Assembly: GCA_038230535.1 (NCBI GenBank)
Contig: JBBRNB010000017.1
Coordinates: 2,728-66,727 of the forward strand
Direction: 5' to 3'
DNA from: Thermoanaerobaculia bacterium
GTDB lineage: Bacteria; Acidobacteriota; Thermoanaerobaculia; Gp7-AA8
DNA length: 64,000 nucleotides
Below are positions 1 through 64,000 of the stretch, one piece after another; position 1 is the stretch's first letter; each line of letters starts with the position of its first letter. Under the pieces are notes generated by a model. That model was not told where the DNA came from. It did no database searches and was given only the letters and a program-made list of their open reading frames with translations. The translations under genes were made by a program, and so were the position numbers.

Positions 1-501
1 CGGCGATGGATCAACACGAGCGGCCGGGTGATGTGGGACCAGCTCAAACTGCGCATCCCGCTGGCTGGCGGCATCCTGCACCGCTTCGCCATCCTGCAGT
101 TCACGCAATCGCTGGGGACGCTGCTGGCGGGCGGGACGCCGATGGTTCCGGCCATCGAGATCGCTTCCCAGTCGGTGACGAACCATTCGGTGGCCACGAA
201 GATCTTCGGTATCGTGAAGAACGTGCGCGAAGGGGAGCCGCTGTGGCGCTCGCTGGAGAACACCGGCGCCATGAGCGACCTGACCGTGGAAATGATCAAG
301 GTCGGCGAGTCGACCGGCGCGCTGACGGAAATGCTCGGAAATGTCAGTGAGTTCTACGATGAGGAAATCGAATCCAGACTGACGCGCATGGTGTCGGCCA
401 TCGAGCCGCTCATCCTCGTTTTCATGGGCGCCGTGATCGCGGTTTTGCTCTACGCTTTCTATCTCCCGCTGTTCCAGTTGAGCAACGTCACCCAAAGCTG
501 A
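1..501 (+). CDS. pilC: Type IV pilus / T2SS inner-membrane platform protein, PilC/GspF family (C-terminal part; gene starts upstream of window)
   Basis: The frame is open from base 1. The translation has a GspF-type C-terminal domain and ends with a TM helix (ILVFMGAVIAVLLYAFYLPLF). pilB follows 28 nt downstream. Confidence 0.8.
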   Translation, partial: RRWINTSGRVMWDQLKLRIPLAGGILHRFAILQFTQSLGTLLAGGTPMVPAIEIASQSVTNHSVATKIFGIVKNVREGEPLWRSLENTGAMSDLTVEMIKVGESTGALTEMLGNVSEFYDEEIESRLTRMVSAIEPLILVFMGAVIAVLLYAFYLPLFQLSNVTQS

Positions 502-528
502 GCAACGTCACGGTATAAGAGACCATTC

Positions 529-2154
529 ATGGCCGCCGATCCACGCACGCTCCTGTACAAGAACGCCGATCCCACCGGAGAGGCCGCGCGCGCGCAGCGT
601 CTGGCTGATCAGTACGGTTTCGACTACGTCAACCTCGAACATTTCCAGGTCGATCACCAGCTCTTCCGCGACGTTCCGCTGGAGCTGATGATCCGCTACC
701 AGTTCCTGCCGGAGAAGCGCGAGAACGGCCACATCGCGGTCGTGGTCGGCGATCCGACCGACGTGCTGAAGATCGACGAGCTGGAGCTGCTCCTGGGCGC
801 TCCGCTCAAGGTCAAGGTGGCTTCGCCCGCGGCGATCCGCGACAAGCTTCAGAAGTCGGAGTCGACGCAACGCGTCCTGGACGAAGCCACCGAAGGCTTT
901 CGGATGACGCTGGTCGGCGAGGATGAAGAAGGCGAAGAGACGCTGACGATCGACTCCATCACGCAGCAGGAGTCGTCGCCGATCATCAAGCTGGTCGACT
1001 CCATCGTGTTCAACGCCATCCAGCGCCGGGCCTCGGATATCCACATCGAGACCCGCGACAACGAAGTGGTCGTCAAGTACCGCATCGACGGCGTGCTCTA
1101 CGAGGCGCTCGAGCCGATCGACAAGCGCCATCACACCACCATCATCTCGCGTATCAAGGTCATGTCGGAGCTCGACATCGCCGAGAAACGCGTCCCGCAG
1201 GACGGCCGCTTCAAGCTCCGGATCACCGGACGCACCATCGACTTCCGCGTCTCCATCGTACCGACCGCGCACGGCGAGGATTCGGTCATCCGTATCCTCG
1301 ACAAAGAGTCGATGAACTCTGACTTCAAGAGCCTCCGTCTCGACGTCCTTGGCTTCGATGACGAGATGCTCCTGAAGTTCCGCAAGTTCATCAAGGAGCC
1401 GTACGGCATGGTCCTGGTCACCGGCCCCACCGGCTCGGGCAAGACCACCACGCTCTATGCCGCTCTCTCCGAGATTCAGACATCGGAAGACAAGATCATC
1501 ACCATCGAGGACCCGGTCGAGTACCAGCTCCGCGGAATCACGCAGATCCCGGTCAACGAGAAAAAGGGGCTGACGTTCGCGCGCGGCCTCCGCGCCATCC
1601 TCCGCCATGACCCGGACAAGATCATGGTCGGCGAGATCCGCGACGAGGAGACGGCGGCCATCGCCGTACAATCCGCCCTCACCGGCCACCTCGTCTTCAC
1701 GACTGTCCACGCAAACAACGTGGTCGACGTGCTGGGCCGCTTTCTCAACATGAAGGTCGATCTCTACAACTTCGTCTCGGCGCTCAACTGCGTCCTGGCG
1801 CAGCGGCTGGTGCGGCGCATCTGCGACTCCTGCAAGCACGAGGTGTCGTATCCCGACTCGTTCATCGTCGAATCGGGCCTCGACCCGAAGGAGTACCGTG
1901 GACGGAAATTCTGGGAAGGGACGGGCTGCATCGACTGCAATGGAACAGGGTTCCACGGCCGCGCCGCGATCTCGGAACTTCTCGACCTCTCGGACCGTAT
2001 CCGAACCATGATTCTCGACCGCCGTCCCGCTTCGGAGATCAAGAAGGCCGCGAAAGAAGAGGGAATGCTGTTCCTCCGCGAATCGGCGCTCCAGAAAGTG
2101 GTCTCGGGACAGACCACGTTGCGCGAGATCAACAAGGTCACCTTCGTGGAGTGA
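529..2154 (+). CDS. pilB: Type IV pilus assembly / T2SS ATPase, PilB/GspE family
   Basis: There is a GspE N-terminal domain and the Walker A motif GPTGSGKTT. A tetracysteine motif (CDSC...CIDCNG) and Asp/His boxes are present. Length is 541 aa. Confidence 0.9.
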   Translation: MAADPRTLLYKNADPTGEAARAQRLADQYGFDYVNLEHFQVDHQLFRDVPLELMIRYQFLPEKRENGHIAVVVGDPTDVLKIDELELLLGAPLKVKVASPAAIRDKLQKSESTQRVLDEATEGFRMTLVGEDEEGEETLTIDSITQQESSPIIKLVDSIVFNAIQRRASDIHIETRDNEVVVKYRIDGVLYEALEPIDKRHHTTIISRIKVMSELDIAEKRVPQDGRFKLRITGRTIDFRVSIVPTAHGEDSVIRILDKESMNSDFKSLRLDVLGFDDEMLLKFRKFIKEPYGMVLVTGPTGSGKTTTLYAALSEIQTSEDKIITIEDPVEYQLRGITQIPVNEKKGLTFARGLRAILRHDPDKIMVGEIRDEETAAIAVQSALTGHLVFTTVHANNVVDVLGRFLNMKVDLYNFVSALNCVLAQRLVRRICDSCKHEVSYPDSFIVESGLDPKEYRGRKFWEGTGCIDCNGTGFHGRAAISELLDLSDRIRTMILDRRPASEIKKAAKEEGMLFLRESALQKVVSGQTTLREINKVTFVE

Positions 2155-2155
2155 T

Positions 2156-3046
2156 ATGGCGCGATCCTTCCCACCCGACGTTGTTGTGCTCGACAGCGAT
2201 TCTCTGATCCACGCCCGCGCCGTCCGCGGGCGGAAGGAGATGCAGATCGTGCAGGCCAAGAGCTACGCGCTTCGCGACGACACGTTCGCCCCGGGCGTAG
2301 TGTCGCCGCAACTGCAGAACGAGGCGATGTTCGCTGATGTTCTGCGCCGCATGAAGCTCGAGACAGGGAAATGGGACAAGGTGTCGGTCCTGCTTCCTGA
2401 CGTCTGGTTCCGCATGAACATCATCGAGCTGCAGGCGCTGCCGGAGCGCTCGAATGAAGCGGCCGAGGTGATTCGCTGGAGCCTGCGCCGGACCATGCCC
2501 ATCGATCCGGCTGCGCTGCGGATGTCGTACGAGATCCTCAGCCGCACTCCGCCGCGGGTCCTGGCGGTGAGCGCCGTCGAAGTCACCATCGCCGCGATCG
2601 AGAGGCTCTTCGAAGCGGCCGGCATCGAAGTGATCCTGGTCGAGCCGGTGGGCCTGAACATCTGGAACGCCATCACGGCGCGCGAAACGGTCACGGCCCG
2701 CGACCGGATCTTCTATTACATCCGCGAGCGCGATTTCACCACGGCACTCTTCCGAGGACCGCAGCCGCTTTTCATCCGCTCGCGCAATCTCGACGGCGAA
2801 CGAACGCTCCAGCAGGAGATCAAGCTCTCGGCGACGTATCTCCGCGACACGCTGCAGACGACCTCGGTCGAGAACTGTTACGTGGCCGGCAATGGCATTG
2901 ACGACTCGGTGACCGAGGCCATCGGCAGCGAGTTCTCGGCACCGGTGCGCAGGATCACTCTCCGCGACGTGGCCGAGCAGCCGCCGGGCGATGTCAGTTG
3001 GTATGAAGCGGAACTGACCGCGGCTACAGGAGTCTTCACAGGGTGA
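2156..3046 (+). CDS. pilM: PilM-like (actin-like) pilus assembly protein
   Basis: It lies between pilB and pilN. The N-terminus (VVVLDSDSLIHARAV) resembles an actin-like ATPase fold. The stop overlaps the next start. Confidence 0.5.
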   Translation: MARSFPPDVVVLDSDSLIHARAVRGRKEMQIVQAKSYALRDDTFAPGVVSPQLQNEAMFADVLRRMKLETGKWDKVSVLLPDVWFRMNIIELQALPERSNEAAEVIRWSLRRTMPIDPAALRMSYEILSRTPPRVLAVSAVEVTIAAIERLFEAAGIEVILVEPVGLNIWNAITARETVTARDRIFYYIRERDFTTALFRGPQPLFIRSRNLDGERTLQQEIKLSATYLRDTLQTTSVENCYVAGNGIDDSVTEAIGSEFSAPVRRITLRDVAEQPPGDVSWYEAELTAATGVFTG

Positions 3047-3618
3047 AACCTATCCACCTGAACCTTGCCTCGCGGCCGTTCCGCGACTACCGGCCTGTCT
3101 ATGCCGCCGTGGTCATCATGGCGATGCTGACGGCGTTTCTCGCCCTCAACAACGCCGACACGTTTCTCCACTACCGGACGGAGACGAGGACGACCCGTGC
3201 GAACATCGCCAGACTCGAAGGGCAGATCGCGGACGAACAGCGCCAGGCCGCGGCGCTCACGCAGCGGCTCAAGGGTGTCGACCTCAAACTCCTGGCATCG
3301 CAGACTGAATTCGCAAACTCGCAACTGGCCGAGCGTGCGTTCTCATGGAGCGAGCTGCTCGATCGTCTCGAGCGCGTCCTGCCGGCCGACGTCCGGCTGC
3401 AGTCGGTGACGCCGGCGTTCGAAAAGGACGGGCTGATCCATCTCTCCATGACGTGCATCACCAAAACCAACGACGGCCTCACGGCAACGATCAACCGCCT
3501 CAACGGCGACGCCCACTTCGCCAACGCCTTTCCCAGCAGCGATACGAAGGTGGAGGGGGAGTACCGCATCACGCTCAGCGTCGACTACCGTCCCTCGATC
3601 GCCAGGAGGGTTGAATGA
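3043..3618 (+). CDS. pilN: PilN-like fimbrial assembly protein
   Basis: The N-terminal INLASRPF motif is followed by a single TM helix and a coiled-coil segment, as in PilN. It is joined to its neighbours by 4-nt overlaps. Confidence 0.6.
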   Translation: MKPIHLNLASRPFRDYRPVYAAVVIMAMLTAFLALNNADTFLHYRTETRTTRANIARLEGQIADEQRQAAALTQRLKGVDLKLLASQTEFANSQLAERAFSWSELLDRLERVLPADVRLQSVTPAFEKDGLIHLSMTCITKTNDGLTATINRLNGDAHFANAFPSSDTKVEGEYRITLSVDYRPSIARRVE

Positions 3619-4214
3619 TCTGGCGTGAGAAACGGGTGCTGCTGATCGTTCTCGGTGTGCTGCTGCTCGCCAACACGGTCTTTTTCTTCACGTATCGCGT
3701 GCAATACGTCAGCCGGATCGCGGATCTCGACGGACGGCAGGAGCAGGCGCAGGCGCAGCTCGATCAGGCACGTCACCAGCGCATCACGGCGGAACAGCAG
3801 CTCGCCGCCTACAAGAAGGTGCAGAACGACCTTCAGGTGCTGTACAACGAGCGCTGGTCGACGCAGGTACAGCGGCTGACGGCGCTGATCGACGAAGTCA
3901 AGAGGCTCTCCGCCGCAAGCCACCTCGAGCCGCCCAGCTATCAGTTCTCGAACAGCGGCGAGACCAAGAGCGGAGCCAAAGGATCGATCGGTACGACCAC
4001 GGTCGGAATCGCCTTCACAGTGCAGGGAACCTACGAACAAACGCGGCGGCTCATCAATCTGCTGGAGCTGTCGGATCAATTCGTGATCATCGACGGGATC
4101 AGTCTGACGACCACCGGAAACCCCACCGACAAATCTCTGACGCTCAACATTCGACTCAAGACGTTGTTCCGCGACATGGGATTGAATGCACCCATCGCGA
4201 GCAGACAGTTGTGA
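3615..4214 (+). CDS. pilO: PilO-like pilus assembly protein
   Basis: It has one N-terminal TM helix, a long coiled coil and a C-terminal beta domain. Its position between pilN and the pilP-like gene fits the operon order. Confidence 0.5.
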
Positions 4215-4900
4215 TGGACTGGATGAACTGGAAGACCTGGACCTCGATCGGAGCGATTCTCATCGCCATCTTTGCGATCTATGCATTCGCTTCGAATACG
4301 CATACGGGACTCGATACTCCGCCCGCGCCGGCGTCGTCGTCCGCGGCGGCGCCCGTCCACAAACCCCGTCTGCCTCAGGCTGCGAGCACCCCCGGCGTTC
4401 CTCTGCTGCACATCGAATGGCTCGACGCCCAGAGCGGCAGTTACAAGAGCGAGCGGAATCTCTTCGCCTTCAGAGAACCGCCTCCGCCTCCCCCTCCGCC
4501 TCCACCCAAAGTCGTACCGCCGCCGCCCGACCAGGATCACGACGGCATCCCCGACTTTCGCGACAACTGTCCGGCGGTCTACAACCCTGACCAGGCCGAC
4601 AGCGATCACAACGGTATTGGCGACGCGTGCGACGAAAAGTGGCAGGCCTACATCAAGGCAAATCCGCCTCCGCCGCCCGCGCCGGTACCGCCGCAGTTCA
4701 CATTCAAGTACATTGGTACGTTCGGCCCGGCGAACAATCCGATCGCGACGTTCACCGGTAACGGCGAGATCGTAAACGTACGAGTGGGCGAGACGATCGA
4801 CGGCAAGTTCGTGCTGCGCAGCATCGGCATCGAATCGGTCGAGATCGGATACGTCGGATTCCCCGCGGACGCGAAGACGCGGGTACCGATCGGACAGTGA
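4211..4900 (+). CDS. PilP-like pilot/periplasmic protein with polyproline tracts and a thrombospondin type-3 Ca-binding repeat
   Basis: An N-terminal TM/signal segment is followed by the tracts [17 protein letters not shown] and [10 protein letters not shown]. The segment [35 protein letters not shown] matches the TSP3 consensus. It sits immediately upstream of the secretin. Confidence 0.45.
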
Positions 4901-5017
4901 CCTTTGCATAGCGCTGCCGTCAGATTGAACAGAATGAGGAGGGAGTCGCGAGCCGGGAGTCGGAGTAACGATTGCGAGTTTTACTCCGACCCCCGGCACG
5001 CGACCCCCGGAAAACGA

Positions 5018-7450
5018 ATGAACCATATAAAACTCGGAATCACAGCCCTCGCCTTGTCGCTGGTGGTGCTCTCATGCACCAGCTACAACGCGTTCCAGAA
5101 AGCAAAGACAGCCGAGCAGACGAACGATTGGGATCAGGCCGTCACCGAGTACCAGAAGGCGCTCGACGTCGATCCGAACAACTCGCTCTACAAGATCAAC
5201 CTTTCGCGCGCCAAACTCGAAGCCTCGCGCGTTCATTTCCAGAAAGGCAAGTCCCTTCGCGAAGCCGCGCTCAACGCCACCGGCAACGACCGCCTTCGTC
5301 TCATGCAGCTCGCCACCACTGAGCTGGAGCTGGTCATCAAGCTCGATCCGACCAATCAGTACGCCGCCGTCGAATACGGCAAGGCAGTGAACGTCCTGCA
5401 GGATGCTTCGAGGGCGGGCCAGCCGCCCTCGATCGACGATCTGAAGAGGCGGGCCAAGGCCAACACCTCGAAGTCGCAGCCGCCGCAGCTCAGCCCGAGC
5501 TCCGACCAGCCGATCTCGCTCTCGTTCCCGCACGAGACGCCGATCAAGGAAATCTACAAGGCGCTCGGCAACGCGTTCGGCATCAACATCCTCTTCGATC
5601 AGGCGGTGAAGGATGACCGCATCGCCATCGAGCTGAAGGACGTCACCGCACAGCAGGCGCTCGAGCGTCTCATGCAGGCCGCGAATCACTTCTACAAGGC
5701 TCTCGACGAGAAGACCATCATCGTCGTCCCCGACAATCCGCAGGCGCGGCGCGACTACGAGGACCTGGTGATCCGTACGTTCTACCTGTCGAACGGCGAC
5801 GCCGAACAGGTGACGAACGTCGTCCGGACCATGATCGAGGCCCGCAACGTCTTCCCGCTGAAAGCGCTCAACGCCATCACCATCCGCGACACCGCCGACA
5901 AGGTACGCATCGCCGAGAAGATCATCGAGGCCAACGACAAGGCCAAAGCCGAGGTTGTGGTCGACGTCGAACTGCTGCAGGTCGATCTCGACAGGACACG
6001 GAACATCGGCGCCGTCGTCACCAGCCTCGGAGGTACGGTTTCGGCGACTCCTGCCGCTCCGACGTCCACTACGGGAACCCCGGCACCGCAACCCACCAGC
6101 AATCTCGATACGCTTCGCGGCATCAGCAGCTCGAGCCTCAACTTCACGATTCCGACGATTACGTACGCGCTACTCAAGACCGTCGGCAATACCCGGACGC
6201 TCGCCAATCCCGAGCTGCGGATCTCCGAGGGTGAGAAGGCGACGCTGCACATCGGCCAGCGCGTTCCTGTGCCTGTGACGACGTTCACCACCGGCGTACA
6301 GAACGGAACCCTCGGCAGTCTGCCGGCGACGTCGTTCCAGTACCAGGACGTCGGCATCAAAGTCTCCATCGAGCCGCGCGTCCACCACAACGGTGAGGTG
6401 ACACTCAAGCTGAGCGTCGAAGTCTCCGACATCGCCGCCGGCAGCAACTCACAGGACCTGCCGAAGTTCAACACGCGCACGATCGAAGCCACCATCCGAC
6501 TCAAAGACGGCGAGACGAATTTCCTGGCCGGCCTCATTCAGGAAACCGAGGGGACGACCAGCCAGAAGACCCCCTTCCTGGGCGACATCCCCATCCTGGG
6601 ACGGCTCTTCACGCAGGATCACTCCACGAGGCAGCGGACGGACCTGATGCTGACGATGACACCGCACATCATCCGCATGCCGGACATCACCGAGGAAGAC
6701 ATGGCCCCGATGTGGGTCGGCACGCAGAGCAACCTGAGCTTCCGTGGCCTGTCGCCGCGGCTGGAGTCGCAGTCGACCGCTGATCCATTCACGCCGCGCA
6801 GCACGCAGCAGTTCGGTACCAGCGGCGTCGATGGCGACGGCAATCCGATTCCGGCCGGTGTTCGGCCTCCAGGCCCCGGACCAAACAACCTGTTCCGCGG
6901 CCGTCCGAATGTGCCGCGTGATCAGAACAACGGCACCCCGCAACAACCGCAGCCACCCCCGCAGCCGCAGAGCCAGCTCTCGACGCCAACGGGTGGAGCG
7001 GTAGTCGCTCAGTCGATCGCGGCCGCAGGCGACGGCCTCTCGCCGCGCATCCAGCCACAACCGATGCGCCTCTCGTTCAAACCGGGCGAAGAAAAGATGT
7101 GGAGCGTCGTCGGGATGGATCTCGACGGCCTGACCACGAACCAGATCCTGCTCCACTACGACCCACACACCCTCGAAGTGAGCGAAGTGGTCTTCGGTCC
7201 GGCCATGGTCATCGATCCGAGAACCCCGCCGGTGGCGACGATCGACCGCGAGCACGGTACCGTGCGCATTACCTCGTCGAGCGGCAAGCCGCTCCGGTTC
7301 AACGACGGCGGTGGTGACATCGCCTCGCTGCGTGTGCGCGGCGGCGCGCCGGGGGACACATACCTCGTACTCGAGAATCCAAACCTGACCAACGGCAACG
7401 GCGCGGTCGTGAACGCGTCGGTGTCGGGAGGCCATGCCAAGGTCGACTGA
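5018..7450 (+). CDS. pilQ: Secretin PilQ/GspD with TPR-like N-terminal region and C-terminal beta-sandwich (cohesin-like) extension
   Basis: A signal peptide (MNHIKLGITALALSLVVLSC) is followed by secretin-N and secretin domains (NPELRISEGEKATLHIG...FLGDIPILGRLF). A P/Q-rich linker and about 130 further residues lie beyond the secretin domain. Confidence 0.85.
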   Translation: MNHIKLGITALALSLVVLSCTSYNAFQKAKTAEQTNDWDQAVTEYQKALDVDPNNSLYKINLSRAKLEASRVHFQKGKSLREAALNATGNDRLRLMQLATTELELVIKLDPTNQYAAVEYGKAVNVLQDASRAGQPPSIDDLKRRAKANTSKSQPPQLSPSSDQPISLSFPHETPIKEIYKALGNAFGINILFDQAVKDDRIAIELKDVTAQQALERLMQAANHFYKALDEKTIIVVPDNPQARRDYEDLVIRTFYLSNGDAEQVTNVVRTMIEARNVFPLKALNAITIRDTADKVRIAEKIIEANDKAKAEVVVDVELLQVDLDRTRNIGAVVTSLGGTVSATPAAPTSTTGTPAPQPTSNLDTLRGISSSSLNFTIPTITYALLKTVGNTRTLANPELRISEGEKATLHIGQRVPVPVTTFTTGVQNGTLGSLPATSFQYQDVGIKVSIEPRVHHNGEVTLKLSVEVSDIAAGSNSQDLPKFNTRTIEATIRLKDGETNFLAGLIQETEGTTSQKTPFLGDIPILGRLFTQDHSTRQRTDLMLTMTPHIIRMPDITEEDMAPMWVGTQSNLSFRGLSPRLESQSTADPFTPRSTQQFGTSGVDGDGNPIPAGVRPPGPGPNNLFRGRPNVPRDQNNGTPQQPQPPPQPQSQLSTPTGGAVVAQSIAAAGDGLSPRIQPQPMRLSFKPGEEKMWSVVGMDLDGLTTNQILLHYDPHTLEVSEVVFGPAMVIDPRTPPVATIDREHGTVRITSSSGKPLRFNDGGGDIASLRVRGGAPGDTYLVLENPNLTNGNGAVVNASVSGGHAKVD

Positions 7451-7944
7451 TGAAAGGCCGTAAGAGTGCTCGCTCACAGGGTTTCACGGTAGCGGAACTG
7501 ATCACCGTCGTCGCGATCGTCGGAATCCTCGCATCCGTGGCTTTGCCCCTGGTCAACTTCGGCATGCGCCGGCAGAAGGAGATCGAGTTGCACGAGCGCC
7601 TGCGGCGGATTACTGATGCAATCGATCGCTACCACGAGCTACGCATGCAACCGGCGGGAAGCCCTGCCGGCATCAAGGAACCGCCCAGCCTCGGACAGGG
7701 ACCATGGCCGAAAGATCTCGAGTCGCTGACGAAGCCGATCGAGCTCAACAGCCAGCAGAAGGTTCGCCTCCTCCGCGTGCGCGACCTCGTCGATCCGATG
7801 ACCGGCAAGTCTGAATGGAACACTCTGTCCACCGAAGACGATCCCGACTCGACCTCGGGCTCGGGCGGCGTCAACGTTTACGAAGTTCATTCGAAGTCAA
7901 CCGCGCCGGCCCTGGATGGGAAGACGCATTACAACGAATGGTGA
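7450..7944 (+). CDS. Type IV pilin / pseudopilin (prepilin N-terminal methylation motif)
   Basis: The N-terminus MKGRKSARSQ-GFTVAELITVVAIVGILA has Glu at +5 of the mature end. The start overlaps the pilQ stop. Confidence 0.8.
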   Translation: MKGRKSARSQGFTVAELITVVAIVGILASVALPLVNFGMRRQKEIELHERLRRITDAIDRYHELRMQPAGSPAGIKEPPSLGQGPWPKDLESLTKPIELNSQQKVRLLRVRDLVDPMTGKSEWNTLSTEDDPDSTSGSGGVNVYEVHSKSTAPALDGKTHYNEW

Positions 7945-7957
7945 AGGAGCAGCCAAC

Positions 7958-8392
7958 GTGACACAGCGCCGCAAACAGCAATCCGGCTTCACCCTCATCG
8001 AGCTGATCGTGGTGGTCACGATCATCGGCATCCTGGCCGCGGTCGCTGTATCCAACGTCAAGTGGGCGCAGACAAAGGCCCGCGAAGCGGCGCTTCGCCA
8101 CGACCTCTTCGAGATGCGCAAGTCGCTCGACGACTACTACGCGGACAAGCAGAAGTATCCCGAAAGCCTGGCTGTATTGGCGCAGGAGCACTATCTGCGC
8201 GCCGTCCCCAAGGACCCGATGACCGGCAAGGCTGACTGGGAGGAAGTGCAGAACTCACCCGATCCCTCGGACCCGAATGCGGTTCCGACCGATCCCGCCG
8301 CACAGGCAGGCAACGCCGCACCAGGCATCTACGACGTTCACAGTCAGGCCCCGGGCAATGGACTCGATGGCACACCGTACAAGAGCTGGTGA
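7958..8392 (+). CDS. Type IV pilin / GspG-like pseudopilin
   Basis: A GTG start with an AAGGAG Shine-Dalgarno gives N-terminal QQSGFTLIELIVVVTIIGILAA. Confidence 0.75.
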   Translation: MTQRRKQQSGFTLIELIVVVTIIGILAAVAVSNVKWAQTKAREAALRHDLFEMRKSLDDYYADKQKYPESLAVLAQEHYLRAVPKDPMTGKADWEEVQNSPDPSDPNAVPTDPAAQAGNAAPGIYDVHSQAPGNGLDGTPYKSW

Positions 8393-9083
8393 ATCGCGCA
8401 CGAGCGGGCGCCCAACCTCTCAGTCGGGCTTCACCCTGGCCGGCGTCATCGTGATCATGACGATCATGATGATCGTCGTTGCCTACACGGTTCCACGTAT
8501 GTGGTCGACCGCGATCAAACGGGAGCGCGAACAGCAGGCGATCTTCGTCATGCAGCAGTACGCGAAGGCGATCACCGAATTCCGGACGAAAAACAACACG
8601 TACCCCACCTCGCCGCAACAGCTCAAGGACGCGCGCAAGCCACGCATGATCCGCGGAGTGAAAGGCGAGTGGACCGACCCGCTCACAGGCGAAGTCGATT
8701 GGCTGGTCATTCCGCAGTCAGCCGCCGGAGCCTTGCCGCAACACAATTTTTCGGGTGGCCAGAACAACCCGCCAGGATCTGGTTCCACAACCAATCCGGG
8801 TACGACCGGTAGTGCGGGGACAACCGGAACGACCGGTACGACAGGGTCAACCGGCACAACCGGTAGCACCGGAACGAATCCCCAGGCGCCGCCGGGTCTC
8901 CCGGGCATCCCCATCAAGGACTACGCCGGCGGCCCTTTCATCGGTGTCCGCCCCGCGGCCCACGGCAAGTCGATGATCAGCTTCCTTGGCGCTGAAACGT
9001 ACGAGACATGGGTCTATACCTCCCTCGACTACGATCAGGAGAAGGCCTTGCGCGTCGCGGCGGCCGGGACGGTGTATCGGTAG
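8358..9083 (+). CDS. Pilin-like protein with long leader and Thr/Gly-rich low-complexity segment
   Basis: It contains SQSGFTLAGVIVIMTIMMIVVAY and a (TTG/STG)n tract at about 8790-8880. Its start overlaps the 3' end of the preceding pilin gene. Confidence 0.6.
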   Translation: MDSMAHRTRAGESRTSGRPTSQSGFTLAGVIVIMTIMMIVVAYTVPRMWSTAIKREREQQAIFVMQQYAKAITEFRTKNNTYPTSPQQLKDARKPRMIRGVKGEWTDPLTGEVDWLVIPQSAAGALPQHNFSGGQNNPPGSGSTTNPGTTGSAGTTGTTGTTGSTGTTGSTGTNPQAPPGLPGIPIKDYAGGPFIGVRPAAHGKSMISFLGAETYETWVYTSLDYDQEKALRVAAAGTVYR

Positions 9084-9135
9084 CCACCAACAACCCACCC
9101 CTCCCACCCCACCACCCACTACAATCCCGTTTCGA

Positions 9136-10422
9136 ATGTCAGCCAACCTGCACAACGTCCACCGCTACGTCCTCCCCTCGGGGCTGACGATCGTGATCGA
9201 AACACTCCCGTATGTCCGCTCCGTGGCACTCGGCTATTACCTGCGCAGCGGGTCCGCCGTCGAGTCGGAGGAGCACAGCGGCGCATCGCACTTTCTCGAG
9301 CACCTGGTCTTCAAAGGCACGGCCACGCGGTCGATGAGCGACATCGCCAAGGTGATCGACATCCTCGGCGGTGACGTCGATGCATTCACCGGCAAGGAGT
9401 ACACCTCCTTCTACTGCCACGTGCTCGACGAGCAGATGCTGACCGGGCTGGGGCTGCTGACCGACATCGTCATCTCGCCACGGTTCACCGACGACGATCT
9501 CGAGGTCGAGCGTGGGGTCATCCTCGAAGAGATCAAGATGGTCGAGGACACGCCTGACGATCTGGTTCACGAGATCTTCGTCACGGCCTTCTGGCCCAAC
9601 CACCCCCTCGGCCGCCCGATTCTCGGCACCGAGGAGACCGTGAACCGGCTCGGGCGAAAGCAGATCCTCGCTCACTATGACGAGACCTTCCATCCGTCGA
9701 ACATGATCTTTTGCGCATCAGGTAACGTGCGCCCCGAAGAGATCCTCCCGTTCCTCGAGAAGACGTTTGCCAACGACACCAAGCCTCCGCTGGCGCGGAC
9801 CTGGCCGGCGCCGATACCGGCACAGCATGTGATCCTGCGCGAGAAGAGGGAGCTCGAGCAGGTTCACCTTTGTCTCGGCTCGCGCGGTTTCCCGCAACAG
9901 GGCAACGAGCGCTATGCGGCGGCGCTGTTCAACACGGTCCTGGGAGGCGGCATGTCGTCGCGACTCTTCCAACGCATCCGCGAGAAGGAAGGACTGGTTT
10001 ACACCGTGATGTCGTACCACAATGGCTACGTCAATGGAGGCTACGAGGCCGTATACGCCGCCTGCGCGCCAAAGAATCTCAAACGCGTGCTGGACATGAC
10101 CCTCGCCGAGATGCGCACGATCAAGAAAGGCGGCGCTACCGCGGAGGAGCTGAGCTCCGCGAAACTACACCTCAAAGGATCGATCCTGCTGTCGCTCGAA
10201 TCGACGGTCAGCCGGATGTCCGGTCTGGCCAGGCAGGAGTACTACTTCGGCCGCCAGTTCTCCGCCGACGAGATCACCGCCGCCATCGACGCCGTCACTT
10301 TGGAAGACATCGCCTACGTCGCCGGCACGATCGTCGACCCGGAATCGCTCTCGCTCACCCTGATCGGAAACCTCGAGTCCCCGGGTATATCGACGGACAT
10401 GCTGCGTCAGGCAGTGATGTAA
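9136..10422 (+). CDS. M16-family zinc peptidase (insulinase/pitrilysin-like)
   Basis: The HxxEH zinc motif (HFLEH) and the general M16 architecture are present. Confidence 0.85.
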   Translation: MSANLHNVHRYVLPSGLTIVIETLPYVRSVALGYYLRSGSAVESEEHSGASHFLEHLVFKGTATRSMSDIAKVIDILGGDVDAFTGKEYTSFYCHVLDEQMLTGLGLLTDIVISPRFTDDDLEVERGVILEEIKMVEDTPDDLVHEIFVTAFWPNHPLGRPILGTEETVNRLGRKQILAHYDETFHPSNMIFCASGNVRPEEILPFLEKTFANDTKPPLARTWPAPIPAQHVILREKRELEQVHLCLGSRGFPQQGNERYAAALFNTVLGGGMSSRLFQRIREKEGLVYTVMSYHNGYVNGGYEAVYAACAPKNLKRVLDMTLAEMRTIKKGGATAEELSSAKLHLKGSILLSLESTVSRMSGLARQEYYFGRQFSADEITAAIDAVTLEDIAYVAGTIVDPESLSLTLIGNLESPGISTDMLRQAVM

Positions 10423-10484
10423 TTCCCGAAGCACCAGAACGAGCTCTTGTGTACTCTTTGTCATCGTAAGGAGGGTCCCTGCCC

Positions 10485-10832
10485 ATGTCTGCTCCCGTCA
10501 TCGTTCCACGGGACAAGTCTCTCGATCAGGTGCTCAACACCGATCAGGTCCACATGCTCATCATCGGCTCGAGCCAGCGCGCCACCGAACTGGCGGCTCT
10601 CGCAGGCGAAGTAAGCGATCGCGACGAGTTCGGCGGATCTACGCCCCGCTGCGCCGTTCAAGTGACCAGCGATGACGCCATTGGCGACGCACTGCGTCAG
10701 GAGGTCGGCGAGACACCCGATCCGACGATCATCACGTTGAAGCGCGATGGCACCGTCGTCCGTGCCGTCGTCGACGACGGCGAAATCGACCGCATCGACC
10801 TGGAAGACATGTTTCTCGAGGCCGGTATATGA
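10485..10832 (+). CDS. Hypothetical small cytoplasmic protein
   Basis: An AAGGAGGG Shine-Dalgarno precedes the start, and the stop overlaps the next gene by ATGA. No motif is recognised. Confidence 0.4.
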   Translation: MSAPVIVPRDKSLDQVLNTDQVHMLIIGSSQRATELAALAGEVSDRDEFGGSTPRCAVQVTSDDAIGDALRQEVGETPDPTIITLKRDGTVVRAVVDDGEIDRIDLEDMFLEAGI

Positions 10833-12661
10833 AGTGGTGGCGGCTGGTTCTGATCGCCGTGCTGGTCGCTACCGGTTCCGCCATCGCGCAGTCGCCACTT
10901 CAGGACATCCAGTTCAAGTGGAGCCAGGGGCAGCAGACCGGCTTCCAGCGAAAGTCGGTTCCCGAGATCGACCGCTATGAAGCGCTCAGCATCACCGTCG
11001 ATAGGCAGAAGTTCCTGACCGATGCCGGCGCGCAACTGAGCGACGGGAACATGACGGCCAGCGACATGGAGACCGAGCTCCAGGTGCTGGCGACCTTCCT
11101 GAAAGAGGTCTCCAACTATCACGCTGCGCTCGTCAAGACCGTTTCGTCGTGGACGAAGCGGAGCATCGCGAACCCTGACGCACCGAAGAGCTTGACCGAG
11201 GCCATGGGCGCCGATCAGCAGCTTGCCGAGGCTCGTGCGGGAATGCGGAGCGGATTGGCGCAACTGAAGAAGCTGAAGACCATCGATCCGCAGACTTACG
11301 CGATCATCGAGCAGACGTTTGGCAGCTCCTCCGCCTACGTCAGCGCCGCAAACGCGATCGAAACTCGTCTCGATCAGCTCTCGGTCACGCTCCAGAAGAA
11401 CGCCGTCGCATCGGGAGCGCTCGGAATCACTGCCACCATCGTTCCGCCCGACGCAGCGGCGAGGGTGCTCCATCTCCCCAACTACGATCAGAACCCGGTG
11501 GCGTCAGCTCCGGCCGTTCCGAACTACGTGCCTGTCATCGACGGCCGCACGCGGCGCGAGATCACTGCGGCCGAGCAGTTTCGGGACGTGGGACAGAGCC
11601 TCAGCCAGGTTTCGACGCAATTCAAACAGAGCATGCAGGAACTGCAGGCCGGCCTCGAGTCGTTGCGCACGTCGCTGAAGACCGACGTGCTGGAGAGCGG
11701 CTTGAACGAGCTCATTCAGCAGGTGCAGACTTCCGCGCGGACCGATCTCGGACCGGTGCTCAAAGACGCTACCGCCGCTCGCGGCCTGGTGCGTAGCCTC
11801 AACTCCGCCACGCTCACGCTCGACGGTGCCACCGACGCGGACAAGCTGCTGAGCCTGGCCACGTCGCTCACGACAACGGCGCAGACGCTGGTCGATGTCA
11901 AGACCGACCTGCCGGCAGATCTCACGAACCTCGCCACCGACACGGAGACGGCTCTGAAGAACGCCGGAGACACCGCGCTCTCGAAGAGTGTGACGATGGT
12001 CAGGCAGGCGGCGTCTGACTTCCTCGCCAGGCAGACCTTTTTCACCGACCTGGCCAGCAGCCTCAGATCCCTCGGACAACTGCTCGAGGCGGATAGCCGG
12101 CTGGCGCTGAGCTCCAACCGGATTGCCGATTCCGCGCGCGCACTCGACGCCAACACCGACTACAGCACCACGCTCGACCTGCGCACCATCGCAGGCGATG
12201 TCCACGTGCGCGACAACATCGTCGTGCAGGCCGGGCTCTACCGGCGCGACTCGACGGGAAAGCTCACACAGTTGTCGACCGACTCGCAGGCGTTCGTGAT
12301 CCAGCGGTACTCGATCTTTCCCGACAGCGTCCGCGGCGGCCTCCTGTTTGTTGAACCGCGAACGAAGATCACGCGCGACATCAGTTACCAGCCGGTCCCC
12401 GCTCTCGGCTACTACTGGCGGAGCGGGATCCAGGGCCATCCGAGGTGGAACGCCGTGTCGCCGTCGTTCGGTATCACGATGGCCATGCTCGACTTCAAGG
12501 ATGGCGAAAGCCTGGAGCTCGGGATCGCCGGCGGCATCTCCATTCTCCGCGATCTCGCCTGGATCGGCTACGGACGCAACCTTCAGGCACGGGCGAACTA
12601 CTTCTACGTTGGCACGAACCCTCTGCTCTTGGTCAAGCTCTTTCAGAACGGATTTCGATGA
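10829..12661 (+). CDS. Hypothetical secreted protein (signal peptide, helical N-part, beta-rich C-part)
   Basis: A signal peptide (MKWWRLVLIAVLVATGSAIAQ) heads a 610-aa protein with no recognised domain. Confidence 0.5.
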   Translation: MKWWRLVLIAVLVATGSAIAQSPLQDIQFKWSQGQQTGFQRKSVPEIDRYEALSITVDRQKFLTDAGAQLSDGNMTASDMETELQVLATFLKEVSNYHAALVKTVSSWTKRSIANPDAPKSLTEAMGADQQLAEARAGMRSGLAQLKKLKTIDPQTYAIIEQTFGSSSAYVSAANAIETRLDQLSVTLQKNAVASGALGITATIVPPDAAARVLHLPNYDQNPVASAPAVPNYVPVIDGRTRREITAAEQFRDVGQSLSQVSTQFKQSMQELQAGLESLRTSLKTDVLESGLNELIQQVQTSARTDLGPVLKDATAARGLVRSLNSATLTLDGATDADKLLSLATSLTTTAQTLVDVKTDLPADLTNLATDTETALKNAGDTALSKSVTMVRQAASDFLARQTFFTDLASSLRSLGQLLEADSRLALSSNRIADSARALDANTDYSTTLDLRTIAGDVHVRDNIVVQAGLYRRDSTGKLTQLSTDSQAFVIQRYSIFPDSVRGGLLFVEPRTKITRDISYQPVPALGYYWRSGIQGHPRWNAVSPSFGITMAMLDFKDGESLELGIAGGISILRDLAWIGYGRNLQARANYFYVGTNPLLLVKLFQNGFR

Positions 12662-12788
12662 GGATTGTGGTGAGGCAGCCGATTCTCACAGTCGCCGGCG
12701 AAGCCAGTCGACTGGCTGAAGGGCAGTCGAGCGCAGAGTTCACGTGCACCAGCCTGGTAGCGCTCCGAGGTAGACTTCCGCCGGTCGA

Positions 12789-14507
12789 ATGATTACGTAC
12801 CTGAAGGTCCGCAACCTCGCCATCGTCGAGGAATTCGCCATCGAGCCTGGACCGGGGCTGAACGTTCTGACCGGCGAGACTGGAGCCGGGAAGTCGCTGC
12901 TCATCGACTCTCTGGAGTTCCTCCGCGGCGCGCGCGGCTCCACCGAGATGATTCGCGGGGGCGCCGGCAAGATGACCGCCGAGGGCGTTTTCCATCTGCC
13001 GGCGGGTGCCCGCGAAGCTCTCGATGAGATCGGCGTCGAGACGGATGGTGCGGACGACGTTGTCGAGTTGATCGTCAAGCGCGAGATCGCAGTCAACGGC
13101 CGGGGCAGAGTTCTCATCAACGGCTCGCCGCTCTCCGTCCGTGAGCTCGGCGTGGCAATGGATGCATTTCTCGAGATTCACGGACAACACGAGTCGCACG
13201 GCCGGGTGGCGGGTCAGGGATACCGCGAGTTGCTCGATGACTACGGCGATCACACCGCCCTCGTGGCCGCAACGCGGAATGCGCACTCCGTGTGGCACGA
13301 AGCGGCCGATCAGTTGCGCGAGCTGACCGACGCCCAGCGCGACCGTACGCTAAGGCTCGACCTCCTTCGCTACCAGATCGACGAGATCTCGGCCGCGGCC
13401 ATCGCTCCGGCGGAAGAGGAATCGCTGCGCAGCGAGCGGAGCATGCTCGCCAACGCGCGGCAGCTCGCCGAAGCGAGCAGCGGCGCCTTCGCACTCGTCG
13501 ACGACGACGAGACATCCGCGCTGGCTCAGCTCTCGCGTGCGCTCCATCTCATCCAGCCGCTGGCGCGCGAGATTGCGGATATCGCCACCATCAGCGCGGA
13601 GCTCGAGGACGCCATCTATCGCCTGCAAGAGACCTCGCGAGGACTCTCCAGGCTCTCGGATTCCGTGCGCCACGACCCAGTGCGCCTGGAGGAGATCGAG
13701 GACCGTCTGGTCACCATCGAGCGGCTCGAGAAGAAATACGGAGGCTCCGTCGAGGCCGTGCTGGCACACTTCGGCGCCATTCAGGACGAGTTCGAGCGGC
13801 TCAGCGACTACGAGACCAGTGTCGACAAGCTGCAGCGGGTCGAAGAGCAGCGTTTCGCCGCCTGGCGCGGCGCAGCCGAGTCGCTTTCGACGGCACGGAA
13901 GAAAGCGGCCAAGAAGTTCGAAACCGCAATTCAGTCGGAGCTCAACGATCTGGCCATGGAGCGCACGACGGTCAAAGTCGTCGTCGAAGCCGCCGAGCCG
14001 GCGCGCGAAAACGCTGCGGCTCACGGCCTCGACCGCATCGAGATCCTCATCGCACCGAACCGCGGCGAAGAGCCGAAAGCGATGCAGCGGATCGCCTCGG
14101 GCGGAGAGCTTTCCCGCATCCAGCTCGCCATCGCCGCAGCGCTGTTCAAGGCATCCCAGCACGCCGCCGCGGCGACTCTGGTCTTCGACGAGATCGACGC
14201 CGGCATCGGCGGCCGGGTAGCCGAGGTCGTCGGCAGGAAACTGCAGGAGCTCGCAGGCGGCAATCAGGTCATCTGCGTCACCCACCTCCCTCAGATCGCC
14301 AGTTTCGGCACCACGCACTTCTTCGTCTGGAAAGAAGACGCCCGCGGGCATACGCGCGCGCGCATACGCCGGCTCGAAACCGACGACGAACGCGTCAACG
14401 AGGTGGCCCGCATGCTCGGCGGCGAGTCGATTCCGGCCTCCGCCGTGCTTCACGCGCGCGAACTGCTCGACGGCGCCCGTGGGCCGGCAGCGAAGGCGAG
14501 GCGATGA
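12789..14507 (+). CDS. recN: DNA repair protein RecN
   Basis: The N-terminal Walker A GETGAGKS, a long coiled-coil middle and a C-terminal ABC signature/Walker B (LVFDEIDAGIGG) are all present. Confidence 0.9.
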   Translation: MITYLKVRNLAIVEEFAIEPGPGLNVLTGETGAGKSLLIDSLEFLRGARGSTEMIRGGAGKMTAEGVFHLPAGAREALDEIGVETDGADDVVELIVKREIAVNGRGRVLINGSPLSVRELGVAMDAFLEIHGQHESHGRVAGQGYRELLDDYGDHTALVAATRNAHSVWHEAADQLRELTDAQRDRTLRLDLLRYQIDEISAAAIAPAEEESLRSERSMLANARQLAEASSGAFALVDDDETSALAQLSRALHLIQPLAREIADIATISAELEDAIYRLQETSRGLSRLSDSVRHDPVRLEEIEDRLVTIERLEKKYGGSVEAVLAHFGAIQDEFERLSDYETSVDKLQRVEEQRFAAWRGAAESLSTARKKAAKKFETAIQSELNDLAMERTTVKVVVEAAEPARENAAAHGLDRIEILIAPNRGEEPKAMQRIASGGELSRIQLAIAAALFKASQHAAAATLVFDEIDAGIGGRVAEVVGRKLQELAGGNQVICVTHLPQIASFGTTHFFVWKEDARGHTRARIRRLETDDERVNEVARMLGGESIPASAVLHARELLDGARGPAAKARR

Positions 14508-15094
14508 AGAGCTGGCGCGTCGAAGGCGACCCGCCCGACGACGTGCTCGATGCGCTGGCGGCCGTTCTCCGAGGGGGAGGCGTGGTCCTGCTGCCCACCG
14601 ATACCATCTACGGACTGCACGCACTCGCCTCGGACGAGGGAGCGATTGCCCGCATCGCGGCGATGAAGGGACGTGGTGACGACAAGCCATTCGTGGTCAT
14701 CGGTTCATCCATCGAGCAGCTTCGTGCCCTCGGCGCCACGATCCCGGAGCTACTGCAGGAAATCTGGCCCGCACCGCTCACGGCAATTCTTGCCTCCGGC
14801 GGCTCCACCATCGCCGCGCGCATCCCCGATCTCGGATGGTTACGCGCCCTTCTCGACCGTACAGGACCGCTCGTCTCCACCAGCGCGAACCGGGCCGGCG
14901 AGCCTCCCGTCACGAGCCCCGGCGCACTCCCCAGCGACCTGAAGATGTGCATCGACGGGGCGCTCGATCAGGGCTCGCGCGAGGGCAAACCTTCGACGAT
15001 CGTGGACTTTACCGGGGATGAGCCGAAGGTCATCCGTGAGGGCGGCGAGGGCTTTTCACAGTTTCTGCGGAAAAGCCTGTGGAAAGCCCTGTGA
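14504..15094 (+). CDS. tsaC: L-threonylcarbamoyladenylate synthase, TsaC/YrdC family
   Basis: YrdC-domain motifs are present (LLPTDTIYGL, STSANRAGEP). The ATG overlaps the recN stop. Confidence 0.85.
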   Translation: MKSWRVEGDPPDDVLDALAAVLRGGGVVLLPTDTIYGLHALASDEGAIARIAAMKGRGDDKPFVVIGSSIEQLRALGATIPELLQEIWPAPLTAILASGGSTIAARIPDLGWLRALLDRTGPLVSTSANRAGEPPVTSPGALPSDLKMCIDGALDQGSREGKPSTIVDFTGDEPKVIREGGEGFSQFLRKSLWKAL

Positions 15095-15457
15095 AAAACG
15101 TCGAAAGACCGCGAGAAATGCGCACTTGGGAGCGCTTTGCACAACTCCGTGGGCGATATGAGCTAACTGTTGTCTGTATTGATGTTAACCGAAAACAGAC
15201 ACATCGCTAGCAGCGCCTTTTGTGCAGTAGCCCAAGTCGTTTTGCAGTTTCCACATCCAGGTTGACAAATCCAACCGGTTTTGCGCCGCCGTAACCGAAT
15301 GGTTGCAAGTCGTGGAGTGCGGTGGATTTGTCGCAGCAGTGGCGCAGCAGCCCCGAAAGATGTATGCTTATACGACATCGACGGCGGTTCGTCTCGGATG
15401 AGATGTATGCCACCTAGCCATTCCTGCCGAGCGGGTCCAAGAGCGAAAGAGGGTCAA

Positions 15458-17563
15458 TTGGTTACCAACCGATTCATCGTTAGCGCCATCGTCCTGAATA
15501 GGCTGGCATTCAGCGCCGCTCTTCTACTCTTTGCCGTCGCCGCGTTCGGCGAGATCACCGGCGAACATCCGGTCTCCACGCCGGTTAACGCGCCCGTCAC
15601 CGCCGCGCTCGAGCCGGCGGTCGCGTCCGACGGCGACGGGTTTCTCGCGGTGTGGTGCGACCAGCGCGACCACGGTGCGATCTACGCGACACGCATCGCT
15701 CGCGGCGGAACGATCCTCGATCCTCGCGGCATCCTCCTGGCAAACACGATCTCACACGTCGCCGTAGCGTGGACAGGCGACCGATACCTCGTCGCCTGGA
15801 ACGGCATTAACGTCATCATGGCTCAGGAAATTGCCGCTGACGGACGCTTCCTGACGCAGGACCGCGTGATCGTGCACGGCGCACAGATCACTAGTGCGCC
15901 GCACCCCATCGCGTCAAACGGCAGAGTCACGGTACTCATGACAAGCTCCGGCTACTCGGTGCTCGATCGTGAGGCGAACGTCATCGAGCAGGGGCGATTC
16001 GGCGAGTCTGCATACATTACTGGATCGGGCCAATTCGTGCTTCCAGCCGCTGGCAGCACGAGACTTCTCGACTCCTCCGGCCACTACGTGACCAGCGTCG
16101 CCAGAACGTGGCGGCAGGTCATTGCCTGTCACGGCAACGGCTGTATCACCGCGTTTCCTTTCGGCACGAAGGCCGGCGTCGCAACCTACGATCCTGCCGG
16201 CCTTGCCGCAGGACCGGCAATGAACCTTCCGATCGCAACGCGCACGCTCGACATCGTGCCCACCACCGATGGGTACCTTCTTGTGACGGACAGCGTCGCG
16301 CAGCGGCTCGACGACAATGGGCATCCAGTCGGTACACCGACTGCGCTGCCGGCCGCAGACAGCTATGTTCAGGCGGCCTCGAACGGCCGCGACGTGGCTG
16401 TGTTGCGGTGGTCGTTTGAGTCGTTCACCGCACTAGTCATCTCGCCTACGGCGGTGACGAAGCCGGAGCCGGTCACTACCAGCGCAAATGCGCAGCGAGA
16501 TGTCGCCATCGCGGCGAGCGGCACGAACTATCTGACCGTCTGGACGGAAAAGGACGGCGCCTATGCCGGACGTTTATCGCTCGACGGGCTGCCTCTCGAC
16601 GGCCGGGGCGTGTTTCTCGGTCAGAGCAGCGCCAAGCCGTCGGTGGTCTTCGATGGCACCTCCTATCTCGTGGTCCTCCAACAACGGTCGATCAGCGATC
16701 CGGAGGAGAGGGTGCTGCGGATCGAGCCCGCGACGGGAGCGGTGATGTCCATCAGCACGATCGATGGCACAGACCTGCGCATCGGCGCCAACGGCTCAAC
16801 CCGCGTGGCCGTCTGGGTCGACACGCTCGGCGCGGTGGAGACCGCATTCCTCACTCCGACCGGCGCTCTGGCCTCCATCCCCGTCTTCCTCGCCGTGCAG
16901 CCATCGGGGCAGCCGTTGACAACATTCGCGAACCTTTCGCTGGCGTGGAACGGCACGATCTGGTTGGCTACGTGGGAGGAGCAGGCTCACTACCAGCCGG
17001 TAGGCGCACCACCTCCTCTGTTCCCCGGCATTCCGCCGGCGATTGCCATTCGCGGCGTGCGTCTCTCGGCCGCACTGACGCCGCTCGACACACATCCGAT
17101 CACCGTCGCCCTGGCCCCGGCTGGGAACATCCGGTCATCGCGTGCCGCCTCCGACGGGCGGGATTTTCTGGTGGCCTGGACGACTGACCGCGTCCGCGTT
17201 CGCCGGGTTCTCTCTTCAGGCGCCTTGGACGAGGAAATGCCGTTCTTCACCGGGTCGGTGCAGGATCTCGTCTGGGACGGCGTTGCATACGACCTCGCCT
17301 TTGCGACCGCAAGGTGGCGGTTCTCGCCGGGCGACATGGACGTTGCGCAACTCCGATCGTCCGGCCAGCCCTTCCAGACGCTCGTGATCAGCCCGAATAG
17401 CGGCGGCGATCGCACCGCGTCGCTCCTCACAACTTCGAACGGACACATTCTTGCCGCATATACGCGCGCAGCCGATGAGCTGCTTTACGCCGGTGTTGCG
17501 CGAGCGTTTGTGGCCGCCCCGCATCCCATCCGTGAACGGCCCGTTTCAAAGGAAAACCCATGA
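15458..17563 (+). CDS. Secreted repeat protein, paralog 1 of a four-gene tandem family (putative beta-propeller-like)
   Basis: A signal-peptide-like N-terminus is followed by FAVAAFGEITGEHPVS. It has repeated [AS]xxG(x)xFLV(V/A)W blades and the C-terminal motif YTR...YAGV.RAFV. The start is uncertain (TTG 15458 or ATG 15398). Confidence 0.6.
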   Translation: MVTNRFIVSAIVLNRLAFSAALLLFAVAAFGEITGEHPVSTPVNAPVTAALEPAVASDGDGFLAVWCDQRDHGAIYATRIARGGTILDPRGILLANTISHVAVAWTGDRYLVAWNGINVIMAQEIAADGRFLTQDRVIVHGAQITSAPHPIASNGRVTVLMTSSGYSVLDREANVIEQGRFGESAYITGSGQFVLPAAGSTRLLDSSGHYVTSVARTWRQVIACHGNGCITAFPFGTKAGVATYDPAGLAAGPAMNLPIATRTLDIVPTTDGYLLVTDSVAQRLDDNGHPVGTPTALPAADSYVQAASNGRDVAVLRWSFESFTALVISPTAVTKPEPVTTSANAQRDVAIAASGTNYLTVWTEKDGAYAGRLSLDGLPLDGRGVFLGQSSAKPSVVFDGTSYLVVLQQRSISDPEERVLRIEPATGAVMSISTIDGTDLRIGANGSTRVAVWVDTLGAVETAFLTPTGALASIPVFLAVQPSGQPLTTFANLSLAWNGTIWLATWEEQAHYQPVGAPPPLFPGIPPAIAIRGVRLSAALTPLDTHPITVALAPAGNIRSSRAASDGRDFLVAWTTDRVRVRRVLSSGALDEEMPFFTGSVQDLVWDGVAYDLAFATARWRFSPGDMDVAQLRSSGQPFQTLVISPNSGGDRTASLLTTSNGHILAAYTRAADELLYAGVARAFVAAPHPIRERPVSKENP

Positions 17564-19641
17564 AACGCCACATCATCACCGCCGTCTCTATTCTCTTTGC
17601 CGTCGCCGCGTTCGGCGAGATCACCGGCGAACATCCGGTCTCCACGCCGGTTTACGCGCCGGCCACGGCCGTGAGTGGACAGATCGCATCCGACGGCGAT
17701 GGATTCTTCGAAGTCTGGGAGGATCAGCGTGATCACGGCGCCGTCTATGCCTCAGCGGTCACTCGGAACGGGACGGTGCTGAATCCGTCCGGCATACTCC
17801 TGTCAAAGAAGCCGTCCGTGTTCGCGGTCGTCTGGACCGGCGAATCGTATCTGGCCGTTTGGAACGATTCGAACAATGTGGTCGCTGAGCAATTCGCCGC
17901 CGACGGGCGGGTGGTCGCACCAACCCGCGCCATCGTAGCCAACGAGCAGGTCACGGAAAAACATGCGCTCTCGACGAACGGCAAGATCACGGTCTTGACG
18001 TGCTGGAACCGGTACTTCGTTCTCGACCGCAACGCCAACGTCATCGACTCCGCCAGCTTCGGCGCTCTTTCTGTCTATGTCACGGGAACGGGTGAATTCG
18101 TGATTACCGGAGGCGGAGTCATGCGAATCGACTCCTCAGGCCGCTTTGCCACGCGGAGCACTCATGCCTGGCCAAACCCCATCGCCTGCCGCGCGAGCGG
18201 GTGCATCACGGTGTTTCAGGACGTGAACACGCACGGGCACATCGCGGTGGGGACGTACGATCCGGCGACGCTGGCCATCGGAACGGTGCTCGAGACTCCA
18301 CTGCAGCTTCCGGCGGCACAGGTGTGGCTCGATCTTCTAGTCACCGAAGACGGTTACGTCCTCGCCACTGGCAACGGCATGGTGCAACGGCTTGGTCCGG
18401 ACGGGCATCCCGTAGGAGCGCCAGTCATGCTGACGGGAGGTAGCGGTCAGGTCACGGCGGCAACGAACGGACGGGATGTGGCCGTCCTTCGCACCGTTGG
18501 CTCGCGCCTCATCAACGACATCGTTACCGCCGGCTCGAGTACGCAATACACCGTCGGCATCAGCGCGAACGCGCAGCACGAAGTCGCGATCGCCAGAAGC
18601 GCCTCGAACTACCTCGCGGTCTGGACTGAACGGGACGGTGTGTACGCCGGACGACTGTCGCTCGACGGCCTTCCCCTCGACGGCCGCGGAACGCTGCTGA
18701 GCACCGACACGCGCAAGCCTTCCGTAGTCTACGACGGCTCGTCGTATCTGATCGTGGCCGGACACGCCCAACTGTCCTCCGCGACGACATCGCAGACGGT
18801 TTTTCAGATCGACCCCGCGACGGGAGCGCTGCTGTCCCAACTCACGATCCCGGGAAGCATGCAAATCGCCACCAACGGCACCACAAGGGTCGGCGTATGG
18901 GTAGATTCGGCCGGCGGGCTCGAAGCAGCATTTCTGGCTCCCAATGGCGCCATCTCATCCTTCCCAGCGTTGGTTGCCCTTCCCCTTCGCTTTGGTGGAG
19001 CGAGCATCGGAAACCCCTCGCTCGCATGGAACGGGGCCATCTGGCTGGTGACGTGGATGGATCAGGTTCTCCAAGGCATCTTGCTTGAGGGGCACCAGCC
19101 AGACCCTGTAGACATCCGCTGCGAACGGCTCTCGGCTGCATTGATCCCGCTCGATGCAGAACCGGTCATGGTCACCGCGCCGTCTGATTGGCTCATCCAG
19201 TCTTCGCGTATCTCGTCCGATGGCCACGATTTTCTGGTGGCCTGGAATGCTCAGCCTTTCCCGGGGCTGCGCGTTCGACGCGTCCTTTCCACGGGAGTCG
19301 CGGAGGGAGCGGCAATATCGCTCTTCAACGGCCTCCTGCAGGACCTGGTGTGGGACGGAGCCGAATACGACCTCGCCTTCAATACCGAGGTTACCTACCT
19401 TGCACCGGTCGACGAGGCGATTGTCCGGCTCCTCCCATCCGGCCGACCGTTGGAAACGCTCGTGATCAGCGCGGCGGCCGGCGACGAACGAAGCGCATCG
19501 CTGGTTCCGATCGGGAACGGCCGCATTCTCGCGGCATACACGCGCGTCGCCTTCGAGCCACTCTACGCCGGCGTGGAGCGTGCGTTCGTAGGCACACCGC
19601 GTCCCGCCCGAGGAAGGGCTACGTTCAAAGGAACGCAATGA
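17560..19641 (+). CDS. Secreted repeat protein, paralog 2
   Basis: It starts ATGAAACGC, overlapping the paralog-1 stop. It has the same N-terminal (60 nt identical to paralog 1) and C-terminal motifs. Confidence 0.7.
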   Translation: MKRHIITAVSILFAVAAFGEITGEHPVSTPVYAPATAVSGQIASDGDGFFEVWEDQRDHGAVYASAVTRNGTVLNPSGILLSKKPSVFAVVWTGESYLAVWNDSNNVVAEQFAADGRVVAPTRAIVANEQVTEKHALSTNGKITVLTCWNRYFVLDRNANVIDSASFGALSVYVTGTGEFVITGGGVMRIDSSGRFATRSTHAWPNPIACRASGCITVFQDVNTHGHIAVGTYDPATLAIGTVLETPLQLPAAQVWLDLLVTEDGYVLATGNGMVQRLGPDGHPVGAPVMLTGGSGQVTAATNGRDVAVLRTVGSRLINDIVTAGSSTQYTVGISANAQHEVAIARSASNYLAVWTERDGVYAGRLSLDGLPLDGRGTLLSTDTRKPSVVYDGSSYLIVAGHAQLSSATTSQTVFQIDPATGALLSQLTIPGSMQIATNGTTRVGVWVDSAGGLEAAFLAPNGAISSFPALVALPLRFGGASIGNPSLAWNGAIWLVTWMDQVLQGILLEGHQPDPVDIRCERLSAALIPLDAEPVMVTAPSDWLIQSSRISSDGHDFLVAWNAQPFPGLRVRRVLSTGVAEGAAISLFNGLLQDLVWDGAEYDLAFNTEVTYLAPVDEAIVRLLPSGRPLETLVISAAAGDERSASLVPIGNGRILAAYTRVAFEPLYAGVERAFVGTPRPARGRATFKGTQ

Positions 19642-19700
19642 AACGCTCGATCCCCACCGCCGTCTCGCTGCTGTTTCTCGCCCGAAAGGGCCGGAGCGGA
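19639..19700 (+). pseudogene. 5' fragment of another paralog (signal-peptide remnant MKRSIPTAVSLLFLA)
   Basis: An ATGAAACGCTCGATCC start, near-identical to the paralog-3 start, sits at the paralog-2 stop. It is followed by a signal-peptide-like stretch and then a truncated, low-complexity tail. Confidence 0.35.
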
Positions 19701-19774
19701 TGGCCCAATGAACGCTCGCTGCGAGGCCCACGCCGTTTGTGCCGCAGGAGTACGATAAAGAAGGAGATTCTCCT

Positions 19775-22036
19775 ATGAAACGCTCGATCCTGGCAGCCCT
19801 CACCCTGGTTCTTCTCGCAGCCACTTCGTTTGCCGCGGTTTCGGGCGAACGGCCCATCTCCGAGCCTGCCTACGGCCCACCTCCAGGATACCGGTACGGC
19901 GCCGCTTCGGCGTCGGACGGACACGACTTCATGGTGGTCTGGATCGATGCGTGGCGCAACCCGGCAAGCGCCAGGCAGATCTACGCGGCGCGCATGAATG
20001 CCGCGGGCGAAGCACTCGACCCCCTCGGCATCCGCCTTCCGGCCGACAAGGCGCAGGACCGGGTCGACATCGTCTTCCTCGGCAATTCATACCTCGTCTA
20101 TTGGGATGAGCGTTCCGCGATCACGCCGGGCTCGAACTCTCTCATGGGGGCCCGCATCAGCCGCGACGGTGTCCTGCTCGATTCCAAGCCCCGCATGCTC
20201 GCCGATCGCGCAACCGTCAGCGTGCACGGCTCCGCCAGCAACGGCAATCGCACCGTGATCGCCTACGTCACCTCGGATCGCAGCCTGATGATCGTCCTCG
20301 ACCGCGATGGCAACCTGGTGAGCGGACCGAAACCGTTCACGTCGCAAGGGGCTCCGGCCGCGTCCGAGTTCTCCATGGTGGCGTCAAACGGACGCGAGTT
20401 TCTGGTGATCTCGATCCGCGGCGCCGTGCTTTACCCGGCACGGCTCGACGCAAATGGCGACCCGGTCGCACCTTCCACTGTGTCGGTGACGACGGCCACG
20501 TCGCTTTTCGACCTGGCCTCAGACGGTGACAGTTACGTTGCAATCGTCCAGCAGCCAACCGGCCCCATCGCGCAACACATCAGCGCGGCCGGTGCAGTAC
20601 TGGAGACGTGGCCGGTTCCGATCCAGGTGATCCTCTCCGGATTCGCGTTCACGAGCGGCTCCTATCTGCTGATGGATGGCGATCCTGTGAAAGGGACGAA
20701 CGGTGTCCGCCGCCTGGACCGCACCGGACAGCCGGTTGGTTCGTACGTCACCGTTTCGAATGTCCAGATCATCGGCGGCGGGGCTGCATTGGCATCCAAC
20801 GGTTCCGACGCAGCGTTCTTCTGGGCCGATTCGGTCTCGAACTTACAAGTGTTCTCCGGCGCCCTGCTCAACGGGCAATCGCTGGCTGCCGCAAAGACCT
20901 CGGCAATCGCGCGCAGCGCCAATTCCCAGTACGCGCCAGCCGCGGCAACGAGCGGACGCAACACAGCCGTCGTCTGGAACGAAACCGGCGGTCTCTATGC
21001 CGCCCGTATCTCTCTCGACGGGCAGACGCTCGACGGCCGCGGGATACGCGTTGGCGACAGGAGCCTGACGGACCCGCGCATCGTCTACGACGGAACCAAC
21101 TATCTCATCGCCTGGACCGAGCAGGTATCCACGCCGATGATGATGACCATGGACACCGTGAAGCTGGCGCGCCTGTCGCCCGACAGCGGTGCGCTACTCC
21201 CAGGAATCATCGTTTTTGCGGGCAAGTGCGCGAACGGTGTGACGCTCTCCGCTGGTCCGGCCTCGACCCTGGTGGCGTTGTCCGATTGCGAGCACGTCAT
21301 TGCCACGACGTTCGGTCATGACGGTAGCCTCAGCACCGCCGTGACCGTTACGCCTCCGCAGACAACCAACACCGGCAGCGTTTCCGCGGCATGGAACGGA
21401 CACGAGTGGCTGGTCGTGTGGGAGGACGATCTGCCTCCCGGTTTCGGCTGGGATCCGCCGATCATTTATGACGTGCGGATCTACGCGTCGCGTCTATCGC
21501 CGGCGCTCACCGTACTCGACCCCAATCCGATCGTGGTCTCGAACACGCTTCGTGACAGCCGGCCGCAGGTGGCATCGAACGGCGAAGCTTTCCTCGTGGT
21601 CTGGACCGGATACGTAACCAGCGACCCGGCTCCGTACCGTGTCATGGCACAGCGGGTCTCGTCCGATGGCTCTCTCCTTGCGCAGGCCAACGGCGTCCGT
21701 GTGGCGTACGGAACGACGAAGAGTCTCGCCTGGGACGGCGCGCAATACGACGTGGCGCTGTCGTCGTATTTCTCCACCGGGCCGGCTGCAATTGCAACGT
21801 TCACCTACAACCTGTATGTCACGCACGTCGCCGCCGCCGGTCCGATTGAGAGCCTCCTCCCGCTGTCCGTGGTCACGAACCCGATGGACCCCGATGCAGC
21901 GCTGGTCGTCACCGGAGCCGGCAGCACATCGGCCATCTACACCCGCATCGGCACCGAGCCGCAGTACGGCGACGTGGCGCGAGCATTCGTGAGTGCTCTG
22001 CACGCCTTGCGCGGACGCGCGGCCGGGCCGCGATAG
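19775..22036 (+). CDS. Secreted repeat protein, paralog 3
   Basis: An AAGGAG Shine-Dalgarno precedes the start (MKRSILAALTLVLLAATSFAAVSGERPIS). It has the blade repeats and the C-terminal YTRIGTEPQYGDVARAFV. Confidence 0.7.
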   Translation: MKRSILAALTLVLLAATSFAAVSGERPISEPAYGPPPGYRYGAASASDGHDFMVVWIDAWRNPASARQIYAARMNAAGEALDPLGIRLPADKAQDRVDIVFLGNSYLVYWDERSAITPGSNSLMGARISRDGVLLDSKPRMLADRATVSVHGSASNGNRTVIAYVTSDRSLMIVLDRDGNLVSGPKPFTSQGAPAASEFSMVASNGREFLVISIRGAVLYPARLDANGDPVAPSTVSVTTATSLFDLASDGDSYVAIVQQPTGPIAQHISAAGAVLETWPVPIQVILSGFAFTSGSYLLMDGDPVKGTNGVRRLDRTGQPVGSYVTVSNVQIIGGGAALASNGSDAAFFWADSVSNLQVFSGALLNGQSLAAAKTSAIARSANSQYAPAAATSGRNTAVVWNETGGLYAARISLDGQTLDGRGIRVGDRSLTDPRIVYDGTNYLIAWTEQVSTPMMMTMDTVKLARLSPDSGALLPGIIVFAGKCANGVTLSAGPASTLVALSDCEHVIATTFGHDGSLSTAVTVTPPQTTNTGSVSAAWNGHEWLVVWEDDLPPGFGWDPPIIYDVRIYASRLSPALTVLDPNPIVVSNTLRDSRPQVASNGEAFLVVWTGYVTSDPAPYRVMAQRVSSDGSLLAQANGVRVAYGTTKSLAWDGAQYDVALSSYFSTGPAAIATFTYNLYVTHVAAAGPIESLLPLSVVTNPMDPDAALVVTGAGSTSAIYTRIGTEPQYGDVARAFVSALHALRGRAAGPR

Positions 22037-22062
22037 CGGCGATCAGGAAAAAGGAAGGTCCA

Positions 22063-24330
22063 ATGAAACGCTCAGTTGCCATCGCCATCTCATTGCTGTC
22101 TCTCGCTGTCGCCTCGTTCGCCGAAGTAGCGGGCGAACGGCCCGTTTCGGATCCAGCGTACGGCATCGCCCCAGGTCAGCGAAACTATGCGGCCGCTGCA
22201 TCAGATGGACAGAATTTTCTGGTGGCGTGGATCGACGTCCAGCGCAACCGATCCAACATCATCAGCCAGGTCTATGCCTCGCGAATGAGCGCCGGCGGTG
22301 ATGCGCTCGACCCGCTCGATATCCGCCTTCCCGCATCCCAACAGTCCCGCTTCAGAATCTCCCGGGTGGGAGTGGTTTTTCTCGGCGGGTCGTATCTGGT
22401 CTACTGGCTCGACGTTTCCCCAATCTCACCGGGATGGGCGGCGGTGATGGGTGCACGCATCAGCCGTGATGGCGTTTTGCTCGACTCGGCTCCACGAGTG
22501 CTGGTCAATCAGGCCGACGCTCTCAGCGCGCACGGTGCCGCAAGTAACGGCAACCGCACCATCGTCGCCGCCGGCAATCTGATGACTGTGCTCGACCGCG
22601 ACGGAAACGTCGTGAGCGGGCCGAAGTCCTACACCGGAGGGACCATCTTCGATGCCCTTGTGACCTCGAATGGTCACGACTTCATGGTGATCTGGCAGCA
22701 AAGTAGCGTCATCCGTTCGGCCAGATTCGACGAAAACGGCAACCAGCTCTCCACCTCGTCCATCACCACCGTCTCCGGGCTGATCGCGCTCGTTGATCTC
22801 GCATCGGACGGCGACGGCTATGTCGCAGTCATCGACCACGGAAATGGGCTCGTTGCCCATCACATCGCCGCGACCGGCGAGGCGCTGGAGACGTGGCCAC
22901 TTCCGACACAGTTCTCCTCGGTGCAGCACACATTCCCCGGGTTCGTGTTCACGGGGGGCTCGTATCTGCTCATGGATTGCGATTTGCACCAAAACACGAT
23001 CGGAGCACGGCGTCTCGACCACACCGGCCAACCCTCCGGGGGTTACGTCCCTGCGGTCTCTTATCCCTGTGACGGTACGACAGGAACGCTCGCTTCCAAC
23101 GGCTCCGGTACTGGGATGTTCTGGGCATCAGGAGACTATTGGGCTGAATCTCTCAACGGTGCTGTGATGAGCGGACAGGCACTCACCACCTCGAAGACTT
23201 CGACGTTCGGTCACAGCGCGAGAGAGCAGACTAATCCTGCCGCGGCAACGAGCGGCCGCAACAGCGCCGTCGTCTGGAATGAGTACGACGGCTTGTACGC
23301 CGGCCGGATCGGCATCGACGGAGCGATGCTCGATGGACGCGGGATCCGTATCAGCGGCCGGAGGAGTACCACGCCGCCGCAGATCGTCTACGACGGCGCG
23401 AACTACCTCATCGGCTGGACCGAGGTGTCATCGGCTACTCCGGTCAAACAGCAGGTGAAGCTCGCGCGGGTCGCGCCAGACAGCGGCGTCCTCCTCTACC
23501 CCTCAGGCATTCTCGTCGCTACGGGGCAGTGCGGCATCGGGGGAGTGACGCTTTCGCCCGGCGTGACGTCGACGTTGGTGGCGTGGTCGGATTGCACGCG
23601 CGTTCTCGCCACCACCGCCAGTCAGGGATTCTCTTCCGGCAACCTTGTTACGGTCACGACGACGGAATCGACGCACAGCGCAGGCAGGGTCTCCGCGGCA
23701 TGGAACGGCAGCGAATGGCTCTTGGCCTGGCAGGAATTGATACCGCACAACAACGGTCCTCTCGACGAGTTCCCATCGGTGGACACGTTGATCAACGCCT
23801 CCCGATTGTCGTCATCGCTCACGGTGCTCGACCCAGCTCCTATCGCCGTGACCAACACGCTCAATGTCAGCCTCCCGTTCGTGGCCTCCGACGGTCATAG
23901 CTTCCTGGTAGCCTGGTCGCGCTCCGAAAGCACTCCCCCTCACAGCAGCACGATGATCCAGCGAATCTCCTCCGACGGTTCTCTCCTGGCCCAGGCCAAC
24001 GGAGTCCGCCTGGCTCCCGGCAATACGAAGAGCGTCGTCTGGGATGGCGCGCGGTACGCGGTGGCCATCTCGTCATTCCTGGACAACGGGCAGGGTTCCC
24101 CGGCCTACACCCTCTTCGTCACACATGTCGCCGCAGCCGGTTCGATCGAGAGCCTTCAGCCGCTCGCGTTCATCACGACCACGATTGACCCGGACGCGTC
24201 GCTGATCGTCACCGGAACGGGCAGCACGGCCGCCGTCTACACCCGAGTCGGCTCGGAGGCGCAGTATGGCGATGTCGAGCGCGCGTTCGTGAGCCTGCCG
24301 CACACATTGCGGGGGCGGGCAGCGCGCTAA
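22063..24330 (+). CDS. Secreted repeat protein, paralog 4
   Basis: The N-terminus is MKRSVAIAISLLSLAVASFAEVAGERPVS. It has the blade repeats and the C-terminal YTRVGSEAQYGDVERAFV. Confidence 0.7.
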   Translation: MKRSVAIAISLLSLAVASFAEVAGERPVSDPAYGIAPGQRNYAAAASDGQNFLVAWIDVQRNRSNIISQVYASRMSAGGDALDPLDIRLPASQQSRFRISRVGVVFLGGSYLVYWLDVSPISPGWAAVMGARISRDGVLLDSAPRVLVNQADALSAHGAASNGNRTIVAAGNLMTVLDRDGNVVSGPKSYTGGTIFDALVTSNGHDFMVIWQQSSVIRSARFDENGNQLSTSSITTVSGLIALVDLASDGDGYVAVIDHGNGLVAHHIAATGEALETWPLPTQFSSVQHTFPGFVFTGGSYLLMDCDLHQNTIGARRLDHTGQPSGGYVPAVSYPCDGTTGTLASNGSGTGMFWASGDYWAESLNGAVMSGQALTTSKTSTFGHSAREQTNPAAATSGRNSAVVWNEYDGLYAGRIGIDGAMLDGRGIRISGRRSTTPPQIVYDGANYLIGWTEVSSATPVKQQVKLARVAPDSGVLLYPSGILVATGQCGIGGVTLSPGVTSTLVAWSDCTRVLATTASQGFSSGNLVTVTTTESTHSAGRVSAAWNGSEWLLAWQELIPHNNGPLDEFPSVDTLINASRLSSSLTVLDPAPIAVTNTLNVSLPFVASDGHSFLVAWSRSESTPPHSSTMIQRISSDGSLLAQANGVRLAPGNTKSVVWDGARYAVAISSFLDNGQGSPAYTLFVTHVAAAGSIESLQPLAFITTTIDPDASLIVTGTGSTAAVYTRVGSEAQYGDVERAFVSLPHTLRGRAAR

Positions 24331-24380
24331 TTGCCTCGTAGTTCAGGAGGCGGCGCTGAAACAGGCTAAAATCCGGCATC

Positions 24381-25118
24381 ATGACGACGACAATCGAGCC
24401 TCAAACGCAACCCGCGCACACCGAAGCCCCGGCGCTCCAGCGCCAGTTCGTCAACTTCATGTTCTTCAAGGCCGACCGCGCCCTCCGGCGTGAGAGCGCC
24501 GAGGTGAAGGAACAGGCCAAACGCGAATTCGTGGAGATCGTCCGCCGCCACACCGGCCCGATGATGGTCCTGCCGTACTCCACCGTCGGCCTGAAGCCGA
24601 ACACGGACTTCATGTTCTGGCGCATCGGCTACGACATCGACCCCTTCCAGCAGATGGCGGCCGACATCAACAAGTCGATCCTCGGCCGGTACCTGGACAT
24701 CCCGGTGTCGTACTTCTCGATGACCAAGCATTCGCAGTACGTCGACGAGCACGTTCACGAAGGGCAGGAAGGGCGGCGACTGAAGATCGTCCCAGGCAAG
24801 AAACCGTTCCTCTTTGTCTATCCGTTCGTGAAGACTCGCGACTGGTACCTGCTCCCGCAGAGCGACCGCCAGCGGATCATGAGCGAGCACATCGCCATCG
24901 GCCACAAGTACCCGCGCGTGAAGATCAACACGACCTATTCGTTCGGCCTCGACGACCAGGATTTCGTCGTCGCTTTCGAAGCCGATTCCGCCGCCGAGTT
25001 CCTCGACCTTGTTCAGGAGCTCCGCGAGACGGAGTCGTCGAAGTTCACCCTGCGCGATACGCCGATGTACACGTGCCGGAGATCGACGATCGAGGAGATT
25101 CTGGACTCGCTGGCGTAG
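24381..25118 (+). CDS. Chlorite dismutase family protein (HemQ / coproheme decarboxylase-like)
   Basis: The Cld/HemQ fold signature is recognised and length is typical at 245 aa. Confidence 0.7.
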   Translation: MTTTIEPQTQPAHTEAPALQRQFVNFMFFKADRALRRESAEVKEQAKREFVEIVRRHTGPMMVLPYSTVGLKPNTDFMFWRIGYDIDPFQQMAADINKSILGRYLDIPVSYFSMTKHSQYVDEHVHEGQEGRRLKIVPGKKPFLFVYPFVKTRDWYLLPQSDRQRIMSEHIAIGHKYPRVKINTTYSFGLDDQDFVVAFEADSAAEFLDLVQELRETESSKFTLRDTPMYTCRRSTIEEILDSLA

Positions 25119-25140
25119 GGCAAGGGTCTGAAGTCAAGCA

Positions 25141-25199
25141 CCCCTCATCCGCCTTCGGATCGGGGCATACCTTAACTCAAGACCATTTTGAGTTAGGGG
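25141..25199. terminator. Two adjacent hairpins between convergent genes (bidirectional terminator candidate)
   Basis: Stem pairs are CCCC..ATCCG cctt CGGAT..GGGG and CCTTAACTCAA gaccatt TTGAGTTAGGG. Confidence 0.4.
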
Positions 25200-25204
25200 A
25201 CCGC

Positions 25205-25426
25205 TCAGTACCGCGACACCAACGGGAACTCATCGGGATGGTCGATTGACCGGACCGACAAATCGACGTCCAGCTCGGGCCAGAAGAGGTGATCGTCACT
25301 GGGCCATTCGACGTTGACGAGTTTCGCTACGGGCGCGTCCGCAAACCACGGGAAGTTGGCAAACGACAGGAAAACCTCACGATCGCGCAGCCACAGCCAG
25401 AGACCGTGCCGCGAAATGTTCGTCAC
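25205..25426 (-). CDS. DUF2442 family protein (partner of DUF4160)
   Basis: A GTG start lies immediately after the DUF4160 stop. The usual DUF4160 then DUF2442 order is kept. Confidence 0.55.
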   Translation of the reverse strand: MTNISRHGLWLWLRDREVFLSFANFPWFADAPVAKLVNVEWPSDDHLFWPELDVDLSVRSIDHPDEFPLVSRY

Positions 25427-25427
25427 C

Positions 25428-25667
25428 TCAACGTCCGAAGTGACGTTTCCACGCTGTCCGGATCTGTCCGTCATGAGATCGAATCGCTTCCTCGATGGTG
25501 GTTAACTCTCGCGCCGGAATGCCGTGATTCTCCGCAATCTCGATCGCCGGCTCCATCCAAAACTTAGCCTCGCCCTCGGATGATCCAATGTGAACGTGCA
25601 TGCGCGGTTCTTCGCGTGAGAAAAAGTAGAACCGATACGGCCCTTCTCGAAAGATCGTAGGGCTCAA
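25428..25667 (-). CDS. DUF4160 family protein
   Basis: At 79 aa with the motif FYFFSREEPRMHVH..GEAKFW, it is typical of DUF4160. Confidence 0.65.
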   Translation of the reverse strand: MSPTIFREGPYRFYFFSREEPRMHVHIGSSEGEAKFWMEPAIEIAENHGIPARELTTIEEAIRSHDGQIRTAWKRHFGR

Positions 25668-25799
25668 CGTTCGCTCACCGTAAAGACTAGGCTACAACGC
25701 GTTGCAACTCATGTCTACGCATGCAGCATCTGCGTCAATCTGCGGATCGGTCTCCTTGTTCATCTATGCTACCAACTGTTCAACTACCGGAGGCCTTGC

Positions 25800-27071
25800 C
25801 TGATCGATCGAAACACCGCCATCGCCTGTCTTCTGGCCGCGATCCTTTTCATCGGTTGTCGTCCCGCCGAGCACGCCAGGCCGGTACCAGAGGGGACATG
25901 GCGCGCGGTGCTGACCTCCCCTGGCGGTGAGTTGCCCTTCACGTTGCGCATCGTTCGTGAAGGCGCCGGTCTGAATGCGGTCATCGTGAACGGCGCCGAG
26001 CAGCGGCCGGCGAGCGGAGTCGACGTCAACGCAAAATCGCTGAGGATTCGCTTCGATGGATACGACTCCGCGATCGATGCCACTCTCTCCGAAGACGGCA
26101 GCGCGATGACCGGAGCTTGGACCAGGACGGTTCCTTCCGGCATGTCACGTATGACCTTTCGCGCCACCCGTGGCGACCAGCCGCGGTTTCGGCCGGCGGC
26201 GCCCGCCGGTCCCAGCGCACCCGGCGGCGACGTCAGTGGGATCTGGAAGGCGGAGTTCGCCGACTCGGATGGCGTCTCTCCGGCTCGCGGCGAGTTTCAT
26301 CAGGATCCGGGCACGAGCCGCGTCACCGGCACGTTCCTCACTCCGACTGGCGACGATCGGTATCTCGAGGGGTCCTTTGAGAATGGCTTGCTTCGGCTCT
26401 CGACATTCGACGGAGCGCACGCGTTCCTGTTTCAGGCGCGCGCGTCAGGCGACGGCAGGCTGGCCGGCGACTACTGGTCGCGGGACTCCTACCACGCCAC
26501 CTGGAGCGCCACTCGTGCCGGCGACGCGAGCGCCACGCTGCCCGACGGCTGGAGGGATGTCGGCCTGACCAATACGGAAGGACGGTTCCAGTTCCAGTTT
26601 CCCGGCCTCGATGGGAAACCTGTCTCGCTGAGCGACGAGCGCTTTCGAGGGAAGGTGGTCCTGGTCAACATCTTCGGATCGTGGTGCCCGAACTGCAACG
26701 ACGAAGCGCCGCTGCTGGCGGCGTGGGACCACAAGTATCGCGGTCAGGGTCTGGAGATCGTCGGGCTGGCGTACGAGTTCACCGGCAACGCCGCACGCGA
26801 TCGCGAAATGGTGCGGCGTTTCGCGAAGCACTACGGGATCTCCTACACGCTTCTTCTCGCCGGCGTGAGCGACAAGCACAAAGCCTCGGCCACGCTCCCC
26901 GACCTGACCCGGGTCCTCGCTTATCCCACGTCTCTCTTCATCGGGCGCGACGGCAAAGTGAAGAAGATCTACTCCGGCTTCTCCGGTCCCGGAACCGGCA
27001 CGCACTTCGATCAGCTCCGCAACGAGATGGACTCACTCATCGCGTCGATGCTCGCCGAGGGGAGACGTTGA
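25800..27071 (+). CDS. TlpA-like thiol:disulfide oxidoreductase lipoprotein (thioredoxin fold, WCPNC)
   Basis: The C-terminal Trx domain has WCPNC. Upstream in frame is the lipoprotein signal LIDRNTAIACLLAAILFIGC, preceded by a GGAGG Shine-Dalgarno, but with no ATG/GTG/TTG. The likely start is CTG 25800 or ATC 25803; the minimal ORF is 25908-27071. Confidence 0.6.
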   Translation: MIDRNTAIACLLAAILFIGCRPAEHARPVPEGTWRAVLTSPGGELPFTLRIVREGAGLNAVIVNGAEQRPASGVDVNAKSLRIRFDGYDSAIDATLSEDGSAMTGAWTRTVPSGMSRMTFRATRGDQPRFRPAAPAGPSAPGGDVSGIWKAEFADSDGVSPARGEFHQDPGTSRVTGTFLTPTGDDRYLEGSFENGLLRLSTFDGAHAFLFQARASGDGRLAGDYWSRDSYHATWSATRAGDASATLPDGWRDVGLTNTEGRFQFQFPGLDGKPVSLSDERFRGKVVLVNIFGSWCPNCNDEAPLLAAWDHKYRGQGLEIVGLAYEFTGNAARDREMVRRFAKHYGISYTLLLAGVSDKHKASATLPDLTRVLAYPTSLFIGRDGKVKKIYSGFSGPGTGTHFDQLRNEMDSLIASMLAEGRR

Positions 27072-27502
27072 ATCGTTCCGGTAAGGTGGCACGGATCGAG
27101 GACTTCGAGCCCGGGCAGCATGTCAGCTTCAGCAAGACGTTCACGGAGGACGACGTACGGCGGTTCATCGAGATCACGAGCGATGTGAATCCGCTCCACG
27201 TCGATGACGAGTTCGCCGCGGGTACGCCGTTCGGGCGCCGCATCCTCCACGGAATGCTGACGGCATCGATCCTCTCGACGATGGCCGGCATGCTGTTACC
27301 GGGAACAGGCGCGATTTACCGTTCCCAGACGATCAGGTTCCTGCTCCCGGTCTACATCGACGAAACAGTGACCGCGCATTTCGTCGTCCGATCCGTCGAT
27401 CGTGACAAGCACCGCCTCGAGATCGATACCTGGATCGAGAACGCTGCCGGACAGCACGTCATCGAAGGGATGTGCGAAGCGGGGCTGCTGCGTTCTGTGT
27501 AG
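27068..27502 (+). CDS. MaoC-like (R)-specific enoyl-CoA hydratase / hot-dog fold dehydratase
   Basis: The MaoC signature (EDDVRRFIEITSDVNPLHVDDEFA) is present. A TTG start overlaps the upstream stop. Confidence 0.7.
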   Translation: MNRSGKVARIEDFEPGQHVSFSKTFTEDDVRRFIEITSDVNPLHVDDEFAAGTPFGRRILHGMLTASILSTMAGMLLPGTGAIYRSQTIRFLLPVYIDETVTAHFVVRSVDRDKHRLEIDTWIENAAGQHVIEGMCEAGLLRSV

Positions 27503-27635
27503 GGCCGCCGCCCCCGGCGGCCGGGTACATACCTGGTGCAGAGAAGGCCGCCGAGGGCGGCGGCCCTGCACGAGGTACCGGCTGGTGGAGGTTCGCTGGC
27601 TTCGTCGAATGCGCCGTACCTTTCCAACCCCAGCC

Positions 27636-30600
27636 TCACGCCTGCGCTGAGCGGCTGCCGAGGTACCGTTGAAGGACTTCGGTGAGACTGGTGAGGCTCA
27701 CTGGTTTGGTCATGTAGTCGTTGGCGCCGGCGGCGAGGCACTTCTCACCGTCGCCTCCCATTGCGAAAGCGGTGAGCGCGACGATCGGGGTCTTTTTCAT
27801 CGCCGTGTTCTCGCGGATGCGGCGGATGGCTTCGAGGCCGTCGAGACGCGGCATCTGAATGTCCATGAAGATCAGCGCGGGGCGGATCTCCAGAGCACGT
27901 TCGACCGCTTCGAAGCCGTCCCCGGCCACGACAATCGGGTAGCCGCGGCTGCCGATGAAGTCGCGCATCACTTCGATGTTGGATGTATTGTCCTCGGCGA
28001 GCAGGATGACGGCGCTCTTCCACGGCTCGATCGCCTCCTCGAGACTCCACAGCGATGGGACGACGCGCCGGACCGCGGCCTCCAGGCGGTCGTAAGTGAT
28101 CGGCTTCACGACATAGCCGGCTGCGCCGAGGGCGCGTCCGCGGGGCTCGTCATCGACGACCGAGACGACAATGACGGGGATCTGCCGTGTGTCCGCCGCC
28201 GCTTTCAGTTCCCCGAGGATGAACCAGCCGGACTCCTGATCGAGTACTACGTCGAGGACGATCAAGGCGGGCATGAGTTCTCTGGCCAGATCGACGGCGG
28301 CTCGACCATTGTCGTGAATCACGATCGCGAACCCGATGGTCCGGAGGTAGCGAATGACCTGCTCGGCCGTGCTGGGATCGTCTTCGACTACCAACGCCAG
28401 CAGTGGCACATTCTCCGGCAGCGGCCGTACCGGCAATTTCACCGCGGCTGGAATTGGAGCCGCTGTTTCGGGACGACGCCAGGGAAGTGTTACCGTGAAA
28501 CGGCTACCCTGCCCGAGGACGCTCTCGACCTCCACGCTCCCGTCGTGGAGCGCCGTCATCCGCCTTACGAGTGACAGGCCGAGTCCTGTACCGGAGAACT
28601 GCCGCGCGTAGCTGCTTTCGAGTTGCACGAACGGTTCGAACAGTTGGTCCATCGACCCGGCCGCGATACCGATTCCGGTATCCCACACAGTGAATTGGAC
28701 GAGGTTCTGCTCCGCCGAGCAGGTCACATCAAGTCCGACCGCGCCTCCTTCAGGCGTGAACTTCACAGCGTTCGAAAGGAGGTTGACCAGGATCTGCTTG
28801 AGTCTGCGGTCATCGGCGTTCAGCGTCATGACGCCCGGGTCGATGCTGATGGTTAGTCTCAGCCCCTTTCTGGCCGCGTGCTCGCGCACCATGCGCACCG
28901 AGGCATCGCAGACCGCTTTGACGCCGACCGGCGCGATGGCGATCTCCAGCTTGCCCGCCTCGATTTTCGAGAGGTCGAGGATGTCATTGATCAGATCGAG
29001 CAGGTGTCTGCCGCTCTCCTCGATCGTTTTCAGCGACTTCCTCTGACGTTCATTCAGGCCGCCGTGGATTCCTTCCTCCAGGACTTCCGACATCCCCAGG
29101 ATGGCGTTGAGCGGAGTGCGCAGCTCGTGACTCATATTTGCCAGGAACTCGTCTTTCAGGCCGCCGGCCCGCAACAGCGCTTCGTTGGCGGATGCCAGCT
29201 CCTCGGTACGCAATTCCAACTGACGGTTGACGCTGGCCAGTTGCCGCGTCCGTTCCTCCACCCGGTCTTCGAGCTCGACATTCAACTCACGCAGCTCGTT
29301 CGCCACTTTTTGACGTTCGGCGATCTCGCGTCTGGCATCGCCGTAGAGCCTGGCGTTGTCGATGGCCACGGAGGCAAGTTGGGCGAATCGCTCGACGATC
29401 TCGATCTGCTCCAGAGTGAATGGCTGATCGGGCTCCTTGTGAGCCATGCCGATCACGCCGGTGACTTCGTCACCCGAGAGCAGCGGGACGGCGAACGCGG
29501 CATGGATCTCGATCTCGACGTTGAGCCTTCGGCCGGGCCATCTGGCGACGTCGGGAATCGAGAGTGTCTGCCCGCTTTCCCACACCCGGCCGGAGAGTCC
29601 CTCACCTCTCCTGGTCTCGGCCGTTCTGTCAGCGAAAATGCCCGAGCCTGTAGCCTGTACGAGCACGTCGCGATCGTGGTCTACGATCATCACGAATACA
29701 TCCTCGGATTCTGTGATGGCGGCACAGCGATTGGCGATTCCGCGCAAGAGGTCCGAGAGATCGAGCCGGTTGATGAGGCCTAACGCAGTCTCATGCAAGG
29801 CCGAGAGATAGTCGTTCTGGCGCAGGACCGCGAGCTCGGCGCGCTTTCGCTCGCCGATGTCGGTGCCGACGAAGAAGACGAATTCCGCTTCATCCGCGGC
29901 CGAGAGAACCGGGCGGCCATGCCATTCGATGAGCAGAATTCTCCCGTCGCGCGAACGCAGTTGCTGCTCGGAGGTGGCCGGCATCATCGATTCCGCCACC
30001 GCCCGCAGCACCGCGCGGGCGCCCGGCTGATCCTCGGGCACGACAAACTCGGAGACGAAATCGACGTCATGAACCGCCTCGCGCGAGCACCCAAGCGCAG
30101 CCAGCAGCGCCTCGTTCATCATCAGCACGCGCCCGTCGAGCGCCACGGCGATGAAAAACGCGGGCGAAGACTCGATCAGACTCTGGCTGAAGTGCGTCTC
30201 CCGGATCAGGCGCGCCTCAGCCCGCCTGCGGTCGGTGATGTCCTCGCCGATGGTGGCTGTTCCAATCGGTTCCCCCGAGGCGGAGCGGAGCAGCGTGGCG
30301 CTCCACTGAATGAGCCGCCTCTCACCCGACCTGGTCATGATCTCGGATGCGCGATGCCACGAGTCCGGCGGTTCAGCCAGCTTCGTCGTGAAGCGGTCTC
30401 GCATTGCGCCGATCTCTTCTGGCGGGAAGAAGCGTTCGAATACGTCGCTGCCGGTCACCTCGTGCCGTTGCCAGCCGGTCAGACGCAGAAAATAGTCGTT
30501 GCAGTAGATGAGGCGTGCTTCGCGGTCGACCATGATCGAGACCAGTTCCAGATTGTCGAGCATCTCCCGGAACCGCGCCTCGCTTTCACGCAGTGCCTCC

Positions 30601-31052
30601 TCCGTGGCCCTTCGCAGCGTGACGTCGTGCATGATTCCGACGAAGTGTGTGACGGTCCCCTCGGAATCGAGCACCGGCGTCACCGTGCTTTCGTCGTAGT
30701 AGACGGTTCCATCCTTGCGGCGATTGACAAACTCCCCGCGCCAGCTCCGTCCGCTCCGGATCGTCTCCCAGAAGTCGCGGAGGAAGGCCTCATCGTGCTC
30801 CCCTGACTTGAGAATGCGAGGTGTCTTCCCGATGGCTTCATCGGCGGTATGACCGGTGGTGGTGGCGAAGGCCGGGTTGACCCAGAGGATCACGCCCTCG
30901 GCATCGGTGATGAGGACGGCGTCGGCGGCCGTTTCGAGGGCGGTACCCTGCAAGGTGAGCTGGCTCACGGCCCTGGTCAGCTCGACGTTCTTCTCCTCGA
31001 GCTTCGCCACCAGCCGCTCGCTGTATTCCTCGGGAATGGTCAATGGTTTCAC
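27636..31052 (-). CDS. Hybrid sensor histidine kinase (multiple PAS, GAF, HisKA, HATPase, two REC domains)
   Basis: It has PAS boxes, a GAF domain, an H-box (HELRTPLN), N/G boxes and two C-terminal receiver domains. A GTG start overlaps the upstream RR stop. Confidence 0.85.
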   Translation of the reverse strand: MKPLTIPEEYSERLVAKLEEKNVELTRAVSQLTLQGTALETAADAVLITDAEGVILWVNPAFATTTGHTADEAIGKTPRILKSGEHDEAFLRDFWETIRSGRSWRGEFVNRRKDGTVYYDESTVTPVLDSEGTVTHFVGIMHDVTLRRATEEALRESEARFREMLDNLELVSIMVDREARLIYCNDYFLRLTGWQRHEVTGSDVFERFFPPEEIGAMRDRFTTKLAEPPDSWHRASEIMTRSGERRLIQWSATLLRSASGEPIGTATIGEDITDRRRAEARLIRETHFSQSLIESSPAFFIAVALDGRVLMMNEALLAALGCSREAVHDVDFVSEFVVPEDQPGARAVLRAVAESMMPATSEQQLRSRDGRILLIEWHGRPVLSAADEAEFVFFVGTDIGERKRAELAVLRQNDYLSALHETALGLINRLDLSDLLRGIANRCAAITESEDVFVMIVDHDRDVLVQATGSGIFADRTAETRRGEGLSGRVWESGQTLSIPDVARWPGRRLNVEIEIHAAFAVPLLSGDEVTGVIGMAHKEPDQPFTLEQIEIVERFAQLASVAIDNARLYGDARREIAERQKVANELRELNVELEDRVEERTRQLASVNRQLELRTEELASANEALLRAGGLKDEFLANMSHELRTPLNAILGMSEVLEEGIHGGLNERQRKSLKTIEESGRHLLDLINDILDLSKIEAGKLEIAIAPVGVKAVCDASVRMVREHAARKGLRLTISIDPGVMTLNADDRRLKQILVNLLSNAVKFTPEGGAVGLDVTCSAEQNLVQFTVWDTGIGIAAGSMDQLFEPFVQLESSYARQFSGTGLGLSLVRRMTALHDGSVEVESVLGQGSRFTVTLPWRRPETAAPIPAAVKLPVRPLPENVPLLALVVEDDPSTAEQVIRYLRTIGFAIVIHDNGRAAVDLARELMPALIVLDVVLDQESGWFILGELKAAADTRQIPVIVVSVVDDEPRGRALGAAGYVVKPITYDRLEAAVRRVVPSLWSLEEAIEPWKSAVILLAEDNTSNIEVMRDFIGSRGYPIVVAGDGFEAVERALEIRPALIFMDIQMPRLDGLEAIRRIRENTAMKKTPIVALTAFAMGGDGEKCLAAGANDYMTKPVSLTSLTEVLQRYLGSRSAQA

Positions 31053-31417
31053 CGGACACGCTCCACGACCTTGGCCAGCACATCCGGAAGGATGCGTGTA
31101 CTGACCGGCTTCACGAGGTAGGCATTGCATCCAGCCGCGAGCGAGTCAGCCATGGAGAACCGTTCCGGATTCGAGGTGATGGCCACGATCGGGATGTCGC
31201 ACGTGGCCGGATCCGCTTTGAGCGTGCGCGCCAGGGTCAATCCATCCATGCCAGGCAGCATCAGGTCCAGGAGAATGAGATCCGGGCGTTCTCTTTTGAT
31301 CCCTGCCAGAACGTCTTCAGCGGAATCCACGTGCTCGACTTCATGACCGGCTGCGCTGAGAACCACAACCGCCAGCTTCTGCTCCACCGGCTGATCCTCG
31401 ACGACAAGGATCTTCAT
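31049..31417 (-). CDS. Single-domain response regulator (CheY-like receiver)
   Basis: Receiver-domain motifs are present (MKILVVEDQ...DLILLDLMLPGMDG...KP). Confidence 0.85.
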   Translation of the reverse strand: MKILVVEDQPVEQKLAVVVLSAAGHEVEHVDSAEDVLAGIKRERPDLILLDLMLPGMDGLTLARTLKADPATCDIPIVAITSNPERFSMADSLAAGCNAYLVKPVSTRILPDVLAKVVERVR

Positions 31418-31815
31418 GACTGACCCCGCTTTCTTTTCAGTTCTGTCTGCGCCAGATATGCGGCGACGATGCCGGGGAGGGTGCGCGTATCGATCGGCTT
31501 GGTGATGTACCCGTCGCAGCCCGCGTCCCGAGCCTTGGTGTCATCACCCTTCATGGCAAAGGCCGTCAGCGCGATGACGATGATTCCGCGCGTCGTTTCA
31601 TCGGCCTTGATCAGCCGGGTCAGGGTCAGGCCGTCCATCCCCGGCAGCGCGATGTCCATCAGGATCAGATCGGGAGGCGTGCTCCTGATGATCTCCTGTG
31701 CCGACTCGGCATCGCTGGCCCTGAGGATCTGGTAACCCTCGAATTCGAGGACATCGGAGACCAGCTTGAGGTTGGTGTTGTTGTCGTCGACGACGAGGAT
31801 GTTTGCTGAGCTCAT
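31414..31815 (-). CDS. Single-domain response regulator (CheY-like receiver)
   Basis: Receiver-domain motifs are present (ILVVDDN...[14 protein letters not shown]...KP). Confidence 0.85.
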
Positions 31816-33667
31816 GCGGTTCTCCCGCCGGCCACGAGTGGCAGGACCACGCGGAACCTGCTCCCTTTTCCGATCTCACTTTCCACATCGATGGTGCCGC
31901 CGTGGAGACCGACGAGGCTCCGCGTGAGCGCCAGACCGAGTCCCGTGCCACCAAGGCGACGCGCTGTCCCGGTCTCCAACTGCTCGAACTCCGTGAACAG
32001 GCGGCCGATGTCCTCCGGGCGGATGCCGATTCCGTCGTCGGACACCACCAGCCGGAAACATCCGTCGCCATGGCGGGCCGCCACGATCGTTACGTGTCCG
32101 CCATCGTCCGTGAACTTCAGTGCATTCGACAGAAGGTTGTAAAGGATCTGCTTGAATCGTTGGCGGTCGAGCATTACGGATTCGAGATCCGGCGCCACCT
32201 CGGCGCTCACCTCGATACGCTTGCTCTCCGCGATTGGCTTCACGCCGGTACAGACCTCGCTGATCACGTCACCGACGAGGAAGTTTTCAACGATCAATTC
32301 GGCCTTCCCGGCCTGGACCTTCATCAGATCGAGCATGTCGTTGATGAGATGCAGCAGGTGGCGTCCGCTGTTGAGGATGTCGCCGAGGTACTCTTTTTGT
32401 TTGTCATTGAGAGGCCCCGGTTTGCCGTCGGAGAGGAACTCGGCGAAACCGATGATGCCGTTCAGCGGTGTTCGCAGCTCGTGGGACATGCTGGCCAGGA
32501 AACGATCCTTGGCCTGATTGGTACGCTCCAGCTCCGCGTTCTTCTCCTGCAGCGTGTGCTCGATACGTTTGCGGCCGGTAATGTCGCGGATCGCGCTCGA
32601 CACCAGCGTCCCTTCCTCCGTTTCGAAGGGACTGAGGCTGATCTCCACCGGGAACTCCGAGCCGTCGCGCCTCAGGCCGTGGAGCTCGAGCCCTTCACCC
32701 ATCGATCGTGCCCGCGGCTCGTTGAAAAAAGCGGTGCGATGGCCGGGGTGAACTTCGCGAAATCGTTCAGGGACCAGAATCTCCACTTTCTTTCCGAGCA
32801 GCTCTTCCCGCGGATACCCGAACAGGCGCTCCGTCTGCGCATTGACGAGGACGATCTCCCCGGCGCGGTTCGCGATGACCATGGCATCGGGCGCTGATTC
32901 CAGAAGCCCTCGGAACTTCTCCTCGGCCCGGCTTCGGCCGCTGGTGTCGCGGATCGCGCTCATCACCAGCATTCCCTCGTCGGTCTGGATGGGACTGAGG
33001 CTGATCTCGACAGGGAACTCGCTCCCATCTTTTCGGAGGCCGTAGAGGTCGAGACCCGCCCCCATCGGACGGGTGCGCGGGTGTGCGAAGTATCCGGAGC
33101 GATGAGCCACGTGGCCGCCGCGGTAGCGGCCGGGGAGGAGCAGCTCTAGCAGCTTCCCGAGCAATTCGCCGCGGTCGTATCCGAAGAGCGCCTCGGCCTG
33201 GCTATTCGCCAATACGACACGCCCCGTCTCGTTGGCCATGATGATGGCGTCGGGGGTCGATTCCAGGAGGTCGCGAAACCTCGATTCCACGAGCTTTGCG
33301 TCGCGCAGAACTTTGAGATGGGTCACGTCCTTCTGCGTCGTGACGATGAGCGCAACGGTCCCCTGTTCGTCGTAGACCGCTTTGTTCGACACCACCGCGT
33401 GGACGAGAGAGCCATCCTTGCACCTGCGGGTCGCCTCAAAGGTGGCGGTGCCTTTCTCGATCGCTTCGCGCCGGAAATGCTGCTCCTGTTCCTGCTGTCC
33501 CGTCGGCCCGATCAGCGAGTCAAGCAACTGCTCGATCGCCTCGGCGCCCGAATAGCCGAAGACATTTTCGGCCTCGCTATTCCAATAAAGCACCTTTCCT
33601 TCGGGCGTGGTGACGATGACCGCGTCGGGAGTTTCACTCAGCAGCATCCGCTCAACAAAGGCTTCTT

Positions 33668-33671
<4 letters not shown>
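31812..33671 (-). CDS. PAS-domain sensor histidine kinase (cytoplasmic, 3-4 PAS + HisKA + HATPase)
   Basis: It has repeated PAS modules, the H-box [18 protein letters not shown] and G boxes. Confidence 0.85.
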
Positions 33672-36157
<2,486 letters not shown>

Positions 36158-36652
36158 TCTCCACCTAAAGCATTCGGAGATTCTCCGGCGGCGACGGAGA
36201 GCTCAGGCGAGGGTCGCAGATCGTCCGTGAAACGAGGACGTTTGCCGGCAATCGTGGGGTTCTGGCAGCCGCTGAATCGTGTCAGGCTACGCTGCGGTTT
36301 TCTCGATGACATTACGCTCCCGTAGGTTCCTGCGGCTCATCAGCGCGTGGCAGAGTGAGCCATTGGGAGCGGGTCGTGATGACCGCAGTCTCCGGTCGAT
36401 TTGCCGGGGCAGGCATGGAGTATGTGATCCGTCGCACGACGGATTGCTGGCTCACGGGTAGCTCCTCTCGTGGCCCCGGTGAAGGAGCGTCGTTTCACTA
36501 GTCGCCCCAGGCGGAAGAGAAATACAGGCGCACACGATCAATACATTACGGTCCCGTATGTTCCTGTTTGGGGAGATGTGTAGATTTGTCTCTCTAAATT
36601 ATTTGAACGCGCTGCGCCCTCGGTGGCGGCGCCGAATCGAGCGACATGATCG

Positions 36653-37363
36653 ATGGCGATTGATGCGGGTGATACGAAGAATCTGATTCTTTCGCGGAGC
36701 TCTCCGCCTTTCGGCACTCCGGCCGAGATGGTCACGTTTCGCGCCGGCGAGGAGATCCTGCTCGCGAATCAGACGACGGCGCATGTCTTCTTCCCGGTCA
36801 CTGTCGTGGCCTCGTTCGTACGCCGGCTTCTCGACGGAAGCACGATCGAAGTAGGGATGGTGGGCTGCGAAGGTGCCATCGGCATCGAGGTGATGCTCGG
36901 TGCCACCGCGCAGCCGAACGACGCGATCGCGCTGGTGGCAGGAACCGCCATGCGCGTTCCAGCGGCCACCGCAGGCAAGGTCTTCGATACGGACCCGGAG
37001 TTTCGACGGCTTGTGCTCCGCTTCGCGAACGCGTTCACTCTTCAGGTGCAGCAGACGGCGGTCTGCAACTGGTTTCACCCTCTCGACCGCCGTCTTGCCC
37101 GATGGCTGCTGAAAATTACAAACAGGGCAACCCCGGACAACCCCAGACCGCTCGAGATCTCCATGACGCAGGAGTTCCTGGCGGGCATGCTCGGGACACG
37201 AATCGCCAGCGTCAACGAAGCTGTATCGACGCTCACGGCAGCCGGCCTGATTCGCCATCGAAGGCATCTGATCGAGGTCATCGATGAAGCCGGCCTCGAA
37301 GCCCAGGCCTGCGAATGCCACGCCACCGTCCGTGCCCTCTACGAGCGCGATCAGGTGATTTGA
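36653..37363 (+). CDS. Crp/Fnr family transcriptional regulator
   Basis: It has a cNMP-binding-like beta-roll and a C-terminal HTH (LGTRIASVNEAVSTLTAAGLI). Confidence 0.8.
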   Translation: MAIDAGDTKNLILSRSSPPFGTPAEMVTFRAGEEILLANQTTAHVFFPVTVVASFVRRLLDGSTIEVGMVGCEGAIGIEVMLGATAQPNDAIALVAGTAMRVPAATAGKVFDTDPEFRRLVLRFANAFTLQVQQTAVCNWFHPLDRRLARWLLKITNRATPDNPRPLEISMTQEFLAGMLGTRIASVNEAVSTLTAAGLIRHRRHLIEVIDEAGLEAQACECHATVRALYERDQVI

Positions 37364-37499
37364 AATCTCAGCCATGTATCCATAGCAATATATTAGTCAA
37401 TATGCCAATCTATCCTGCTAACTCTGCTACACTCCACCCTCCGAACGAAGACGGAGGTTCAACCTGGCCAAACCGAAAGGGCAGCAAACCGCCGAGCCG

Positions 37500-38042
37500 G
37501 TGCCGGAGCCGGACGACAGCGCATCACTTCGCGAGCTTGGGAGCTTCCTCGCGAAGACGATCGCCTTCCGCGGCCTCACCGACAGCGACCTGGCGAAAGT
37601 CGCAGGCGTGAGCCGCAGCAATATCAAGTTTGCCAGGGAGGGCTCCAACATCACGGTACTCACGTTGCTGAAGCTGGCCAGGGCCCTCGAGATCCGTTCG
37701 CTCGACATCATCGGCCTAACGCTGGGCCGCGCACCGGCGGAAGATGACGGCTCTGCCGCCGCCGAAGGGATCGAGGAGGCAACCGCGCACATGCTTGCAG
37801 CCGTGGCCATCCTGCGGAAGCGCTCGATCATCGCCTCGGAAATCAGCCGCGTGCCGCGAGACGAAACGGACAGGAACGCAAGCGCGCTGGTCCGTGACGT
37901 CTTCGCAAACGCGGCCACTCTCGGTCCCGACCGTCTGGCCAGACTCTACGAAGCGCTTCACGGCCTGGTCGATTCCGCGCAGCATGAAGCGCGATCCCCG
38001 AATCGCAAGCGTGTTAGTAAGGGCTCGCAACGGCCAAAATGA
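37500..38042 (+). CDS. XRE-family (Cro/C1-type) helix-turn-helix regulator
   Basis: An HTH is present (LTDSDLAKVAGVSRSNIKFAREG..NITVLTLLKLARAL). It uses a GTG start. Confidence 0.6.
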   Translation: MPEPDDSASLRELGSFLAKTIAFRGLTDSDLAKVAGVSRSNIKFAREGSNITVLTLLKLARALEIRSLDIIGLTLGRAPAEDDGSAAAEGIEEATAHMLAAVAILRKRSIIASEISRVPRDETDRNASALVRDVFANAATLGPDRLARLYEALHGLVDSAQHEARSPNRKRVSKGSQRPK

Positions 38043-38299
38043 GCGAAGAGGTAAAAGTGTCGGCCAGAGAGCTCGCTGTGTGGCTTGGCACGCTCGACGC
38101 CGGAGCGGAGCGGGTAGCGCTTGCGCTGGCCGAGGCTCCCGAGCCCCACTGGCAGGCGATCCCGGCCTCCCTCGGATGGTCATTCGCCGCCGACGCCGTG
38201 CATAACGTGACACGCCTCGCTCGAGCTCCCCTTCGGTTTCGCTCAGGTCCTTGTCTCCTTCTTCCTGGGTCTCAGCGCAGGGAAAGGGTGGGTCGATAG
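38039..38299 (+). CDS. Small hypothetical ORF translationally coupled to the XRE regulator
   Basis: An ATGA overlap joins it to the upstream gene. No motif is recognised. Confidence 0.25.
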   Translation: MSEEVKVSARELAVWLGTLDAGAERVALALAEAPEPHWQAIPASLGWSFAADAVHNVTRLARAPLRFRSGPCLLLPGSQRRERVGR

Positions 38300-38313
38300 G
38301 GGAAGGCGTTTCG

Positions 38314-39213
38314 TCATTGGAAGCCGGTGGTGGCACGGCCACGCATCACCAGAATGATCGTCTCCCACCGCCCGTCCCTGGTTTCAGGGAGGGGATTCCT
38401 CGCCGTCCTGCGCCGCGTGGGTCGACCTGCGCGATCGGCCGGCGAGTCGAGGCGCGGCTTCGGCGGGCTCGGAATGACAGGTTGGTTATTGCCTGCGCGG
38501 ACGTGTGCCTGGTTCTGGCGTGAGCGTGCTGCAGCGGGAACTTGCCGCGATGCGCATGTCAGCTCGCGCACTTCGTTTGACATCTCGCGGGTTGTGTTTC
38601 TCATCGCGCGCTCAGCTCTTGGCAGCTCGCGCTCGGCTCTTGGCAGCTCGCACTCAGCTCTTGGCAGTCCGCGCTCAGCTCTTGTCAGTTCGCGCTCAGC
38701 TCTTGGCAGTTCGTACTCTGCTCTTGGCAGTTCGCGCTCTGCTCTTGGCAGCTCGTACTCTGCTCTTGGCAGTTCGCGCTCTGCTCTTGGCAGCTCGCAC
38801 TCTGCTTTTGGCAGTTCGCGCTCGGCTCTTGGCAGCTCGCACTCTGCTTTTGGCAGCTCGCGCGCTGCCTTTGGCAGTTCGCGCTCTGCTCTTGTCAGTT
38901 CGTACTCTGCTCTTGGCAGCTCGCGCTCTGCTCTTGTCAGTTCGCGCTCTGCTTTTGGCAGCTCGCGCTCTGCTCTTGTCAGTTCGTACTCTGCTCTTGG
39001 CAGCTCGCACTCTGCTTTTGGCAGTTCGCGCGCTGCCTTTGGCAGTTCGCGCTCTGCTCTTGTCAGCTCGCGCTCTGCCTTTGGCAGTTCGCGCGCTGCC
39101 TTTGGCAGTTCGCGCGCTGCCTTTGGCAGTTCGCGCTCTGCTCTTGTCAGTTCGCGCTCGGCTTTTTGATCCTCGCGTGATGCTTTTTGACTCGAGCTCG
39201 CTTCATTTCCCAC
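38314..39213 (-). CDS. Possible heptad-repeat protein (E-R/Y/C-E-L-P/T-K/R-A)x~26 encoded across the 21-bp array; coding status uncertain
   Basis: An ORF stays open through the array on the minus strand, and an AT-rich promoter-like region lies upstream. GC3 of this frame is low for this genome. Confidence 0.3.
   Translation of the reverse strand: MGNEASSSQKASREDQKAERELTRAERELPKAARELPKAARELPKAERELTRAERELPKAARELPKAECELPRAEYELTRAERELPKAERELTRAERELPRAEYELTRAERELPKAARELPKAECELPRAERELPKAECELPRAERELPRAEYELPRAERELPRAEYELPRAERELTRAERGLPRAECELPRAERELPRAERAMRNTTREMSNEVRELTCASRQVPAAARSRQNQAHVRAGNNQPVIPSPPKPRLDSPADRAGRPTRRRTARNPLPETRDGRWETIILVMRGRATTGFQ
38615..39181. repeat. Tandem 21-bp minisatellite, 26 perfect-length units plus 1 degenerate (consensus GCTCTTGGCAGTTCGCGCTCT)
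   Basis: Direct inspection shows every unit is exactly 21 bp. Variation is confined to about 6 positions. Confidence 0.9.
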
Positions 39214-39582
39214 ACCCGCACGAGCAGTCCGACCGCCGCATCCAGGCTATCGGTGCGTCCGTCATCCCGAAGCGCTGCTGTCCCATGCAGTTCTCACGCC
39301 GCGTTGTATGTTGAAGTGCGCCGTTTGAGGTATACATGCGATATACCTATGTATATTTGTGGCAACGCTGTAAACAAATTGTATCCACATGATAAAAACG
39401 CATTACGTCATTGACAACTCCATTTCACGGACCTAACTTGATATTCACCGGTCGTACCCTACGGCAATGTCGACAAGTGCCGAACGCCTGCATGGCTCTC
39501 TAGAACGTCATGCCGGTAACCACGCAAACCGCGAGCGCGTGTCGTGCCCTCGGTGTGCTTTAACGAAAACGAGAGGAACACA

Positions 39583-40185
39583 ATGGAAAATTCTAATGAA
39601 GTGATCAGTCCCACAACGGCGGCCGTTGACGCAACAGAACCGTCCTCACCGACCACAACGTTTTACGACCAGCTCGCGGCGCAACTGAGCGCCGCGGTCG
39701 AACAGACCATCTCGCAGATCCCCGGATACAACGACGACCTGTCAGGCATCCCAAAGACGGCCCGCCGCCTGGTGACACCGCAATTCATCGCCATGACGGT
39801 CGCCGCCACCAAGTCGAGCGAGGAGCTGACCGGTGTCAACCAGATCGACATCAACCAGACACGCGACGACGCTCAGTTCTCGGATGCGTTCCAGCCGCTC
39901 ACCGATCAGCTTCGCGGCTTCGTACGCCGTCTCGATCTGATGATGAAGGTGAAAGACGTGAGAGCCGGGCGTAGTGCCTTGTCGGTCTACCACATCGCCC
40001 GCCGGCTGACGCTGAACAGCAACAACACCAAGCTGGCTGTTCACGTCGCGAACCTGAAGGCCGAGCTGAAGCGCAAACGGACGAAGAAGACAGCTACCAC
40101 CACACCGGCGCCTTCGCCACAGACACCGGCGGCTCCTGCTCCTGCTCCGGACGCTTCGCAGAAGGGAGGTGCGCCGGCCGCCTGA
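39583..40185 (+). CDS. Hypothetical protein with basic P/A/T-rich C-terminal tail (KRKRTKKTATTTPAPSPQTPAAPAPAP)
   Basis: A GAGAGG Shine-Dalgarno precedes the ATG. An AT-rich promoter-like region with TTGACA lies upstream, and a hairpin follows the stop. Confidence 0.55.
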   Translation: MENSNEVISPTTAAVDATEPSSPTTTFYDQLAAQLSAAVEQTISQIPGYNDDLSGIPKTARRLVTPQFIAMTVAATKSSEELTGVNQIDINQTRDDAQFSDAFQPLTDQLRGFVRRLDLMMKVKDVRAGRSALSVYHIARRLTLNSNNTKLAVHVANLKAELKRKRTKKTATTTPAPSPQTPAAPAPAPDASQKGGAPAA

Positions 40186-40205
40186 GAGAACACGCGTAAA
40201 AAACC

Positions 40206-40233
40206 GCACGGCCGCGTTTGCGCGCGGCCGTGC
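40206..40233. terminator. Perfect hairpin GCACGGCCGCG-tttg-CGCGGCCGTGC; T-run on the minus-strand side
   Basis: An 11-bp perfect inverted repeat is flanked by AAAAA on the plus strand (TTTTT on the minus strand). Confidence 0.5.
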
Positions 40234-40333
40234 CCTCGACATCAACCCCCAACCGTTCAAAGTAAAGGAATCAATGTCATGCAAACGATAACGCAAGCAA
40301 CCTGCTCTGTCATCCAGCCGCACATCCAGCGGC

Positions 40334-40537
40334 ATGTGGCGGAGCAGCAAATCGGAGCGTCTGGCGACGGTCTACGCCGTCGTCCGGCCGATCCTCATGG
40401 CCATCGCCACCACCCCGCTGTTTCCTCCGGCCTCGCGCGCCGCGTTACGCATCTTCATCACCACCGTCGATGACGTGACGCCGTCGTTAAAAGCCGGCAA
40501 AGACCTGGCAATCGCGGACCGCGAACCACGAGTGTAA
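40334..40537 (+). CDS. Small hypothetical protein (67 aa) followed by intrinsic terminator
   Basis: It is a hydrophobic, protein-like translation. An alternative overlapping frame (40279-40473) is preceded by an AAAGGA Shine-Dalgarno. Confidence 0.3.
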   Translation: MWRSSKSERLATVYAVVRPILMAIATTPLFPPASRAALRIFITTVDDVTPSLKAGKDLAIADREPRV

Positions 40538-40547
40538 TCGCAGTAAA

Positions 40548-40582
40548 CCGAGGCCGGCTGCAAGCCGGCCTCGGAGTTTTGG
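40548..40582 (+). terminator. Rho-independent terminator CCGAGGCCGGC-tgcaa-GCCGGCCTCGG-AGTTTTGG
   Basis: An 11-bp perfect stem is followed by a U-tract. Confidence 0.65.
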
Positions 40583-40661
40583 GGAGTCAGCGCAAGAGCC
40601 GGCACAGACAGGAGTGTCTGTGCCACATGGGCACTTCTGACATCGGCGGATCTGCTCCGCT

Positions 40662-41843
40662 TCACCCGCTCCGGAGCACCATCGCTGTTCCCGCCGCGGC
40701 GAGCAGTCCACCGCCCAGCACCATCATCGTCATCGGCAATCCTCGGTGCTCGGCGATGGTGCCGGCGATGAGGTTGCCGAAGGGGAGGAAGCCGAAGAAG
40801 CCGAAGGTGTACATGCTGAGGACGCGGCCGCGCATGGCGTCGGGGACGCGCTGCTGGATGGACGTATTGCAGAGAGCGACGCAGACGACCATGGCGCAGC
40901 CACAGATGGCCAGGAGCGGGACGACGATCAGGCGTGAGTGCGTGAATCCAATCGCGCTGAGAGCGAGGCCGAACGCGGTCAGGGAGGCGATGATCATCCG
41001 CGTCATCTTCAACGGCGTCCGCACCGAGAGAGCCAGAGCGCCGGTCAGGGCGCCGATGCCGATGGCGCCCATCAGGATGCCGAGGCCGCGGGCATCATCG
41101 TGTACGTAGAGGATGTGCGCGGCCATCGGCATCAGCGTCATGTACGGAAATCCGAGCAGGCTGACGATGGCCACCAGGGCCAGGAGCAGAAAGAGGGCCC
41201 GGTCACCGCGTACGTAGCGAAAGCCTTCCATGAACCGTGTTCCGATCGCGCCGACGGGCTCCGGCACCTGCCTCCCTTGCAATCGTCCGAGGACGAAGAT
41301 CACCGGGAGGAAGGAGAGCGCGTTCAGGCAGAAGCACCAGAAGCTGCCCCAGGCCTGGAGTGTCAGTCCGGCCAGCAACGGGCCGAGGACGCGCGCAAGG
41401 TTGAACTGGAGCGAGTTCATGGCCACGGCGTTGGAGAGGCGGGCGCGGTCGTCGATGAGATCGATGATCATGGCCTGGTAGGCGGGGGCGGAGAAGGAGA
41501 TGGCCACACCGCTGACGACCGAGGCGGCCACGATCTGCCAGACGGTGATGTGGCCGGTGTAGATGGAGATGGCGATGAACATCGCCGACAGCGCCTGCAT
41601 GCATTGCGAGATGCGAAAGGTGCGCAGCCGGTCGAGGTGATCGGCCAGCACACCCGCGGGAAGCATCAGGATGACCGAGGGGGCGGAGTTGGCGAAGGCG
41701 ACGAATCCGAGCAGGAACGGCGAGCCGGTCAATCGAAAGACGAGCCATCCCTGCGCCAGCCCCTGCATCCACGAGCCGATATTCGAGACGAACTGCGCGA
41801 TCCAGAATCGCCGGTAGTCGCGTTCGCGGAAGGCTTCGAACAT
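40662..41843 (-). CDS. MFS transporter (12 TM)
   Basis: The hydropathy pattern and MFS motifs are present, with the start MFEAFRERDYRRFWIAQFVSN. Confidence 0.85.
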   Translation of the reverse strand: MFEAFRERDYRRFWIAQFVSNIGSWMQGLAQGWLVFRLTGSPFLLGFVAFANSAPSVILMLPAGVLADHLDRLRTFRISQCMQALSAMFIAISIYTGHITVWQIVAASVVSGVAISFSAPAYQAMIIDLIDDRARLSNAVAMNSLQFNLARVLGPLLAGLTLQAWGSFWCFCLNALSFLPVIFVLGRLQGRQVPEPVGAIGTRFMEGFRYVRGDRALFLLLALVAIVSLLGFPYMTLMPMAAHILYVHDDARGLGILMGAIGIGALTGALALSVRTPLKMTRMIIASLTAFGLALSAIGFTHSRLIVVPLLAICGCAMVVCVALCNTSIQQRVPDAMRGRVLSMYTFGFFGFLPFGNLIAGTIAEHRGLPMTMMVLGGGLLAAAGTAMVLRSG

Positions 41844-41849
41844 GGGGTG

Positions 41850-42350
41850 ATTATTGCGCTTCGCGCGTTGTCTGGTACTTTGCGCTTCGCGCGTTGCCTG
41901 GTACTGCGCTTCGCGCGTTGCCTGGTACTGCGCTTCGCGCGTTGCCTGGTACTGCGCTTCGCGCGTTGCCTGGTACTGCGCTTCGCGCGTTGCCTGGTAC
42001 TGCGCTTCGCGCGTTGCCGGGTACTGCGCTTCGCGCGTTGCCGGTTGTCTGCGCTTCGCGCGTTGGGGTGGTGTTGCGGTCCAGCCGGAGTTTCCCGGCT
42101 ATGCGAGGTTCATCCTGCCGGTTGCCAACCCCAACGCACGAAGTGCAGACAACCGACAACCCTAAACGCACGAAGCGCAAACCAACCCGACAACCTCAAC
42201 GCGCGAAGCGCAACCAACCGACAACCGACAACGCGCGAAGCGCAACCAACCGACAACCGACAACGCGCGAAGCGCAACCAACCGACAACCGACAACGCGC
42301 GAAGCGCAACCAACCGACAACCCCAACGCGCGAAGCGCAGCATCAGAAGC
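41850..42350. repeat. Composite palindromic repeat cluster: ~9x24-bp direct repeats (core GCGCTTCGCGCGTTG) then ~5x32-bp repeats carrying the reverse-complement core (CAACGCGCGAAGCGC)
   Basis: Seen in sequence in the divergent intergenic region between the MFS transporter and the GAF-PP2C gene. Confidence 0.9.
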
Positions 42351-42375
42351 GCAGACAACCCGTTACAATCCCACC

Positions 42376-43908
42376 ATGCTCGATCGAGACCGCCGGCGCG
42401 CCGAGCGACTGCGATTTCCTTCTCCGATCGAGGGACGTGTCGCTGAGCGGACGGTGCGCATCGTCGACATCGGCGTCCTCGGAACGCGCATCGAGCACGA
42501 TGAGCCGCTGGTGGCCGGGCCGCACACGCTGCAGTTCGAGTGGGAGGGGGAGGAGATCGCCATCGATTGCACGCTCCTCCGCACCGAGACCTCGGATGCG
42601 GCGTTCTTCAGCGGCCTGCAATTCGACGACCGCGGCCGGGTGACCGTCGGACGCATCGTCTCGACGCTGGCCGACCGCGACGAGATGGATCGCCTGCGTA
42701 CGCTGGTCGAAGCGTCGAAGCTGATCAATTCTTCGATTGAACCAGACTCGCTCTTCGCCTCGATCCTGACCGTGGCGCGCAATGAGCTGCTCGTCGACCG
42801 CGGCACGCTCTACTTCGTCGACGAACAGAAACAGGAGATCTGGACCAAGATCGCCGGCGAGCTGTCGAACGAGATCCGTCTTCCGATCGGAAAGGGTCTG
42901 GCCGGCACGGTGGCGGCGACGGGCGAGCCTTTGATCCTTCACGATGCCTACGAAGACCCGCGCTTCGACCGCTCGCTCGATCAGAAGACCGGCTATCGCA
43001 CCCGCTCCATGCTCTGCGTGCCGATCAAGAACCGCAGGCAGCGGGTGGTCGGCGTGCTGCAGTTGCTGAACAAGACCAACGGTTCGTTCGGACCGCGTGA
43101 CCTGGAGTTCCTCAGCGGCATCTCCGAACACATGGCCATCGCCATGGAGAACGCCACGCTGCACATGGAGTTGCTGGAGAAGCAGCGGATGGAGCAGGAG
43201 CTCAAGCTCGGCCACGAGATCCAGAGCCGGCTCCTGCCGTCGGCGCCGGTCGATGTTCGCGGAATCGAGCTGGGCGCGCTGAGTCTTCCCTGTTACGAGG
43301 TGGGTGGCGACTACTTCGATTTCATCGAGCTTCCCAACGGCGACCTCGGGCTGGCCATCGGCGACGTCTCCGGCAAGGGCGTCTCCGCGGCGCTGATCAT
43401 GTCCAGCGTGCAGGCGGCGCTGCGCGTGGCCGCGCCGATCGAGGAGGACCTGGCCCGCCTGGTGGCGCGACTCAACGCGCTGATCTTCCGCAGCGCCAGC
43501 GGCCGCAAGTACGCGACATTCTTCTTCGGCCGCTACACGCCGTCGACCGGGCTACTGCGATACGTCAACGCCGGGCACAACCCGCCGTATATCGTCGCCG
43601 GCGGGGAAATGACGGAGATCGGGTCGACGGGCAGACCGATCGGACTGCTCCCGGAGTCGACGTACACCGAAGGAACGGTGGAGCTGCCGCATGGCTCGAC
43701 GCTCTTCCTCTACACGGACGGTCTCAACGAAGCCGCCGGTCCTGATGAGGAGGAGTTCGGTAACGAGCAGCTACGTGAGCTCTTCCTCTCCCAGCGCGAT
43801 GCAGCGACGAAAGAGATTCCGAAGCGCGTGCTCGATGCGATCACGACCTTCGAGCGTGGGGCCAAGGCAACGGACGACAAGACGATCGTGGTGATGAGAA
43901 GGAGTTAG
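42376..43908 (+). CDS. PilZ-like N-terminal domain + GAF + PP2C-type (SpoIIE/RsbU-like) serine phosphatase
   Basis: The N-terminus has RRAERLR..DIGVLG (RxxxR / DxSxxG-like). A GAF domain follows. The C-terminal PP2C has GDVSGKG and a conserved Asp. Confidence 0.75.
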   Translation: MLDRDRRRAERLRFPSPIEGRVAERTVRIVDIGVLGTRIEHDEPLVAGPHTLQFEWEGEEIAIDCTLLRTETSDAAFFSGLQFDDRGRVTVGRIVSTLADRDEMDRLRTLVEASKLINSSIEPDSLFASILTVARNELLVDRGTLYFVDEQKQEIWTKIAGELSNEIRLPIGKGLAGTVAATGEPLILHDAYEDPRFDRSLDQKTGYRTRSMLCVPIKNRRQRVVGVLQLLNKTNGSFGPRDLEFLSGISEHMAIAMENATLHMELLEKQRMEQELKLGHEIQSRLLPSAPVDVRGIELGALSLPCYEVGGDYFDFIELPNGDLGLAIGDVSGKGVSAALIMSSVQAALRVAAPIEEDLARLVARLNALIFRSASGRKYATFFFGRYTPSTGLLRYVNAGHNPPYIVAGGEMTEIGSTGRPIGLLPESTYTEGTVELPHGSTLFLYTDGLNEAAGPDEEEFGNEQLRELFLSQRDAATKEIPKRVLDAITTFERGAKATDDKTIVVMRRS

Positions 43909-43995
43909 GGGCTGAACGTCGGGTTTGGTGTATACGCGGCGGCGTCTCGCCGCCTCGAGCAGCAACCCTACTACCCGCAGATTAGCGTCGCATAC

Positions 43996-44190
43996 TCAAG
44001 GCTCGCTGTCCTCCTCGTCAAGAGAGGGGTCGTCAGGGTCGACCTCCATCAGCACGCCGTTGTGTCGGATGACCAGCGCGGTCTTGGTTTGACGGGCAAT
44101 CTCGCGCGCGCGATGCGCTGCGCGTAGCAAGGCTCGCGGCGCGGCTTGCATGTCTGGATTGGGCAGCTTCGATTCCAGTCGGACTCTCAT
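43996..44190 (-). CDS. Small acidic-tailed protein translationally coupled downstream of the zeta-like ATPase
   Basis: It overlaps the upstream gene by 4 nt. At 64 aa it is a possible antitoxin-like partner. Confidence 0.35.
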   Translation of the reverse strand: MRVRLESKLPNPDMQAAPRALLRAAHRAREIARQTKTALVIRHNGVLMEVDPDDPSLDEEDSEP

Positions 44191-44714
44191 CGATCGGATC
44201 CCTCTTCCAGCAGTCGTGGCTCCCAGTCGCTACTGTCGAACCATTGCCAATGATCAACCCGATCCCTGTAGACGTCGAGAAAGTTTCGCATGCCACTTGC
44301 GAATCGCCTCCGAATGACGTCCGGCGGGACATCGTGTCCTCCCTGCCGGGCGCGCATCGCGACGCGGGAGATGGCGTCGTCGACGGACTCGAGCGAGAGG
44401 AAGATCAGTACAACCGTGAAGCCCGCTTCGCGCCAGGCGTCAATGCGGCGCAGGTAGGTATGTCCGGACAGCGTCGTTTCGAAGGCGAAGCTGCGCCCGG
44501 CGGCGGCATGACGGTCAATCTCTTCCAGCATCATCCGGCCGGCGCGGAAAGCGGCCGCGCCGGGATCGAATGGGGAAAAGCCGGCGGCAATCAGATCGGC
44601 ATTGACGAAGACCGGCAGTCCAGCTTCGGCCGGCAGAAACTCGCGCGCGAAGGTGGTCTTGCCCGCGCCGTTCGGTCCGGCGAAGATGATGACCTTCTTG
44701 TCGGTGTGCGCCAT
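44187..44714 (-). CDS. Zeta-toxin / AAA_33-like P-loop kinase family protein
   Basis: It has the Walker A VIIFAGPNGAGKTT and an overall zeta-toxin-like architecture over 175 aa. Confidence 0.55.
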   Translation of the reverse strand: MAHTDKKVIIFAGPNGAGKTTFAREFLPAEAGLPVFVNADLIAAGFSPFDPGAAAFRAGRMMLEEIDRHAAAGRSFAFETTLSGHTYLRRIDAWREAGFTVVLIFLSLESVDDAISRVAMRARQGGHDVPPDVIRRRFASGMRNFLDVYRDRVDHWQWFDSSDWEPRLLEEGSDR

Positions 44715-44877
44715 GCGTCAGTCGTATACATGTTGTGGTCATCGAGGGGAAGAGCCGGCGTCATCTCCCTCCGATCGTTGCGTACGCCGCCGAGATGCCG
44801 GAAGGGAGCGGTCAGGGGCATGAAGGGGAAGTTATTCGACGTCAACGCGTGGATGCGCTGCTACCATTCGATGAAAG

Positions 44878-44960
44878 CTCAATGTTGACTGTTGAATGTT
44901 CAATGTTGAATGACCAAAGGCAGCGGGTGCCGGGCGTTCCATTCAACATTCAACATTTGC
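44878..44960. promoter_or_regulatory. Palindromic operator-like element: 3 direct TTGAATG(TT) repeats and 2 inverted CATTCAA repeats around a 27-bp centre
   Basis: Seen in sequence in the divergent region between the zeta-like operon and the Ser/Thr kinase gene. Confidence 0.4.
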
Positions 44961-45001
44961 AGTGCCTGCTCAGCCGGTCACACTCAACCTGAACAACGCC
45001 C

Positions 45002-47692
45002 ATGCTCCAGCCTGACGCAATGCTCGGCCCGTATCGAATCGTGAGCCTCATCGGCGAGGGAGGCATGGGCGCGGTGTATCGCGCCAAAGACACGCGGCTC
45101 GGGCGCGACGTAGCGGTGAAGATCCTCACAGCGCTCACGCTGAGCGATCAGGAGCGGGTGCAGCGCTTCGAGCAGGAGGCGCGCGCAACGGGGATGCTGA
45201 ACCATCCCAACCTGCTGACGATTTACGACGTCGGCAACGAGGGCGGTACGGCCTACATCGTCAGCGAACTGCTGGAGGGGGAGACGCTGCGCGAACGGCT
45301 GGAGCGCGGCCCGCTTCCGCCACGCCGCGCCATCGACGCGGCGCTGCAGGTCGCGAACGGTCTGGCCGCGGCGCACGAGAAAGGAATCATTCACCGCGAC
45401 CTCAAGCCGGACAATATCTTCCTGACTCGCGACGGACGGGCCAAGATCCTCGACTTCGGCATCGCCAAACTGAGCTCGAAGTCCGACGACGGCGGTCTCT
45501 TTCAGCACGCCGCCACGGAGCCGGGCATGGTCCTCGGCACAGTCGGCTACATGTCGCCGGAGCAGGTGAGGGGAGAGACGGTCGACACCCGCTCCGACAT
45601 CTTCGCCTTCGGCGCCATCCTCTACGAGATGCTGACCGGCATGCGCGCCTTCAAGCGGAGCTCGTCGATCGAGACGCTGAGCGCCATCCTGAAAGAAGAT
45701 CCGCCCGACATCGCCGATTCGCTGCCAAGCGTTCCGCCGGCGCTGGAGCGTCTCACCCGCCGCTGCCTGGAGAAGGACCGCGCGTTGCGTTTCCAGTCGG
45801 CGCGCGACCTCGCCTTCAACCTCGAGACAATGTCGTCGCCATCGACGCAGGGGACGTTCTCGAACGTTCCGAATCCCGGGCACTCGGCGACGATGCGGAT
45901 CCATCCCGACTCCGCAGCGCGGCCGACGGCTGCCACCGCCATCCGTCCCGTCACCTCGGCGATCCCGGCAACGATGCGCACGACAGCCCGGCCGGCGTTT
46001 GTACAGCCACGGCGCGTCTCGCCGCTTCTGCTCGCGCTGTTCTTCATCGCCGCGATCGGCGGCGCGGCGTTCGGCGGCTGGTACCTGGCGATGAACCGGA
46101 TGAAGGAGGAGGCACCGCCGGAGGTAGTCTTCCATCGGATGACGTTTCGCCGCGGCGAGGTGAGCTCTGCGCGCTTCGGCCCGGACGGCGACTCGATCAT
46201 CTACAGCGCGGTGTGGGACGGCAATCCATCGGAAGTGTTCGTGGCCAACCGTCAGAGTCCGGAAGCGCGGCCGCTCGGCGTGAAGGATGCCGACGTGCTG
46301 GCGGTCTCGAAGTCGACAGAGCTGGCCGTGCTCCTTCGCCGAGACCGTCTCACGGGCCTCGGCACGCTGGCGCGCGTCCCGGTCGCCGGCGGCACACCAC
46401 GCGAAGTCGCCGATCAGGTGCTGCAGGCTGACTGGTCGCCGGACGGCGCGAATCTCACTGCCATCTTCGGCGGGAGCGGGAAGTTCCGGATCGAGTCGCC
46501 GATCGGGCGCGTCCGCTACGAAACCCCGCATAAGTTGAGCAGCGTTCGCGTCGCAGCGGACGGCCGCATCGCGTTCATCGAGTCGTACACGGGAAAAGAC
46601 GACGTCGCTGTCCTCGATACGAAGTCGGCCAAGCCGGTCTCGATCGCGCGAGGGTGGAGTCACGGTGTCAACGGTCTGGCCTGGGCCCCCGGCGGCAAGG
46701 AGATCTGGATCACCGGTACCGACTCCGGCGCGCCACCCGCCCTCTACGCGGTGAATGCCGACACCGGCGATACGCGTCTGGTCAATCGTCTGACCGGCTC
46801 GATGCGCCTCTACGACATCTCGGCGGCCGGGCACGTGCTGCTGTCGAACGGAATGTGGCGGGCGGCGCTCGAGGTGCAAGCCCACGGCGAGACGGCCGAG
46901 CACGATCTCTCGTGGCTCGACTGGTCGATGCTGGCCGACCTTTCACGCGACGGACAGACCATTCTCTTCAACGAACCGCGAGAGGGCGGCGGCGCCGCCA
47001 GCGCGATGTATCTGCGCCGCCTCGACGCGCCGACGCCGGTGCGGATCGGCGATGGCTACGGCGACGCCATCTCGCCCGATGGCAAATACGTCCTGGGCCA
47101 CAACAACGCCAAGCTCGTCGTCATCCCCACCGGCAGCGGCGAAGCACGCGAGCTCAGGACCGATGGCGCGTTCGACTTCGGCGCAGCCTGGCTGCCGGAC
47201 GGACGGCGCGTCGTCGTGGCCGGCGCGCTGCCGAAGAAGGGCTACCAGCTCCACGTGATCGACACACTCGACGAATCGGTGAAGCCGATCTCGCCGGAGA
47301 ACATCTGGGGCGATGCCTCGCGGACGTTCGCGGTCTCACCCGACGGCCACTACGTTGCCGGGATGACGAAACAGCAGACCATCGCGCTCTACCCGGTCGA
47401 CGCCAACGCCGAGCCGTCCATCGTTCCGGCGATCGAGCCCGGCGAGGTACCGATCGCCTGGTCGGCCGACAGCGCATCGCTCTTCGTCTACCGCCCCACC
47501 GCCCTCCCCGCGCAAGTGACGCGTGTGACTCTCGCCACCGGTGCCCGCGAGATCTGGAAGCAGTTCTCCCCGACCGACCCCGCCGGCGTCTACAAGATCG
47601 CCCCGATCTGCATCACCCCCGACGGCACCGCCTACGCCTACGATGCCCTGCGGATGCTCGGCGATCTGTATGTCGCGGATGGGCTGAGGTAG
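45002..47692 (+). CDS. Ser/Thr protein kinase with TM segment and C-terminal TolB/WD40-like beta-propeller
   Basis: It has the kinase subdomains (GxGxxG, VAVK, HRDLKPDN, DFG) and a propeller-like C-terminal half. Confidence 0.9.
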   Translation: MLQPDAMLGPYRIVSLIGEGGMGAVYRAKDTRLGRDVAVKILTALTLSDQERVQRFEQEARATGMLNHPNLLTIYDVGNEGGTAYIVSELLEGETLRERLERGPLPPRRAIDAALQVANGLAAAHEKGIIHRDLKPDNIFLTRDGRAKILDFGIAKLSSKSDDGGLFQHAATEPGMVLGTVGYMSPEQVRGETVDTRSDIFAFGAILYEMLTGMRAFKRSSSIETLSAILKEDPPDIADSLPSVPPALERLTRRCLEKDRALRFQSARDLAFNLETMSSPSTQGTFSNVPNPGHSATMRIHPDSAARPTAATAIRPVTSAIPATMRTTARPAFVQPRRVSPLLLALFFIAAIGGAAFGGWYLAMNRMKEEAPPEVVFHRMTFRRGEVSSARFGPDGDSIIYSAVWDGNPSEVFVANRQSPEARPLGVKDADVLAVSKSTELAVLLRRDRLTGLGTLARVPVAGGTPREVADQVLQADWSPDGANLTAIFGGSGKFRIESPIGRVRYETPHKLSSVRVAADGRIAFIESYTGKDDVAVLDTKSAKPVSIARGWSHGVNGLAWAPGGKEIWITGTDSGAPPALYAVNADTGDTRLVNRLTGSMRLYDISAAGHVLLSNGMWRAALEVQAHGETAEHDLSWLDWSMLADLSRDGQTILFNEPREGGGAASAMYLRRLDAPTPVRIGDGYGDAISPDGKYVLGHNNAKLVVIPTGSGEARELRTDGAFDFGAAWLPDGRRVVVAGALPKKGYQLHVIDTLDESVKPISPENIWGDASRTFAVSPDGHYVAGMTKQQTIALYPVDANAEPSIVPAIEPGEVPIAWSADSASLFVYRPTALPAQVTRVTLATGAREIWKQFSPTDPAGVYKIAPICITPDGTAYAYDALRMLGDLYVADGLR

Positions 47693-47699
47693 CCGGGGG

Positions 47700-48125
47700 A
47701 GTTGCGCTTCGCGCGTTGTCTGCGCTTCGCGCGTTGACTGCGCTTCGCGCGTTGTCTGCGCTTCGCGCGTTGTCTGCGCTTCGCGCGTTGACTGCGCTTC
47801 GCGTGTTGTCTGCGCTTCGCGCGTTGTTTGCGCTTCGCGCGTTGTCTGCGCTTCGCGCGTTGTCTGCGCTTCGCGCGTTGTCTGTGCTTCGCGCGTTGTC
47901 TGGGCTTCGCGCGTTGTCTGCGCTTCGCGCGTTGTCTGCGCCCCGCGCGTTGTCTGTTGGCTCCTATCTTGCCTAACGCGCGACGAAGGAGCGCAGCCAA
48001 CGCCAAAGGCAGACAACGCGAAAGGCAGCCAACGCCAAAGGCAGACAACGCCAAAGGCAGCCAAAAGGCAGCCAAAAGACAGACAACGCAGAGCGAAGCG
48101 AGGCAAGACTCGAAGCAGTCCTATG
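47700..48125. repeat. Composite repeat cluster: ~14x18-bp direct repeats (TGCGCTTCGCGCGTTGTC) then degenerate inverted arm
   Basis: Seen in sequence. It belongs to the same core family as 41850-42350. Confidence 0.9.
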
Positions 48126-48192
48126 CAAAGCGGGGGGGGCACCGCTATACTGCGCCATCCATTTTTCAGAGGATCCGGGAGAGCAGGCACGA

Positions 48193-49257
48193 ATGGCGAA
48201 GGTGCAGGGTAAAAAAGCGGCTACCAGTCTGAAGAAAAAAGCCGCCACCAAAAAGGTCGCGAGCGGAAAAAAGAGCAAGAAACCGGCACCGAAAAAGACC
48301 GCGGCCGCGAAACCGAAAGCGGCCGTGAAGAAGAAGGCTCCGTCTCCGAAGAAGAAGTCCTCTCCGAAGAAGAAGCCTGCGCCGAAGAAAGCTGCTCCGA
48401 AAAAAGCTGCTCCGAAAAAGGCTGCGCCCAGGAAAGCCTCTGCCAAAAAGGCTTCGCCAAAGAAGGCCTCTGCCAAAAAGGCCGCGCCCCAAAAGGCCGC
48501 GCCGAAGAAGGCCGCGCCGAAGTCTGCTGAAAAGAAGGCGGTTCTGAAGGCCGCCGCCAAACCCGTTTCGAAGCCGGCCGCGAAGCCCGCCGCGAAGGCG
48601 GAGAAGACGGCCGAAGCGAAGGTCAGGACCGCAGCCAAGGCAGCAGCCAAGGCGGTTCTGAAGGCCGCCGCCGCTCCGGGCACTGCCCGTGTTGCCCCGG
48701 CTGACGAGAAGAAGCGCCGCCGTTCCCGTCCGCGTGTGACATCCAGTGGACCGGCTACGGCAGCCTGGTTCTCGCAGGGAGACCGTCCGCGCTCATCGTC
48801 GTTCATCCCCGCGCCACCCCGCGCCGAGGCACCGTCGCTCGTGGCTGCCCCTCCGGCGTCGTCCGATCGCCTCGTCGGATCGCACGAGCTGACCGAATTC
48901 GCAGTTCGCACGGTCCCGGTCCGCATCGACATCGAAGCCGGCGGCGGCCGCATCTACCTGACCATCAATCCCAACGAGACCACCCTCAAGGTCGGCGAAG
49001 GCATCGAGTGGGATTTCCGCTACCTCGGCGGCGCCGACGTCATCATCGAAGAGATGTTCATCGAGTTCGTCAAGCCTTCACCCTTCTCGCACACGGTCTT
49101 CCGTTCGCGCCGCCCCGGTGCCGCCCGCCCTCACCGTCAGCTCTCCGGTCCGGCGCTGACGTCCGCCGCCGGCAAGCGTCTTCAGTACACCGTCCGCGCC
49201 TTCAACGCCTTCAAGACCGAGATGGCGACGGCCACGCCGGAGTTGGTCGTCTCGTAG
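48193..49257 (+). CDS. Histone H1-like / AlgP-like nucleoid protein (KAAP/KKAA repeats) with unique C-terminal globular domain
   Basis: The N-terminal 180 aa are K/A/P-rich repeats (PKKAAPKKAAPKKAAP...). The C-terminal roughly 150 aa are not low complexity. Confidence 0.7.
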   Translation: MAKVQGKKAATSLKKKAATKKVASGKKSKKPAPKKTAAAKPKAAVKKKAPSPKKKSSPKKKPAPKKAAPKKAAPKKAAPRKASAKKASPKKASAKKAAPQKAAPKKAAPKSAEKKAVLKAAAKPVSKPAAKPAAKAEKTAEAKVRTAAKAAAKAVLKAAAAPGTARVAPADEKKRRRSRPRVTSSGPATAAWFSQGDRPRSSSFIPAPPRAEAPSLVAAPPASSDRLVGSHELTEFAVRTVPVRIDIEAGGGRIYLTINPNETTLKVGEGIEWDFRYLGGADVIIEEMFIEFVKPSPFSHTVFRSRRPGAARPHRQLSGPALTSAAGKRLQYTVRAFNAFKTEMATATPELVVS

Positions 49258-49261
49258 CTGC

Positions 49262-49460
49262 GCGTGCTTCGCCGCGCGTTGTCTGCGCTTCGCGCGTTCT
49301 CGGTTGTCTGCGCTTCGCGCGTTGAGGTTGGGCGATCTGCTACGGCATGGCCAGCTCAACGCGCGAAGCGCAGACAACCGACAACCGAGTACGCGCGAAG
49401 AGCAATATTAGAGAACGTGCGAAGCGCAATACAAAACAACGCGCGAAGCGCAATACAGCA
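49262..49460. repeat. Third member of the GCGCTTCGCGCGTTG / CAACGCGCGAAGCGC inverted repeat family
   Basis: Two direct cores lie on the left and three reverse-complement cores on the right, flanking a unique centre. Confidence 0.8.
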
Positions 49461-49461
49461 G

Positions 49462-52400
49462 CTACCTCGCGTGCTGTTCCTGCAGCGTAGTGATCGTCTT
49501 CAAACCTTCGCGCAGTGAACGGATGCCGTCGACGGCGGCGGTGGCGGCGGTGAGCGTCGTCAGGCAACTGATGCTGTGCTGTAGCGCGGTGCGGCGGATG
49601 TAGGTGTCGTCGTAGAACGACTTCTTACCCAACGGCGTGTTGATGATGAGCGTCACTTCGCCATTGATCATCCGGTCGACGATGTTCGGGCGCTCCGACT
49701 CATGGACCTTGAAGGCGAGCCCGGCTTCGACGCCGTTGTTCTGCAGAAAATCGCGCGTTCCGGACGTGGCGACGACCTTGAATCCGAGTTGGGCCAGGTC
49801 CTTCGCAAGCTGAACCACGACCGGCCGCTTGTCGTTGTCGTTGACGGACATGAACGCCGTGCCGTCCAGGGGAAGGTCGACGCCGGCGCCTAGCAGCGCT
49901 TTCGCGTAGGCTTCGCCGAACGTTGGGGCGGATCCCATCACTTCGCCGGTCGACTTCATCTCCGGACCTAACACCGTATCCTCATGCGGAAAGCGGCCGA
50001 ACGGGAAGACCGGCGACTTCACGAAATAGTCGGCCACACGCGGCTCATGGGTGAGTCCCAGCTCCTGCAGCGACATTCCCGCCATCACCTTCGCCGCGAT
50101 CTTCGCGAACGGTACGCCGGTGGCCTTGGAGACGTAAGGCACCGTTCGCGACGCGCGCGGATTCACTTCGAGCACGTAGAGGTCGCCGTGGTAGATCGCG
50201 TACTGCACGTTCATCAACCCGATCACGTTCAGCGCCTTCGCCAGTTGCACCGTGCGGCGGCGGACTCGATCCTGTTCGCGGAGGCCGATGATGTACGGCG
50301 GGATCACAGTCGTCGAATCGCCGGAGTGAATGCCTGCCTCCTCGATGTGCTCCATCACGCCGGCGATCACCACATCGTGACCGTCGGAGATGGCATCGAC
50401 GTCGAGCTCGATGGCATCCTCGAGAAAACGGTCGATGAGGATCGGATGACCCGGCGCGGCTTCCATGGCGTAGCCGATGTATTCGCGCAGGTTCGATTCG
50501 TCGTAGACGATGGCCATGGCCCGGCCGCCAAGTACATATGACGGGCGGACCACCACCGGAAAGCCGATGCGGCGGGCCACCTCGATCGCTTCCGCCTCCG
50601 ACCTGCCTGTGCCGTTCTCCGGGACCAGGATCTCGTGCTCGCGAGCCAGGGCACCGAATCTCTCGCGGTCTTCGGCGATGTCGATCGACTCGACCGACGT
50701 TCCCCACATCGGCACACCCGCGGCAGCCAGCGACTTGGCCAGCTTCAATGGCGTCTGGCCGCCGAACTGCACGATGACGCCCTCCGGTTTCTCGATCTCG
50801 ACGATCTCCAGTACATCTTCGAGCGTGAGCGGCTCGAAGTAGAGACGGTCGGAGGTGTCGTAGTCGGTCGATACCGTCTCCGGGTTGCAGTTGACCATGA
50901 TGGTCTCGAAGCCGATCTCGCGCAGTGCGAAGGATGCATGCACGCAGCAGGTGTCGAACTCGATTCCCTGCCCGATGCGGTTCGGCCCGGAACCCAGGAT
51001 CATCACTTTCCGGCGCGACGTCGGCTCGGCTTCGCATTCGCGCTCATAGGTCGAGTAGAGATACGGGGTCGTGGCCTCGAACTCGGCGGCGCAGGTGTCG
51101 ACGCGCTTATAGACCGGGCGAACGCCCAGGGCGTGACGCTGTTTGCGGACGTCGTCCTCGGATTGATGGGTGAGGTCGCCGATCTGTTTGTCGCTGAACC
51201 CTTCGCGTTTGAGCGCCAGGAGCGAGAGTGCAGAAAGTGTAGGGCCGCCGCCCTCGGCGGCCTGATTCTCGCGCGGCGCGAGGCTGTCCGCCGGGGGCGG
51301 CGGCCCTACACTCACCCCGGCAGCTACTGCTTTCTCCATCTCCACGATCTTCCGGATCTCGCGCAGGAACCAGCAGTCGATTGACGAGATGGCGTTGATC
51401 TCATCCACCGTCATTCCGGCGCGGAAGGCGTCGCCGATCGCGAAGATGCGCTCGGGCTGTGGGGTCCGGAGCAACGCCGAAGCTTTGTCCCGGTCGTAGC
51501 CGCGAGACTCCAGTCCGGCCACGCCGATCTCGAGCGAACGGAGGCCTTTCTGCAGCGCTTCGTTGAACGTCCTGCCGATGGCCATCGATTCGCCGACGGA
51601 CTGCATCGAGAGGCCGAGCGTCGGCTTGGTCTGGCGGAACTTCTCGAAGGCGAATCGGGGAATCTTCACCACGACGTAGTCGATCGCCGGCTCGAACGAC
51701 GCCGGAGTCTTTTTCGTAATGTCGTTCGGGATCTCGTCCAGCGTGTAGCCGGCGGCAAGCTTCGCGGCGAACTTCGCGATCGGGAAGCCGGTGGCCTTCG
51801 ATGCCAGTGCCGAGGAACGCGATACACGGGGATTCATCTCGATCGCCAGGCGACGTCCTGTGGTCGGATGAACGGCGAACTGGATGTTCGACCCGCCGGT
51901 CTCGACGCCGATGGCGCGGATGATCCGCTTGGCCTCGTCGCGCATGGCCTGGTACTCGGTATTCGTCAGCGTCTGCTGCGGCGCCACGGTGATGGAATCG
52001 CCGGTGTGGACGCCCATCGGATCGAGGTTCTCGATGCTGCAGACGACGATGACGTTGTCCGCCTTGTCGCGCATGACCTCGAGCTCGAATTCCTTCCAGC
52101 CGGCCACCGACTCCTCGACGAGCACGCGGTGTACCGGCGAGAGCTCGAGGCCGTGGCTGACGACGGACCGCAGCTCTTCGATGTTGTAGGCGATGCCGCC
52201 GCCGGAGCCGCCGAGGGTGAATGACGGCCGGATGACCAGCGGGTAGCCGATGCTGGCGGCGAACTCCTCGGCGTCATCCTCGGTGGCCGCATAGGCCGAG
52301 CGCGGCACTTCCACGCCGATCTCGATCATCTTCTCTTTGAAGAGCTGCCGGTCTTCCGCGGTCTTGATTGCCTCGGCATTCGCGCCGATCAGCTCGACGT

Positions 52401-52734
52401 TGTGACGAGCCAGGGCGCCGTTCTCGTACAAGGCCATGGCCAGGTTGATGCCGGTCTGACCGCCGACGGTCGGCAGGATCGCGTCCGGTTTCTCACGCTC
52501 GATGATCCGCTCCAGCGTCTCGGGCGTGAGCGGCTCGATGTACGTCCGGTCGGCGAGCTCGGGGTCGGTCATGATCGTGGCCGGGTTCGAGTTGACGAGG
52601 ATGATGCGATATCCCTCGTCCTTCAACGCCTTGCACGCCTGCGTGCCGGAGTAGTCGAATTCACATGCCTGTCCGATGACGATGGGGCCGGATCCGATGA
52701 TGAGAATGGAGTGTAGGTCGGTGCGCTTCGGCAT
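49462..52734 (-). CDS. carB: Carbamoyl-phosphate synthase large subunit
   Basis: It has two ATP-grasp halves, an oligomerisation domain and an MGS-like domain. The N-terminus is [30 protein letters not shown]. Confidence 0.95.
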
Positions 52735-52830
52735 GAGGCGCGCGCATGATACAAGGTGACAGGGTCTCGCGGTGGTGGGGTCTTGCGGTGCCCGCCGCAC
52801 GGCCACTTCGCTTCGTGCTCCGCAACCACG

Positions 52831-53313
52831 ATGAAGCGCTTCGTCGAATGGGACTCGATCAACGTCCGGGTGGACGGTGAGAAGCTCAACGCTCTCGCGG
52901 CGTCCTTTCGCGTCGATCCGATCGAGCGGATGGAGCTGCAGTTCTTCAACGGCCTGCTGCGGATCAGCGGCTCGTTCCGGAAGTTCATCAGCGTTCCGTT
53001 CACCGTCGACATCCGTGAGATCCGGCCCAGCGGACGGACGGTCCGTGTGCCGATTGCCTCGGCGTCGGCATTCGGCGCGTTGCCGATTCCGCAGTTTCTC
53101 TTCGGTCTCGTGAGAAATCGCCTTCCCGCGGATCTGGTGCGCTACGAGGATCCGGCGACGTTCGTCGTCTCCCTGGAGCGCTTCTTGCCAGAGTTCATCG
53201 ATGCCGATATCCAGGAGATCTGGATCATCGACGGCGGTTTGGCGGTTACCCTCGGACGAGGTGGCGCAGACCTTCCGCCGCCTCTGGAGGATTCAAATGG
53301 AAGAAACACCTGA
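52831..53313 (+). CDS. Hypothetical protein
   Basis: The ORF has coding-like composition. It overlaps the downstream DUF1232 gene. Confidence 0.4.
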
Positions 53314-53827
53314 CCCTGTAGCCGCAGGAACCGACGAAGATCTGGCCCGCGAGATCCGCGACGCCGCGGAGCAGGAGGAATTGCCGCGCGATCGCGCCGG
53401 CCGTTTTTACGATCGCATGCGCAGCACCATCCGGCGCTACGTCGAAGGGAAGGGGAAAGCACTCGACAAGACAACCGAGTTTCTCCTGCTGGTCCCCGAC
53501 GTCTTCATTCTCCTGTGGCGCCTCACGACGGACTCGCGCGTCAACGGCAAGGACAAACTCCTGCTCGGCAGCGCCGTGGTGTACTACGTGATGCCGTTCG
53601 ATCTCATCCCCGAAGCCATCGTCGGCCCGATCGGTTACCTCGACGACCTCGTCTTCGGCGTCTACGTGCTGAACAAGGTCCTGGGCAGCGTCGACGCCAG
53701 CATCATCCGCGAGCACTGGAGCGGCAGCGAAGACGTCCTCGGCACGATCCACCGTGTGCTCAACGCCGCCGATTCCCTCATCGGCAAGGACCTCGTGGCC
53801 AAGATCAAGAAGATGATGGGAAAGTGA
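53297..53827 (+). CDS. DUF1232 (YkvA-like) membrane protein
   Basis: The characteristic DUF1232 motifs are present (LLVPDVFILLWRL...YVMPFDLIPE..GYLDDL). Confidence 0.6.
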   Translation: MEETPDPVAAGTDEDLAREIRDAAEQEELPRDRAGRFYDRMRSTIRRYVEGKGKALDKTTEFLLLVPDVFILLWRLTTDSRVNGKDKLLLGSAVVYYVMPFDLIPEAIVGPIGYLDDLVFGVYVLNKVLGSVDASIIREHWSGSEDVLGTIHRVLNAADSLIGKDLVAKIKKMMGK

Positions 53828-53838
53828 TGTTGAGACCG

Positions 53839-54516
53839 TTACGACGAACCGCTTGGAATTTGCGGGTTAGCGCGCGTGCGAGTGTCGTCGCGGATGATAG
53901 CGTCGAATTCTTGACGGGGAAGTTTGCGGTTGAGCAGGTACATCAGTTGGGAGCACCGAGTTGCGTCTTTGTCAAGCGCCGTTGCCTTTGCGAATTGCGC
54001 GAGCAGTCGCGTGATCTCTTCCTGCAACTCATCACGGAGTGCCCCACTCGTGAGTCCGTCCAGCCGTGCAAGGGTGCGCCGCGCGAACGCCTCGAAACTC
54101 GTGATGCCTCGAAGAAGGCGTTCAACACGGTTTATGTTGCGCGCTGAGAGGCGGGCGCCGATGGAGGACAAGGCGAGCTCCTGGTACCACTTGACAAGGT
54201 CGAATGGTCCCCAGAGGACGTCTTCGTCAGGCTGTTTCTCGTTTTTCTTGAGGAAGAATCTTGCGCGGAGGACTGCTTCAGTGCTCGTTCCTGTGGCCAT
54301 AGCCCAAAGCCAGAGGTTGTCCGTGATTGTTGCCCGCGCGAGCAGGATGACGAAGACGCTCGCTGGAATGAACGCTCGCGACGTTAGGTAGAGGAAACCG
54401 GGAAGCGTTGTCGCGCCGGAGAACGCGCCGTTCTCGTATCGTTGGTACACGCCTTGGAATCCGGCGGCGAGGCCGAAGAATGCTGCGAGGCTCGCCCAAG
54501 CGTACGATGCGTTCAC
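53839..54516 (-). CDS. Hypothetical 3-TM membrane protein with cytoplasmic C-terminal domain (lower-GC module)
   Basis: Three N-terminal hydrophobic helices are present. GC is about 55% against about 65% for the genome. Confidence 0.45.
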   Translation of the reverse strand: MNASYAWASLAAFFGLAAGFQGVYQRYENGAFSGATTLPGFLYLTSRAFIPASVFVILLARATITDNLWLWAMATGTSTEAVLRARFFLKKNEKQPDEDVLWGPFDLVKWYQELALSSIGARLSARNINRVERLLRGITSFEAFARRTLARLDGLTSGALRDELQEEITRLLAQFAKATALDKDATRCSQLMYLLNRKLPRQEFDAIIRDDTRTRANPQIPSGSS

Positions 54517-54572
54517 CTCCGCATGATAGAGGCGTGGGACATTGATAAGTCAAGAAGGTTGACTGGCGTCAA

Positions 54573-54824
54573 CTAACTTCGGAAGGACTTCGCGAGAAAA
54601 TCATACTGGCCCGGCTTGATCGTGACGATTTCGCGCAGGACGTTGTCCTTGTCCCGGATGGTAACGTAGTTGTTCTGCTCGAGGTCTTCGACGATTTGCC
54701 CAAGCTCGTTCTCCCGAATAAAAGTTAGTGCGAGAAGCTCGAGAAAGGGTAACGAGGTGTAGCGGAGGAGCGTCTGCACGACCGATCGATACTTCGCTTC
54801 GCTCTCAACGGGAATCGAGGTCAT
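54573..54824 (-). CDS. Hypothetical 83-aa protein (possible winged-helix-like), downstream of VapB-like gene
   Basis: GC is about 52%. The start is ATG 54824 (MTSIPVE...) or, further upstream, 54881. Confidence 0.4.
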   Translation of the reverse strand: MTSIPVESEAKYRSVVQTLLRYTSLPFLELLALTFIRENELGQIVEDLEQNNYVTIRDKDNVLREIVTIKPGQYDFLAKSFRS

Positions 54825-54902
54825 GACGTCGCTCACAGCTCTAGTATACGAGCAAGGCGGTGCTGCGATTCCACCTTTCACTCCTCAATCGAGTGCCGGG
54901 GA

Positions 54903-55094
54903 TCACGACGTTCTACGCCTCGGCGGTGCGGACGCTCGCGGGTCGCTTCCGCCGAGGCGTGCCAGTCGCCTCGCACTCTCCCGCACGATGAGCGCCCGGA
55001 GAGCCTCGTGGATCAACGCAGTTCGTTCCTTCGTGCCAGTAATCCGTTGAGCGTCTTCGATCAATTGTTCGTCGATGTTGATGGTGAGGCGCAT
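54903..55094 (-). CDS. VapB-family (Rv0623-like RHH) type II antitoxin-like protein
   Basis: The sequence MRLTINIDEQLIEDAQRITGTKERTALIHEALRALIVRESARRLARLGG is a classic VapB/DUF2191 signature. Confidence 0.7.
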   Translation of the reverse strand: MRLTINIDEQLIEDAQRITGTKERTALIHEALRALIVRESARRLARLGGSDPRASAPPRRRTS

Positions 55095-55145
55095 GGCTCG
55101 ACTCCGATTCTGTGCTCAAGCGTACCTCAAGATGCATCTGCACCT

Positions 55146-56321
55146 TCACCCTTCCTGGAACGCAGCGTACCTCGTAGCTTCCGGCATATACGTACACAGC
55201 GGATCCGACGCGAACACATCTCCGGTCATCGACCAGGCTCTGGCGCGCGAGCCGCCGCAGAGGTCGCGGAACTCGCAGACGCCGCACTTGCCCTTCAGGT
55301 TGCTGCTTTCGCGAAGGCTGGTGAACAGGTCACTCGAGCGGTAGATCTCGCCGAGGGACTGTTTTTTCACGTTGCCGGCCTTGAGGGGCAGGAAACCGCT
55401 CGGGAAGACGTCGCCAAGGTGCGAGATGAAGACAAATCCCTTCCCCTCGTTGACGCCGCGCGGGGCGCGGGAGACGGCTCCGGTCTGCGTCTTGACGCCG
55501 AGGGGCATCGTGCGCGGACCGTGTTGCAGAAAGAGTGTCGACGCATCGATGAGACCTGTCGCCGGATCGAGATACTTGTCGATCGACTCACCTCTCTCCG
55601 CCGCCATGCGCTGCAACATGTAGCGGCGGTAGTGCATCGCCTCGGTCGTGCGAATCGCGAACGGAACGCGTTTGCTTGTGTCATAGAGAAAGCCGAAAAG
55701 CTGTTCGACCGCCTGGGGTGAGATCAGGTCGGCCTGTTTTCCGCGCCCGGTCGGGACGAGGAAGAAGACGCTCCACATCGCGATTCCGAGGCCCGAGAGA
55801 AGCTCGACCATCTGGGGGAGATCATCGACCGTGCGGCGTGTCACGGTCGTGTTGATCTGCACGGGGATGCCTTCGCGCTCTGCCGCGCGGATGGCGCGCA
55901 GCGTGAGGTCGAACGAACCGGGGACGCGCCGGAAATCATCGTGCAGGCCGGCACGTGAAGCATCGAGACTGATGGCGAGCCGGGCCAGACCGCGGTTCTT
56001 CATCCGCGCGATGGCTCCGTCGGTGAGCAACGGCGTCGCGCTTGGTGTGAGCGACGGCTCGAGACCAACGCTCTTCGCGTAGGCGATCATATCGAACGTG
56101 TCCTCGCGCTTGAGAGGGTCGCCGCCGGTGATCACGAAAACGCGCGGCTGCAACAGGGCGATGTCGTCGATCAGGCGGTACCCTTCCTCAGTCGTCAGCT
56201 CGAACTGGCTGCGGCGCGGCTGCGCGGCGGCACGGCAATGCACGCACGACAGGTCACACGCGCGGGTGCTCTCCCAGATCACCACGAACGGCTCGAGATT
56301 GAAATCGACACTGCCACTCAT
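55146..56321 (-). CDS. ahbD: Radical SAM/SPASM heme synthase AhbD-like (NirJ2-like)
   Basis: It has CDLSCVHC (CX3CX2C) and C-terminal SPASM cysteines (CGVCEFRDLCGG). The ATG overlaps the ahbAB stop. Confidence 0.7.
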   Translation of the reverse strand: MSGSVDFNLEPFVVIWESTRACDLSCVHCRAAAQPRRSQFELTTEEGYRLIDDIALLQPRVFVITGGDPLKREDTFDMIAYAKSVGLEPSLTPSATPLLTDGAIARMKNRGLARLAISLDASRAGLHDDFRRVPGSFDLTLRAIRAAEREGIPVQINTTVTRRTVDDLPQMVELLSGLGIAMWSVFFLVPTGRGKQADLISPQAVEQLFGFLYDTSKRVPFAIRTTEAMHYRRYMLQRMAAERGESIDKYLDPATGLIDASTLFLQHGPRTMPLGVKTQTGAVSRAPRGVNEGKGFVFISHLGDVFPSGFLPLKAGNVKKQSLGEIYRSSDLFTSLRESSNLKGKCGVCEFRDLCGGSRARAWSMTGDVFASDPLCTYMPEATRYAAFQEG

Positions 56322-57433
56322 AGGACACCTGCCTTTCGCGCCCACTCCCGATAGGCGGTGGGGGAGACCTCGGATGGCTTGATCTCCGCGCGCCCGCCCC
56401 AATAGACGTTGGTGTATGTGAAACCGATGCCGATGGCGTTGAGGTGTGCGTCGATGGCTGCCTTGTGCGCCATCACCTGCTCCCTGGTCTCGCCATGGGC
56501 GACGGCCATGATGTTGACGTTGTCCAATTCCGGGCCGGCGTCGCGCCAATAGCAGTGTGTGAGGATGGCGAACCGGCCGATCTCGCGGCCTGCTTCGAGC
56601 TCGCGCCCCGGCGGCACGGCCCAGTGGAAAAGGCCGTTGAAACTCGACAGACGCTCTTCTCCCGCCACTGGTTTGGAATGCTCGAGAAACGTCGAGAAGC
56701 GCCCGATGACGCCGCGGCGATCGAGGTCCTCGGCGACCTCGAAGAAGGCGTCGGCATCGATTCCCGCGGCGCGGGCCCGGCGTTGCCACATCCGTTCGCC
56801 GATCTCGTCGGGCGAGAAGTCCTGCTTGAGCACGACGAGCACAGTCCAGTCGCGCTCGGACAGCTCGACGATGGCCGGCCTCATGGCTTCGGCGAGCTCG
56901 GGCGACTTCTCGCCGGGCTTCATGCCTTTGCGGCGCATGTGGCCCACGCCGAGAACGAAGGCGCGAACCGTAGGCATGATGCGATAGCGCTCTGCTCCGA
57001 TCTGACGGCGTAGAAACTCGCAGTGGGCCTCGACGGAGAAGCCCGCGGGCACTTTCAGAGTGGTCCAGAGAGGCCACGCCGTCGCGCCGTTCTCGCTGTT
57101 GCGGATCACTACATGGCCGGAAAACGGGTCGCGTCTGGCGATGAAATCGAACGCTGCGCCGACAAGCGAGTCATCGATCTTCCAGGCGACCAGCGCGCCC
57201 TGCGCGACATTTGTGGCCAGGAGTGTCTGCCGGACGCGGCGTATCGTCCCTGCCTCGAGCATGGCCCGAATCCGCTCGACGACGACGAGAGAGTGGACGC
57301 CGGAAAGGCGCGCAATCTCCCGGATGGGATCACGAACAAAACCGCGGATGCGATCCTCCGAGACTTCCAGAATGCTCCGGTTGAGCGGATCGTGTGGGGA
57401 TACAGGCACCGCGTATTCGATCGACGCACTCAC
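56318..57433 (-). CDS. ahbAB: Siroheme decarboxylase, fused AhbA/AhbB (NirDL-like, Lrp/AsnC-type HTH halves)
   Basis: Two AsnC-like modules with HTHs (SLVVVERIRAMLEAGTIRR) are fused. A GTG start overlaps the ahbC stop. Confidence 0.7.
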   Translation of the reverse strand: MSASIEYAVPVSPHDPLNRSILEVSEDRIRGFVRDPIREIARLSGVHSLVVVERIRAMLEAGTIRRVRQTLLATNVAQGALVAWKIDDSLVGAAFDFIARRDPFSGHVVIRNSENGATAWPLWTTLKVPAGFSVEAHCEFLRRQIGAERYRIMPTVRAFVLGVGHMRRKGMKPGEKSPELAEAMRPAIVELSERDWTVLVVLKQDFSPDEIGERMWQRRARAAGIDADAFFEVAEDLDRRGVIGRFSTFLEHSKPVAGEERLSSFNGLFHWAVPPGRELEAGREIGRFAILTHCYWRDAGPELDNVNIMAVAHGETREQVMAHKAAIDAHLNAIGIGFTYTNVYWGGRAEIKPSEVSPTAYREWARKAGVL

Positions 57434-58641
57434 GCACTCACCTCCGCCGCGATCTCGGAGTCGAGCAGGTAGCATCCGGGATCCGATTCCCAGTAGTCCC
57501 CCGTGGCCGCCTCGGCCCGTGCGCGGAAGTTTCCGTTACACACCGGCAGCCAGCGGCAGTCAGCGCATCGGCCCTTGAGCAGCGTCTTCCGATTGCGCAG
57601 TCCATCGAGCAGCTCGACGCGCGAGTCGCTCCAGATCTCGGAGAATGGCCGCTCGCGGATGGAGCCAAGGGCATGATTCGACGTGAACTGGTCGGGATGA
57701 ACCACTCCGAAGCTGTCGATGCAACCGATGGCGATACCCGAGCGGTTGCCTCCGTTGTTGCTGATCAAAGCCAGCGCTTCGGCGGCCTGTACAGGATCGC
57801 GTTCCAGCAGCCTTAGATAGATATAGGGAGCGTCGGCATGGTTGTCGACGGTCATCACTTCGACGTTGCGGCCTTCGGCATTCCACTGCTCGACCCTGGC
57901 CATCATCTTGTCCATCAGCACGCGCTTCTGATGGGCCTCGAGATCGATTCCGGAGAGATACGAGCCGCGCCCCGAGTAGACGAGGTGATAGAGGCAGAGC
58001 CGGCCGATGCCTTCGTCTTCGACGAGGTGGAAGACGCTGTCGATTTCATCGACGTTGTCCTGCGTCACCGTGAAGCGGACGCCGACGCGGATGCCGGCAT
58101 CGCGGCAGTTGCGAATGCCGCGCAGGGCATCTCGGTACGCTCCGGCCTTGCAGCGCATGCGGTCGTGACGCTCCTCGTTGCCGTCAACGCTGATCCCGAC
58201 ATACGCGACGCCCATATCGGCGATTCGGCGAGCACGGCGCTCGTCGATGAGTGTTCCGTTCGTGGAGAAGGTGACGCGCACGCCATGCGAGGTCGCGTAC
58301 TCGGCCAGATCGAGGATGTCGGGCCGTACCATCGGCTCGCCGCCTGAGATGAGCAGCGCCGGCACCTTGAACGCGGCCAGGTCGTCGATCATCGCGCACG
58401 CCTCGTCCGTGGTCAGCTCCCCGTCGAATCGGCGCGTGCGCGCGCTTGCGTAGCAGTGAACGCACTCGAGGTTGCAGGTCTTCGTCGCGTTCCACACCAC
58501 CACCGGCCCTGTGTCCGGCCGCGCGCCGGTTTTCTGCCCGGCGGACTGGTCGTGATACCGAAGACGGTCGCCTGAAAACGAAGCACCGCCGAGAAGTCTG
58601 GTCACGCTGATCATCGGTTTTCCTCCCGTTCGTGAGTGCAT
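57430..58641 (-). CDS. ahbC: Radical SAM/SPASM Fe-coproporphyrin synthase AhbC-like (NirJ1-like)
   Basis: It has CNLECVHC and SPASM cysteines (CADCRWLPVCNG). Confidence 0.7.
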   Translation of the reverse strand: MHSRTGGKPMISVTRLLGGASFSGDRLRYHDQSAGQKTGARPDTGPVVVWNATKTCNLECVHCYASARTRRFDGELTTDEACAMIDDLAAFKVPALLISGGEPMVRPDILDLAEYATSHGVRVTFSTNGTLIDERRARRIADMGVAYVGISVDGNEERHDRMRCKAGAYRDALRGIRNCRDAGIRVGVRFTVTQDNVDEIDSVFHLVEDEGIGRLCLYHLVYSGRGSYLSGIDLEAHQKRVLMDKMMARVEQWNAEGRNVEVMTVDNHADAPYIYLRLLERDPVQAAEALALISNNGGNRSGIAIGCIDSFGVVHPDQFTSNHALGSIRERPFSEIWSDSRVELLDGLRNRKTLLKGRCADCRWLPVCNGNFRARAEAATGDYWESDPGCYLLDSEIAAEVSA

Positions 58642-58719
58642 GATCGCGTTCGCTCGAACAAGGAGCCGTGACGCCGTGTACCTGCCGATGTGACGGACGA
58701 CACAAACATGAAACCACGC

Positions 58720-59367
58720 TCAGAGGAAGCGATATCCCGCGGCGATGAGAAGGACGGTGATGCCTCCGAAGACCAGCTCGCGGATACCCACCCGCCGTGC
58801 CGGTTCGGCGTTAGCGGCAGGTATCAGTGCCCGTCCCAGAAGCAGAACCATGGCCGCGATGACCGTGGCAGGAGCGAGGTGCTGCCGCCAGAGCACGAGC
58901 GCGGTGATGACCGCGGCGCCATGGAGCGCGACGGCAATCGATCGAGACTCTCTTCCGAGGACCGCTCGCACGAAGACGATGGCCGGAACCGAGCGCAGCA
59001 TCGTCAGGAGCCAGAGCGTGGATGCCAGGATCATCGTCCGTCCGCCGGCGAGCGCAATCGCCGCCGCGGTAGCTCCCGCAGCCGCGGCGCCGGCGATCTC
59101 CGGAAGGACTGCCCGTTCCCGCTTGCGAAGCTCCATGACGAATTGCGTCAGGCCGAGCGGCGCGGCGAGAACGAACGGCAGCAGAATGCGCACGCTCGAG
59201 AGTGCGGTGGCGGTCACGACGGCAGCGATCACCACCGCCCCGTAGACGAGAACCAGCAGCTCGCAGACGAATGTTCTCGGGAAGCGGCGGCGTCGCATCC
59301 AGTCGCCGGCCGCCAGCCGCAGCGGATGACGGGCCAGAAATGCCGCCACCGCCGCGATTCCAATCAT
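58720..59367 (-). CDS. Polytopic membrane protein; upstream in-frame 39-codon ORF (59377-59496) separated only by a TGA + 9 nt
   Basis: It is hydrophobic throughout, and the upstream fragment continues the hydrophobic character. Confidence 0.45.
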   Translation of the reverse strand: MIGIAAVAAFLARHPLRLAAGDWMRRRRFPRTFVCELLVLVYGAVVIAAVVTATALSSVRILLPFVLAAPLGLTQFVMELRKRERAVLPEIAGAAAAGATAAAIALAGGRTMILASTLWLLTMLRSVPAIVFVRAVLGRESRSIAVALHGAAVITALVLWRQHLAPATVIAAMVLLLGRALIPAANAEPARRVGIRELVFGGITVLLIAAGYRFL

Positions 59368-59640
59368 TGCACCTGCTCACCCCGGCGCGATGAGGAGCGC
59401 CAGCGCGGCCGGCTCGAGAACGAATGCCCATCCGCCGTGCTCGGCCGGAAGAGCGAGCGGGCGGATCGATACGTGGGTGGTGTTCCGTGCGGCCATTCGT
59501 TCCGCCGCTTTTGCCCTCTTCCCTCTGCTTTCCCATGTGACATTCGTCACCCGCAATAGTGACGACGCCTGCGGTGAAATGTGAGAGAGGCGTCTACATT
59601 CAATGTGTGTAAGTCCGCCGTTCAACCTCGGAGGTTCACC

Positions 59641-60360
59641 ATGCCGACGCCCTACAACCTCGATGTCCGCAACAACTGCACCGAATGCGACCGCAGGGCG
59701 GAGCGGATCTTCTGCAACCTGTCGCGGGAATCGTTAGCCGAGCTCGACGCCATCAAGTTCACCGGCATCTATCCAAAGGGATCCCTTCTGTTTGTCGAAG
59801 GAGAAGAGCCGCGCGGTGTCTTTATTCTATGCAGCGGACGCGCGAAGCTCACCACGTCCTCGTCGGAAGGGAAGACGTTGATCCTGAAGGTCGCGGAGGC
59901 GGGCGAGGTCCTCGGCGTCAGTGCCACGATTCTCGGCAAGCCTTACGAGGTTTCCGCGGAGACGCTGGAGCCGTCACAGTTGAACTTCATCAAGCGCGAC
60001 GACTTCATCAAGTTCCTCAACGCGAATGCCGACGCCTGTATGCACACCGCTCAGCAGCTCAGCCAGAAGTATCAGTCCGCGCAACGGGAGATCCGCTCCC
60101 TCGGCCTTGCGCAAACGACGTCTGAAAAACTGGCCAAACTCCTTCTCGACTGGAGCGATAGCAACGGCGAGGAGACTCCGAGAGGAATCCGTCTGGCCGT
60201 GCTCCTCACGCACGAAGAGATCGCGCAGATGATCGGCACCACACGCGAGACCGTGACTCGAATCCTGAGCGACTTCAAGAAGAGGCGGCTCATCGAAGTG
60301 AAGGGCTCGAGCTTCTTTCTCCTGGCAAAGAAAACGCTCGAGGGAATGATCAGTACGTAA
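59641..60360 (+). CDS. FNR-like Crp/Fnr family regulator with N-terminal Cys cluster (C13, C16, C25, C133)
   Basis: It has a cNMP-like domain and a C-terminal HTH (IAQMIGTTRETVTRIL). The cysteine spacing resembles the FNR [4Fe-4S] ligands. Confidence 0.75.
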   Translation: MPTPYNLDVRNNCTECDRRAERIFCNLSRESLAELDAIKFTGIYPKGSLLFVEGEEPRGVFILCSGRAKLTTSSSEGKTLILKVAEAGEVLGVSATILGKPYEVSAETLEPSQLNFIKRDDFIKFLNANADACMHTAQQLSQKYQSAQREIRSLGLAQTTSEKLAKLLLDWSDSNGEETPRGIRLAVLLTHEEIAQMIGTTRETVTRILSDFKKRRLIEVKGSSFFLLAKKTLEGMIST

Positions 60361-60424
60361 GGGTTGGTGAGCAGGAACGTCATCAAACCCGGCAGCTCTC
60401 CGACGGAGAGCTGGATGTAGCGCT

Positions 60425-61345
60425 TCAATACACTCCGCTGTCGATGCCGGACAATACAAGCGGTTCCTCTTTGACGGCCTCGGTGCGCGCGTTTACTACC
60501 AGCACCGGGCATTCGCTGTGCTGGACGATCCGGTCACTTGTCGTTCCGCGGAGTATGTCTGACATACCGTGACTGCGTTGTCTGCTGACCACGATCAGGT
60601 CGGCGCCAACGCTCGCGGCGAAGTTGGCCAGTTGCTCGCCAGAGATCTCCACGTCGACGAGCTTCAGCTCGCAACGGTCGACGAGCTCTGCCGGCAACCA
60701 CCTTCGCAAGCGCATCAGACTCTCCGCTGCCTGCTGCGGACGTTGTTCGTCACGCGGTTTGAGAAGAACGAGGCGCGCGTCCGGCGCCATCGCGGCGGCG
60801 AGGCGCAGCGCATCCGCGCATTCAGCCGACTGATCGACGAAGCAGACGATCTTGTTGAAGACCAGCGATTCATGATCCGCGGCGGCCATGCTGACGGCGA
60901 TGACTGGAATGGTGACTGCGCGCATGACGCTCTCGCACACCGATCCGACGATCAGCCTGCGAAAGCCGCTTCGTCCGTGTGTTCCCATCACCAGAAGATC
61001 CGCTCCTGACTCCTTCGTCTCGTTGATGATGGACGAGATGATGGATCCGGTGATCACACGAGCGTCGAAGGGAACGCAGGGCGACACATTCTCCTCGATG
61101 TGCGCTACGAGATTCTCACGCGCGGCGGCGACGAGCTGGGGAGTCGTGCTGGTGGCCAGAGAAGCTTCGACCGCGGACTCTCCGAGCGGCGGAATGAGCT
61201 CGCTGGCATAGATGACGATCAGCCGCGCACCATTCTGCTCGGCGATCGCCGAGGCGTAGCGGAGCGCGTGAGCAGCCGCTTTGCTGAAATCAGTGGCGAC
61301 GAGAATGACCCTGGGTTGAAATGTGTCCATACATACCTCGCTCAC
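60425..61345 (-). CDS. Universal stress protein, tandem UspA domains
   Basis: It has two USP modules (VILVATDFS..., LLVMGTHGRSG..; VVSRQRSHG). Confidence 0.85.
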   Translation of the reverse strand: MSEVCMDTFQPRVILVATDFSKAAAHALRYASAIAEQNGARLIVIYASELIPPLGESAVEASLATSTTPQLVAAARENLVAHIEENVSPCVPFDARVITGSIISSIINETKESGADLLVMGTHGRSGFRRLIVGSVCESVMRAVTIPVIAVSMAAADHESLVFNKIVCFVDQSAECADALRLAAAMAPDARLVLLKPRDEQRPQQAAESLMRLRRWLPAELVDRCELKLVDVEISGEQLANFAASVGADLIVVSRQRSHGMSDILRGTTSDRIVQHSECPVLVVNARTEAVKEEPLVLSGIDSGVY

Positions 61346-61408
61346 GTCAATCTAAGAGCTGGGGAGCCCGTAGCCGGTTGCCGGCGTCACGCATCGATGT
61401 GATCGCCC

Positions 61409-62632
61409 TCACGCGGCCGGCCGCTTCTTGAGCGCGATGTATGGGCGGGCGATCTGGCGAAGGCCCCAGTTTCTCGCCGCATAGATGTGATCCTGGAGTG
61501 CCGGCTCGATCAGGCCAGCCGCCTCTTCCGGCTGGACCACCAAAGAGACCTCGATCGGCAGGATGCCCACTGGCAGCCGCGCGCGGCGACAGCTCTCGTG
61601 CAGGTAGGCAAAAACCTCTTTCATCGCCCCCGGGTCGGGCGGCGGAACGTTCTCCATCTCGCTTCCGATCGTCGGACGGAAGATGCAGACCGTGGGGAAG
61701 GCTCCTGCCGACACGATCCGATCGATGCCGCGTTTCGTGGCTTCGATCGATTCGACGCCGGCGATGATCTCGCCGGAGACGCGCCCTCGCCCAAGCTTCT
61801 TCGCCGTGTACTCCATCGCCTCGAAGAACGCGTGCTGTCCAACGGTCTGCGCCTTTCCGGGACAGAGGCGGGCGAAGACCTCGGGGTCTTCAAATTCGTA
61901 GCAGAACGAGAAGTGATCCGTGCCGGCGGCGATCAATTCGTCGTACTCACCGTATTGTGCTCGTGGCACCGGTACCGCCTGAATGCCGATGAAGCCACCG
62001 ACGCTGGCGCGCACGGCGCGCACGAATACTTCGCATTGCCGGAGGCCATGAATGATTTCGCGGCCGGGGCGGTCTTCGTAGTGGTACCCGGTATTGAAGT
62101 GCGTGAAAATGGTTCCTGATTCGTCGCGCGCCGCGCGCGCCACTTCCACGACGTCGCGCCAGTTCTTCCGGCTCTCCTCGGCGGTGCCGACGTTCTTGCC
62201 GGTGGTGCAGAACTTACAAGCCACCGACGGCGACCACGTCCAGTACAGACATCGGTTGGAGACATAGACGGCGAGGTAGTTGCCCTGCAGAACGCCGACG
62301 CGGCTCATCTCGACGCCGGAGGTGGTCCGGCGCGAGTACCACGCCGGCTCTTCGGGAATGCGAACCGGGTACTCCTCCGCGTCGCGGCTGTCGAGAATGA
62401 AATAGCCGCCGTCTTTCCGTTGCAGCGTGAACACAGAGTCTTGCGCGAAGGGCTCGACGACGGGGACGTTGACCCAGATATCCTTCCGCCTGGCCGGCAG
62501 GACGATCTCCAGCCCGGAACCGAGCCCGGCTCGCGTGCGGCTGATCCGCCGGCCGTCGCTTGCGCGGCACGATTCGCTGATCTGCATCCCGCGACAGAAC
62601 AGCTCGATCTCGAGCTCCACTGCTCTCAGCAT
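61409..62632 (-). CDS. Putative Fe-S / radical-SAM-like enzyme with non-canonical CX10CXFC motif
   Basis: The motif is NRCLYWTWSPSVACKFCTTG. No canonical CX3CX2C is present. Length is 407 aa. Confidence 0.35.
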   Translation of the reverse strand: MLRAVELEIELFCRGMQISESCRASDGRRISRTRAGLGSGLEIVLPARRKDIWVNVPVVEPFAQDSVFTLQRKDGGYFILDSRDAEEYPVRIPEEPAWYSRRTTSGVEMSRVGVLQGNYLAVYVSNRCLYWTWSPSVACKFCTTGKNVGTAEESRKNWRDVVEVARAARDESGTIFTHFNTGYHYEDRPGREIIHGLRQCEVFVRAVRASVGGFIGIQAVPVPRAQYGEYDELIAAGTDHFSFCYEFEDPEVFARLCPGKAQTVGQHAFFEAMEYTAKKLGRGRVSGEIIAGVESIEATKRGIDRIVSAGAFPTVCIFRPTIGSEMENVPPPDPGAMKEVFAYLHESCRRARLPVGILPIEVSLVVQPEEAAGLIEPALQDHIYAARNWGLRQIARPYIALKKRPAA

Positions 62633-62743
62633 GCGATGAGTGAACGCCGAAGCTGTTCCACGACTCTATGACGATCATCACATCGGGGTGTGACGGCGGG
62701 TACGGTTCGGAGGCTCACGTATGTGAAGAATTGCGGTGGAACG

Positions 62744-62882
62744 GTAGATCAGTGGATTGGTAGATCAGTGGATCAGAAACAGTGCGGTTTAGCAGTAGAC
62801 GGTGGATTGGTAGATCAGTGGATCAGAAACATTGAAATACGAACAACAGAGCAACCGATCACCACTGATCCACTGATCCACT
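62744..62882. promoter_or_regulatory. Array of 4 direct GTAGATCAGTGGAT and 3 inverted CCACTGATC repeats (8 GATC sites) upstream of a gene
   Basis: Seen in sequence. A GGAGGG Shine-Dalgarno and an ATG at 62900 follow. Confidence 0.4.
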
Positions 62883-62899
62883 GCATCACGGAGGGCATC

Positions 62900-63298
62900 A
62901 TGTCGCGAATCGAATCCAAGCCAGAGACTCTTTCACGCGATGGGGCGATTGATATTCTTCGCACTGAGCTTCTGAAGCTCGCGGGCGACGATGTCTCGAT
63001 CTGCAAGATCGCCGCGGAGAAGAACATCTTCTGCCGCGGTTTGCATCGTCACAAGGATGTCGAGCTGCGCCGCAAGTTCGATTGGATCAATTCCAGGAAC
63101 CCTCGCATGACGCGCGCCGAGATGGAGGAAATGGTCGACCGCTGGCAACTCGCCCGTCAGGAAGTTGCTGACCTGCCGGCCGCCTGTGACGTCCAGCAAC
63201 TCGAACACGATGGCTGCCACGGCTGGGACGATTTCTCCAACGAAGACCTCTCGCGCTTTTGCCTCGAACTGACTGGGCGGACGGTGATCGTGAACTGA
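62900..63298 (+). CDS. Hypothetical protein (132 aa)
   Basis: It has a Shine-Dalgarno and protein-like composition. Confidence 0.5.
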   Translation: MSRIESKPETLSRDGAIDILRTELLKLAGDDVSICKIAAEKNIFCRGLHRHKDVELRRKFDWINSRNPRMTRAEMEEMVDRWQLARQEVADLPAACDVQQLEHDGCHGWDDFSNEDLSRFCLELTGRTVIVN

Positions 63299-63322
63299 CG
63301 TAAGACCGCTGCCGTCAGTCGA

Positions 63323-64000
63323 TCACTCCGTGTCAAAGGGCAACACCATCCGCATGATGGTGCCTTTTGGGTGATTGGGAAGCGCGACGATGGTTCCCCC
63401 ATGGGCCTCCGCGACGAGTTTGCAGAAGGCAAGGCCGAGGCCGGTCTGCGAAATGCTCTTGTCTTCGGATGGAAGCGTTTTGAAGCGTCCGAAGATCATT
63501 TCGCGGTGCTCGGCCGGGATACCTTCGCCTTCGTCGCTCACCTCGATCACGAGTGAGTCGCCGCGGTTTTCGGCCGTCAGCCCTACTCGGGATCCTTCCT
63601 GACTGAACTTGATCGCGTTTGTGAGAAGGTTCTCCACGCAACGCTCGGCCAGACGAATGTCGACCAGCGCCACGGTATCGAGATCGCCCGACAGCTCCAG
63701 GGTGTTGCTGTTCTTGCTCGCGAGCGGCTCGAGAGCGGTCATGACGCGCTCGAGCAACTCGCCGAGTCGTATGGGTGAGCGGGAGACCTGAATCTCACCG
63801 GCCTCGCTCTTGGCGATGATGAGCATTTCGTCGAGGAGTACCTGAAGATTCACCGTCAGATTGTCCAGACGCTGGATCACAGCCTGGGCCCGATCCTCCG
63901 TGGAGATTCGCCTCAGGATCTCGATGGAGAAGCGCATTGCCTGAAGGGGGTTTCGCAGGTCGTGGACGGCCATGTTGGTCAGGTCGGTCCGAAGTGTCAG
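63323..64000 (-). CDS. Sensor histidine kinase, C-terminal HisKA+HATPase part (gene continues beyond window end)
   Basis: The H-box (HDLRNPLQ) is followed by N and G boxes (DEGEGIP, GLGLAFCK). The frame is still open at base 64000. Confidence 0.8.
   Translation of the reverse strand: MTLRTDLTNMAVHDLRNPLQAMRFSIEILRRISTEDRAQAVIQRLDNLTVNLQVLLDEMLIIAKSEAGEIQVSRSPIRLGELLERVMTALEPLASKNSNTLELSGDLDTVALVDIRLAERCVENLLTNAIKFSQEGSRVGLTAENRGDSLVIEVSDEGEGIPAEHREMIFGRFKTLPSEDKSISQTGLGLAFCKLVAEAHGGTIVALPNHPKGTIMRMVLPFDTE

What the first reader, a model, noticed from the sequence alone, without database searches (positions are those of the whole stretch)
15458..24330. Tandem array of four paralogous large secreted repeat proteins plus a 5' gene fragment
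Four consecutive same-strand genes encode 690-760-aa proteins. The proteins share a signal peptide and a near-identical N-terminal segment, GE(I/V)TGE(H/R)P(V/I)S.P. Copies 1 and 2 share about 60 identical nucleotides. About 12 internal blades carry the motif [AS]xxG(x)xFLV(V/A)W, for example ASDGDGFLAVW, ASNGRDVAVLRW, AWNGTIWLATWEE and ASDGHDFMVVWID. All four share a C-terminal signature, YTR(V/I)..E..YG.V.RAFV, followed by basic residues. A truncated ATGAAACGCTCGATCC... signal-peptide remnant at 19639 shows recombination or decay within the array. Copies 1 and 2 are joined by an ATGA overlap. The family is not one I can place in a named domain family. The conserved C-terminus may be a sorting or attachment signal. 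Its position directly after the pilus/secretin operon suggests surface or secreted function, possibly under diversifying selection.
Basis: partly seen in the sequence, partly recalled or inferred. Interest (0 to 1): 0.75.

Follow-up and report, generated by a model that had tools for sequence, protein, structure and literature searches.

The report
Variable array of secreted double-propeller proteins
Four neighbouring genes encode exported proteins predicted to fold as two seven-bladed beta-propellers; they belong to an unnamed but very widespread repeat family, and sit in a fast-changing gene slot between well-conserved housekeeping genes in Thermoanaerobaculia (Acidobacteriota). Their function is still unknown.

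The parts
15112..15345 (+). Conserved non-coding element of about 230 nt upstream of g1. It contains TTTGCACAA, its inverted copy TTGTGCAG, TTGCAGTTTCCACAT, TTGACAA and GTTGCAAGT. It is a candidate promoter or operator region for the array.
   Evidence: Found at 12 places in 10 related loci, always next to propeller genes, and better conserved than the genes themselves. No RNA covariation. No Rfam hit. Single copy in the window.
15458..17563 (+). g1, subfamily A double-propeller protein (701 aa, TTG start after a GAAAGAGGG Shine-Dalgarno-like sequence, long signal peptide).
15527..15586 (+). 60-nt tract identical to 17593-17652 in g2. It covers the end of the signal peptide and the mature N-terminus, and is a short gene-conversion patch.
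17560..19641 (+). g2, subfamily A double-propeller protein (693 aa). Its ATG overlaps the g1 stop (ATGA).
19638..19682 (+). Remnant of a lost gene copy: 15 codons of a family signal peptide (MKRSIPTAVSLLFLA), with its ATG overlapping the g2 stop. The open frame then runs into unrelated sequence and stops at about 19778.
19699..19720 (+). Possible second remnant of a gene start (GATGGCCCAATGAACGCTCG, compared with GAAGGTCCAATGAAACGCTCA in front of g4).
   Evidence: Weak; judged by eye only.
19775..22036 (+). g3, subfamily B double-propeller protein (753 aa, AAGGAG Shine-Dalgarno sequence).
   Evidence: P0011.
22063..24330 (+). g4, subfamily B double-propeller protein (755 aa).
12789..15094 (+). 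Conserved left flank of the slot: RecN-like SMC ATPase (12789-14507) and YciO/Sua5-family protein (14504-15094). Context, not part of the family.
24381..25118 (+). Conserved right flank of the slot: chlorite-dismutase-family protein. Context.

Best explanation
The four genes encode Sec-exported, soluble proteins. Each is built from 14 degenerate copies of a ~53-aa four-stranded blade and folds into two seven-bladed beta-propellers.

The conserved N-terminal segment (GERPVS.P.YG) and the conserved C-terminal segment (YTR…YGDVERAFV) are the two ends of this structural module. They probably close the last blade together, in a 'velcro' arrangement.

The proteins belong to a very large repeat superfamily that Pfam does not model. 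Elsewhere, modules of this superfamily form the outward-facing part of T9SS-sorted or MYXO-CTERM-anchored surface proteins. In Thermoanaerobaculia the module stands alone and lives in one chromosomal slot, RecN-YciO-[slot]-Cld. There it is duplicated, lost, reordered, patched by gene conversion, and evolves several times faster than its neighbours.

Most likely the proteins act outside the cytoplasm as ligand-binding (lectin- or adhesin-like) propellers with a changing set of specificities.

Shown here: the genes, the paralogy, the fold prediction, the superfamily, the slot and the rate contrast.

Inferred: export, the velcro closure, and binding rather than catalysis.
For: Fold and blades:
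- AlphaFold: g4 pLDDT 87.5, pTM 0.85; g2 pLDDT 88.6, pTM 0.84. Both are all-beta with 14 groups of 3-4 strands.
- Foldseek aligns the whole chain to tandem double propellers with TM 0.4-0.5.
- A repeat HMM built from WOR-3 proteins finds 6-9 blades in each window protein.

Superfamily:
- 19,879 cluster representatives match at E<=1e-3.
- Relatives carry Por_Secre_tail, FlgD_ig, Kelch, an InlB B-repeat, or tandem-95 repeats plus MYXO-CTERM.

Module ends:
- The N- and C-motifs occur about 700 aa apart inside the larger protein P0144. The C-motif is internal in 11 multidomain relatives.

Export:
- Each protein has an MKR + hydrophobic + A/S-x-A/G signal sequence, which the models predict as a helix.
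- There is no lipobox Cys.
- A Cys pair is invariant in 27 of 27 subfamily A sequences.

Slot and rates:
- The same RecN-YciO…Cld frame appears in 12 related loci, with 1 to 5 copies in the orders AABB, AB, BA, B, AABA and AAAA+B.
- In L001-L013 the flanks RecN and Cld are 83-92% identical and the propellers 27-58%. In the most distant relative, L085, they are 71/77% against 28-32%.
- Window versus L004: dN is 0.046-0.175 for the flanks and 0.33-0.54 for the propellers.
- A 60-nt conversion tract and a gene remnant are present.

Binding rather than catalysis:
- The invariant residues are repeated blade positions (G, W, Y, D, R), not a unique catalytic set.
Against: - No ligand, partner or localisation has been observed; function rests on analogy.
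- Fold matches include enzymes (CylK, virginiamycin B lyase, PL25 and PL42 lyases, GH145) as well as lectins, at similar Z and 7-13% identity. The fold does not discriminate.
- Gene-wide dN/dS is below 1, and dS is near saturation.
- Orthology among copies is ambiguous, so part of the 'fast evolution' could be old paralogy.
- The conserved basic tail has no explanation in this model.
Confidence: 0.55

Rival explanations
1. They are secreted enzymes that use a 7-bladed propeller as the catalytic domain. Candidates are polysaccharide lyases or hydrolases (like PL24/25/42 or GH145) or small-molecule lyases or alkylating enzymes (like Vgb or CylK). On this view the paralogues have different substrate ranges.
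Against: Identity to all these enzymes is 7-13%, and WD40 scaffolds and lectins score the same. No Pfam or NCBIfam enzyme family matches. The conserved His residues of subfamily B are not conserved in subfamily A. The family-wide invariant residues are repeated structural blade positions. Related modules sit in adhesin-like architectures.
Confidence: 0.2
2. The conserved C-terminus is a new sorting or attachment signal. The basic tail (…PH..RGRAAR-COOH) would be recognised for export across the outer membrane, or would tether the protein to an anionic cell-surface polymer.
For: After the last strand comes a tail of median 15 aa that is 29% basic and 3% acidic. It ends in R in 64 of 112 proteins, and 81 of 112 carry a [RK]x[RK] motif in the last 10 residues. 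R750 and R752 are invariant in alignment A2. The tail has pLDDT below 50, so it is probably flexible. It is among the most conserved segments of the protein.
Against: There is no transmembrane stretch: the longest hydrophobic run is 6 or fewer. It is therefore unlike PEP-CTERM, MYXO-CTERM, LPXTG or GlyGly-CTERM signals. There is no T9SS C-terminal domain. The larger YTR…RAFV signature is a blade and is internal in multidomain relatives. No cognate sorting enzyme lies in the conserved neighbourhood.
Confidence: 0.15
3. They are periplasmic housekeeping scaffolds, analogous to TolB, BamB or YncE, and the array merely reflects neutral duplication.
Against: Copy number ranges from 1 to 5 with variable order, and identity is 27-58% against 83-92% for the flanks. 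This is not how conserved envelope machinery behaves. The family was found only in Thermoanaerobaculia/Acidobacteriota. Homologous modules elsewhere are on surface-sorted proteins.
Confidence: 0.08
4. The array is decaying, consisting of non-functional duplicates.
For: A gene remnant lies at 19638. A frameshifted copy is present in relative L012.
Against: All four ORFs are intact over about 2.1-2.3 kb in 62-64% GC DNA. dN/dS is about 0.3-0.45. The structural residues are conserved, and the fold predictions are confident.
Confidence: 0.02

Closest known systems
Unnamed 'VAFDGTNYLVVW…DIYGARVS..G.VLDP.GI' beta-propeller repeat proteins of WOR-3, TA06, Eisenbacteria, Stahlbacteria, Myxococcota, Actinomycetes and others. 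NCBI names examples only by their tail, e.g. 'T9SS type A sorting domain-containing protein'.
   Same: The blade repeat is the same: the family profile gives E down to 1e-169, and the repeat HMM hits 6-9 blades in g1-g4. The runs are about 14 blades long. The closing blade is similar (…VYT….R.F). All are extracytoplasmic.
   Different: In those proteins the blades are near-identical, and they are followed by sorting or adhesion domains (Por_Secre_tail, FlgD_ig, Kelch, tandem-95 repeats plus MYXO-CTERM). The window proteins are stand-alone with strongly differentiated blades, their own N-motif and a basic tail. Full-length collinear matches were found only in Thermoanaerobaculia/Acidobacteriota loci.
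TIGR04275 beta_prop_Msarc (NCBIfam 40-residue beta-propeller repeat)
   Same: It is the only named repeat model that touches the superfamily. The canonical-repeat relatives score 21-66 bits.
   Different: All hits are below the 85-bit cut-off and cover about 15-33 residues. g1-g4 give no hit even at E<=1.
Seven-bladed bacterial propellers of known structure: YncE (3vgz), PLL, CV39L and BP39L lectins (5c9o, 6gxs, 6gxr), virginiamycin B lyase (2z2n), the CylK propeller (7ron)
   Different: Identity is 7-14%, with no shared sequence motif and no family-level match. Those are single propellers, whereas here two are fused.
Tandem double-propeller proteins (Aip1/WDR1 1nr0, Utp and EML-type WD40 pairs, tricorn)
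   Different: Those are eukaryotic or cytosolic WD40 lineages, with no sequence relation and unrelated functions.
DUF3659 (PF12396)
   Same: Distant relatives exceed its whole-protein cut-off by summing many short matches to the 'G.VLD..G' hairpin.
   Different: No single stretch passes, and g1-g4 do not match. This is motif-level resemblance, not membership.

Membership tests
Beta-propeller fold (7-bladed, tandem) | Four-stranded antiparallel blades arranged radially, closing in rings of seven. | tested here: met
Named propeller repeat families (WD40, Kelch, NHL, YVTN, FG-GAP/VCBS, BNR/Asp-box, LVIVD, SBBP, PQQ, TolB) | A match to the family's Pfam model above its gathering score. | tested here: not met
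   No Pfam-A match for g1-g4 even at E<=1.
TIGR04275 beta_prop_Msarc repeat | Score of at least 85 bits against the NCBIfam model. | tested here: not met
   No hit for g1-g4 at E<=1. Canonical-repeat relatives reach only 21-66 bits.
Unnamed FDGTNYLVVW-repeat superfamily | Several tandem copies of the ~53-aa repeat, detectable with a repeat profile. | tested here: met
   A repeat HMM built from P0107 and P0111 gives whole-protein E 2e-23 to 4e-38 with 6-9 stretches per protein. The reciprocal family-profile search hits thousands of such proteins.
Thermoanaerobaculia stand-alone double-propeller family (subfamilies A and B) | Full-length collinear match of about 690-780 aa, comprising a signal peptide, the GERPVS N-motif, 14 blades, the YTR…RAFV closing blade and a basic tail. 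| tested here: met
   g1 and g2 belong to subfamily A, g3 and g4 to subfamily B.
T9SS cargo | C-terminal Por_Secre_tail or type B CTD. | tested here: not met
   No PF18962 or TIGR04183 match in g1-g4. Both are present in distant relatives.
PEP-CTERM / MYXO-CTERM / LPXTG-type sorting | A C-terminal motif followed by a transmembrane helix and a basic cluster. | tested here: not met
   No NCBIfam match. The longest hydrophobic run in the last 30 aa is 6 or fewer across 112 family members.
Bacterial lipoprotein | A lipobox with Cys at +1 of the mature protein. | tested here: not met
   The signal peptides end in …ASFA|E and …AAFG|E, with no Cys.
Sec-exported protein | An N-terminal signal with a basic n-region, a hydrophobic h-region and small residues at -3 and -1. 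| tested here: inconclusive
   The pattern is present by eye in all four proteins and across the family, and is predicted as a helix at residues 2-18. No dedicated signal-peptide predictor was available.
Propeller polysaccharide lyases/hydrolases (PL24/25/42, GH145) | Family sequence signature and catalytic His/Tyr/Arg in the central cleft. | not testable with these tools
   Only a fold match, at 8-11% identity.

The most novel reading that the evidence does not exclude
The RecN-YciO…Cld slot is a dedicated variation cassette. On this reading a set of exported double propellers is diversified by duplication, loss and short-tract gene conversion. Expression is driven from a conserved ~230-nt control element. 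The proteins are displayed through a previously undescribed basic C-terminal tail signal. They would serve recognition of changing partners such as phages, competitors, kin or polymers.
Probability: 0.12. Interest if true: 0.7.

Novelty: new member of a known kind. Interest (0 to 1): 0.4.

Why it matters
The blade repeat found here matches about 19,900 protein clusters (50% identity representatives), yet it has no Pfam model and no studied member. It therefore marks a large blind spot in annotating the cell-surface proteins of mostly uncultivated bacteria. The Thermoanaerobaculia locus offers a compact, comparable natural experiment: the flanks stay the same while the content varies. That makes it a good place to ask what these propellers bind and why they change so fast. 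No function was established here, and the fold itself is ordinary.

Tried and rejected
Searches that found nothing for g1-g4:
- Pfam, NCBIfam, PHROGs and PADLOC scans.
- A profile search of PDB sequences.
- Literature searches: the motif string and topic searches found no paper on the family.

Leads tested and dropped:
- DUF3659 hits in relatives are sums of short hairpin matches, not membership.
- I tested whether the sequence after the signal-peptide remnant is a leftover 3' gene end. Local alignments to eight 3' ends scored no better than shuffled controls.
- The conserved upstream element shows no RNA structure: RNAalifold gives -9.6 kcal/mol with no covariation, and Rfam has no hit. The simple sigma-70 scan found no promoter.
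- By eye, I saw no sigma-54 or fixed-spacer ECF promoter in the upstream element either.
- An obligate A+B heterodimer is unlikely, because L008 has only a B copy and L085 has a single divergent copy.
- A functional link to the secretin/pilus genes is not supported, because that neighbourhood is not conserved in L001 and L005.

Limits:
- Pairwise dN/dS among the paralogues is uninformative because dS is about 1.1-1.2.
- The afdb50 fold library was unavailable.
- Model coordinates could not be read.
- The window's own contig could not be retrieved by exact look-up.
Full report
**Observation**

The region holds four consecutive + strand ORFs:
- g1: 15458 (TTG, preceded by GAAAGAGGG) to 17563
- g2: 17560 to 19641
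- g3: 19775 to 22036
- g4: 22063 to 24330

Their products are 701, 693, 753 and 755 aa. The alignment gives 52% identity for g1/g2, about 55-57% for g3/g4, and 31-35% between the pairs.

All four begin with a basic, hydrophobic, small-x-small signal sequence followed by GE(I/V).GE(H/R)P(V/I)S.P. All four end with YTR…E..Y..V.RAFV and a basic tail.

The g1 stop and g2 start overlap as ATGA. The g2 stop overlaps, again as ATGA, an ATG at 19638. That ATG opens 15 codons of a family signal peptide (MKRSIPTAVSLLFLA), after which similarity is lost. The rest of the 133-nt spacer does not resemble any 3' gene end beyond shuffled controls.

g1 and g2 share an exactly identical 60-nt tract (15527-15586 = 17593-17652). 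Overall nucleotide identity is 61% and third-position identity is 47%. That is a short gene-conversion patch. No further copy exists in the window.

**What the proteins are**

No Pfam, NCBIfam, PHROGs or PADLOC model matches. A family profile finds no PDB sequence.

AlphaFold2 was run with family alignments:
- g4: pLDDT 87.5, pTM 0.85
- g2: pLDDT 88.6, pTM 0.84

Both models are all-beta. DSSP strands fall into 14 groups of three or four, each carrying the pattern [A/S].(D/N)G..(F/Y)L(V/A).W … Y..R(I/L)…G..LD…I.

I conclude that each protein is two fused seven-bladed propellers.

**The repeat and its superfamily**

A profile search of 1.84 billion cluster representatives returned 19,879 proteins at E<=1e-3 and 3,779 at E<=1e-30. 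Many are 900-4,900 aa long, with 8-23 matched stretches.

Their blades are near-identical copies of about 53 aa: PSVAFDGTNYLVVWEDNRN…DIYGARVSQSGSVLDPEGIAIS. An HMM of that unit recognises 6-9 blades in each window protein. g1-g4 are therefore strongly differentiated members of this repeat superfamily.

The GTDB genome scan places the superfamily in WOR-3, TA06, Eisenbacteria, Stahlbacteria, Zixibacteria, Ignavibacteria, Spirochaetales, Actinomycetes, Chloroflexota and Myxococcota, including the cultured Hyalangium, Archangium and Polyangium.

These relatives carry Por_Secre_tail, FlgD_ig, Kelch or InlB B-repeat domains. In Myxococcota they carry tandem-95 Ig-like repeats ending in MYXO-CTERM. 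These are cell-surface architectures.

The only named models that touch them do not amount to membership:
- DUF3659 scores only by summing short hairpin matches.
- TIGR04275 scores 21-66 bits against a cut-off of 85.
- Neither matches g1-g4.

No paper on the repeat was found. Pereira and Lupas (PMC9218822) describe in general how propellers are repeatedly amplified from single blades. I read that paper only through its abstract and a term search.

**The stand-alone family and the terminal signatures**

Full-length, collinear matches (one stretch over profile positions 1-743) occur only in Thermoanaerobaculia/Acidobacteriota. All other phyla match repeat by repeat. There are two subfamilies:
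- A: g1/g2 type, about 690-710 aa, with an invariant CxxxxC in 27 of 27 sequences
- B: g3/g4 type, about 735-780 aa

A profile of it hits 130 proteins. In 119 it is terminal. In 11 multidomain relatives it is internal and followed by other domains. In P0144 the N-motif (304-317) and C-motif (999-1025) bracket a module of about 700 aa inside a 1,281-aa protein.

The two signatures therefore mark the ends of the structural module. Blade 14 has only three predicted strands, and the N-motif supplies short extra strands. A velcro closure is therefore likely; this is inference.

After the last strand comes a tail of median 15 aa:
- It is 29% basic and 3% acidic.
- It has no hydrophobic run longer than 6.
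- It ends in Arg in 64 of 112 proteins.
- It typically reads PH..RGRAAR.
- It is conserved but has pLDDT below 50.

It fits no known sorting signal and remains unexplained.

**The locus**

The array is not directly downstream of the pilus/secretin genes. The T2SSE ATPase is at 529-2154 and the secretin at 4904-7450. An M16 peptidase, an unassigned 610-aa ORF, RecN (12789-14507) and YciO/Sua5 (14504-15094) intervene. A chlorite-dismutase-family gene follows at 24381.

This RecN-YciO-[propellers]-Cld frame recurs in 12 related loci, but the content varies:
- A A B B: window and L004
- A B: L005
- B A: L006 and L009
- B alone: L008
- A A B A: L010
- four A plus a partial B: L013
- B plus a divergent copy: L001
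- one divergent copy: L085

Upstream neighbourhoods differ; L001 and L005 have no secretin in the ~7-10 kb fetched upstream.

Identity to the window is as follows:

| Gene | L001-L013 | L085 |
|---|---|---|
| RecN | 83-90% | 71% |
| Cld | 87-92% | 77% |
| YciO | 67-78% | 58% |
| best propeller match per window copy | 27-58% | 28-32% |

Divergence between the window and L004:

| Gene | dN | dS |
|---|---|---|
| RecN | 0.059 | 0.75 |
| Cld | 0.046 | 0.48 |
| YciO | 0.175 | 0.76 |
| propeller pairs | 0.33-0.54 | 0.96-1.2 |

So the propellers change six to eight times faster at non-synonymous sites than RecN and Cld (about two to three times faster than YciO), with omega about 0.33-0.45 against 0.08-0.23. 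This shows rapid evolution and birth-and-death turnover. It does not show positive selection: omega is below 1, dS is near saturation, and orthology is ambiguous.

**Mechanism**

The best-supported reading is that these are Sec-exported, soluble double propellers acting as binding modules outside the cytoplasm. Four points support it:
- Homologous modules are the distal parts of surface-sorted proteins.
- Subfamily A conserves a likely disulfide.
- The family-wide invariant residues are repeated structural positions rather than a unique catalytic set.
- Copy-number flux with rapid divergence is typical of proteins that face changing partners.

An enzymatic role cannot be excluded, because the fold matches do not discriminate. 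Candidates are propeller lyase or hydrolase types. An obligate A+B pair is unlikely, because some genomes have only one type.

**Side finding**

The 363-nt spacer before g1 contains a ~230-nt element (15112-15345) that is conserved far better than the genes. It recurs at 12 places in 10 related loci, always beside propeller genes. These include second copies inside arrays and one copy in front of Cld in L005.

It has invariant blocks (TTTGCACAA, its inverted copy, TTGCAGTTTCCACAT, TTGACAA, GTTGCAAGT). It shows no RNA covariation and no Rfam hit, and it is unique in the window. It is probably a DNA-level control region. This was not tested further.

**Verdict**

This is a real and correctly described gene array. 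It is a new family-level member of the beta-propeller fold class. It belongs to a huge repeat superfamily that Pfam does not model, and it sits in a hypervariable slot. Its function is unknown. Interest is moderate.

Noticed in passing
window 15112-15345: A non-coding element of about 230 nt upstream of g1 is conserved far better than the propeller genes. It occurs at 12 places in 10 related loci. It contains TTTGCACAA and its inverted copy about 80 nt apart, plus TTGCAGTTTCCACAT, TTGACAA and GTTGCAAGT. There is no RNA covariation and no Rfam match. It is a candidate operator or promoter region.
   Followed up: partly
L001:12473-12706, L005:12503-12736, L009:12440-12673, L013:5358-5591: Second copies of the same upstream element lie inside arrays, between two propeller genes. 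In L005 a copy lies between the last propeller gene and Cld, as if a gene had been lost there.
   Followed up: partly
window 19699-19720: There is a possible second remnant of a gene start in the g2-g3 spacer. GATGGCCCAATGAACGCTCG resembles the ribosome-site/ATG junction of g4 with a one-base deletion.
   Followed up: partly
L012:9929-12251: A family copy in a related MAG is split over two frames (profile positions 1-557, then 559-743). It lies at a second locus outside the RecN-Cld slot. This is either a frameshifted pseudogene or an assembly error.
   Followed up: no
g2 residues 210 and 215 (window about 18187-18204); g1 'IACHGNGCIT': A CxxxxC pair is invariant in all 27 subfamily A sequences and absent from subfamily B. 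It is a likely hairpin disulfide.
   Followed up: partly
L025:9182-14731 (Hyalangium versicolor), L082:8534-14635 (Archangium minus): These are giant myxobacterial proteins. Each has an N-terminal run of the same propeller repeat, then six or more tandem-95 Ig-like repeats, then a MYXO-CTERM signal. They are cultured organisms in which the module could be studied.
   Followed up: partly
window 10829-12661 (+), overlapping 10697-11473 (-) and 11504-12439 (-): The stretch between the M16 peptidase and RecN has a 610-aa + strand ORF and two - strand ORFs, none with a Pfam match. In relatives this position holds a - strand YkuD/PG_binding gene or an unannotated gene. The true gene here is unresolved.
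   Followed up: no
window 4904-7450: The secretin ORF carries N-terminal TPR and FecR_C-like matches, plus a weak C-terminal cohesin-like match. This is an unusual set of extensions for a secretin.
   Followed up: no
window 27636-36157 (-): Three large PAS/GAF histidine kinases lie in a row (1164, 619 and 829 aa), one of them a hybrid with two receiver domains.
   Followed up: no
L004:19414-20817 and L085:10314-11693: A - strand MgtE gene is inserted between the array and Cld in two relatives. The array and Cld are therefore not an obligate operon.
   Followed up: no

What the first reader, a model, noticed from the sequence alone, without database searches (positions are those of the whole stretch)
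41850..49460. Family of intergenic composite palindromes built from tandem GCGCTTCGCGCGTTG repeats and their reverse complement, at three loci
At 41850-42350, 47700-48125 and 49262-49460 there are tandem arrays of a 15-nt GC-rich core. The left arms carry GCGCTTCGCGCGTTG in 24-bp or 18-bp units, 9 and 14 copies. The right arms carry the exact reverse complement CAACGCGCGAAGCGC in 32-bp units, or degenerate copies. Each locus could therefore fold into a very large hairpin or cruciform. They are not CRISPR, since the inter-core sequence is constant. They contain no ORF with sensible composition. They occupy divergent, co-directional and convergent intergenic contexts, and two of them bracket the H1-like nucleoid protein gene exactly. 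This looks like an undescribed REP/BIME-like or MITE-like repeat family, or a structured regulatory or recombination element.
Basis: seen in the sequence. Interest (0 to 1): 0.8.

Follow-up and report, generated by a model that had tools for sequence, protein, structure and literature searches.

The report
Expanded hairpin-repeat palindromes between genes
Three gaps between genes are filled by mirror-image stacks of a tiny GC hairpin repeat from an apparently undescribed REP-like repeat family found across Thermoanaerobaculia genomes; it is real and unusually expanded here, but it is a variant of a known kind of bacterial intergenic repeat, not a new system.

Summary
The 15-mer GCGCTTCGCGCGTTG occurs 35 times in the window against 1.1 expected. 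All copies lie in three intergenic loci, forward copies on the left and reverse copies on the right.

The unit is a GC mini-hairpin (GCGC-TTC-GCGC) plus a GTTG tag, joined by GGTTGTC heptamers. The same module occurs at up to 14 separate loci per genome in nine Thermoanaerobaculia MAGs, usually as 2+2 units with mirrored spacings around a non-conserved centre.

All three window sites carry related elements in sibling genomes, but unit number and hairpin sequence differ, down to a 73-bp minimal version. The window arrays (9+7, 14, 3+4) are therefore local expansions of long-resident elements.

On the CAAC strand the loops follow GNA/GNNA, the rule for very stable d(GCGNAGC) DNA mini-hairpins. 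There is no target-site duplication, conserved core or Rfam match. RAYT genes of this lineage are flanked by a different, GTAG-type REP family.

Best reading: an orphan REP/BIME-like palindromic family that grows by slippage. It may provide transcript-end structure, but that function is inferred. No specific link to the H1-like gene was found.

The parts
41854..42065 (+). Locus 1, left arm: 9 direct units of TGCGCTTCGCGCGTTG plus linker (period 24-26). It starts 11 nt from the ATG of the MFS gene (40662-41843, minus strand).
42066..42127 (.). Locus 1, centre. It is not conserved in the orthologous elements of L021, L043, L061 and L071.
42128..42340 (-). Locus 1, right arm: 7 reverse units (CAACGCGCGAAGCGC plus CAACCGA heptamer linkers, period 32). 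The two inner units are variants (GCAC-GAA-GTGC compensated; GCAC-GAA-GCGC). The arm ends 35 nt before the ATG of the GAF-SpoIIE gene, with TACAAT 6 nt upstream of that ATG.
47702..47956 (+). Locus 2, left arm: 14 direct units of 18 nt (TGCGCTTCGCGCGTTGTC). The first core (47704) lies 11 nt after the stop codon of the Ser/Thr kinase gene (45002-47692).
47957..47992 (.). Locus 2, centre.
47993..48100 (-). Locus 2, right arm: about 5 units of a 16-nt variant (GCAG[A/C]CAACGC[C/G]AAAG). It is followed by the separately conserved promoter-like block of the H1-like gene (CTATGCAAAG ... TATACT, 48121-48151), which is not part of the element.
49260..49324 (+). Locus 3, left arm: one variant hairpin unit (GCGCGTGCTTCGCCGCGC-GTTGTC) plus two core units. 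It starts 2 nt after the stop codon of the H1-like gene (48193-49257).
49325..49356 (.). Locus 3, centre.
49357..49452 (-). Locus 3, right arm: 3-4 reverse units (cores at 49357, 49413 and 49437, and a variant at about 49390). It ends 9 nt before the stop codon of carB (49462-52806, minus strand).

Best explanation
The three loci are locally over-expanded members of an orphan REP/BIME-like family of extragenic palindromes found in Thermoanaerobaculia (Acidobacteriota).

Anatomy (shown):
- On one strand the unit reads 5'-CAAC-[GC stem of 4-9 bp, GNA or GNNA loop]-AA-3'. The complementary strand reads TT-hairpin-GTTG.
- Units are joined by 0-2 copies of the heptamer CAACCGA (GGTTGTC on the other strand).
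- Units form a direct array in each arm, and the two arms face each other around an unconserved centre.
- The elements sit tightly against gene ends, mostly 3' ends.
- They persist at the same sites across species while unit number and hairpin sequence turn over.

Mechanism (inferred):
- The very stable single-stranded-DNA mini-hairpin d(GCGNAGC), set in perfect direct repeats, drives replication slippage.
- Slippage adds or removes whole units (18/24/25/32 nt) or single heptamers (7 nt).
- This produced the 9+7 and 14-unit arrays seen in this genome.

Function (inferred, weakest step):
- As with REP/BIME elements, incoming transcripts meet a GC hairpin followed by a G/U-rich tail.
- The element therefore probably acts as a generic transcript-end or insulating structure, or is merely tolerated there.
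- It is not a regulator specific to the flanking genes.
For: Family and geometry:
- The two-core pattern hits 69 stretches, mostly in nine Thermoanaerobaculia MAGs.
- Typical members are ++-- with mirrored spacings such as 22,32|32,22.
- Among neighbouring cores no more than 300 nt apart, forward-then-reverse occurs 40 times and reverse-then-forward twice (p = 4e-10).
- Spacings fall in the classes 18/25/32 and 22/29/36, which are 7-nt steps.

Hairpin rather than fixed sequence:
- Upstream of the constant linker, the hairpins vary in stem while keeping pairing: GCGGC-TTC-GCCGC, GCGCC-TGC-GGCGC, GCGCGC-TTC-GCGCGC, GCGCGGCCC-TGGC-GGGCCGCGC.
- 268 of 306 three-base loops are TNC (GNA on the CAAC strand) against 266 of 4398 in background hairpins. 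Without the dominant core it is still 48 of 86.
- The recurrent four-base loops (TGGC, TGAC, TAGC, TACC, TAAC) read GNNA on that strand.
- This matches the d(GCGNAGC)/d(GCGNNAGC) mini-hairpin rule, Tm about 76 C (PMC13037366).

Residence and turnover:
- The MFS/SpoIIE site carries 9+7 units here, 5+4 in L061, 1-2 in L021 and L043, and a 73-bp minimal palindrome in L071.
- The kinase-to-H1 and H1-to-carB sites vary likewise.

Context (own gene caller):
- 22 convergent, 22 co-directional, 6 divergent and 2 intragenic, against a background of 57/127/48. Convergent enrichment has an odds ratio of 2.4-3.3, p = 0.009-0.0007.
- The first hairpin usually starts 0-7 nt after a stop codon.

Not mobile-looking:
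- No target-site duplication.
- The centres are unrelated between copies.

Not a known RNA.
Against: - No function was tested. The 4-bp hairpin with a GUUGUC tail is not a canonical terminator.
- The terminator scan found 9 sites against 6.6 expected.
- In L050 an array is followed by a canonical terminator, which suggests the array does not terminate transcription by itself.
- The best-conserved site, locus 1, is a divergent promoter region where no transcript enters from outside.
- Slippage is inferred from the pattern only.
- The wobble test does not favour the CAAC strand: G.T pairs on the GTTG strand 40, against A.C 24.
- The same 15-mer also forms tandem arrays with other linkers in Polyangiaceae and other Acidobacteriota MAGs. 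Slippage alone does not explain that.
- The context counts include orthologous sites from several genomes, so they are not independent.
Confidence: 0.6

Rival explanations
1. It is an actively mobile, single-stranded-DNA element of the REP/REPIN type. An HUH tyrosine (Y1) enzyme recognises the mini-hairpin and its 5' CAAC tag, cuts and rejoins there, and so spreads units to new sites. Recombination between the repeated CAAC tags would also create the unit and heptamer steps.
For: - The anatomy matches the REP and IS200/IS605 substrates: a tetranucleotide 5' of a small hairpin (PMC6006769).
- The loop rule points to single-stranded DNA.
- The lack of a target-site duplication is what Y1 transposition predicts.
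- The lineage has RAYT-annotated Y1_Tnp genes.
- In one other Acidobacteriota MAG (L045) a homologous Y1 gene lies about 90 nt from a three-unit CAACGCGCGAAGCGC array.
- Orphan hairpin families with non-GTAG tags are known in Acidobacteria, for example the CnGA foot.
Against: - All five Thermoanaerobaculia RAYT loci examined (L058, L013, L199, L201, L204) are flanked by canonical GTAG REPs and GCCCGC-TTCA-GCGGGC-GACAG hairpins.
- L199-L204 have no CAAC-core hit within 4 kb. In L058 and L013 the nearest unit is 4.3 kb away.
- The centres are unique to each copy.
- The three window sites are occupied in every syntenic sibling examined, so no recent insertion is visible.
- The L045 flank also carries other palindromes, so that association is not specific.
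Confidence: 0.15
2. The elements are selected gene punctuation. The inward-facing arms act as non-canonical terminators, pause sites or 3'-end protectors for incoming transcripts. The outward-facing CAAC-rich side supplies promoter-proximal or leader sequence for genes that start at the element edge.
For: - Convergent gene ends are enriched.
- Hairpins begin 0-7 nt after stop codons.
- Single-arm elements face the incoming gene 14 times out of 19 (p = 0.06).
- At the H1-to-carB site every syntenic genome has some inverted hairpin pair, from different families.
- 8 of 23 genes that start beside an arm have TACAAT or CATAAT 5-10 nt before the ATG, directly after the last unit.
- Pure heptamer palindromes in unrelated taxa show the same polarity, 36 to 1.
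Against: - There is no U-tract, and the stems are shorter than in known terminators.
- The terminator scan was not above shuffles.
- Canonical U-tract terminators exist in the same genomes, even beside an array.
- In co-directional sites the arm facing the upstream gene is larger only 13 times against 7 (p = 0.26).
- Only 3 of about 20 gene 3' ends in this window carry the element.
- No expression data were available.
Confidence: 0.2
3. The arrays are binding-site arrays for a DNA-binding protein: a nucleoid protein such as the neighbouring H1-like protein, a transcription factor, or a centromere- or iteron-type system.
For: - Arrays of 18-32-bp direct repeats in two inverted blocks resemble plasmid centromeres and iterons (from memory).
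- Two loci flank the H1-like gene.
- Locus 1 sits in a divergent promoter region that is conserved in five genomes.
Against: - The family is dispersed at many gene ends, up to 14 stretches in one genome, and is not next to par or rep genes.
- The hairpin sequence varies while its pairing is kept, which is not what a duplex sequence-specific site predicts.
- Unit number at one site ranges from about 1 to 9.
- In orthologues the H1-like gene lacks the elements or has other families beside it.
Confidence: 0.05

Closest known systems
REP / BIME / REPIN elements (GTAG-tagged repetitive extragenic palindromes with RAYT transposases)
   Same: - A small GC-rich hairpin with a conserved tetranucleotide next to its foot.
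- Many extragenic copies, mostly downstream of genes.
- Units paired in inverted orientation.
- Variable unit number at a locus, as in BIME-2 clusters.
- No target-site duplication.
   Different: - The tag is CAAC, not GT[AG]G.
- The stem is only 4-9 bp, against 7-20 bp.
- Units within an arm are direct tandem repeats rather than alternating in orientation.
- The linkers are heptamer microsatellites.
- The centres are unique to each copy.
- The RAYT genes of this lineage are flanked by a separate, canonical GTAG family, which is also present in this window at 27497-27572 and 51237-51313.
CGTC-tagged REPs and other orphan palindromic families (Di Nocera et al. 2013, PMC3733652); class 3 TnpA-Y1-associated hairpins with a CnGA foot in Acidobacteria (PMC6006769)
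   Same: - REP-like hairpin families with a non-GTAG tag.
- No dedicated transposase identified.
- High copy number in some Acidobacteria.
   Different: - The tag and hairpin sequence differ.
- Tandem direct arrays and heptamer linkers were not described for those families in the sections read.
- Class 3 genes could not be searched for here.
Mini-hairpin DNA d(GCGAAGC) / d(GCGNAGC) (Hirao and colleagues; PMC13037366)
   Same: The CAAC strand of every core contains GCGAAGC. The variant loops are GCA, GTA, GGA, GTCA and GCCA, which is the published GNA/GNNA rule with a C-G closing pair.
   Different: The published natural examples are single hairpins at phage replication origins and promoters, not a dispersed tandem repeat family.
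Foldback (FB) transposons of eukaryotes (from memory)
   Same: Long inverted arms, each built from tandem copies of a short unit, with variable copy number.
   Different: - Those are eukaryotic, kilobase-sized, and some encode a transposase.
- There is no evidence of homology or of transposition here.
Cyanobacterial STRR heptanucleotide repeats (from memory)
   Same: Tandem 7-nt repeats in intergenic DNA. The linker GGTTGTC/CAACCGA is of this kind and is widespread in metagenomes.
   Different: - The heptamer sequences differ.
- STRRs are not described as strictly polar inverted pairs or as joined to GC hairpins.

Membership tests
REP/REPIN (RAYT-associated) | GT[AG]G tetranucleotide 0-2 nt 5' of the hairpin | tested here: not met
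   The tag is CAAC (GTTG on the other strand) in 394 of 602 core-like hits. True GTAG REPs exist separately in the same genomes.
REP/REPIN (RAYT-associated) | Fully paired GC-rich basal stem of 7-20 nt with a loop of 2-5 nt (rule quoted in PMC6006769) | tested here: inconclusive
   The loop is 3-5 nt and the stem is GC-only, but the dominant stem is 4 bp and the variants are 5-9 bp.
REP/REPIN (RAYT-associated) | Many dispersed, mostly extragenic copies in one genome | tested here: met
   The two-core pattern hits 14 stretches in BP_50 and 13 in BP_51, which are lower bounds. 50 of 52 placed elements are intergenic. The window's own genome could not be searched.
REP/REPIN (RAYT-associated) | Inverted doublets that can form a larger hairpin | tested here: met
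   Forward-then-reverse 40 against reverse-then-forward 2. Fold z-scores are -17.9 and -9.3 for loci 1 and 3. However, the arm hairpins are not always mutually complementary.
REP/REPIN (RAYT-associated) | The cognate RAYT (Y1_Tnp) gene is flanked by the same repeats (a REPtron) | tested here: not met
   Five Thermoanaerobaculia RAYT loci are flanked by GTAG REPs and GACAG-tagged hairpins, not by CAAC units. Only L045, from another class, has CAAC units about 90 nt from a Y1 gene. Whole genomes were not searchable.
MITE (DDE-transposase derived) | Target-site duplication flanking terminal inverted repeats | tested here: not met
   The longest shared flank word averages 2.78 nt, the same as the 2.78 obtained with shuffled pairing, in 36 two-armed elements.
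MITE (DDE-transposase derived) | A conserved internal sequence shared by copies | tested here: not met
   The centres range from 21 to about 330 nt and are unrelated between copies, and between orthologous sites.
CRISPR array | Constant repeats separated by unique spacers of similar length | tested here: not met
   The inter-core sequence is constant within an arm, at 3-17 nt. The two-core pattern finds nothing in viral contigs.
Intrinsic (Rho-independent) terminator | A GC-rich stem of at least 5 bp followed directly by a U-tract | tested here: not met
   The tail is GUUGUCGGUUG with no U run. The consensus scan found 9 sites against 6.6 +/- 3.1 in shuffles. Canonical terminators are present elsewhere.
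Mini-hairpin DNA motif | GCGNAGC or GCGNNAGC: a C-G closing pair with a G...A loop | tested here: met
   The core contains GCGAAGC. TNC loops are 268 of 306 against 266 of 4398 in background, and the recurrent four-base loops read GNNA on the CAAC strand. Stability in vivo is not testable here.
Known structured RNA (Rfam) | A match to a curated covariance model | tested here: not met
   Only sub-threshold eukaryotic miRNA-precursor hits in 38-50 kb. None at gathering score in ten related loci.

The most novel reading that the evidence does not exclude
The CAAC-tagged mini-hairpin and its GGTTGTC heptamer may be parts of a widespread, strictly polar punctuation module.

- Its 5' arm is always G/T-rich and its 3' arm always C/A-rich, on both strands.
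- It recurs across phyla: the same 15-mer forms arrays in Thermoanaerobaculia, other Acidobacteriota and Polyangiaceae, and heptamer palindromes with 36:1 polarity occur in genomes of 43-68% GC.
- It would be generated or maintained by a still unidentified single-stranded-DNA enzyme, or by a dedicated transcription function. One candidate is repeated pause sites: GGTTGTCGGTTG fits the G-11 G-10 ... Y-1 G+1 pause consensus once per heptamer (consensus from memory, untested).
Probability: 0.12. Interest if true: 0.75.

Novelty: new variant of a known kind. Interest (0 to 1): 0.45.

Why it matters
- It adds a REP-like family from an uncultured acidobacterial class that breaks two textbook REP rules: it has no GTAG tag and no RAYT association.
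- The family is built on the most stable DNA mini-hairpin known.
- This gives a natural system for asking whether such hairpins drive repeat expansion, or act as transcript-end or insulating structures.
- Practically, these arrays are likely contig-break and copy-number error points in short-read MAGs. They also look superficially like CRISPR arrays or mobile elements to annotation tools.
- The strict polarity of the related heptamer palindromes across many taxa remains unexplained and may be the more general lead.

Tried and rejected
- **CRISPR:** rejected, because the inter-core sequence is constant and the periods are 18-32 nt.
- **Coding repeat:** rejected. My GC3-based gene caller (validated on the Pfam-annotated genes) calls nothing in the arrays, and the periods are not all multiples of 3.
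- **Known RNA family:** none found.
- **Assembly artefact as the whole explanation:** rejected. Independent assemblies carry arrays at the orthologous site and elsewhere: L061 5+4, L046 6+2, L049 7, L018 6. Exact copy numbers here remain unverified.
- **MITE:** rejected.
- **H1-specific element:** rejected.
- **RAYT search:** phmmer with E. coli RayT found nothing. A motif screen followed by Pfam found Y1_Tnp genes. jackhmmer and three further RAYT loci showed they carry other repeat families.
- **L154:** a Y1 gene lies near a heptamer match, but both linker matches in that locus read through as coding sequence (my translation), so it was discarded.
- **Wobble-asymmetry test for the functional strand:** inconclusive.
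- **Arm-size asymmetry in co-directional sites:** not significant.
- **Exact-protein look-up of the window's H1-like protein:** returned nothing, so the source contig and genome could not be retrieved.
- **Literature search for the heptamer or linker sequences:** nothing relevant.

Full report
**1. Observation**

Tandem Repeats Finder reports these arrays:
- 41855-42065: period 24, 8.7 copies, 96% matches.
- 42126-42339: period 32, 6.7 copies.
- 47703-47956: period 18, 14.1 copies.
- 47993-48064: period 16/32.
- 49387-49457: period 24.

GCGCTTCGCGCGTTG with up to two mismatches occurs 35 times in the window, against 1.14 expected and a maximum of 4 in 100 shuffles. Every copy lies in these three loci. 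In each locus the forward copies come first and the reverse copies second.

The flanking genes are:
- an MFS transporter (40662-41843, minus strand);
- a GAF-SpoIIE phosphatase (42376-43908);
- a Ser/Thr kinase with a beta-propeller (45002-47692);
- a Lys/Ala-rich H1-like protein (48193-49257);
- carB (49462-52806, minus strand).

Folded as single-stranded DNA, locus 1 gives -199 kcal/mol (z = -17.9) and locus 3 gives -80.5 kcal/mol (z = -9.3). Locus 2 reaches only z = -3.9.

**2. Organism**

The H1-like protein has hundreds of homologues. Those that carry a source name are mostly labelled Thermoanaerobaculia bacterium (Acidobacteriota). Gene order is shared with Thermoanaerobaculia MAG contigs. 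The window's own genome could not be retrieved.

**3. Anatomy of the unit**

Comparing many copies shows that the conserved unit is TT-GCGC-TTC-GCGC-GTTG. This is an 11-nt hairpin with a 3' GTTG tag. On the other strand it reads CAAC-GCGC-GAA-GCGC-AA.

Units are joined by 0-2 copies of the heptamer GGTTGTC (CAACCGA on the other strand). This explains why the spacings fall into the classes 18/25/32 and 22/29/36.

The hairpin matters more than its exact sequence. Next to the constant linker, other copies carry GCGGC-TTC-GCCGC, GCGCC-TGC-GGCGC, GCGCGC-TTC-GCGCGC, GCGCGCGCC-GGC-GGCGCGCGC or GCGCGGCCC-TGGC-GGGCCGCGC. Inside locus 1, one unit is the compensated variant GCAC-GAA-GTGC.

Among tagged hairpins, 268 of 306 three-base loops are TNC, which is GNA on the CAAC strand. 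Background GC hairpins in the same DNA give 266 of 4398. Leaving out the dominant core, the figure is still 48 of 86. The recurrent four-base loops (TGGC, TGAC, TAGC, TACC, TAAC) read GNNA on that strand.

This is the published rule for the extraordinarily stable DNA mini-hairpins d(GCGNAGC) and d(GCGNNAGC). GCGAAGC melts at about 76 C, whereas ordinary TTC-loop hairpins have no such stability or nuclease resistance (PMC13037366). I infer that the relevant folded form is single-stranded DNA of the CAAC strand. A wobble-pair asymmetry test did not confirm this: 40 G.T against 24 A.C on the GTTG strand.

**4. The family**

A scan of one genome per species for two cores no more than 30 nt apart returned 69 stretches. 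Most are from nine Thermoanaerobaculia MAGs: 14 stretches in BP_50, 13 in BP_51, 7 in Chersky.9_17, and so on.

The usual member has two forward and two reverse units, with mirrored spacings around a centre of 21 to about 330 nt. The centres are unrelated between copies.

Among neighbouring cores no more than 300 nt apart, the orientation forward-then-reverse occurs 40 times and the opposite twice.

The window's arrays of 9+7 and 14 units are the largest seen in this lineage. The next largest are 7, 7, 6 and 6.

**5. Evolution at the three sites**

The MFS/SpoIIE divergent gap carries a family element in five genomes: 9+7 units here, 5+4 in L061, one or two plus variants in L021 and L043, and a 73-bp minimal palindrome in L071.

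The kinase-to-H1 gap holds:
- 14 units plus variants here;
- a ++-- element with different hairpins in L070;
- one unit in L071;
- one unit on each side in L076;
- another palindrome family plus three variant units in L073;
- nothing of the kind in L075.

The H1-to-carB gap holds family elements here, in L070 and in L075. L071 has other hairpins with similar tags. L073 and L076 have a second palindromic family.

In L070 and L076 the hairpins of the two arms are not complementary to each other, although the linkers are. The local hairpins are therefore what is kept, not the giant foldback.

These comparisons show long residence at the sites with rapid turnover of unit number. They also show no dependence on the H1-like gene.

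**6. Context**

I used a GC3-based gene caller that reproduces the Pfam-supported genes of the window. It places 22 elements between convergent genes, 22 between co-directional genes, 6 between divergent genes and 2 inside genes. The background is 57/127/48. Convergent enrichment has an odds ratio of 2.4-3.3, with p = 0.009-0.0007. Four of the six divergent cases are the same orthologous site.

The first hairpin typically starts 0-7 nt after a stop codon. Arms that face a gene start end 5-45 nt before the ATG. In 8 of those 23 cases TACAAT or CATAAT lies 5-10 nt before the ATG, which suggests leaderless transcripts.

Only the three loci of this window carry the module. Other gene ends have ordinary hairpins, including canonical U-tract terminators.

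**7. Tests against known kinds**

- **Rfam:** no family matches.
- **MITE:** there is no target-site duplication.
- **Intrinsic terminator:** the units fail the definition, with no U-tract and 9 scan hits against 6.6 expected. In L050 an array is followed by a canonical terminator.
- **REP systems:** the tag is CAAC rather than GT[AG]G.
- **RAYT association:** the lineage does have RAYT-annotated Y1_Tnp genes. In five loci these are flanked by canonical GTAG REPs (ccGTAGCCCCCGGCTTCAGCCGGGGG) and GACAG-tagged hairpins, not by CAAC units.
- **A separate GTAG family:** a GTAG REP doublet family is present in this window too. The CAAC family is therefore a second, orphan family.
- **The one exception:** the only Y1 gene found next to CAAC units is in a different Acidobacteriota MAG (L045), where other palindromes are present as well.
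- **Literature:** orphan REP-like families (CGTC-tagged) and hairpin families with other tags in Acidobacteria are described (PMC3733652, PMC6006769). I found no description of this one.

**8. Interpretation**

*Shown:* a dispersed, lineage-wide palindromic repeat family. It has a hairpin unit, a strict arm polarity, 7-nt linker steps, tight placement at gene ends, site persistence with copy-number turnover, and no sign of cut-and-paste mobility.

*Inferred:* expansion by replication slippage on stable hairpins within direct repeats.

*Inferred, and weaker:* a generic transcript-end or insulating role, as proposed for REP/BIME elements.

*Rivals:* HUH-mediated mobility, selected terminator or leader punctuation, and protein-binding arrays. 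Each is weighed in its own section of this report.

**9. Wider observations**

The same 15-mer forms tandem arrays with unrelated linkers in:
- two Polyangiaceae MAGs (33-42-nt units with a conserved flank of about 90 nt);
- other Acidobacteriota and a Pyrinomonadaceae MAG (35-40-nt units);
- one Actinomycetota MAG (a single locus).

This may be convergence on the minimal stable hairpin. My rough expectation for chance arrays is about 1-2, so single loci carry little weight.

A metagenome scan with the linker alone returned at least 120 stretches. Most are pure heptamer arrays from diverse taxa. Where an inverted partner exists, it lies downstream in 36 cases and upstream in 1. That is the same polarity as in the window, and it is unexplained.

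**10. Verdict**

This is a real feature that was correctly spotted. It is best filed as a new, orphan variant of REP/BIME-like extragenic palindromes, expanded to an unusual degree in this genome. Interest is moderate, at 0.45.

Noticed in passing
window 51237-51313 (inside carB) and 27497-27572 (intergenic): There are two copies of a canonical GTAG-type REP doublet (GTGTAGGGCCGCCGCCCYCGGCGGCC ... inverted copy). The carB copy encodes residues 498-524, in a loop that is absent from the carB of L073, L075 and L076 and differs in L070 and L071. It looks like an in-frame intragenic REP insertion at a hot spot.
   Followed up: yes
window 38607-39163: A separate 21-bp tandem array of 26.5 copies (CGCGCTCTGCTCTTGGCAGTT), unrelated to the core. 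A minus-strand ORF (38314-39213) would read ELPRAER-type heptads, but my gene caller does not call it. The array has no match in any fetched locus. An AT-rich stretch follows at about 39300-39400.
   Followed up: partly
L079-L198 (metagenome loci): Pure heptamer arrays (GGTTGTC, AGTTGTC, GGTTGCC and similar) occur in many unrelated taxa, with locus GC of 0.43-0.68. They are often inverted pairs with strict polarity: the complementary array lies downstream in 36 cases and upstream in 1. Several sit within a few nucleotides of a start codon on the opposite strand.
   Followed up: partly
L002, L015, L059 (Polyangiaceae MAGs); L005, L033, L045, L069 (other Acidobacteriota); L053 (Actinomycetota): The identical 15-mer forms one-directional tandem arrays with quite different linkers in other phyla. 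The three Polyangiaceae arrays examined share a conserved flank of about 90 nt. In L053 the repeated unit includes the last 14 nt and the stop codon of the adjacent gene.
   Followed up: partly
L058 1153-1717, L013 4759-5325, L199, L201, L204 (gene at 4001-4453 in each): RAYT-annotated Y1_Tnp genes of Thermoanaerobaculia are flanked by GTAG REPs (GTAGCCCCCGGCTTCAGCCGGGGG) and by GCCCGC-TTCA-GCGGGC-GACAG hairpins. This lineage therefore has a classical REPtron alongside the orphan CAAC family.
   Followed up: yes
L073 11099-11235 and L076 10955-11105: A second palindromic repeat family (GGAGCGCTGGCGTCTCGCCGGCTGGC... with its inverted copy) occupies the H1-to-carB gap in these genomes, in place of the CAAC family.
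   Followed up: no
window 48121-48192 and orthologous loci: The block CTATGCAAAG...CGCTATACTGCGCCATCCATTTTTCAG upstream of the H1-like gene is nearly invariant across six genomes, even where synteny is lost (L074). It is probably the gene's own promoter and leader.
   Followed up: partly
window 42363-42375 and 41844-41855; related loci: Several genes next to the elements have a TACAAT, CATAAT or AATAAT box 5-10 nt upstream of the ATG and no Shine-Dalgarno sequence. This suggests frequent leaderless mRNAs in this lineage.
   Followed up: partly
L154 9400-10560: In an AT-rich, Bacteroidota-like contig, a Y1_Tnp gene with its own hairpins appears to split a metH-like gene. The upstream half of that gene ends in the heptamer sequence (…KLSVVG-stop).
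   Followed up: no

What the first reader, a model, noticed from the sequence alone, without database searches (positions are those of the whole stretch)
53839..55094. Lower-GC three-gene module: VapB-like RHH protein without a PIN partner, an 83-aa unknown, and a 3-TM membrane protein
The 63-aa protein at 54903-55094 is a textbook VapB/Rv0623-like antitoxin (MRLTINIDEQLIEDAQRITG...ARRLARLGG). The gene immediately downstream is not a PIN-domain VapC; it lacks the MxxLDTNV start and the acidic quartet. It is instead an 83-102-aa protein of unknown fold, followed by a 225-aa protein with three N-terminal TM helices. All three genes have a GC of about 52-56%, against about 65% for the surroundings. 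That suggests horizontal acquisition. The module could be an uncharacterised toxin-antitoxin, abortive-infection or defence module that uses a VapB-type DNA-binding antitoxin with a new effector. It sits between DUF1232 and the ahb operon.
Basis: partly seen in the sequence, partly recalled or inferred. Interest (0 to 1): 0.6.

Follow-up and report, generated by a model that had tools for sequence, protein, structure and literature searches.

The report
Orphan vapB beside a mobile two-gene cassette
The supposed three-gene module is two separate things: a leftover VapB antitoxin gene that has lost its PIN toxin, and beside it a rare, horizontally transferred pair of genes of unknown function (a small acidic winged-helix protein and a membrane protein) that always occur together.

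Summary
The three ORFs are real, on the minus strand. They are vapB (55094-54903, 63 aa, Pfam VapB_antitoxin E=3.6e-15), ORF2 (54836-54573, 87 aa) and ORF3 (54516-53839, 225 aa). The GC dip is real but overstated. vapB is 62.5% GC, the same as the window mean (62.8%). ORF2 is 53.8% and ORF3 is 59.1%.

vapB is not part of a module with the other two genes. Close VapB relatives (79-87% identical, 63 aa) were followed by a PIN gene overlapping by 4 nt at all three distinct loci inspected. In the window only about 30 nt resembling the start of vapC remain.

ORF2 and ORF3 form a separate cassette of about 1 kb with its own conserved upstream region. An ORF2-like gene lies next to the ORF3-like gene in 13 of 13 testable loci. 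None of them has vapB, and the flanking genes differ. Cassette GC deviates from its flanks in the long loci.

ORF2 has a known fold, a MarR-like winged helix, but its recognition helix is acidic. ORF3 belongs to a rare family (143 clusters among 1.84 billion representatives) with no Pfam, PDB, PADLOC or PHROG match. The cassette's function is unknown. I favour an inhibitor-effector (TA/Abi-like) pair slightly over an SdpR/SdpI-like dyad. Interest is modest.

The parts
54903..55094 (-). vapB: intact 63-aa ribbon-helix-helix VapB-family antitoxin gene, orphaned (no PIN partner)
   Evidence: PF09957 E=3.6e-15, 56 bits. Full-length match (positions 1-63) to an HMM of 120 relatives, E=1.4e-38. 79-87% identical to 63-aa VapBs of Thermoanaerobaculia/Acidobacteriota. 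dN/dS against PIN-paired copies is 0.06-0.08. A GGAG lies 7 nt before the ATG.
55130..55139 (-). Perfect 10-bp palindrome AGATGCATCT upstream of vapB; probable VapB operator (inferred)
   Evidence: Read from the sequence. Relatives carry TGATGCATCA-type palindromes at the same place upstream of vapB (alignment A1). Not tested functionally.
54876..54906 (-). Probable remnant of the 5' end of vapC. GTG overlaps the vapB stop as GTGA, followed by ATCC..CGGCAC; the reading frame is broken after that.
   Evidence: Aligns to the TTGATCCTCGTCGACAC starts of PIN genes in L006, L008 and L009, after which similarity is lost. No PIN match anywhere in the window by HMM with --max. The stretch is short, so this is suggestive only.
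54837..54875 (-). Conserved upstream region of the cassette: GGTGGAATC ... TTGC ... TATACT (54848-54843), 6 nt before the GTG start. Promoter-like, and implies a leaderless or nearly leaderless mRNA (inferred).
   Evidence: Conserved between the window, L001/L002, L011 and L003, while sequence further upstream is unrelated (alignment A7).
54573..54836 (-). ORF2: 87-aa acidic (pI 4.85) winged-helix protein, MarR-like core without the MarR dimerisation helices
   Evidence: AF2 model pLDDT 80.8 with H-S-H-H-S-S topology. Foldseek PDB top hits are MarR, HpaR, PadR and ArsR-type regulators, prob 1.0, best E=3.6e-4. 4 of 14 family members hit Pfam MarR, best 2.4e-6. Recognition helix net charge is -4. 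dN/dS is 0.12-0.18.
54517..54572 (-). ORF2-ORF3 spacer, 56 nt here against 9-13 nt in most loci. Contains the palindrome GTTGAC-gcca-GTCAAC (54573-54558) and TTGACT-19 nt-TATCAT (54553-54523), 6 nt before the ORF3 GTG.
   Evidence: The window carries about 44 extra nt relative to L001, L011 and L003 (alignment A8). The motifs were read. A possible second promoter is inference only; the 19-nt spacer is why the scan did not list it.
53839..54516 (-). ORF3: 225-aa basic protein. N-terminal three hydrophobic/amphipathic helices (about residues 5-23, 40-60 and 68-88), a conserved GPFDLxxWYQ helix, and a C-terminal helical domain of about 100 aa. The last 15 codons (53839-53885) are a window-specific read-through past the ancestral stop.
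   Evidence: Only 5 word-index homologues among 5.8e9 proteins. A profile finds 143 clusters among 1.84e9 representatives. Invariant G15, Y43, R47, G76, E80 and R84 in 56 sequences. No Pfam, PDB, PADLOC or PHROG hit. Hydropathy and topology. The C-terminal junction is seen. dN/dS is 0.06-0.19.

Best explanation
The region holds two unrelated elements that happen to abut.

(1) vapB is the surviving half of a canonical vapBC type II toxin-antitoxin locus of a family that is very abundant in Thermoanaerobaculia. The PIN toxin gene has been lost, leaving about 30 nt of its 5' end. vapB is intact and keeps an operator-like palindrome and a Shine-Dalgarno sequence. It most likely persists as an autoregulated orphan antitoxin. 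It may be a decaying remnant, or it may be kept because it can neutralise paralogous VapCs.

(2) Directly after that remnant sits a self-contained cassette of about 1 kb (about 54875-53885). It has its own conserved promoter-like region and encodes ORF2, an 87-aa acidic winged-helix protein, and ORF3, a roughly 210-aa basic protein with an N-out/C-in three-helix membrane anchor and a cytoplasmic helical domain. The pair is an obligate unit that moves horizontally between distant bacteria and lands between unrelated housekeeping genes.

Inferred mechanism: ORF2 acts through protein-protein contact rather than as a classical repressor, because its recognition helix and wing are acidic in most of the family and no operator palindromes are enriched upstream. 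I propose that it binds the basic cytoplasmic domain of ORF3 and holds this membrane effector in check. That is inhibitor-effector logic, as in toxin-antitoxin or abortive-infection pairs.

Shown: gene identities, loss of PIN, strict ORF2-ORF3 linkage, absence of vapB from other copies, the winged-helix fold, and compositional foreignness.

Inferred: ORF2-ORF3 binding, membrane insertion, and any toxicity or defence role. I put the TA/Abi-like reading at about 0.35 on its own and the two-element architecture at about 0.85.
For: vapB:
- Pfam VapB.
- More than 3600 relatives, many of 63 aa and 75-87% identical, named VapB from Thermoanaerobaculia.
- At all three distinct loci inspected (five loci fetched, two of them duplicates) the next gene is PIN, overlapping by 4 nt.
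- The window keeps GTGATCC..CGGCAC after the vapB stop, then homology ends.
- No PIN anywhere in the window.
- Orphan antitoxins are common and are mostly degraded TA loci (PMC7354431).

Cassette:
- An ORF2-like gene lies next to the ORF3-like gene in 13 of 13 testable loci (loci).
- None of these loci has vapB; upstream genes there are a membrane protein, a histidine kinase, HTH_17 and others.
- The boundaries are defined by alignments.
- Relatives of the host share synteny only up to about 55165, and none of 80 loci carries vapB, PIN, ORF2, ORF3 or DUF1232 downstream.
- Cassette GC is 6-12 points below its flanks in the six long high-GC loci and 7.7 points above them in a 42% GC host. GC3 is lowered in the window.
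- Purifying selection acts on both genes.

Inhibitor-effector reading:
- The ORF2 family has pI 4.5-5.6 in 12 of 14 sequences (the two L015 copies are basic), against a median of 8.9 for ORF3.
- H3 net charge is -1 to -5 in 13 of 14 family sequences; the fourteenth, a truncated L015 copy, is 0.
- No palindrome enrichment upstream in 13 loci.
- The gap between the genes is 9-13 nt in most same-strand loci.
- In L003 ORF3 is a deletion-plus-frameshift pseudogene while ORF2 is intact.
Against: - In L004 and L015 the two genes are divergently transcribed. That is unusual for TA operons and typical of regulator-target pairs.
- No known TA or defence family matches.
- No homologues were found in phage, plasmid or IMG/VR collections.
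- There is no defence-island context.
- ORF3 has a specific invariant Y/R/E/R constellation rather than looking like a simple pore-forming peptide.
- The ORF3 structure model was too poor to use (pLDDT 51.6).
- An ORF2-ORF3 interaction has not been tested in any way.
- The vapC remnant is only about 30 nt, with about 12 of 16 matching bases at its start.
- PIN pairing of close VapB relatives was checked at only three independent loci.
Confidence: 0.5

Rival explanations
1. Signalling or immunity dyad of the SdpR/SdpI or PadR/HAAS type. ORF2 is a transcription factor that autoregulates the operon. ORF3 is a membrane sensor or immunity protein that sequesters ORF2 at the membrane when it perceives an envelope signal or an external toxin, and so derepresses its own synthesis.
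For: - The architecture matches: a small winged-helix gene first, then a membrane protein of about 210 aa in a two-gene operon, as in sdpRI (PMC2910880) and HAAS-PadR (PMC11237479).
- The winged-helix fold is closest to MarR, PadR and ArsR regulators.
- The divergent arrangement in L004 and L015 is typical of regulator-target pairs.
- The predicted topology puts the ORF3 C-terminal domain in the cytoplasm.
- Histidine-kinase genes flank the cassette in 3 of 9 contexts (a post hoc observation).
- Immunity genes are also patchy and horizontally transferred.
Against: - The recognition helix is net acidic in 13 of 14 family sequences and the wing is neutral or acidic in most.
- There is no conserved wing arginine.
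- No operator-like palindromes stand out above shuffles upstream of 13 ORF2-like genes.
- No SdpI, DUF1700, DUF1129, DUF1048, PadR or ArsR Pfam hit in the window proteins, in 56 ORF3 relatives or in 14 ORF2 relatives.
Confidence: 0.3
2. vapB, ORF2 and ORF3 form one three-gene TA, Abi or defence module in which the VapB-type antitoxin controls or neutralises a novel effector.
For: - The genes are on the same strand and tightly packed. vapB stops 66 nt before the ORF2 start.
- In one other locus (L017) another small DNA-binding gene, HTH_17/MerR-like, directly precedes the pair. An upstream regulator could therefore be a recurrent but swappable accessory.
Against: - vapB is absent from all 12 other loci that carry the pair (and the locus tables).
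- The cassette brings its own conserved upstream region, which starts about 28 nt after the vapB stop.
- vapB has native GC whereas the cassette does not.
- Close relatives of this VapB are paired with PIN, and a vapC-start remnant is still visible.
Confidence: 0.04
3. ORF2 and ORF3 are subunits of an ordinary, non-conflict membrane complex, for example a small accessory or assembly factor. The patchiness reflects poor sampling of uncultured lineages rather than mobility.
For: - Both genes are under purifying selection.
- The flanks are housekeeping genes.
- There is no link to mobile elements, phages or plasmids.
- Nearly all members come from metagenomes of poorly sampled phyla.
Against: - GC deviates from the flanks in both directions depending on the host.
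- The cassette is absent from the syntenic site of the closest relatives.
- No close relative was found among 185,579 GTDB species representatives. This search was pattern-limited.
- Pseudogenised copies exist.
- Only 143 clusters were found among 1.84e9 representatives.
Confidence: 0.15

Closest known systems
VapBC type II toxin-antitoxin systems (Pfam VapB_antitoxin PF09957 + PIN PF01850)
   Same: The 63-aa protein is a full-length, well-scoring member of PF09957. It is 79-87% identical to VapBs that sit in canonical vapBC operons of the same bacterial class. An upstream palindrome resembles their operators.
   Different: The PIN toxin gene is missing, with only about 30 nt of its start recognisable. 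This is an orphan antitoxin, not a TA system.
SdpR-SdpI (Bacillus subtilis cannibalism immunity operon; ArsR-type wHTH autorepressor + membrane immunity/signal protein)
   Same: A two-gene operon with a winged-helix protein of about 90 aa followed by a membrane protein of about 200 aa. Three-TM variants exist. The distribution is patchy. The proposed physical contact between the small protein and the cytoplasmic face of the membrane protein is the same.
   Different: No sequence match to the SdpI or ArsR families. The ORF2 recognition helix is acidic in 13 of 14 family sequences. ORF3 has a large soluble C-terminal helical domain that SdpI lacks. No cognate toxin locus is nearby.
HAAS-PadR-like wHTH dyads (DUF1700/DUF1129/DUF1048 helical domain + standalone PadR wHTH)
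   Same: Strict co-migration of a standalone small winged-helix protein with a membrane-anchored alpha-helical protein. A conserved G-P-containing helix lies next to the membrane domain.
   Different: HAAS lies N-terminal to its TM region and matches DUF1700-type models. ORF3 has the TM region first and matches none of them. ORF2 is MarR/TrmB-like rather than PadR-like. The cassette is horizontally mobile and rare.
MarR-family transcription regulators
   Same: The winged-helix core (H-S-H-H-S-S) superposes on MarR, HpaR and BpsR with Foldseek probability 1.0. Some family members hit the Pfam MarR model.
   Different: Only 87 aa, so it lacks the N- and C-terminal dimerisation helices. The recognition helix is acidic and there is no conserved wing arginine. 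The window protein itself is below any Pfam threshold.

Membership tests
VapB antitoxin family (PF09957) | Match to the family HMM above the curated cut-off, full length | tested here: met
   56 bits against a cut-off of 23.4, profile positions 1-46 of 47. Positions 1-63 of an HMM built from 120 relatives, E=1.4e-38.
VapBC type II TA system | PIN-domain toxin gene immediately downstream of, or overlapping, vapB | tested here: not met
   The downstream gene has no PIN hit and folds as a winged helix. An HMM of cognate PINs finds nothing in the 64-kb window. Relatives have PIN overlapping by 4 nt.
VapBC type II TA system | Palindromic operator upstream of vapB for autoregulation | tested here: inconclusive
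   AGATGCATCT at 55130-55139 resembles the TGATGCATCA repeats of relatives. There is only one copy here, and binding was not tested.
PIN domain (for ORF2) | PIN HMM match, or a Rossmann-like fold with the acidic quartet | tested here: not met
   No Pfam or NCBIfam hit. The predicted fold is H-S-H-H-S-S.
Winged helix-turn-helix superfamily (for ORF2) | H1-S1-H2-H3-S2-S3 topology and structural match to solved wHTH domains | tested here: met
   Model pLDDT 80.8. Foldseek prob 1.0 and TM 0.6-0.7 to MarR, HpaR, PadR and ArsR proteins.
MarR family (PF01047) (for ORF2) | HMM match above cut-off; roughly 140-aa dimer with N/C-terminal dimerisation helices; basic recognition helix and wing Arg | tested here: not met
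   The window protein has no MarR hit; only 4 of 14 relatives do (best E=2.4e-6). Length is 87 aa. H3 net charge is -4, and -1 to -5 in 13 of 14 family sequences. The wing Arg is not conserved.
SdpR/SdpI immunity-signalling operon | SdpI-family membrane protein and ArsR-type SdpR | tested here: not met
   No SdpI or ArsR-type Pfam hit for the window proteins at E<=1, for 56 ORF3 relatives at E<=0.01 or for 14 ORF2 relatives. Only the gene order and sizes match.
HAAS-PadR dyad | HAAS domain (DUF1700/DUF1129/DUF1048) N-terminal to the TM region; PadR-type wHTH partner | tested here: not met
   No such Pfam hits. The domain order is reversed, with TM first.
Known anti-phage defence systems (PADLOC-DB v2) | HMM match of any component | tested here: not met
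   No hits for the window proteins or for diverse relatives.
Generic type II/IV toxin-antitoxin pair (for ORF2-ORF3) | Two small adjacent co-transcribed genes, acidic neutraliser and basic effector | tested here: met
   Adjacent in 13 of 13 loci, with 9-13 nt gaps in most. pI 4.5-5.6 in 12 of 14 ORF2-family sequences against a median of 8.9 for ORF3.
Generic type II/IV toxin-antitoxin pair (for ORF2-ORF3) | Invariant co-directional operon organisation | tested here: not met
   Divergent orientation in L004 and in both copies in L015.
Generic type II/IV toxin-antitoxin pair (for ORF2-ORF3) | Toxicity of the effector and neutralisation by the partner | not testable with these tools
   Needs expression experiments. 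The only indirect hint is the ORF3 pseudogene with intact ORF2 in L003.

The most novel reading that the evidence does not exclude
ORF2-ORF3 is a previously unrecognised, horizontally mobile toxin-antitoxin or abortive-infection type. An acidic, non-DNA-binding winged-helix protein restrains a membrane-anchored effector of a new fold family. Here it has invaded an existing vapBC locus and displaced the PIN toxin. That would be an example of one selfish or defence module overwriting another while leaving the old antitoxin behind.
Probability: 0.22. Interest if true: 0.6.

Novelty: new variant of a known kind. Interest (0 to 1): 0.3.

Why it matters
The orphan vapB is routine genome decay. The useful result is negative for the original claim: there is no VapB with a new effector.

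The analysis does define a clean, conserved and annotation-free two-gene cassette. It pairs a winged-helix protein with a family of membrane proteins that has no Pfam model. The cassette is seen in at least Acidobacteriota and other phyla, including probably Bacteroidota (L017, inferred from T9SS sorting-domain neighbours), and has clear signs of horizontal transfer. If it proves to be a toxin-antitoxin, defence or toxin-immunity module, it would add a new membrane effector family and a non-canonical use of a winged helix. If it is a signalling dyad, it would add to the SdpRI and HAAS-PadR class of alternatives to two-component systems. Either way it is a small, easily cloned candidate for experimental testing.

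Tried and rejected
- ORF3 structure: AF2 with the 5-sequence alignment gave pLDDT 51.6. Foldseek against PDB with that model returned nothing below E=4. Both prediction slots had been used before the deeper 56-sequence alignment existed.
- Sequence-profile searches of ORF3 (56 sequences) against PDB chains gave only noise from helical proteins, best E=0.18.
- Pfam on 56 members gave one spurious EhaL hit. PHROGs gave nothing.
- Longer family members (P0130, P0187, P0200, P0247 and others) carry no recognisable extra domains, so fusions gave no functional clue.
- GTDB species representatives: no close ORF3 relative. This search was limited to two peptide patterns, so distant members could have been missed.
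- Phage, plasmid and IMG/VR searches found nothing. One viral scan failed because the alignment was too diverse.
- Looked for target-site duplications or terminal inverted repeats around the cassette. Only chance-level short repeats were found.
- Rfam on 53000-56000 found nothing near threshold.
- The sigma-70 and terminator scan gave one weak internal site and no terminator.
- Palindromic operators upstream of 13 ORF2-like genes were not enriched over shuffles.
- A sigma-54-type reading of the conserved TGGAATC...TTGC was considered and rejected because the spacing is wrong (read).
- The weak NCBIfam SocA-antitoxin hit to ORF2 (E=0.1, 12 bits against a cut-off of 190) and the weak JetA hit (E=0.01) were dismissed as noise.
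- I tried to find an 'empty site' or a vapBC-filled site in relatives. Synteny simply ends at the 3' end of the radical-SAM gene, and the downstream genes differ. The order of events (vapBC insertion, then cassette) therefore could not be reconstructed.
Full report
**1. What is in the sequence**

On the minus strand between the ahb-like operon and a convergent DUF1232 gene there are three ORFs:
- vapB, 55094-54903, 63 aa.
- ORF2, listed as 102 aa from GTG 54881. Alignment with homologues places the real start at GTG 54836, giving 87 aa (MSDVM...).
- ORF3, 54516-53839, 225 aa.

The radical-SAM gene ends at 55146. The identical Logan contig L005 shows Radical_SAM, AsnC_trans_reg2 and Radical_SAM genes upstream and DUF1232 downstream.

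- vapB is 62.5% GC against a window mean of 62.8%. ORF2 is 53.8% and ORF3 is 59.1%.
- GC3 is 0.69, 0.74 and 0.68 for the three genes, against 0.78-0.84 in neighbouring genes.
- The region is in the lowest 2% of same-size windows (z=-2.5). Three other places in the window are equally low.

**2. vapB is a canonical antitoxin that has lost its toxin**

- The protein matches Pfam VapB_antitoxin at 56 bits, against a cut-off of 23.4.
- It has more than 3600 relatives. Many are exactly 63 aa and 75-87% identical, and those with names are called VapB from Thermoanaerobaculia or Acidobacteriota.
- At the three independent loci I could inspect (L006/L007, L008, L009/L010), the next gene is a 119-125-aa PIN protein. 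Its start codon overlaps the vapB stop by 4 nt, and it begins LILVDTSVW....
- In the window the same junction reads GTGATCC-CCGGCAC, against TTGATCCTCGTCGACAC in the relatives. Similarity then stops and the frame closes after 21 codons.
- An HMM built from those PIN proteins finds nothing anywhere in the 64-kb window, even with filters off. There is no second vapB either.
- vapB itself is intact. It matches its family HMM over the full length (E=1.4e-38). It has a GGAG 7 nt before the ATG and a perfect palindrome AGATGCATCT at 55130-55139, similar to the TGATGCATCA repeats upstream of its relatives.
- dN/dS against PIN-paired copies is 0.06-0.08, although dS is saturated.
- Orphan antitoxins are frequent and mostly derive from degraded TA loci. 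They have been proposed to persist as anti-addiction or cross-neutralising factors (PMC7354431).

**3. ORF2 and ORF3 form a separate, strictly linked pair**

The word-index search found only 4-5 homologues for each protein among 5.8 billion. A profile of the ORF3 family against 1.84 billion cluster representatives found 143 clusters (107 at E<=1e-10), mostly of 200-240 aa.

I retrieved DNA for 14 further loci that carry an ORF3 homologue. HMM scans of all six frames show an ORF2-like gene next to the ORF3-like gene in every testable case, 13 of 13:
- In most loci it is on the same strand, 9-13 nt upstream.
- In L004 and in both copies in L015 it is divergent.
- In L014 the upstream DNA is cut off.

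Profile comparison supports homology even for the most distant partner (hhalign E=2e-5). The 14-member alignment shares a KSMPFLEL...IVxDLE...LVxV...EIVT pattern.

None of these loci has vapB. The upstream neighbour is variously a 154-aa membrane protein, a hybrid histidine kinase, an HTH_17 protein, a Roadblock-like protein or an AI-2E transporter. The wider flanks are unrelated housekeeping genes (pur, pil, gcv and Mla genes).

**4. Cassette boundaries and mobility**

- Among the window, L001/L002, L011 and L003, similarity begins at GGTGGAATC (54875). It continues through a conserved TATACT (54848-54843) lying 6-8 nt before the start codon, which suggests a leaderless transcript. Sequence further upstream is unrelated.
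- The cassette therefore starts about 28 nt after the vapB stop, directly behind the putative vapC remnant.
- At the other end, similarity stops at the ancestral stop codon. The window copy has lost that stop and reads through 15 extra codons.
- The window also has about 44 extra nt between ORF2 and ORF3. These contain the palindrome GTTGAC-N4-GTCAAC and a TTGACT-19-TATCAT pair 6 nt before the ORF3 start.
- The host is a Thermoanaerobaculia bacterium; its radical-SAM protein is 84-89% identical to those of L022-L025 and L035.
- DNA synteny with those relatives ends at about 55165. None of 80 related loci has vapB, PIN, ORF2, ORF3 or DUF1232 downstream.
- Cassette GC differs from its flanks in the long loci, and always towards about 50-57%. 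It is 5.7 to 12.2 points lower in the six long high-GC loci and 7.7 points higher in a 42% GC host.
- Both genes are under purifying selection: dN/dS is 0.12-0.18 for ORF2 and 0.06-0.19 for ORF3.
- Decayed copies exist. In L003 ORF3 has lost the region for helices 2-3 and is frameshifted, while ORF2 is intact. L015 carries two inverted copies with broken ORF3 genes.
- No relatives were found in phage genomes, plasmids or IMG/VR contigs. No close relative was found among GTDB species representatives, though that search was pattern-limited.

**5. What the two proteins are**

ORF2:
- The model has pLDDT 80.8 and the topology helix-strand-helix-helix-strand-strand plus a short C-terminal helix.
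- Foldseek places it with MarR-, HpaR-, PadR- and ArsR-type regulators at probability 1.0 (best E=3.6e-4, TM 0.6-0.7).
- 4 of 14 family members hit Pfam MarR, MarR_2 or TrmB.
- It is therefore a minimal winged helix, not an unknown fold.
- It is atypical for a DNA binder. The family has pI 4.5-5.6 in 12 of 14 sequences (the two L015 copies are basic). The recognition helix carries net charge -1 to -5 in 13 of 14 sequences, and 0 in a truncated L015 copy. The wing is neutral to acidic in most. No wing arginine is conserved.
- No palindromes stand out above shuffles upstream of 13 ORF2-like genes.

ORF3:
- It is basic (family median pI 8.9).
- In 56 aligned sequences the N-terminal 125 residues are best conserved. 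G15, Y43, R47, G76, E80 and R84 are invariant, and there is a GPFDLLRWYQ motif.
- Hydropathy gives two borderline transmembrane helices and a third amphipathic one. The K+R distribution fits N-out/C-in, which places the invariant R/E/R cluster and the helical domain of about 100 residues at the cytoplasmic face.
- Pfam, NCBIfam, PADLOC, PHROGs and PDB sequence profiles do not recognise it.
- Its structure model was unusable.

**6. How it most likely works**

The architecture is well supported: an orphan vapB plus an independent mobile ORF2-ORF3 cassette. For the cassette I infer that the acidic winged helix binds the basic cytoplasmic domain of the membrane protein.

I slightly favour an inhibitor-effector (TA/Abi-like) logic, at about 0.35. 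The reasons:
- ORF2 looks like a protein binder rather than a repressor.
- The pair is small, tightly coupled, rare and horizontally transferred.
- It is lodged in a TA locus.
- It shows effector-first decay, with ORF3 lost and ORF2 kept in L003.

The main rival, at about 0.3, is a sequestration-type signalling or immunity dyad like SdpR-SdpI (PMC2910880) or HAAS-PadR (PMC11237479). That model better explains the divergent gene arrangement in two lineages and the regulator-like fold. Both remain inferences.

**7. Novelty and verdict**

vapB is already known and its orphan state is ordinary. The ORF2-ORF3 pair is an undescribed family pair whose architecture resembles known wHTH-plus-membrane-partner systems without belonging to any of them. 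I class it as a new variant of a known kind with unknown function. Interest is 0.3. The most novel reading still open is a new membrane-effector TA/Abi type that overwrote vapC. I give that about 0.22 probability, and 0.6 interest if true.

Noticed in passing
window 53839-54836; L001, L003, L017, L018, L019, L020 cassettes: Cassette GC is pulled towards about 50-57% whatever the host. It is 6-12 points below the flanks in high-GC hosts and 7.7 points above them in a 42% GC host.
   Followed up: yes
window 54915-54926 and 54949-54960: A perfect 12-bp inverted repeat (ACGCCTCGGCGG / CCGCCGAGGCGT, 22-nt loop) lies inside the 3' end of vapB. It is partly present in relatives' vapB genes. It could be an mRNA hairpin or just a consequence of the RLGG/PPRR codons.
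   Followed up: partly
window 54903-55094 / L005 5092-5414: vapB was not called as a gene in the identical Logan contig. Its exact protein is absent from the 5.8-billion-protein collection, where the best hit is 87% identical. It is probably unannotated in the source record.
   Followed up: partly
window 40600-40628; L024 4914-4940 and 4962-4990: A 27-29-nt element from a related Thermoanaerobaculia chromosome matches the window at 96-100% identity in both orientations. It lies far from any other shared sequence and looks like a small palindromic (REP-like) repeat shared between genomes.
   Followed up: no
L001 6815-8455; L003 2998-5961; L017 4863-7328: Histidine-kinase genes directly flank the cassette in 3 of 9 independent contexts. 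In L003 and L017 they are co-directional and immediately upstream. This was noticed post hoc and could hint at a signalling link.
   Followed up: no
L017 7408-7761: An HTH_17/MerR-like 117-aa gene whose stop codon overlaps the start of the ORF2-like gene. This is the only other locus with a small DNA-binding gene in the position that vapB occupies in the window.
   Followed up: partly
window, L001, L003, L018, L019, L020 (downstream of ORF3-like gene): The gene after the ORF3-like gene is convergent in 6 of 7 long loci. In the window the ORF3 stop is 11 nt from the DUF1232 stop. The cassette seems to land at the ends of transcription units.
   Followed up: no
upstream of ORF2-like genes: window 54867-54875, L012, L013, L017, L020: A GGAAT(C) motif recurs upstream of ORF2-like genes in several unrelated lineages, twice in L017 as CCGGAATCAA. 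Its position is variable and its significance was not tested (printout).
   Followed up: no
L015 700-1900 and 3355-4315: Two inverted, near-identical copies of the cassette lie on one 5-kb contig. Both are in divergent gene order and both have frameshifted or truncated ORF3 genes. This is either real decay or assembly error.
   Followed up: partly
window about 24550-24850, 38450-39350 and 62550-62750: Three other stretches of the window have GC as low as the region studied (57-58%). These may be further foreign segments.
   Followed up: no
L013 1249-4083: Downstream of the low-GC copy of the cassette are three ORFs (147, 356 and 460 aa) with no Pfam or PADLOC match.
   Followed up: partly
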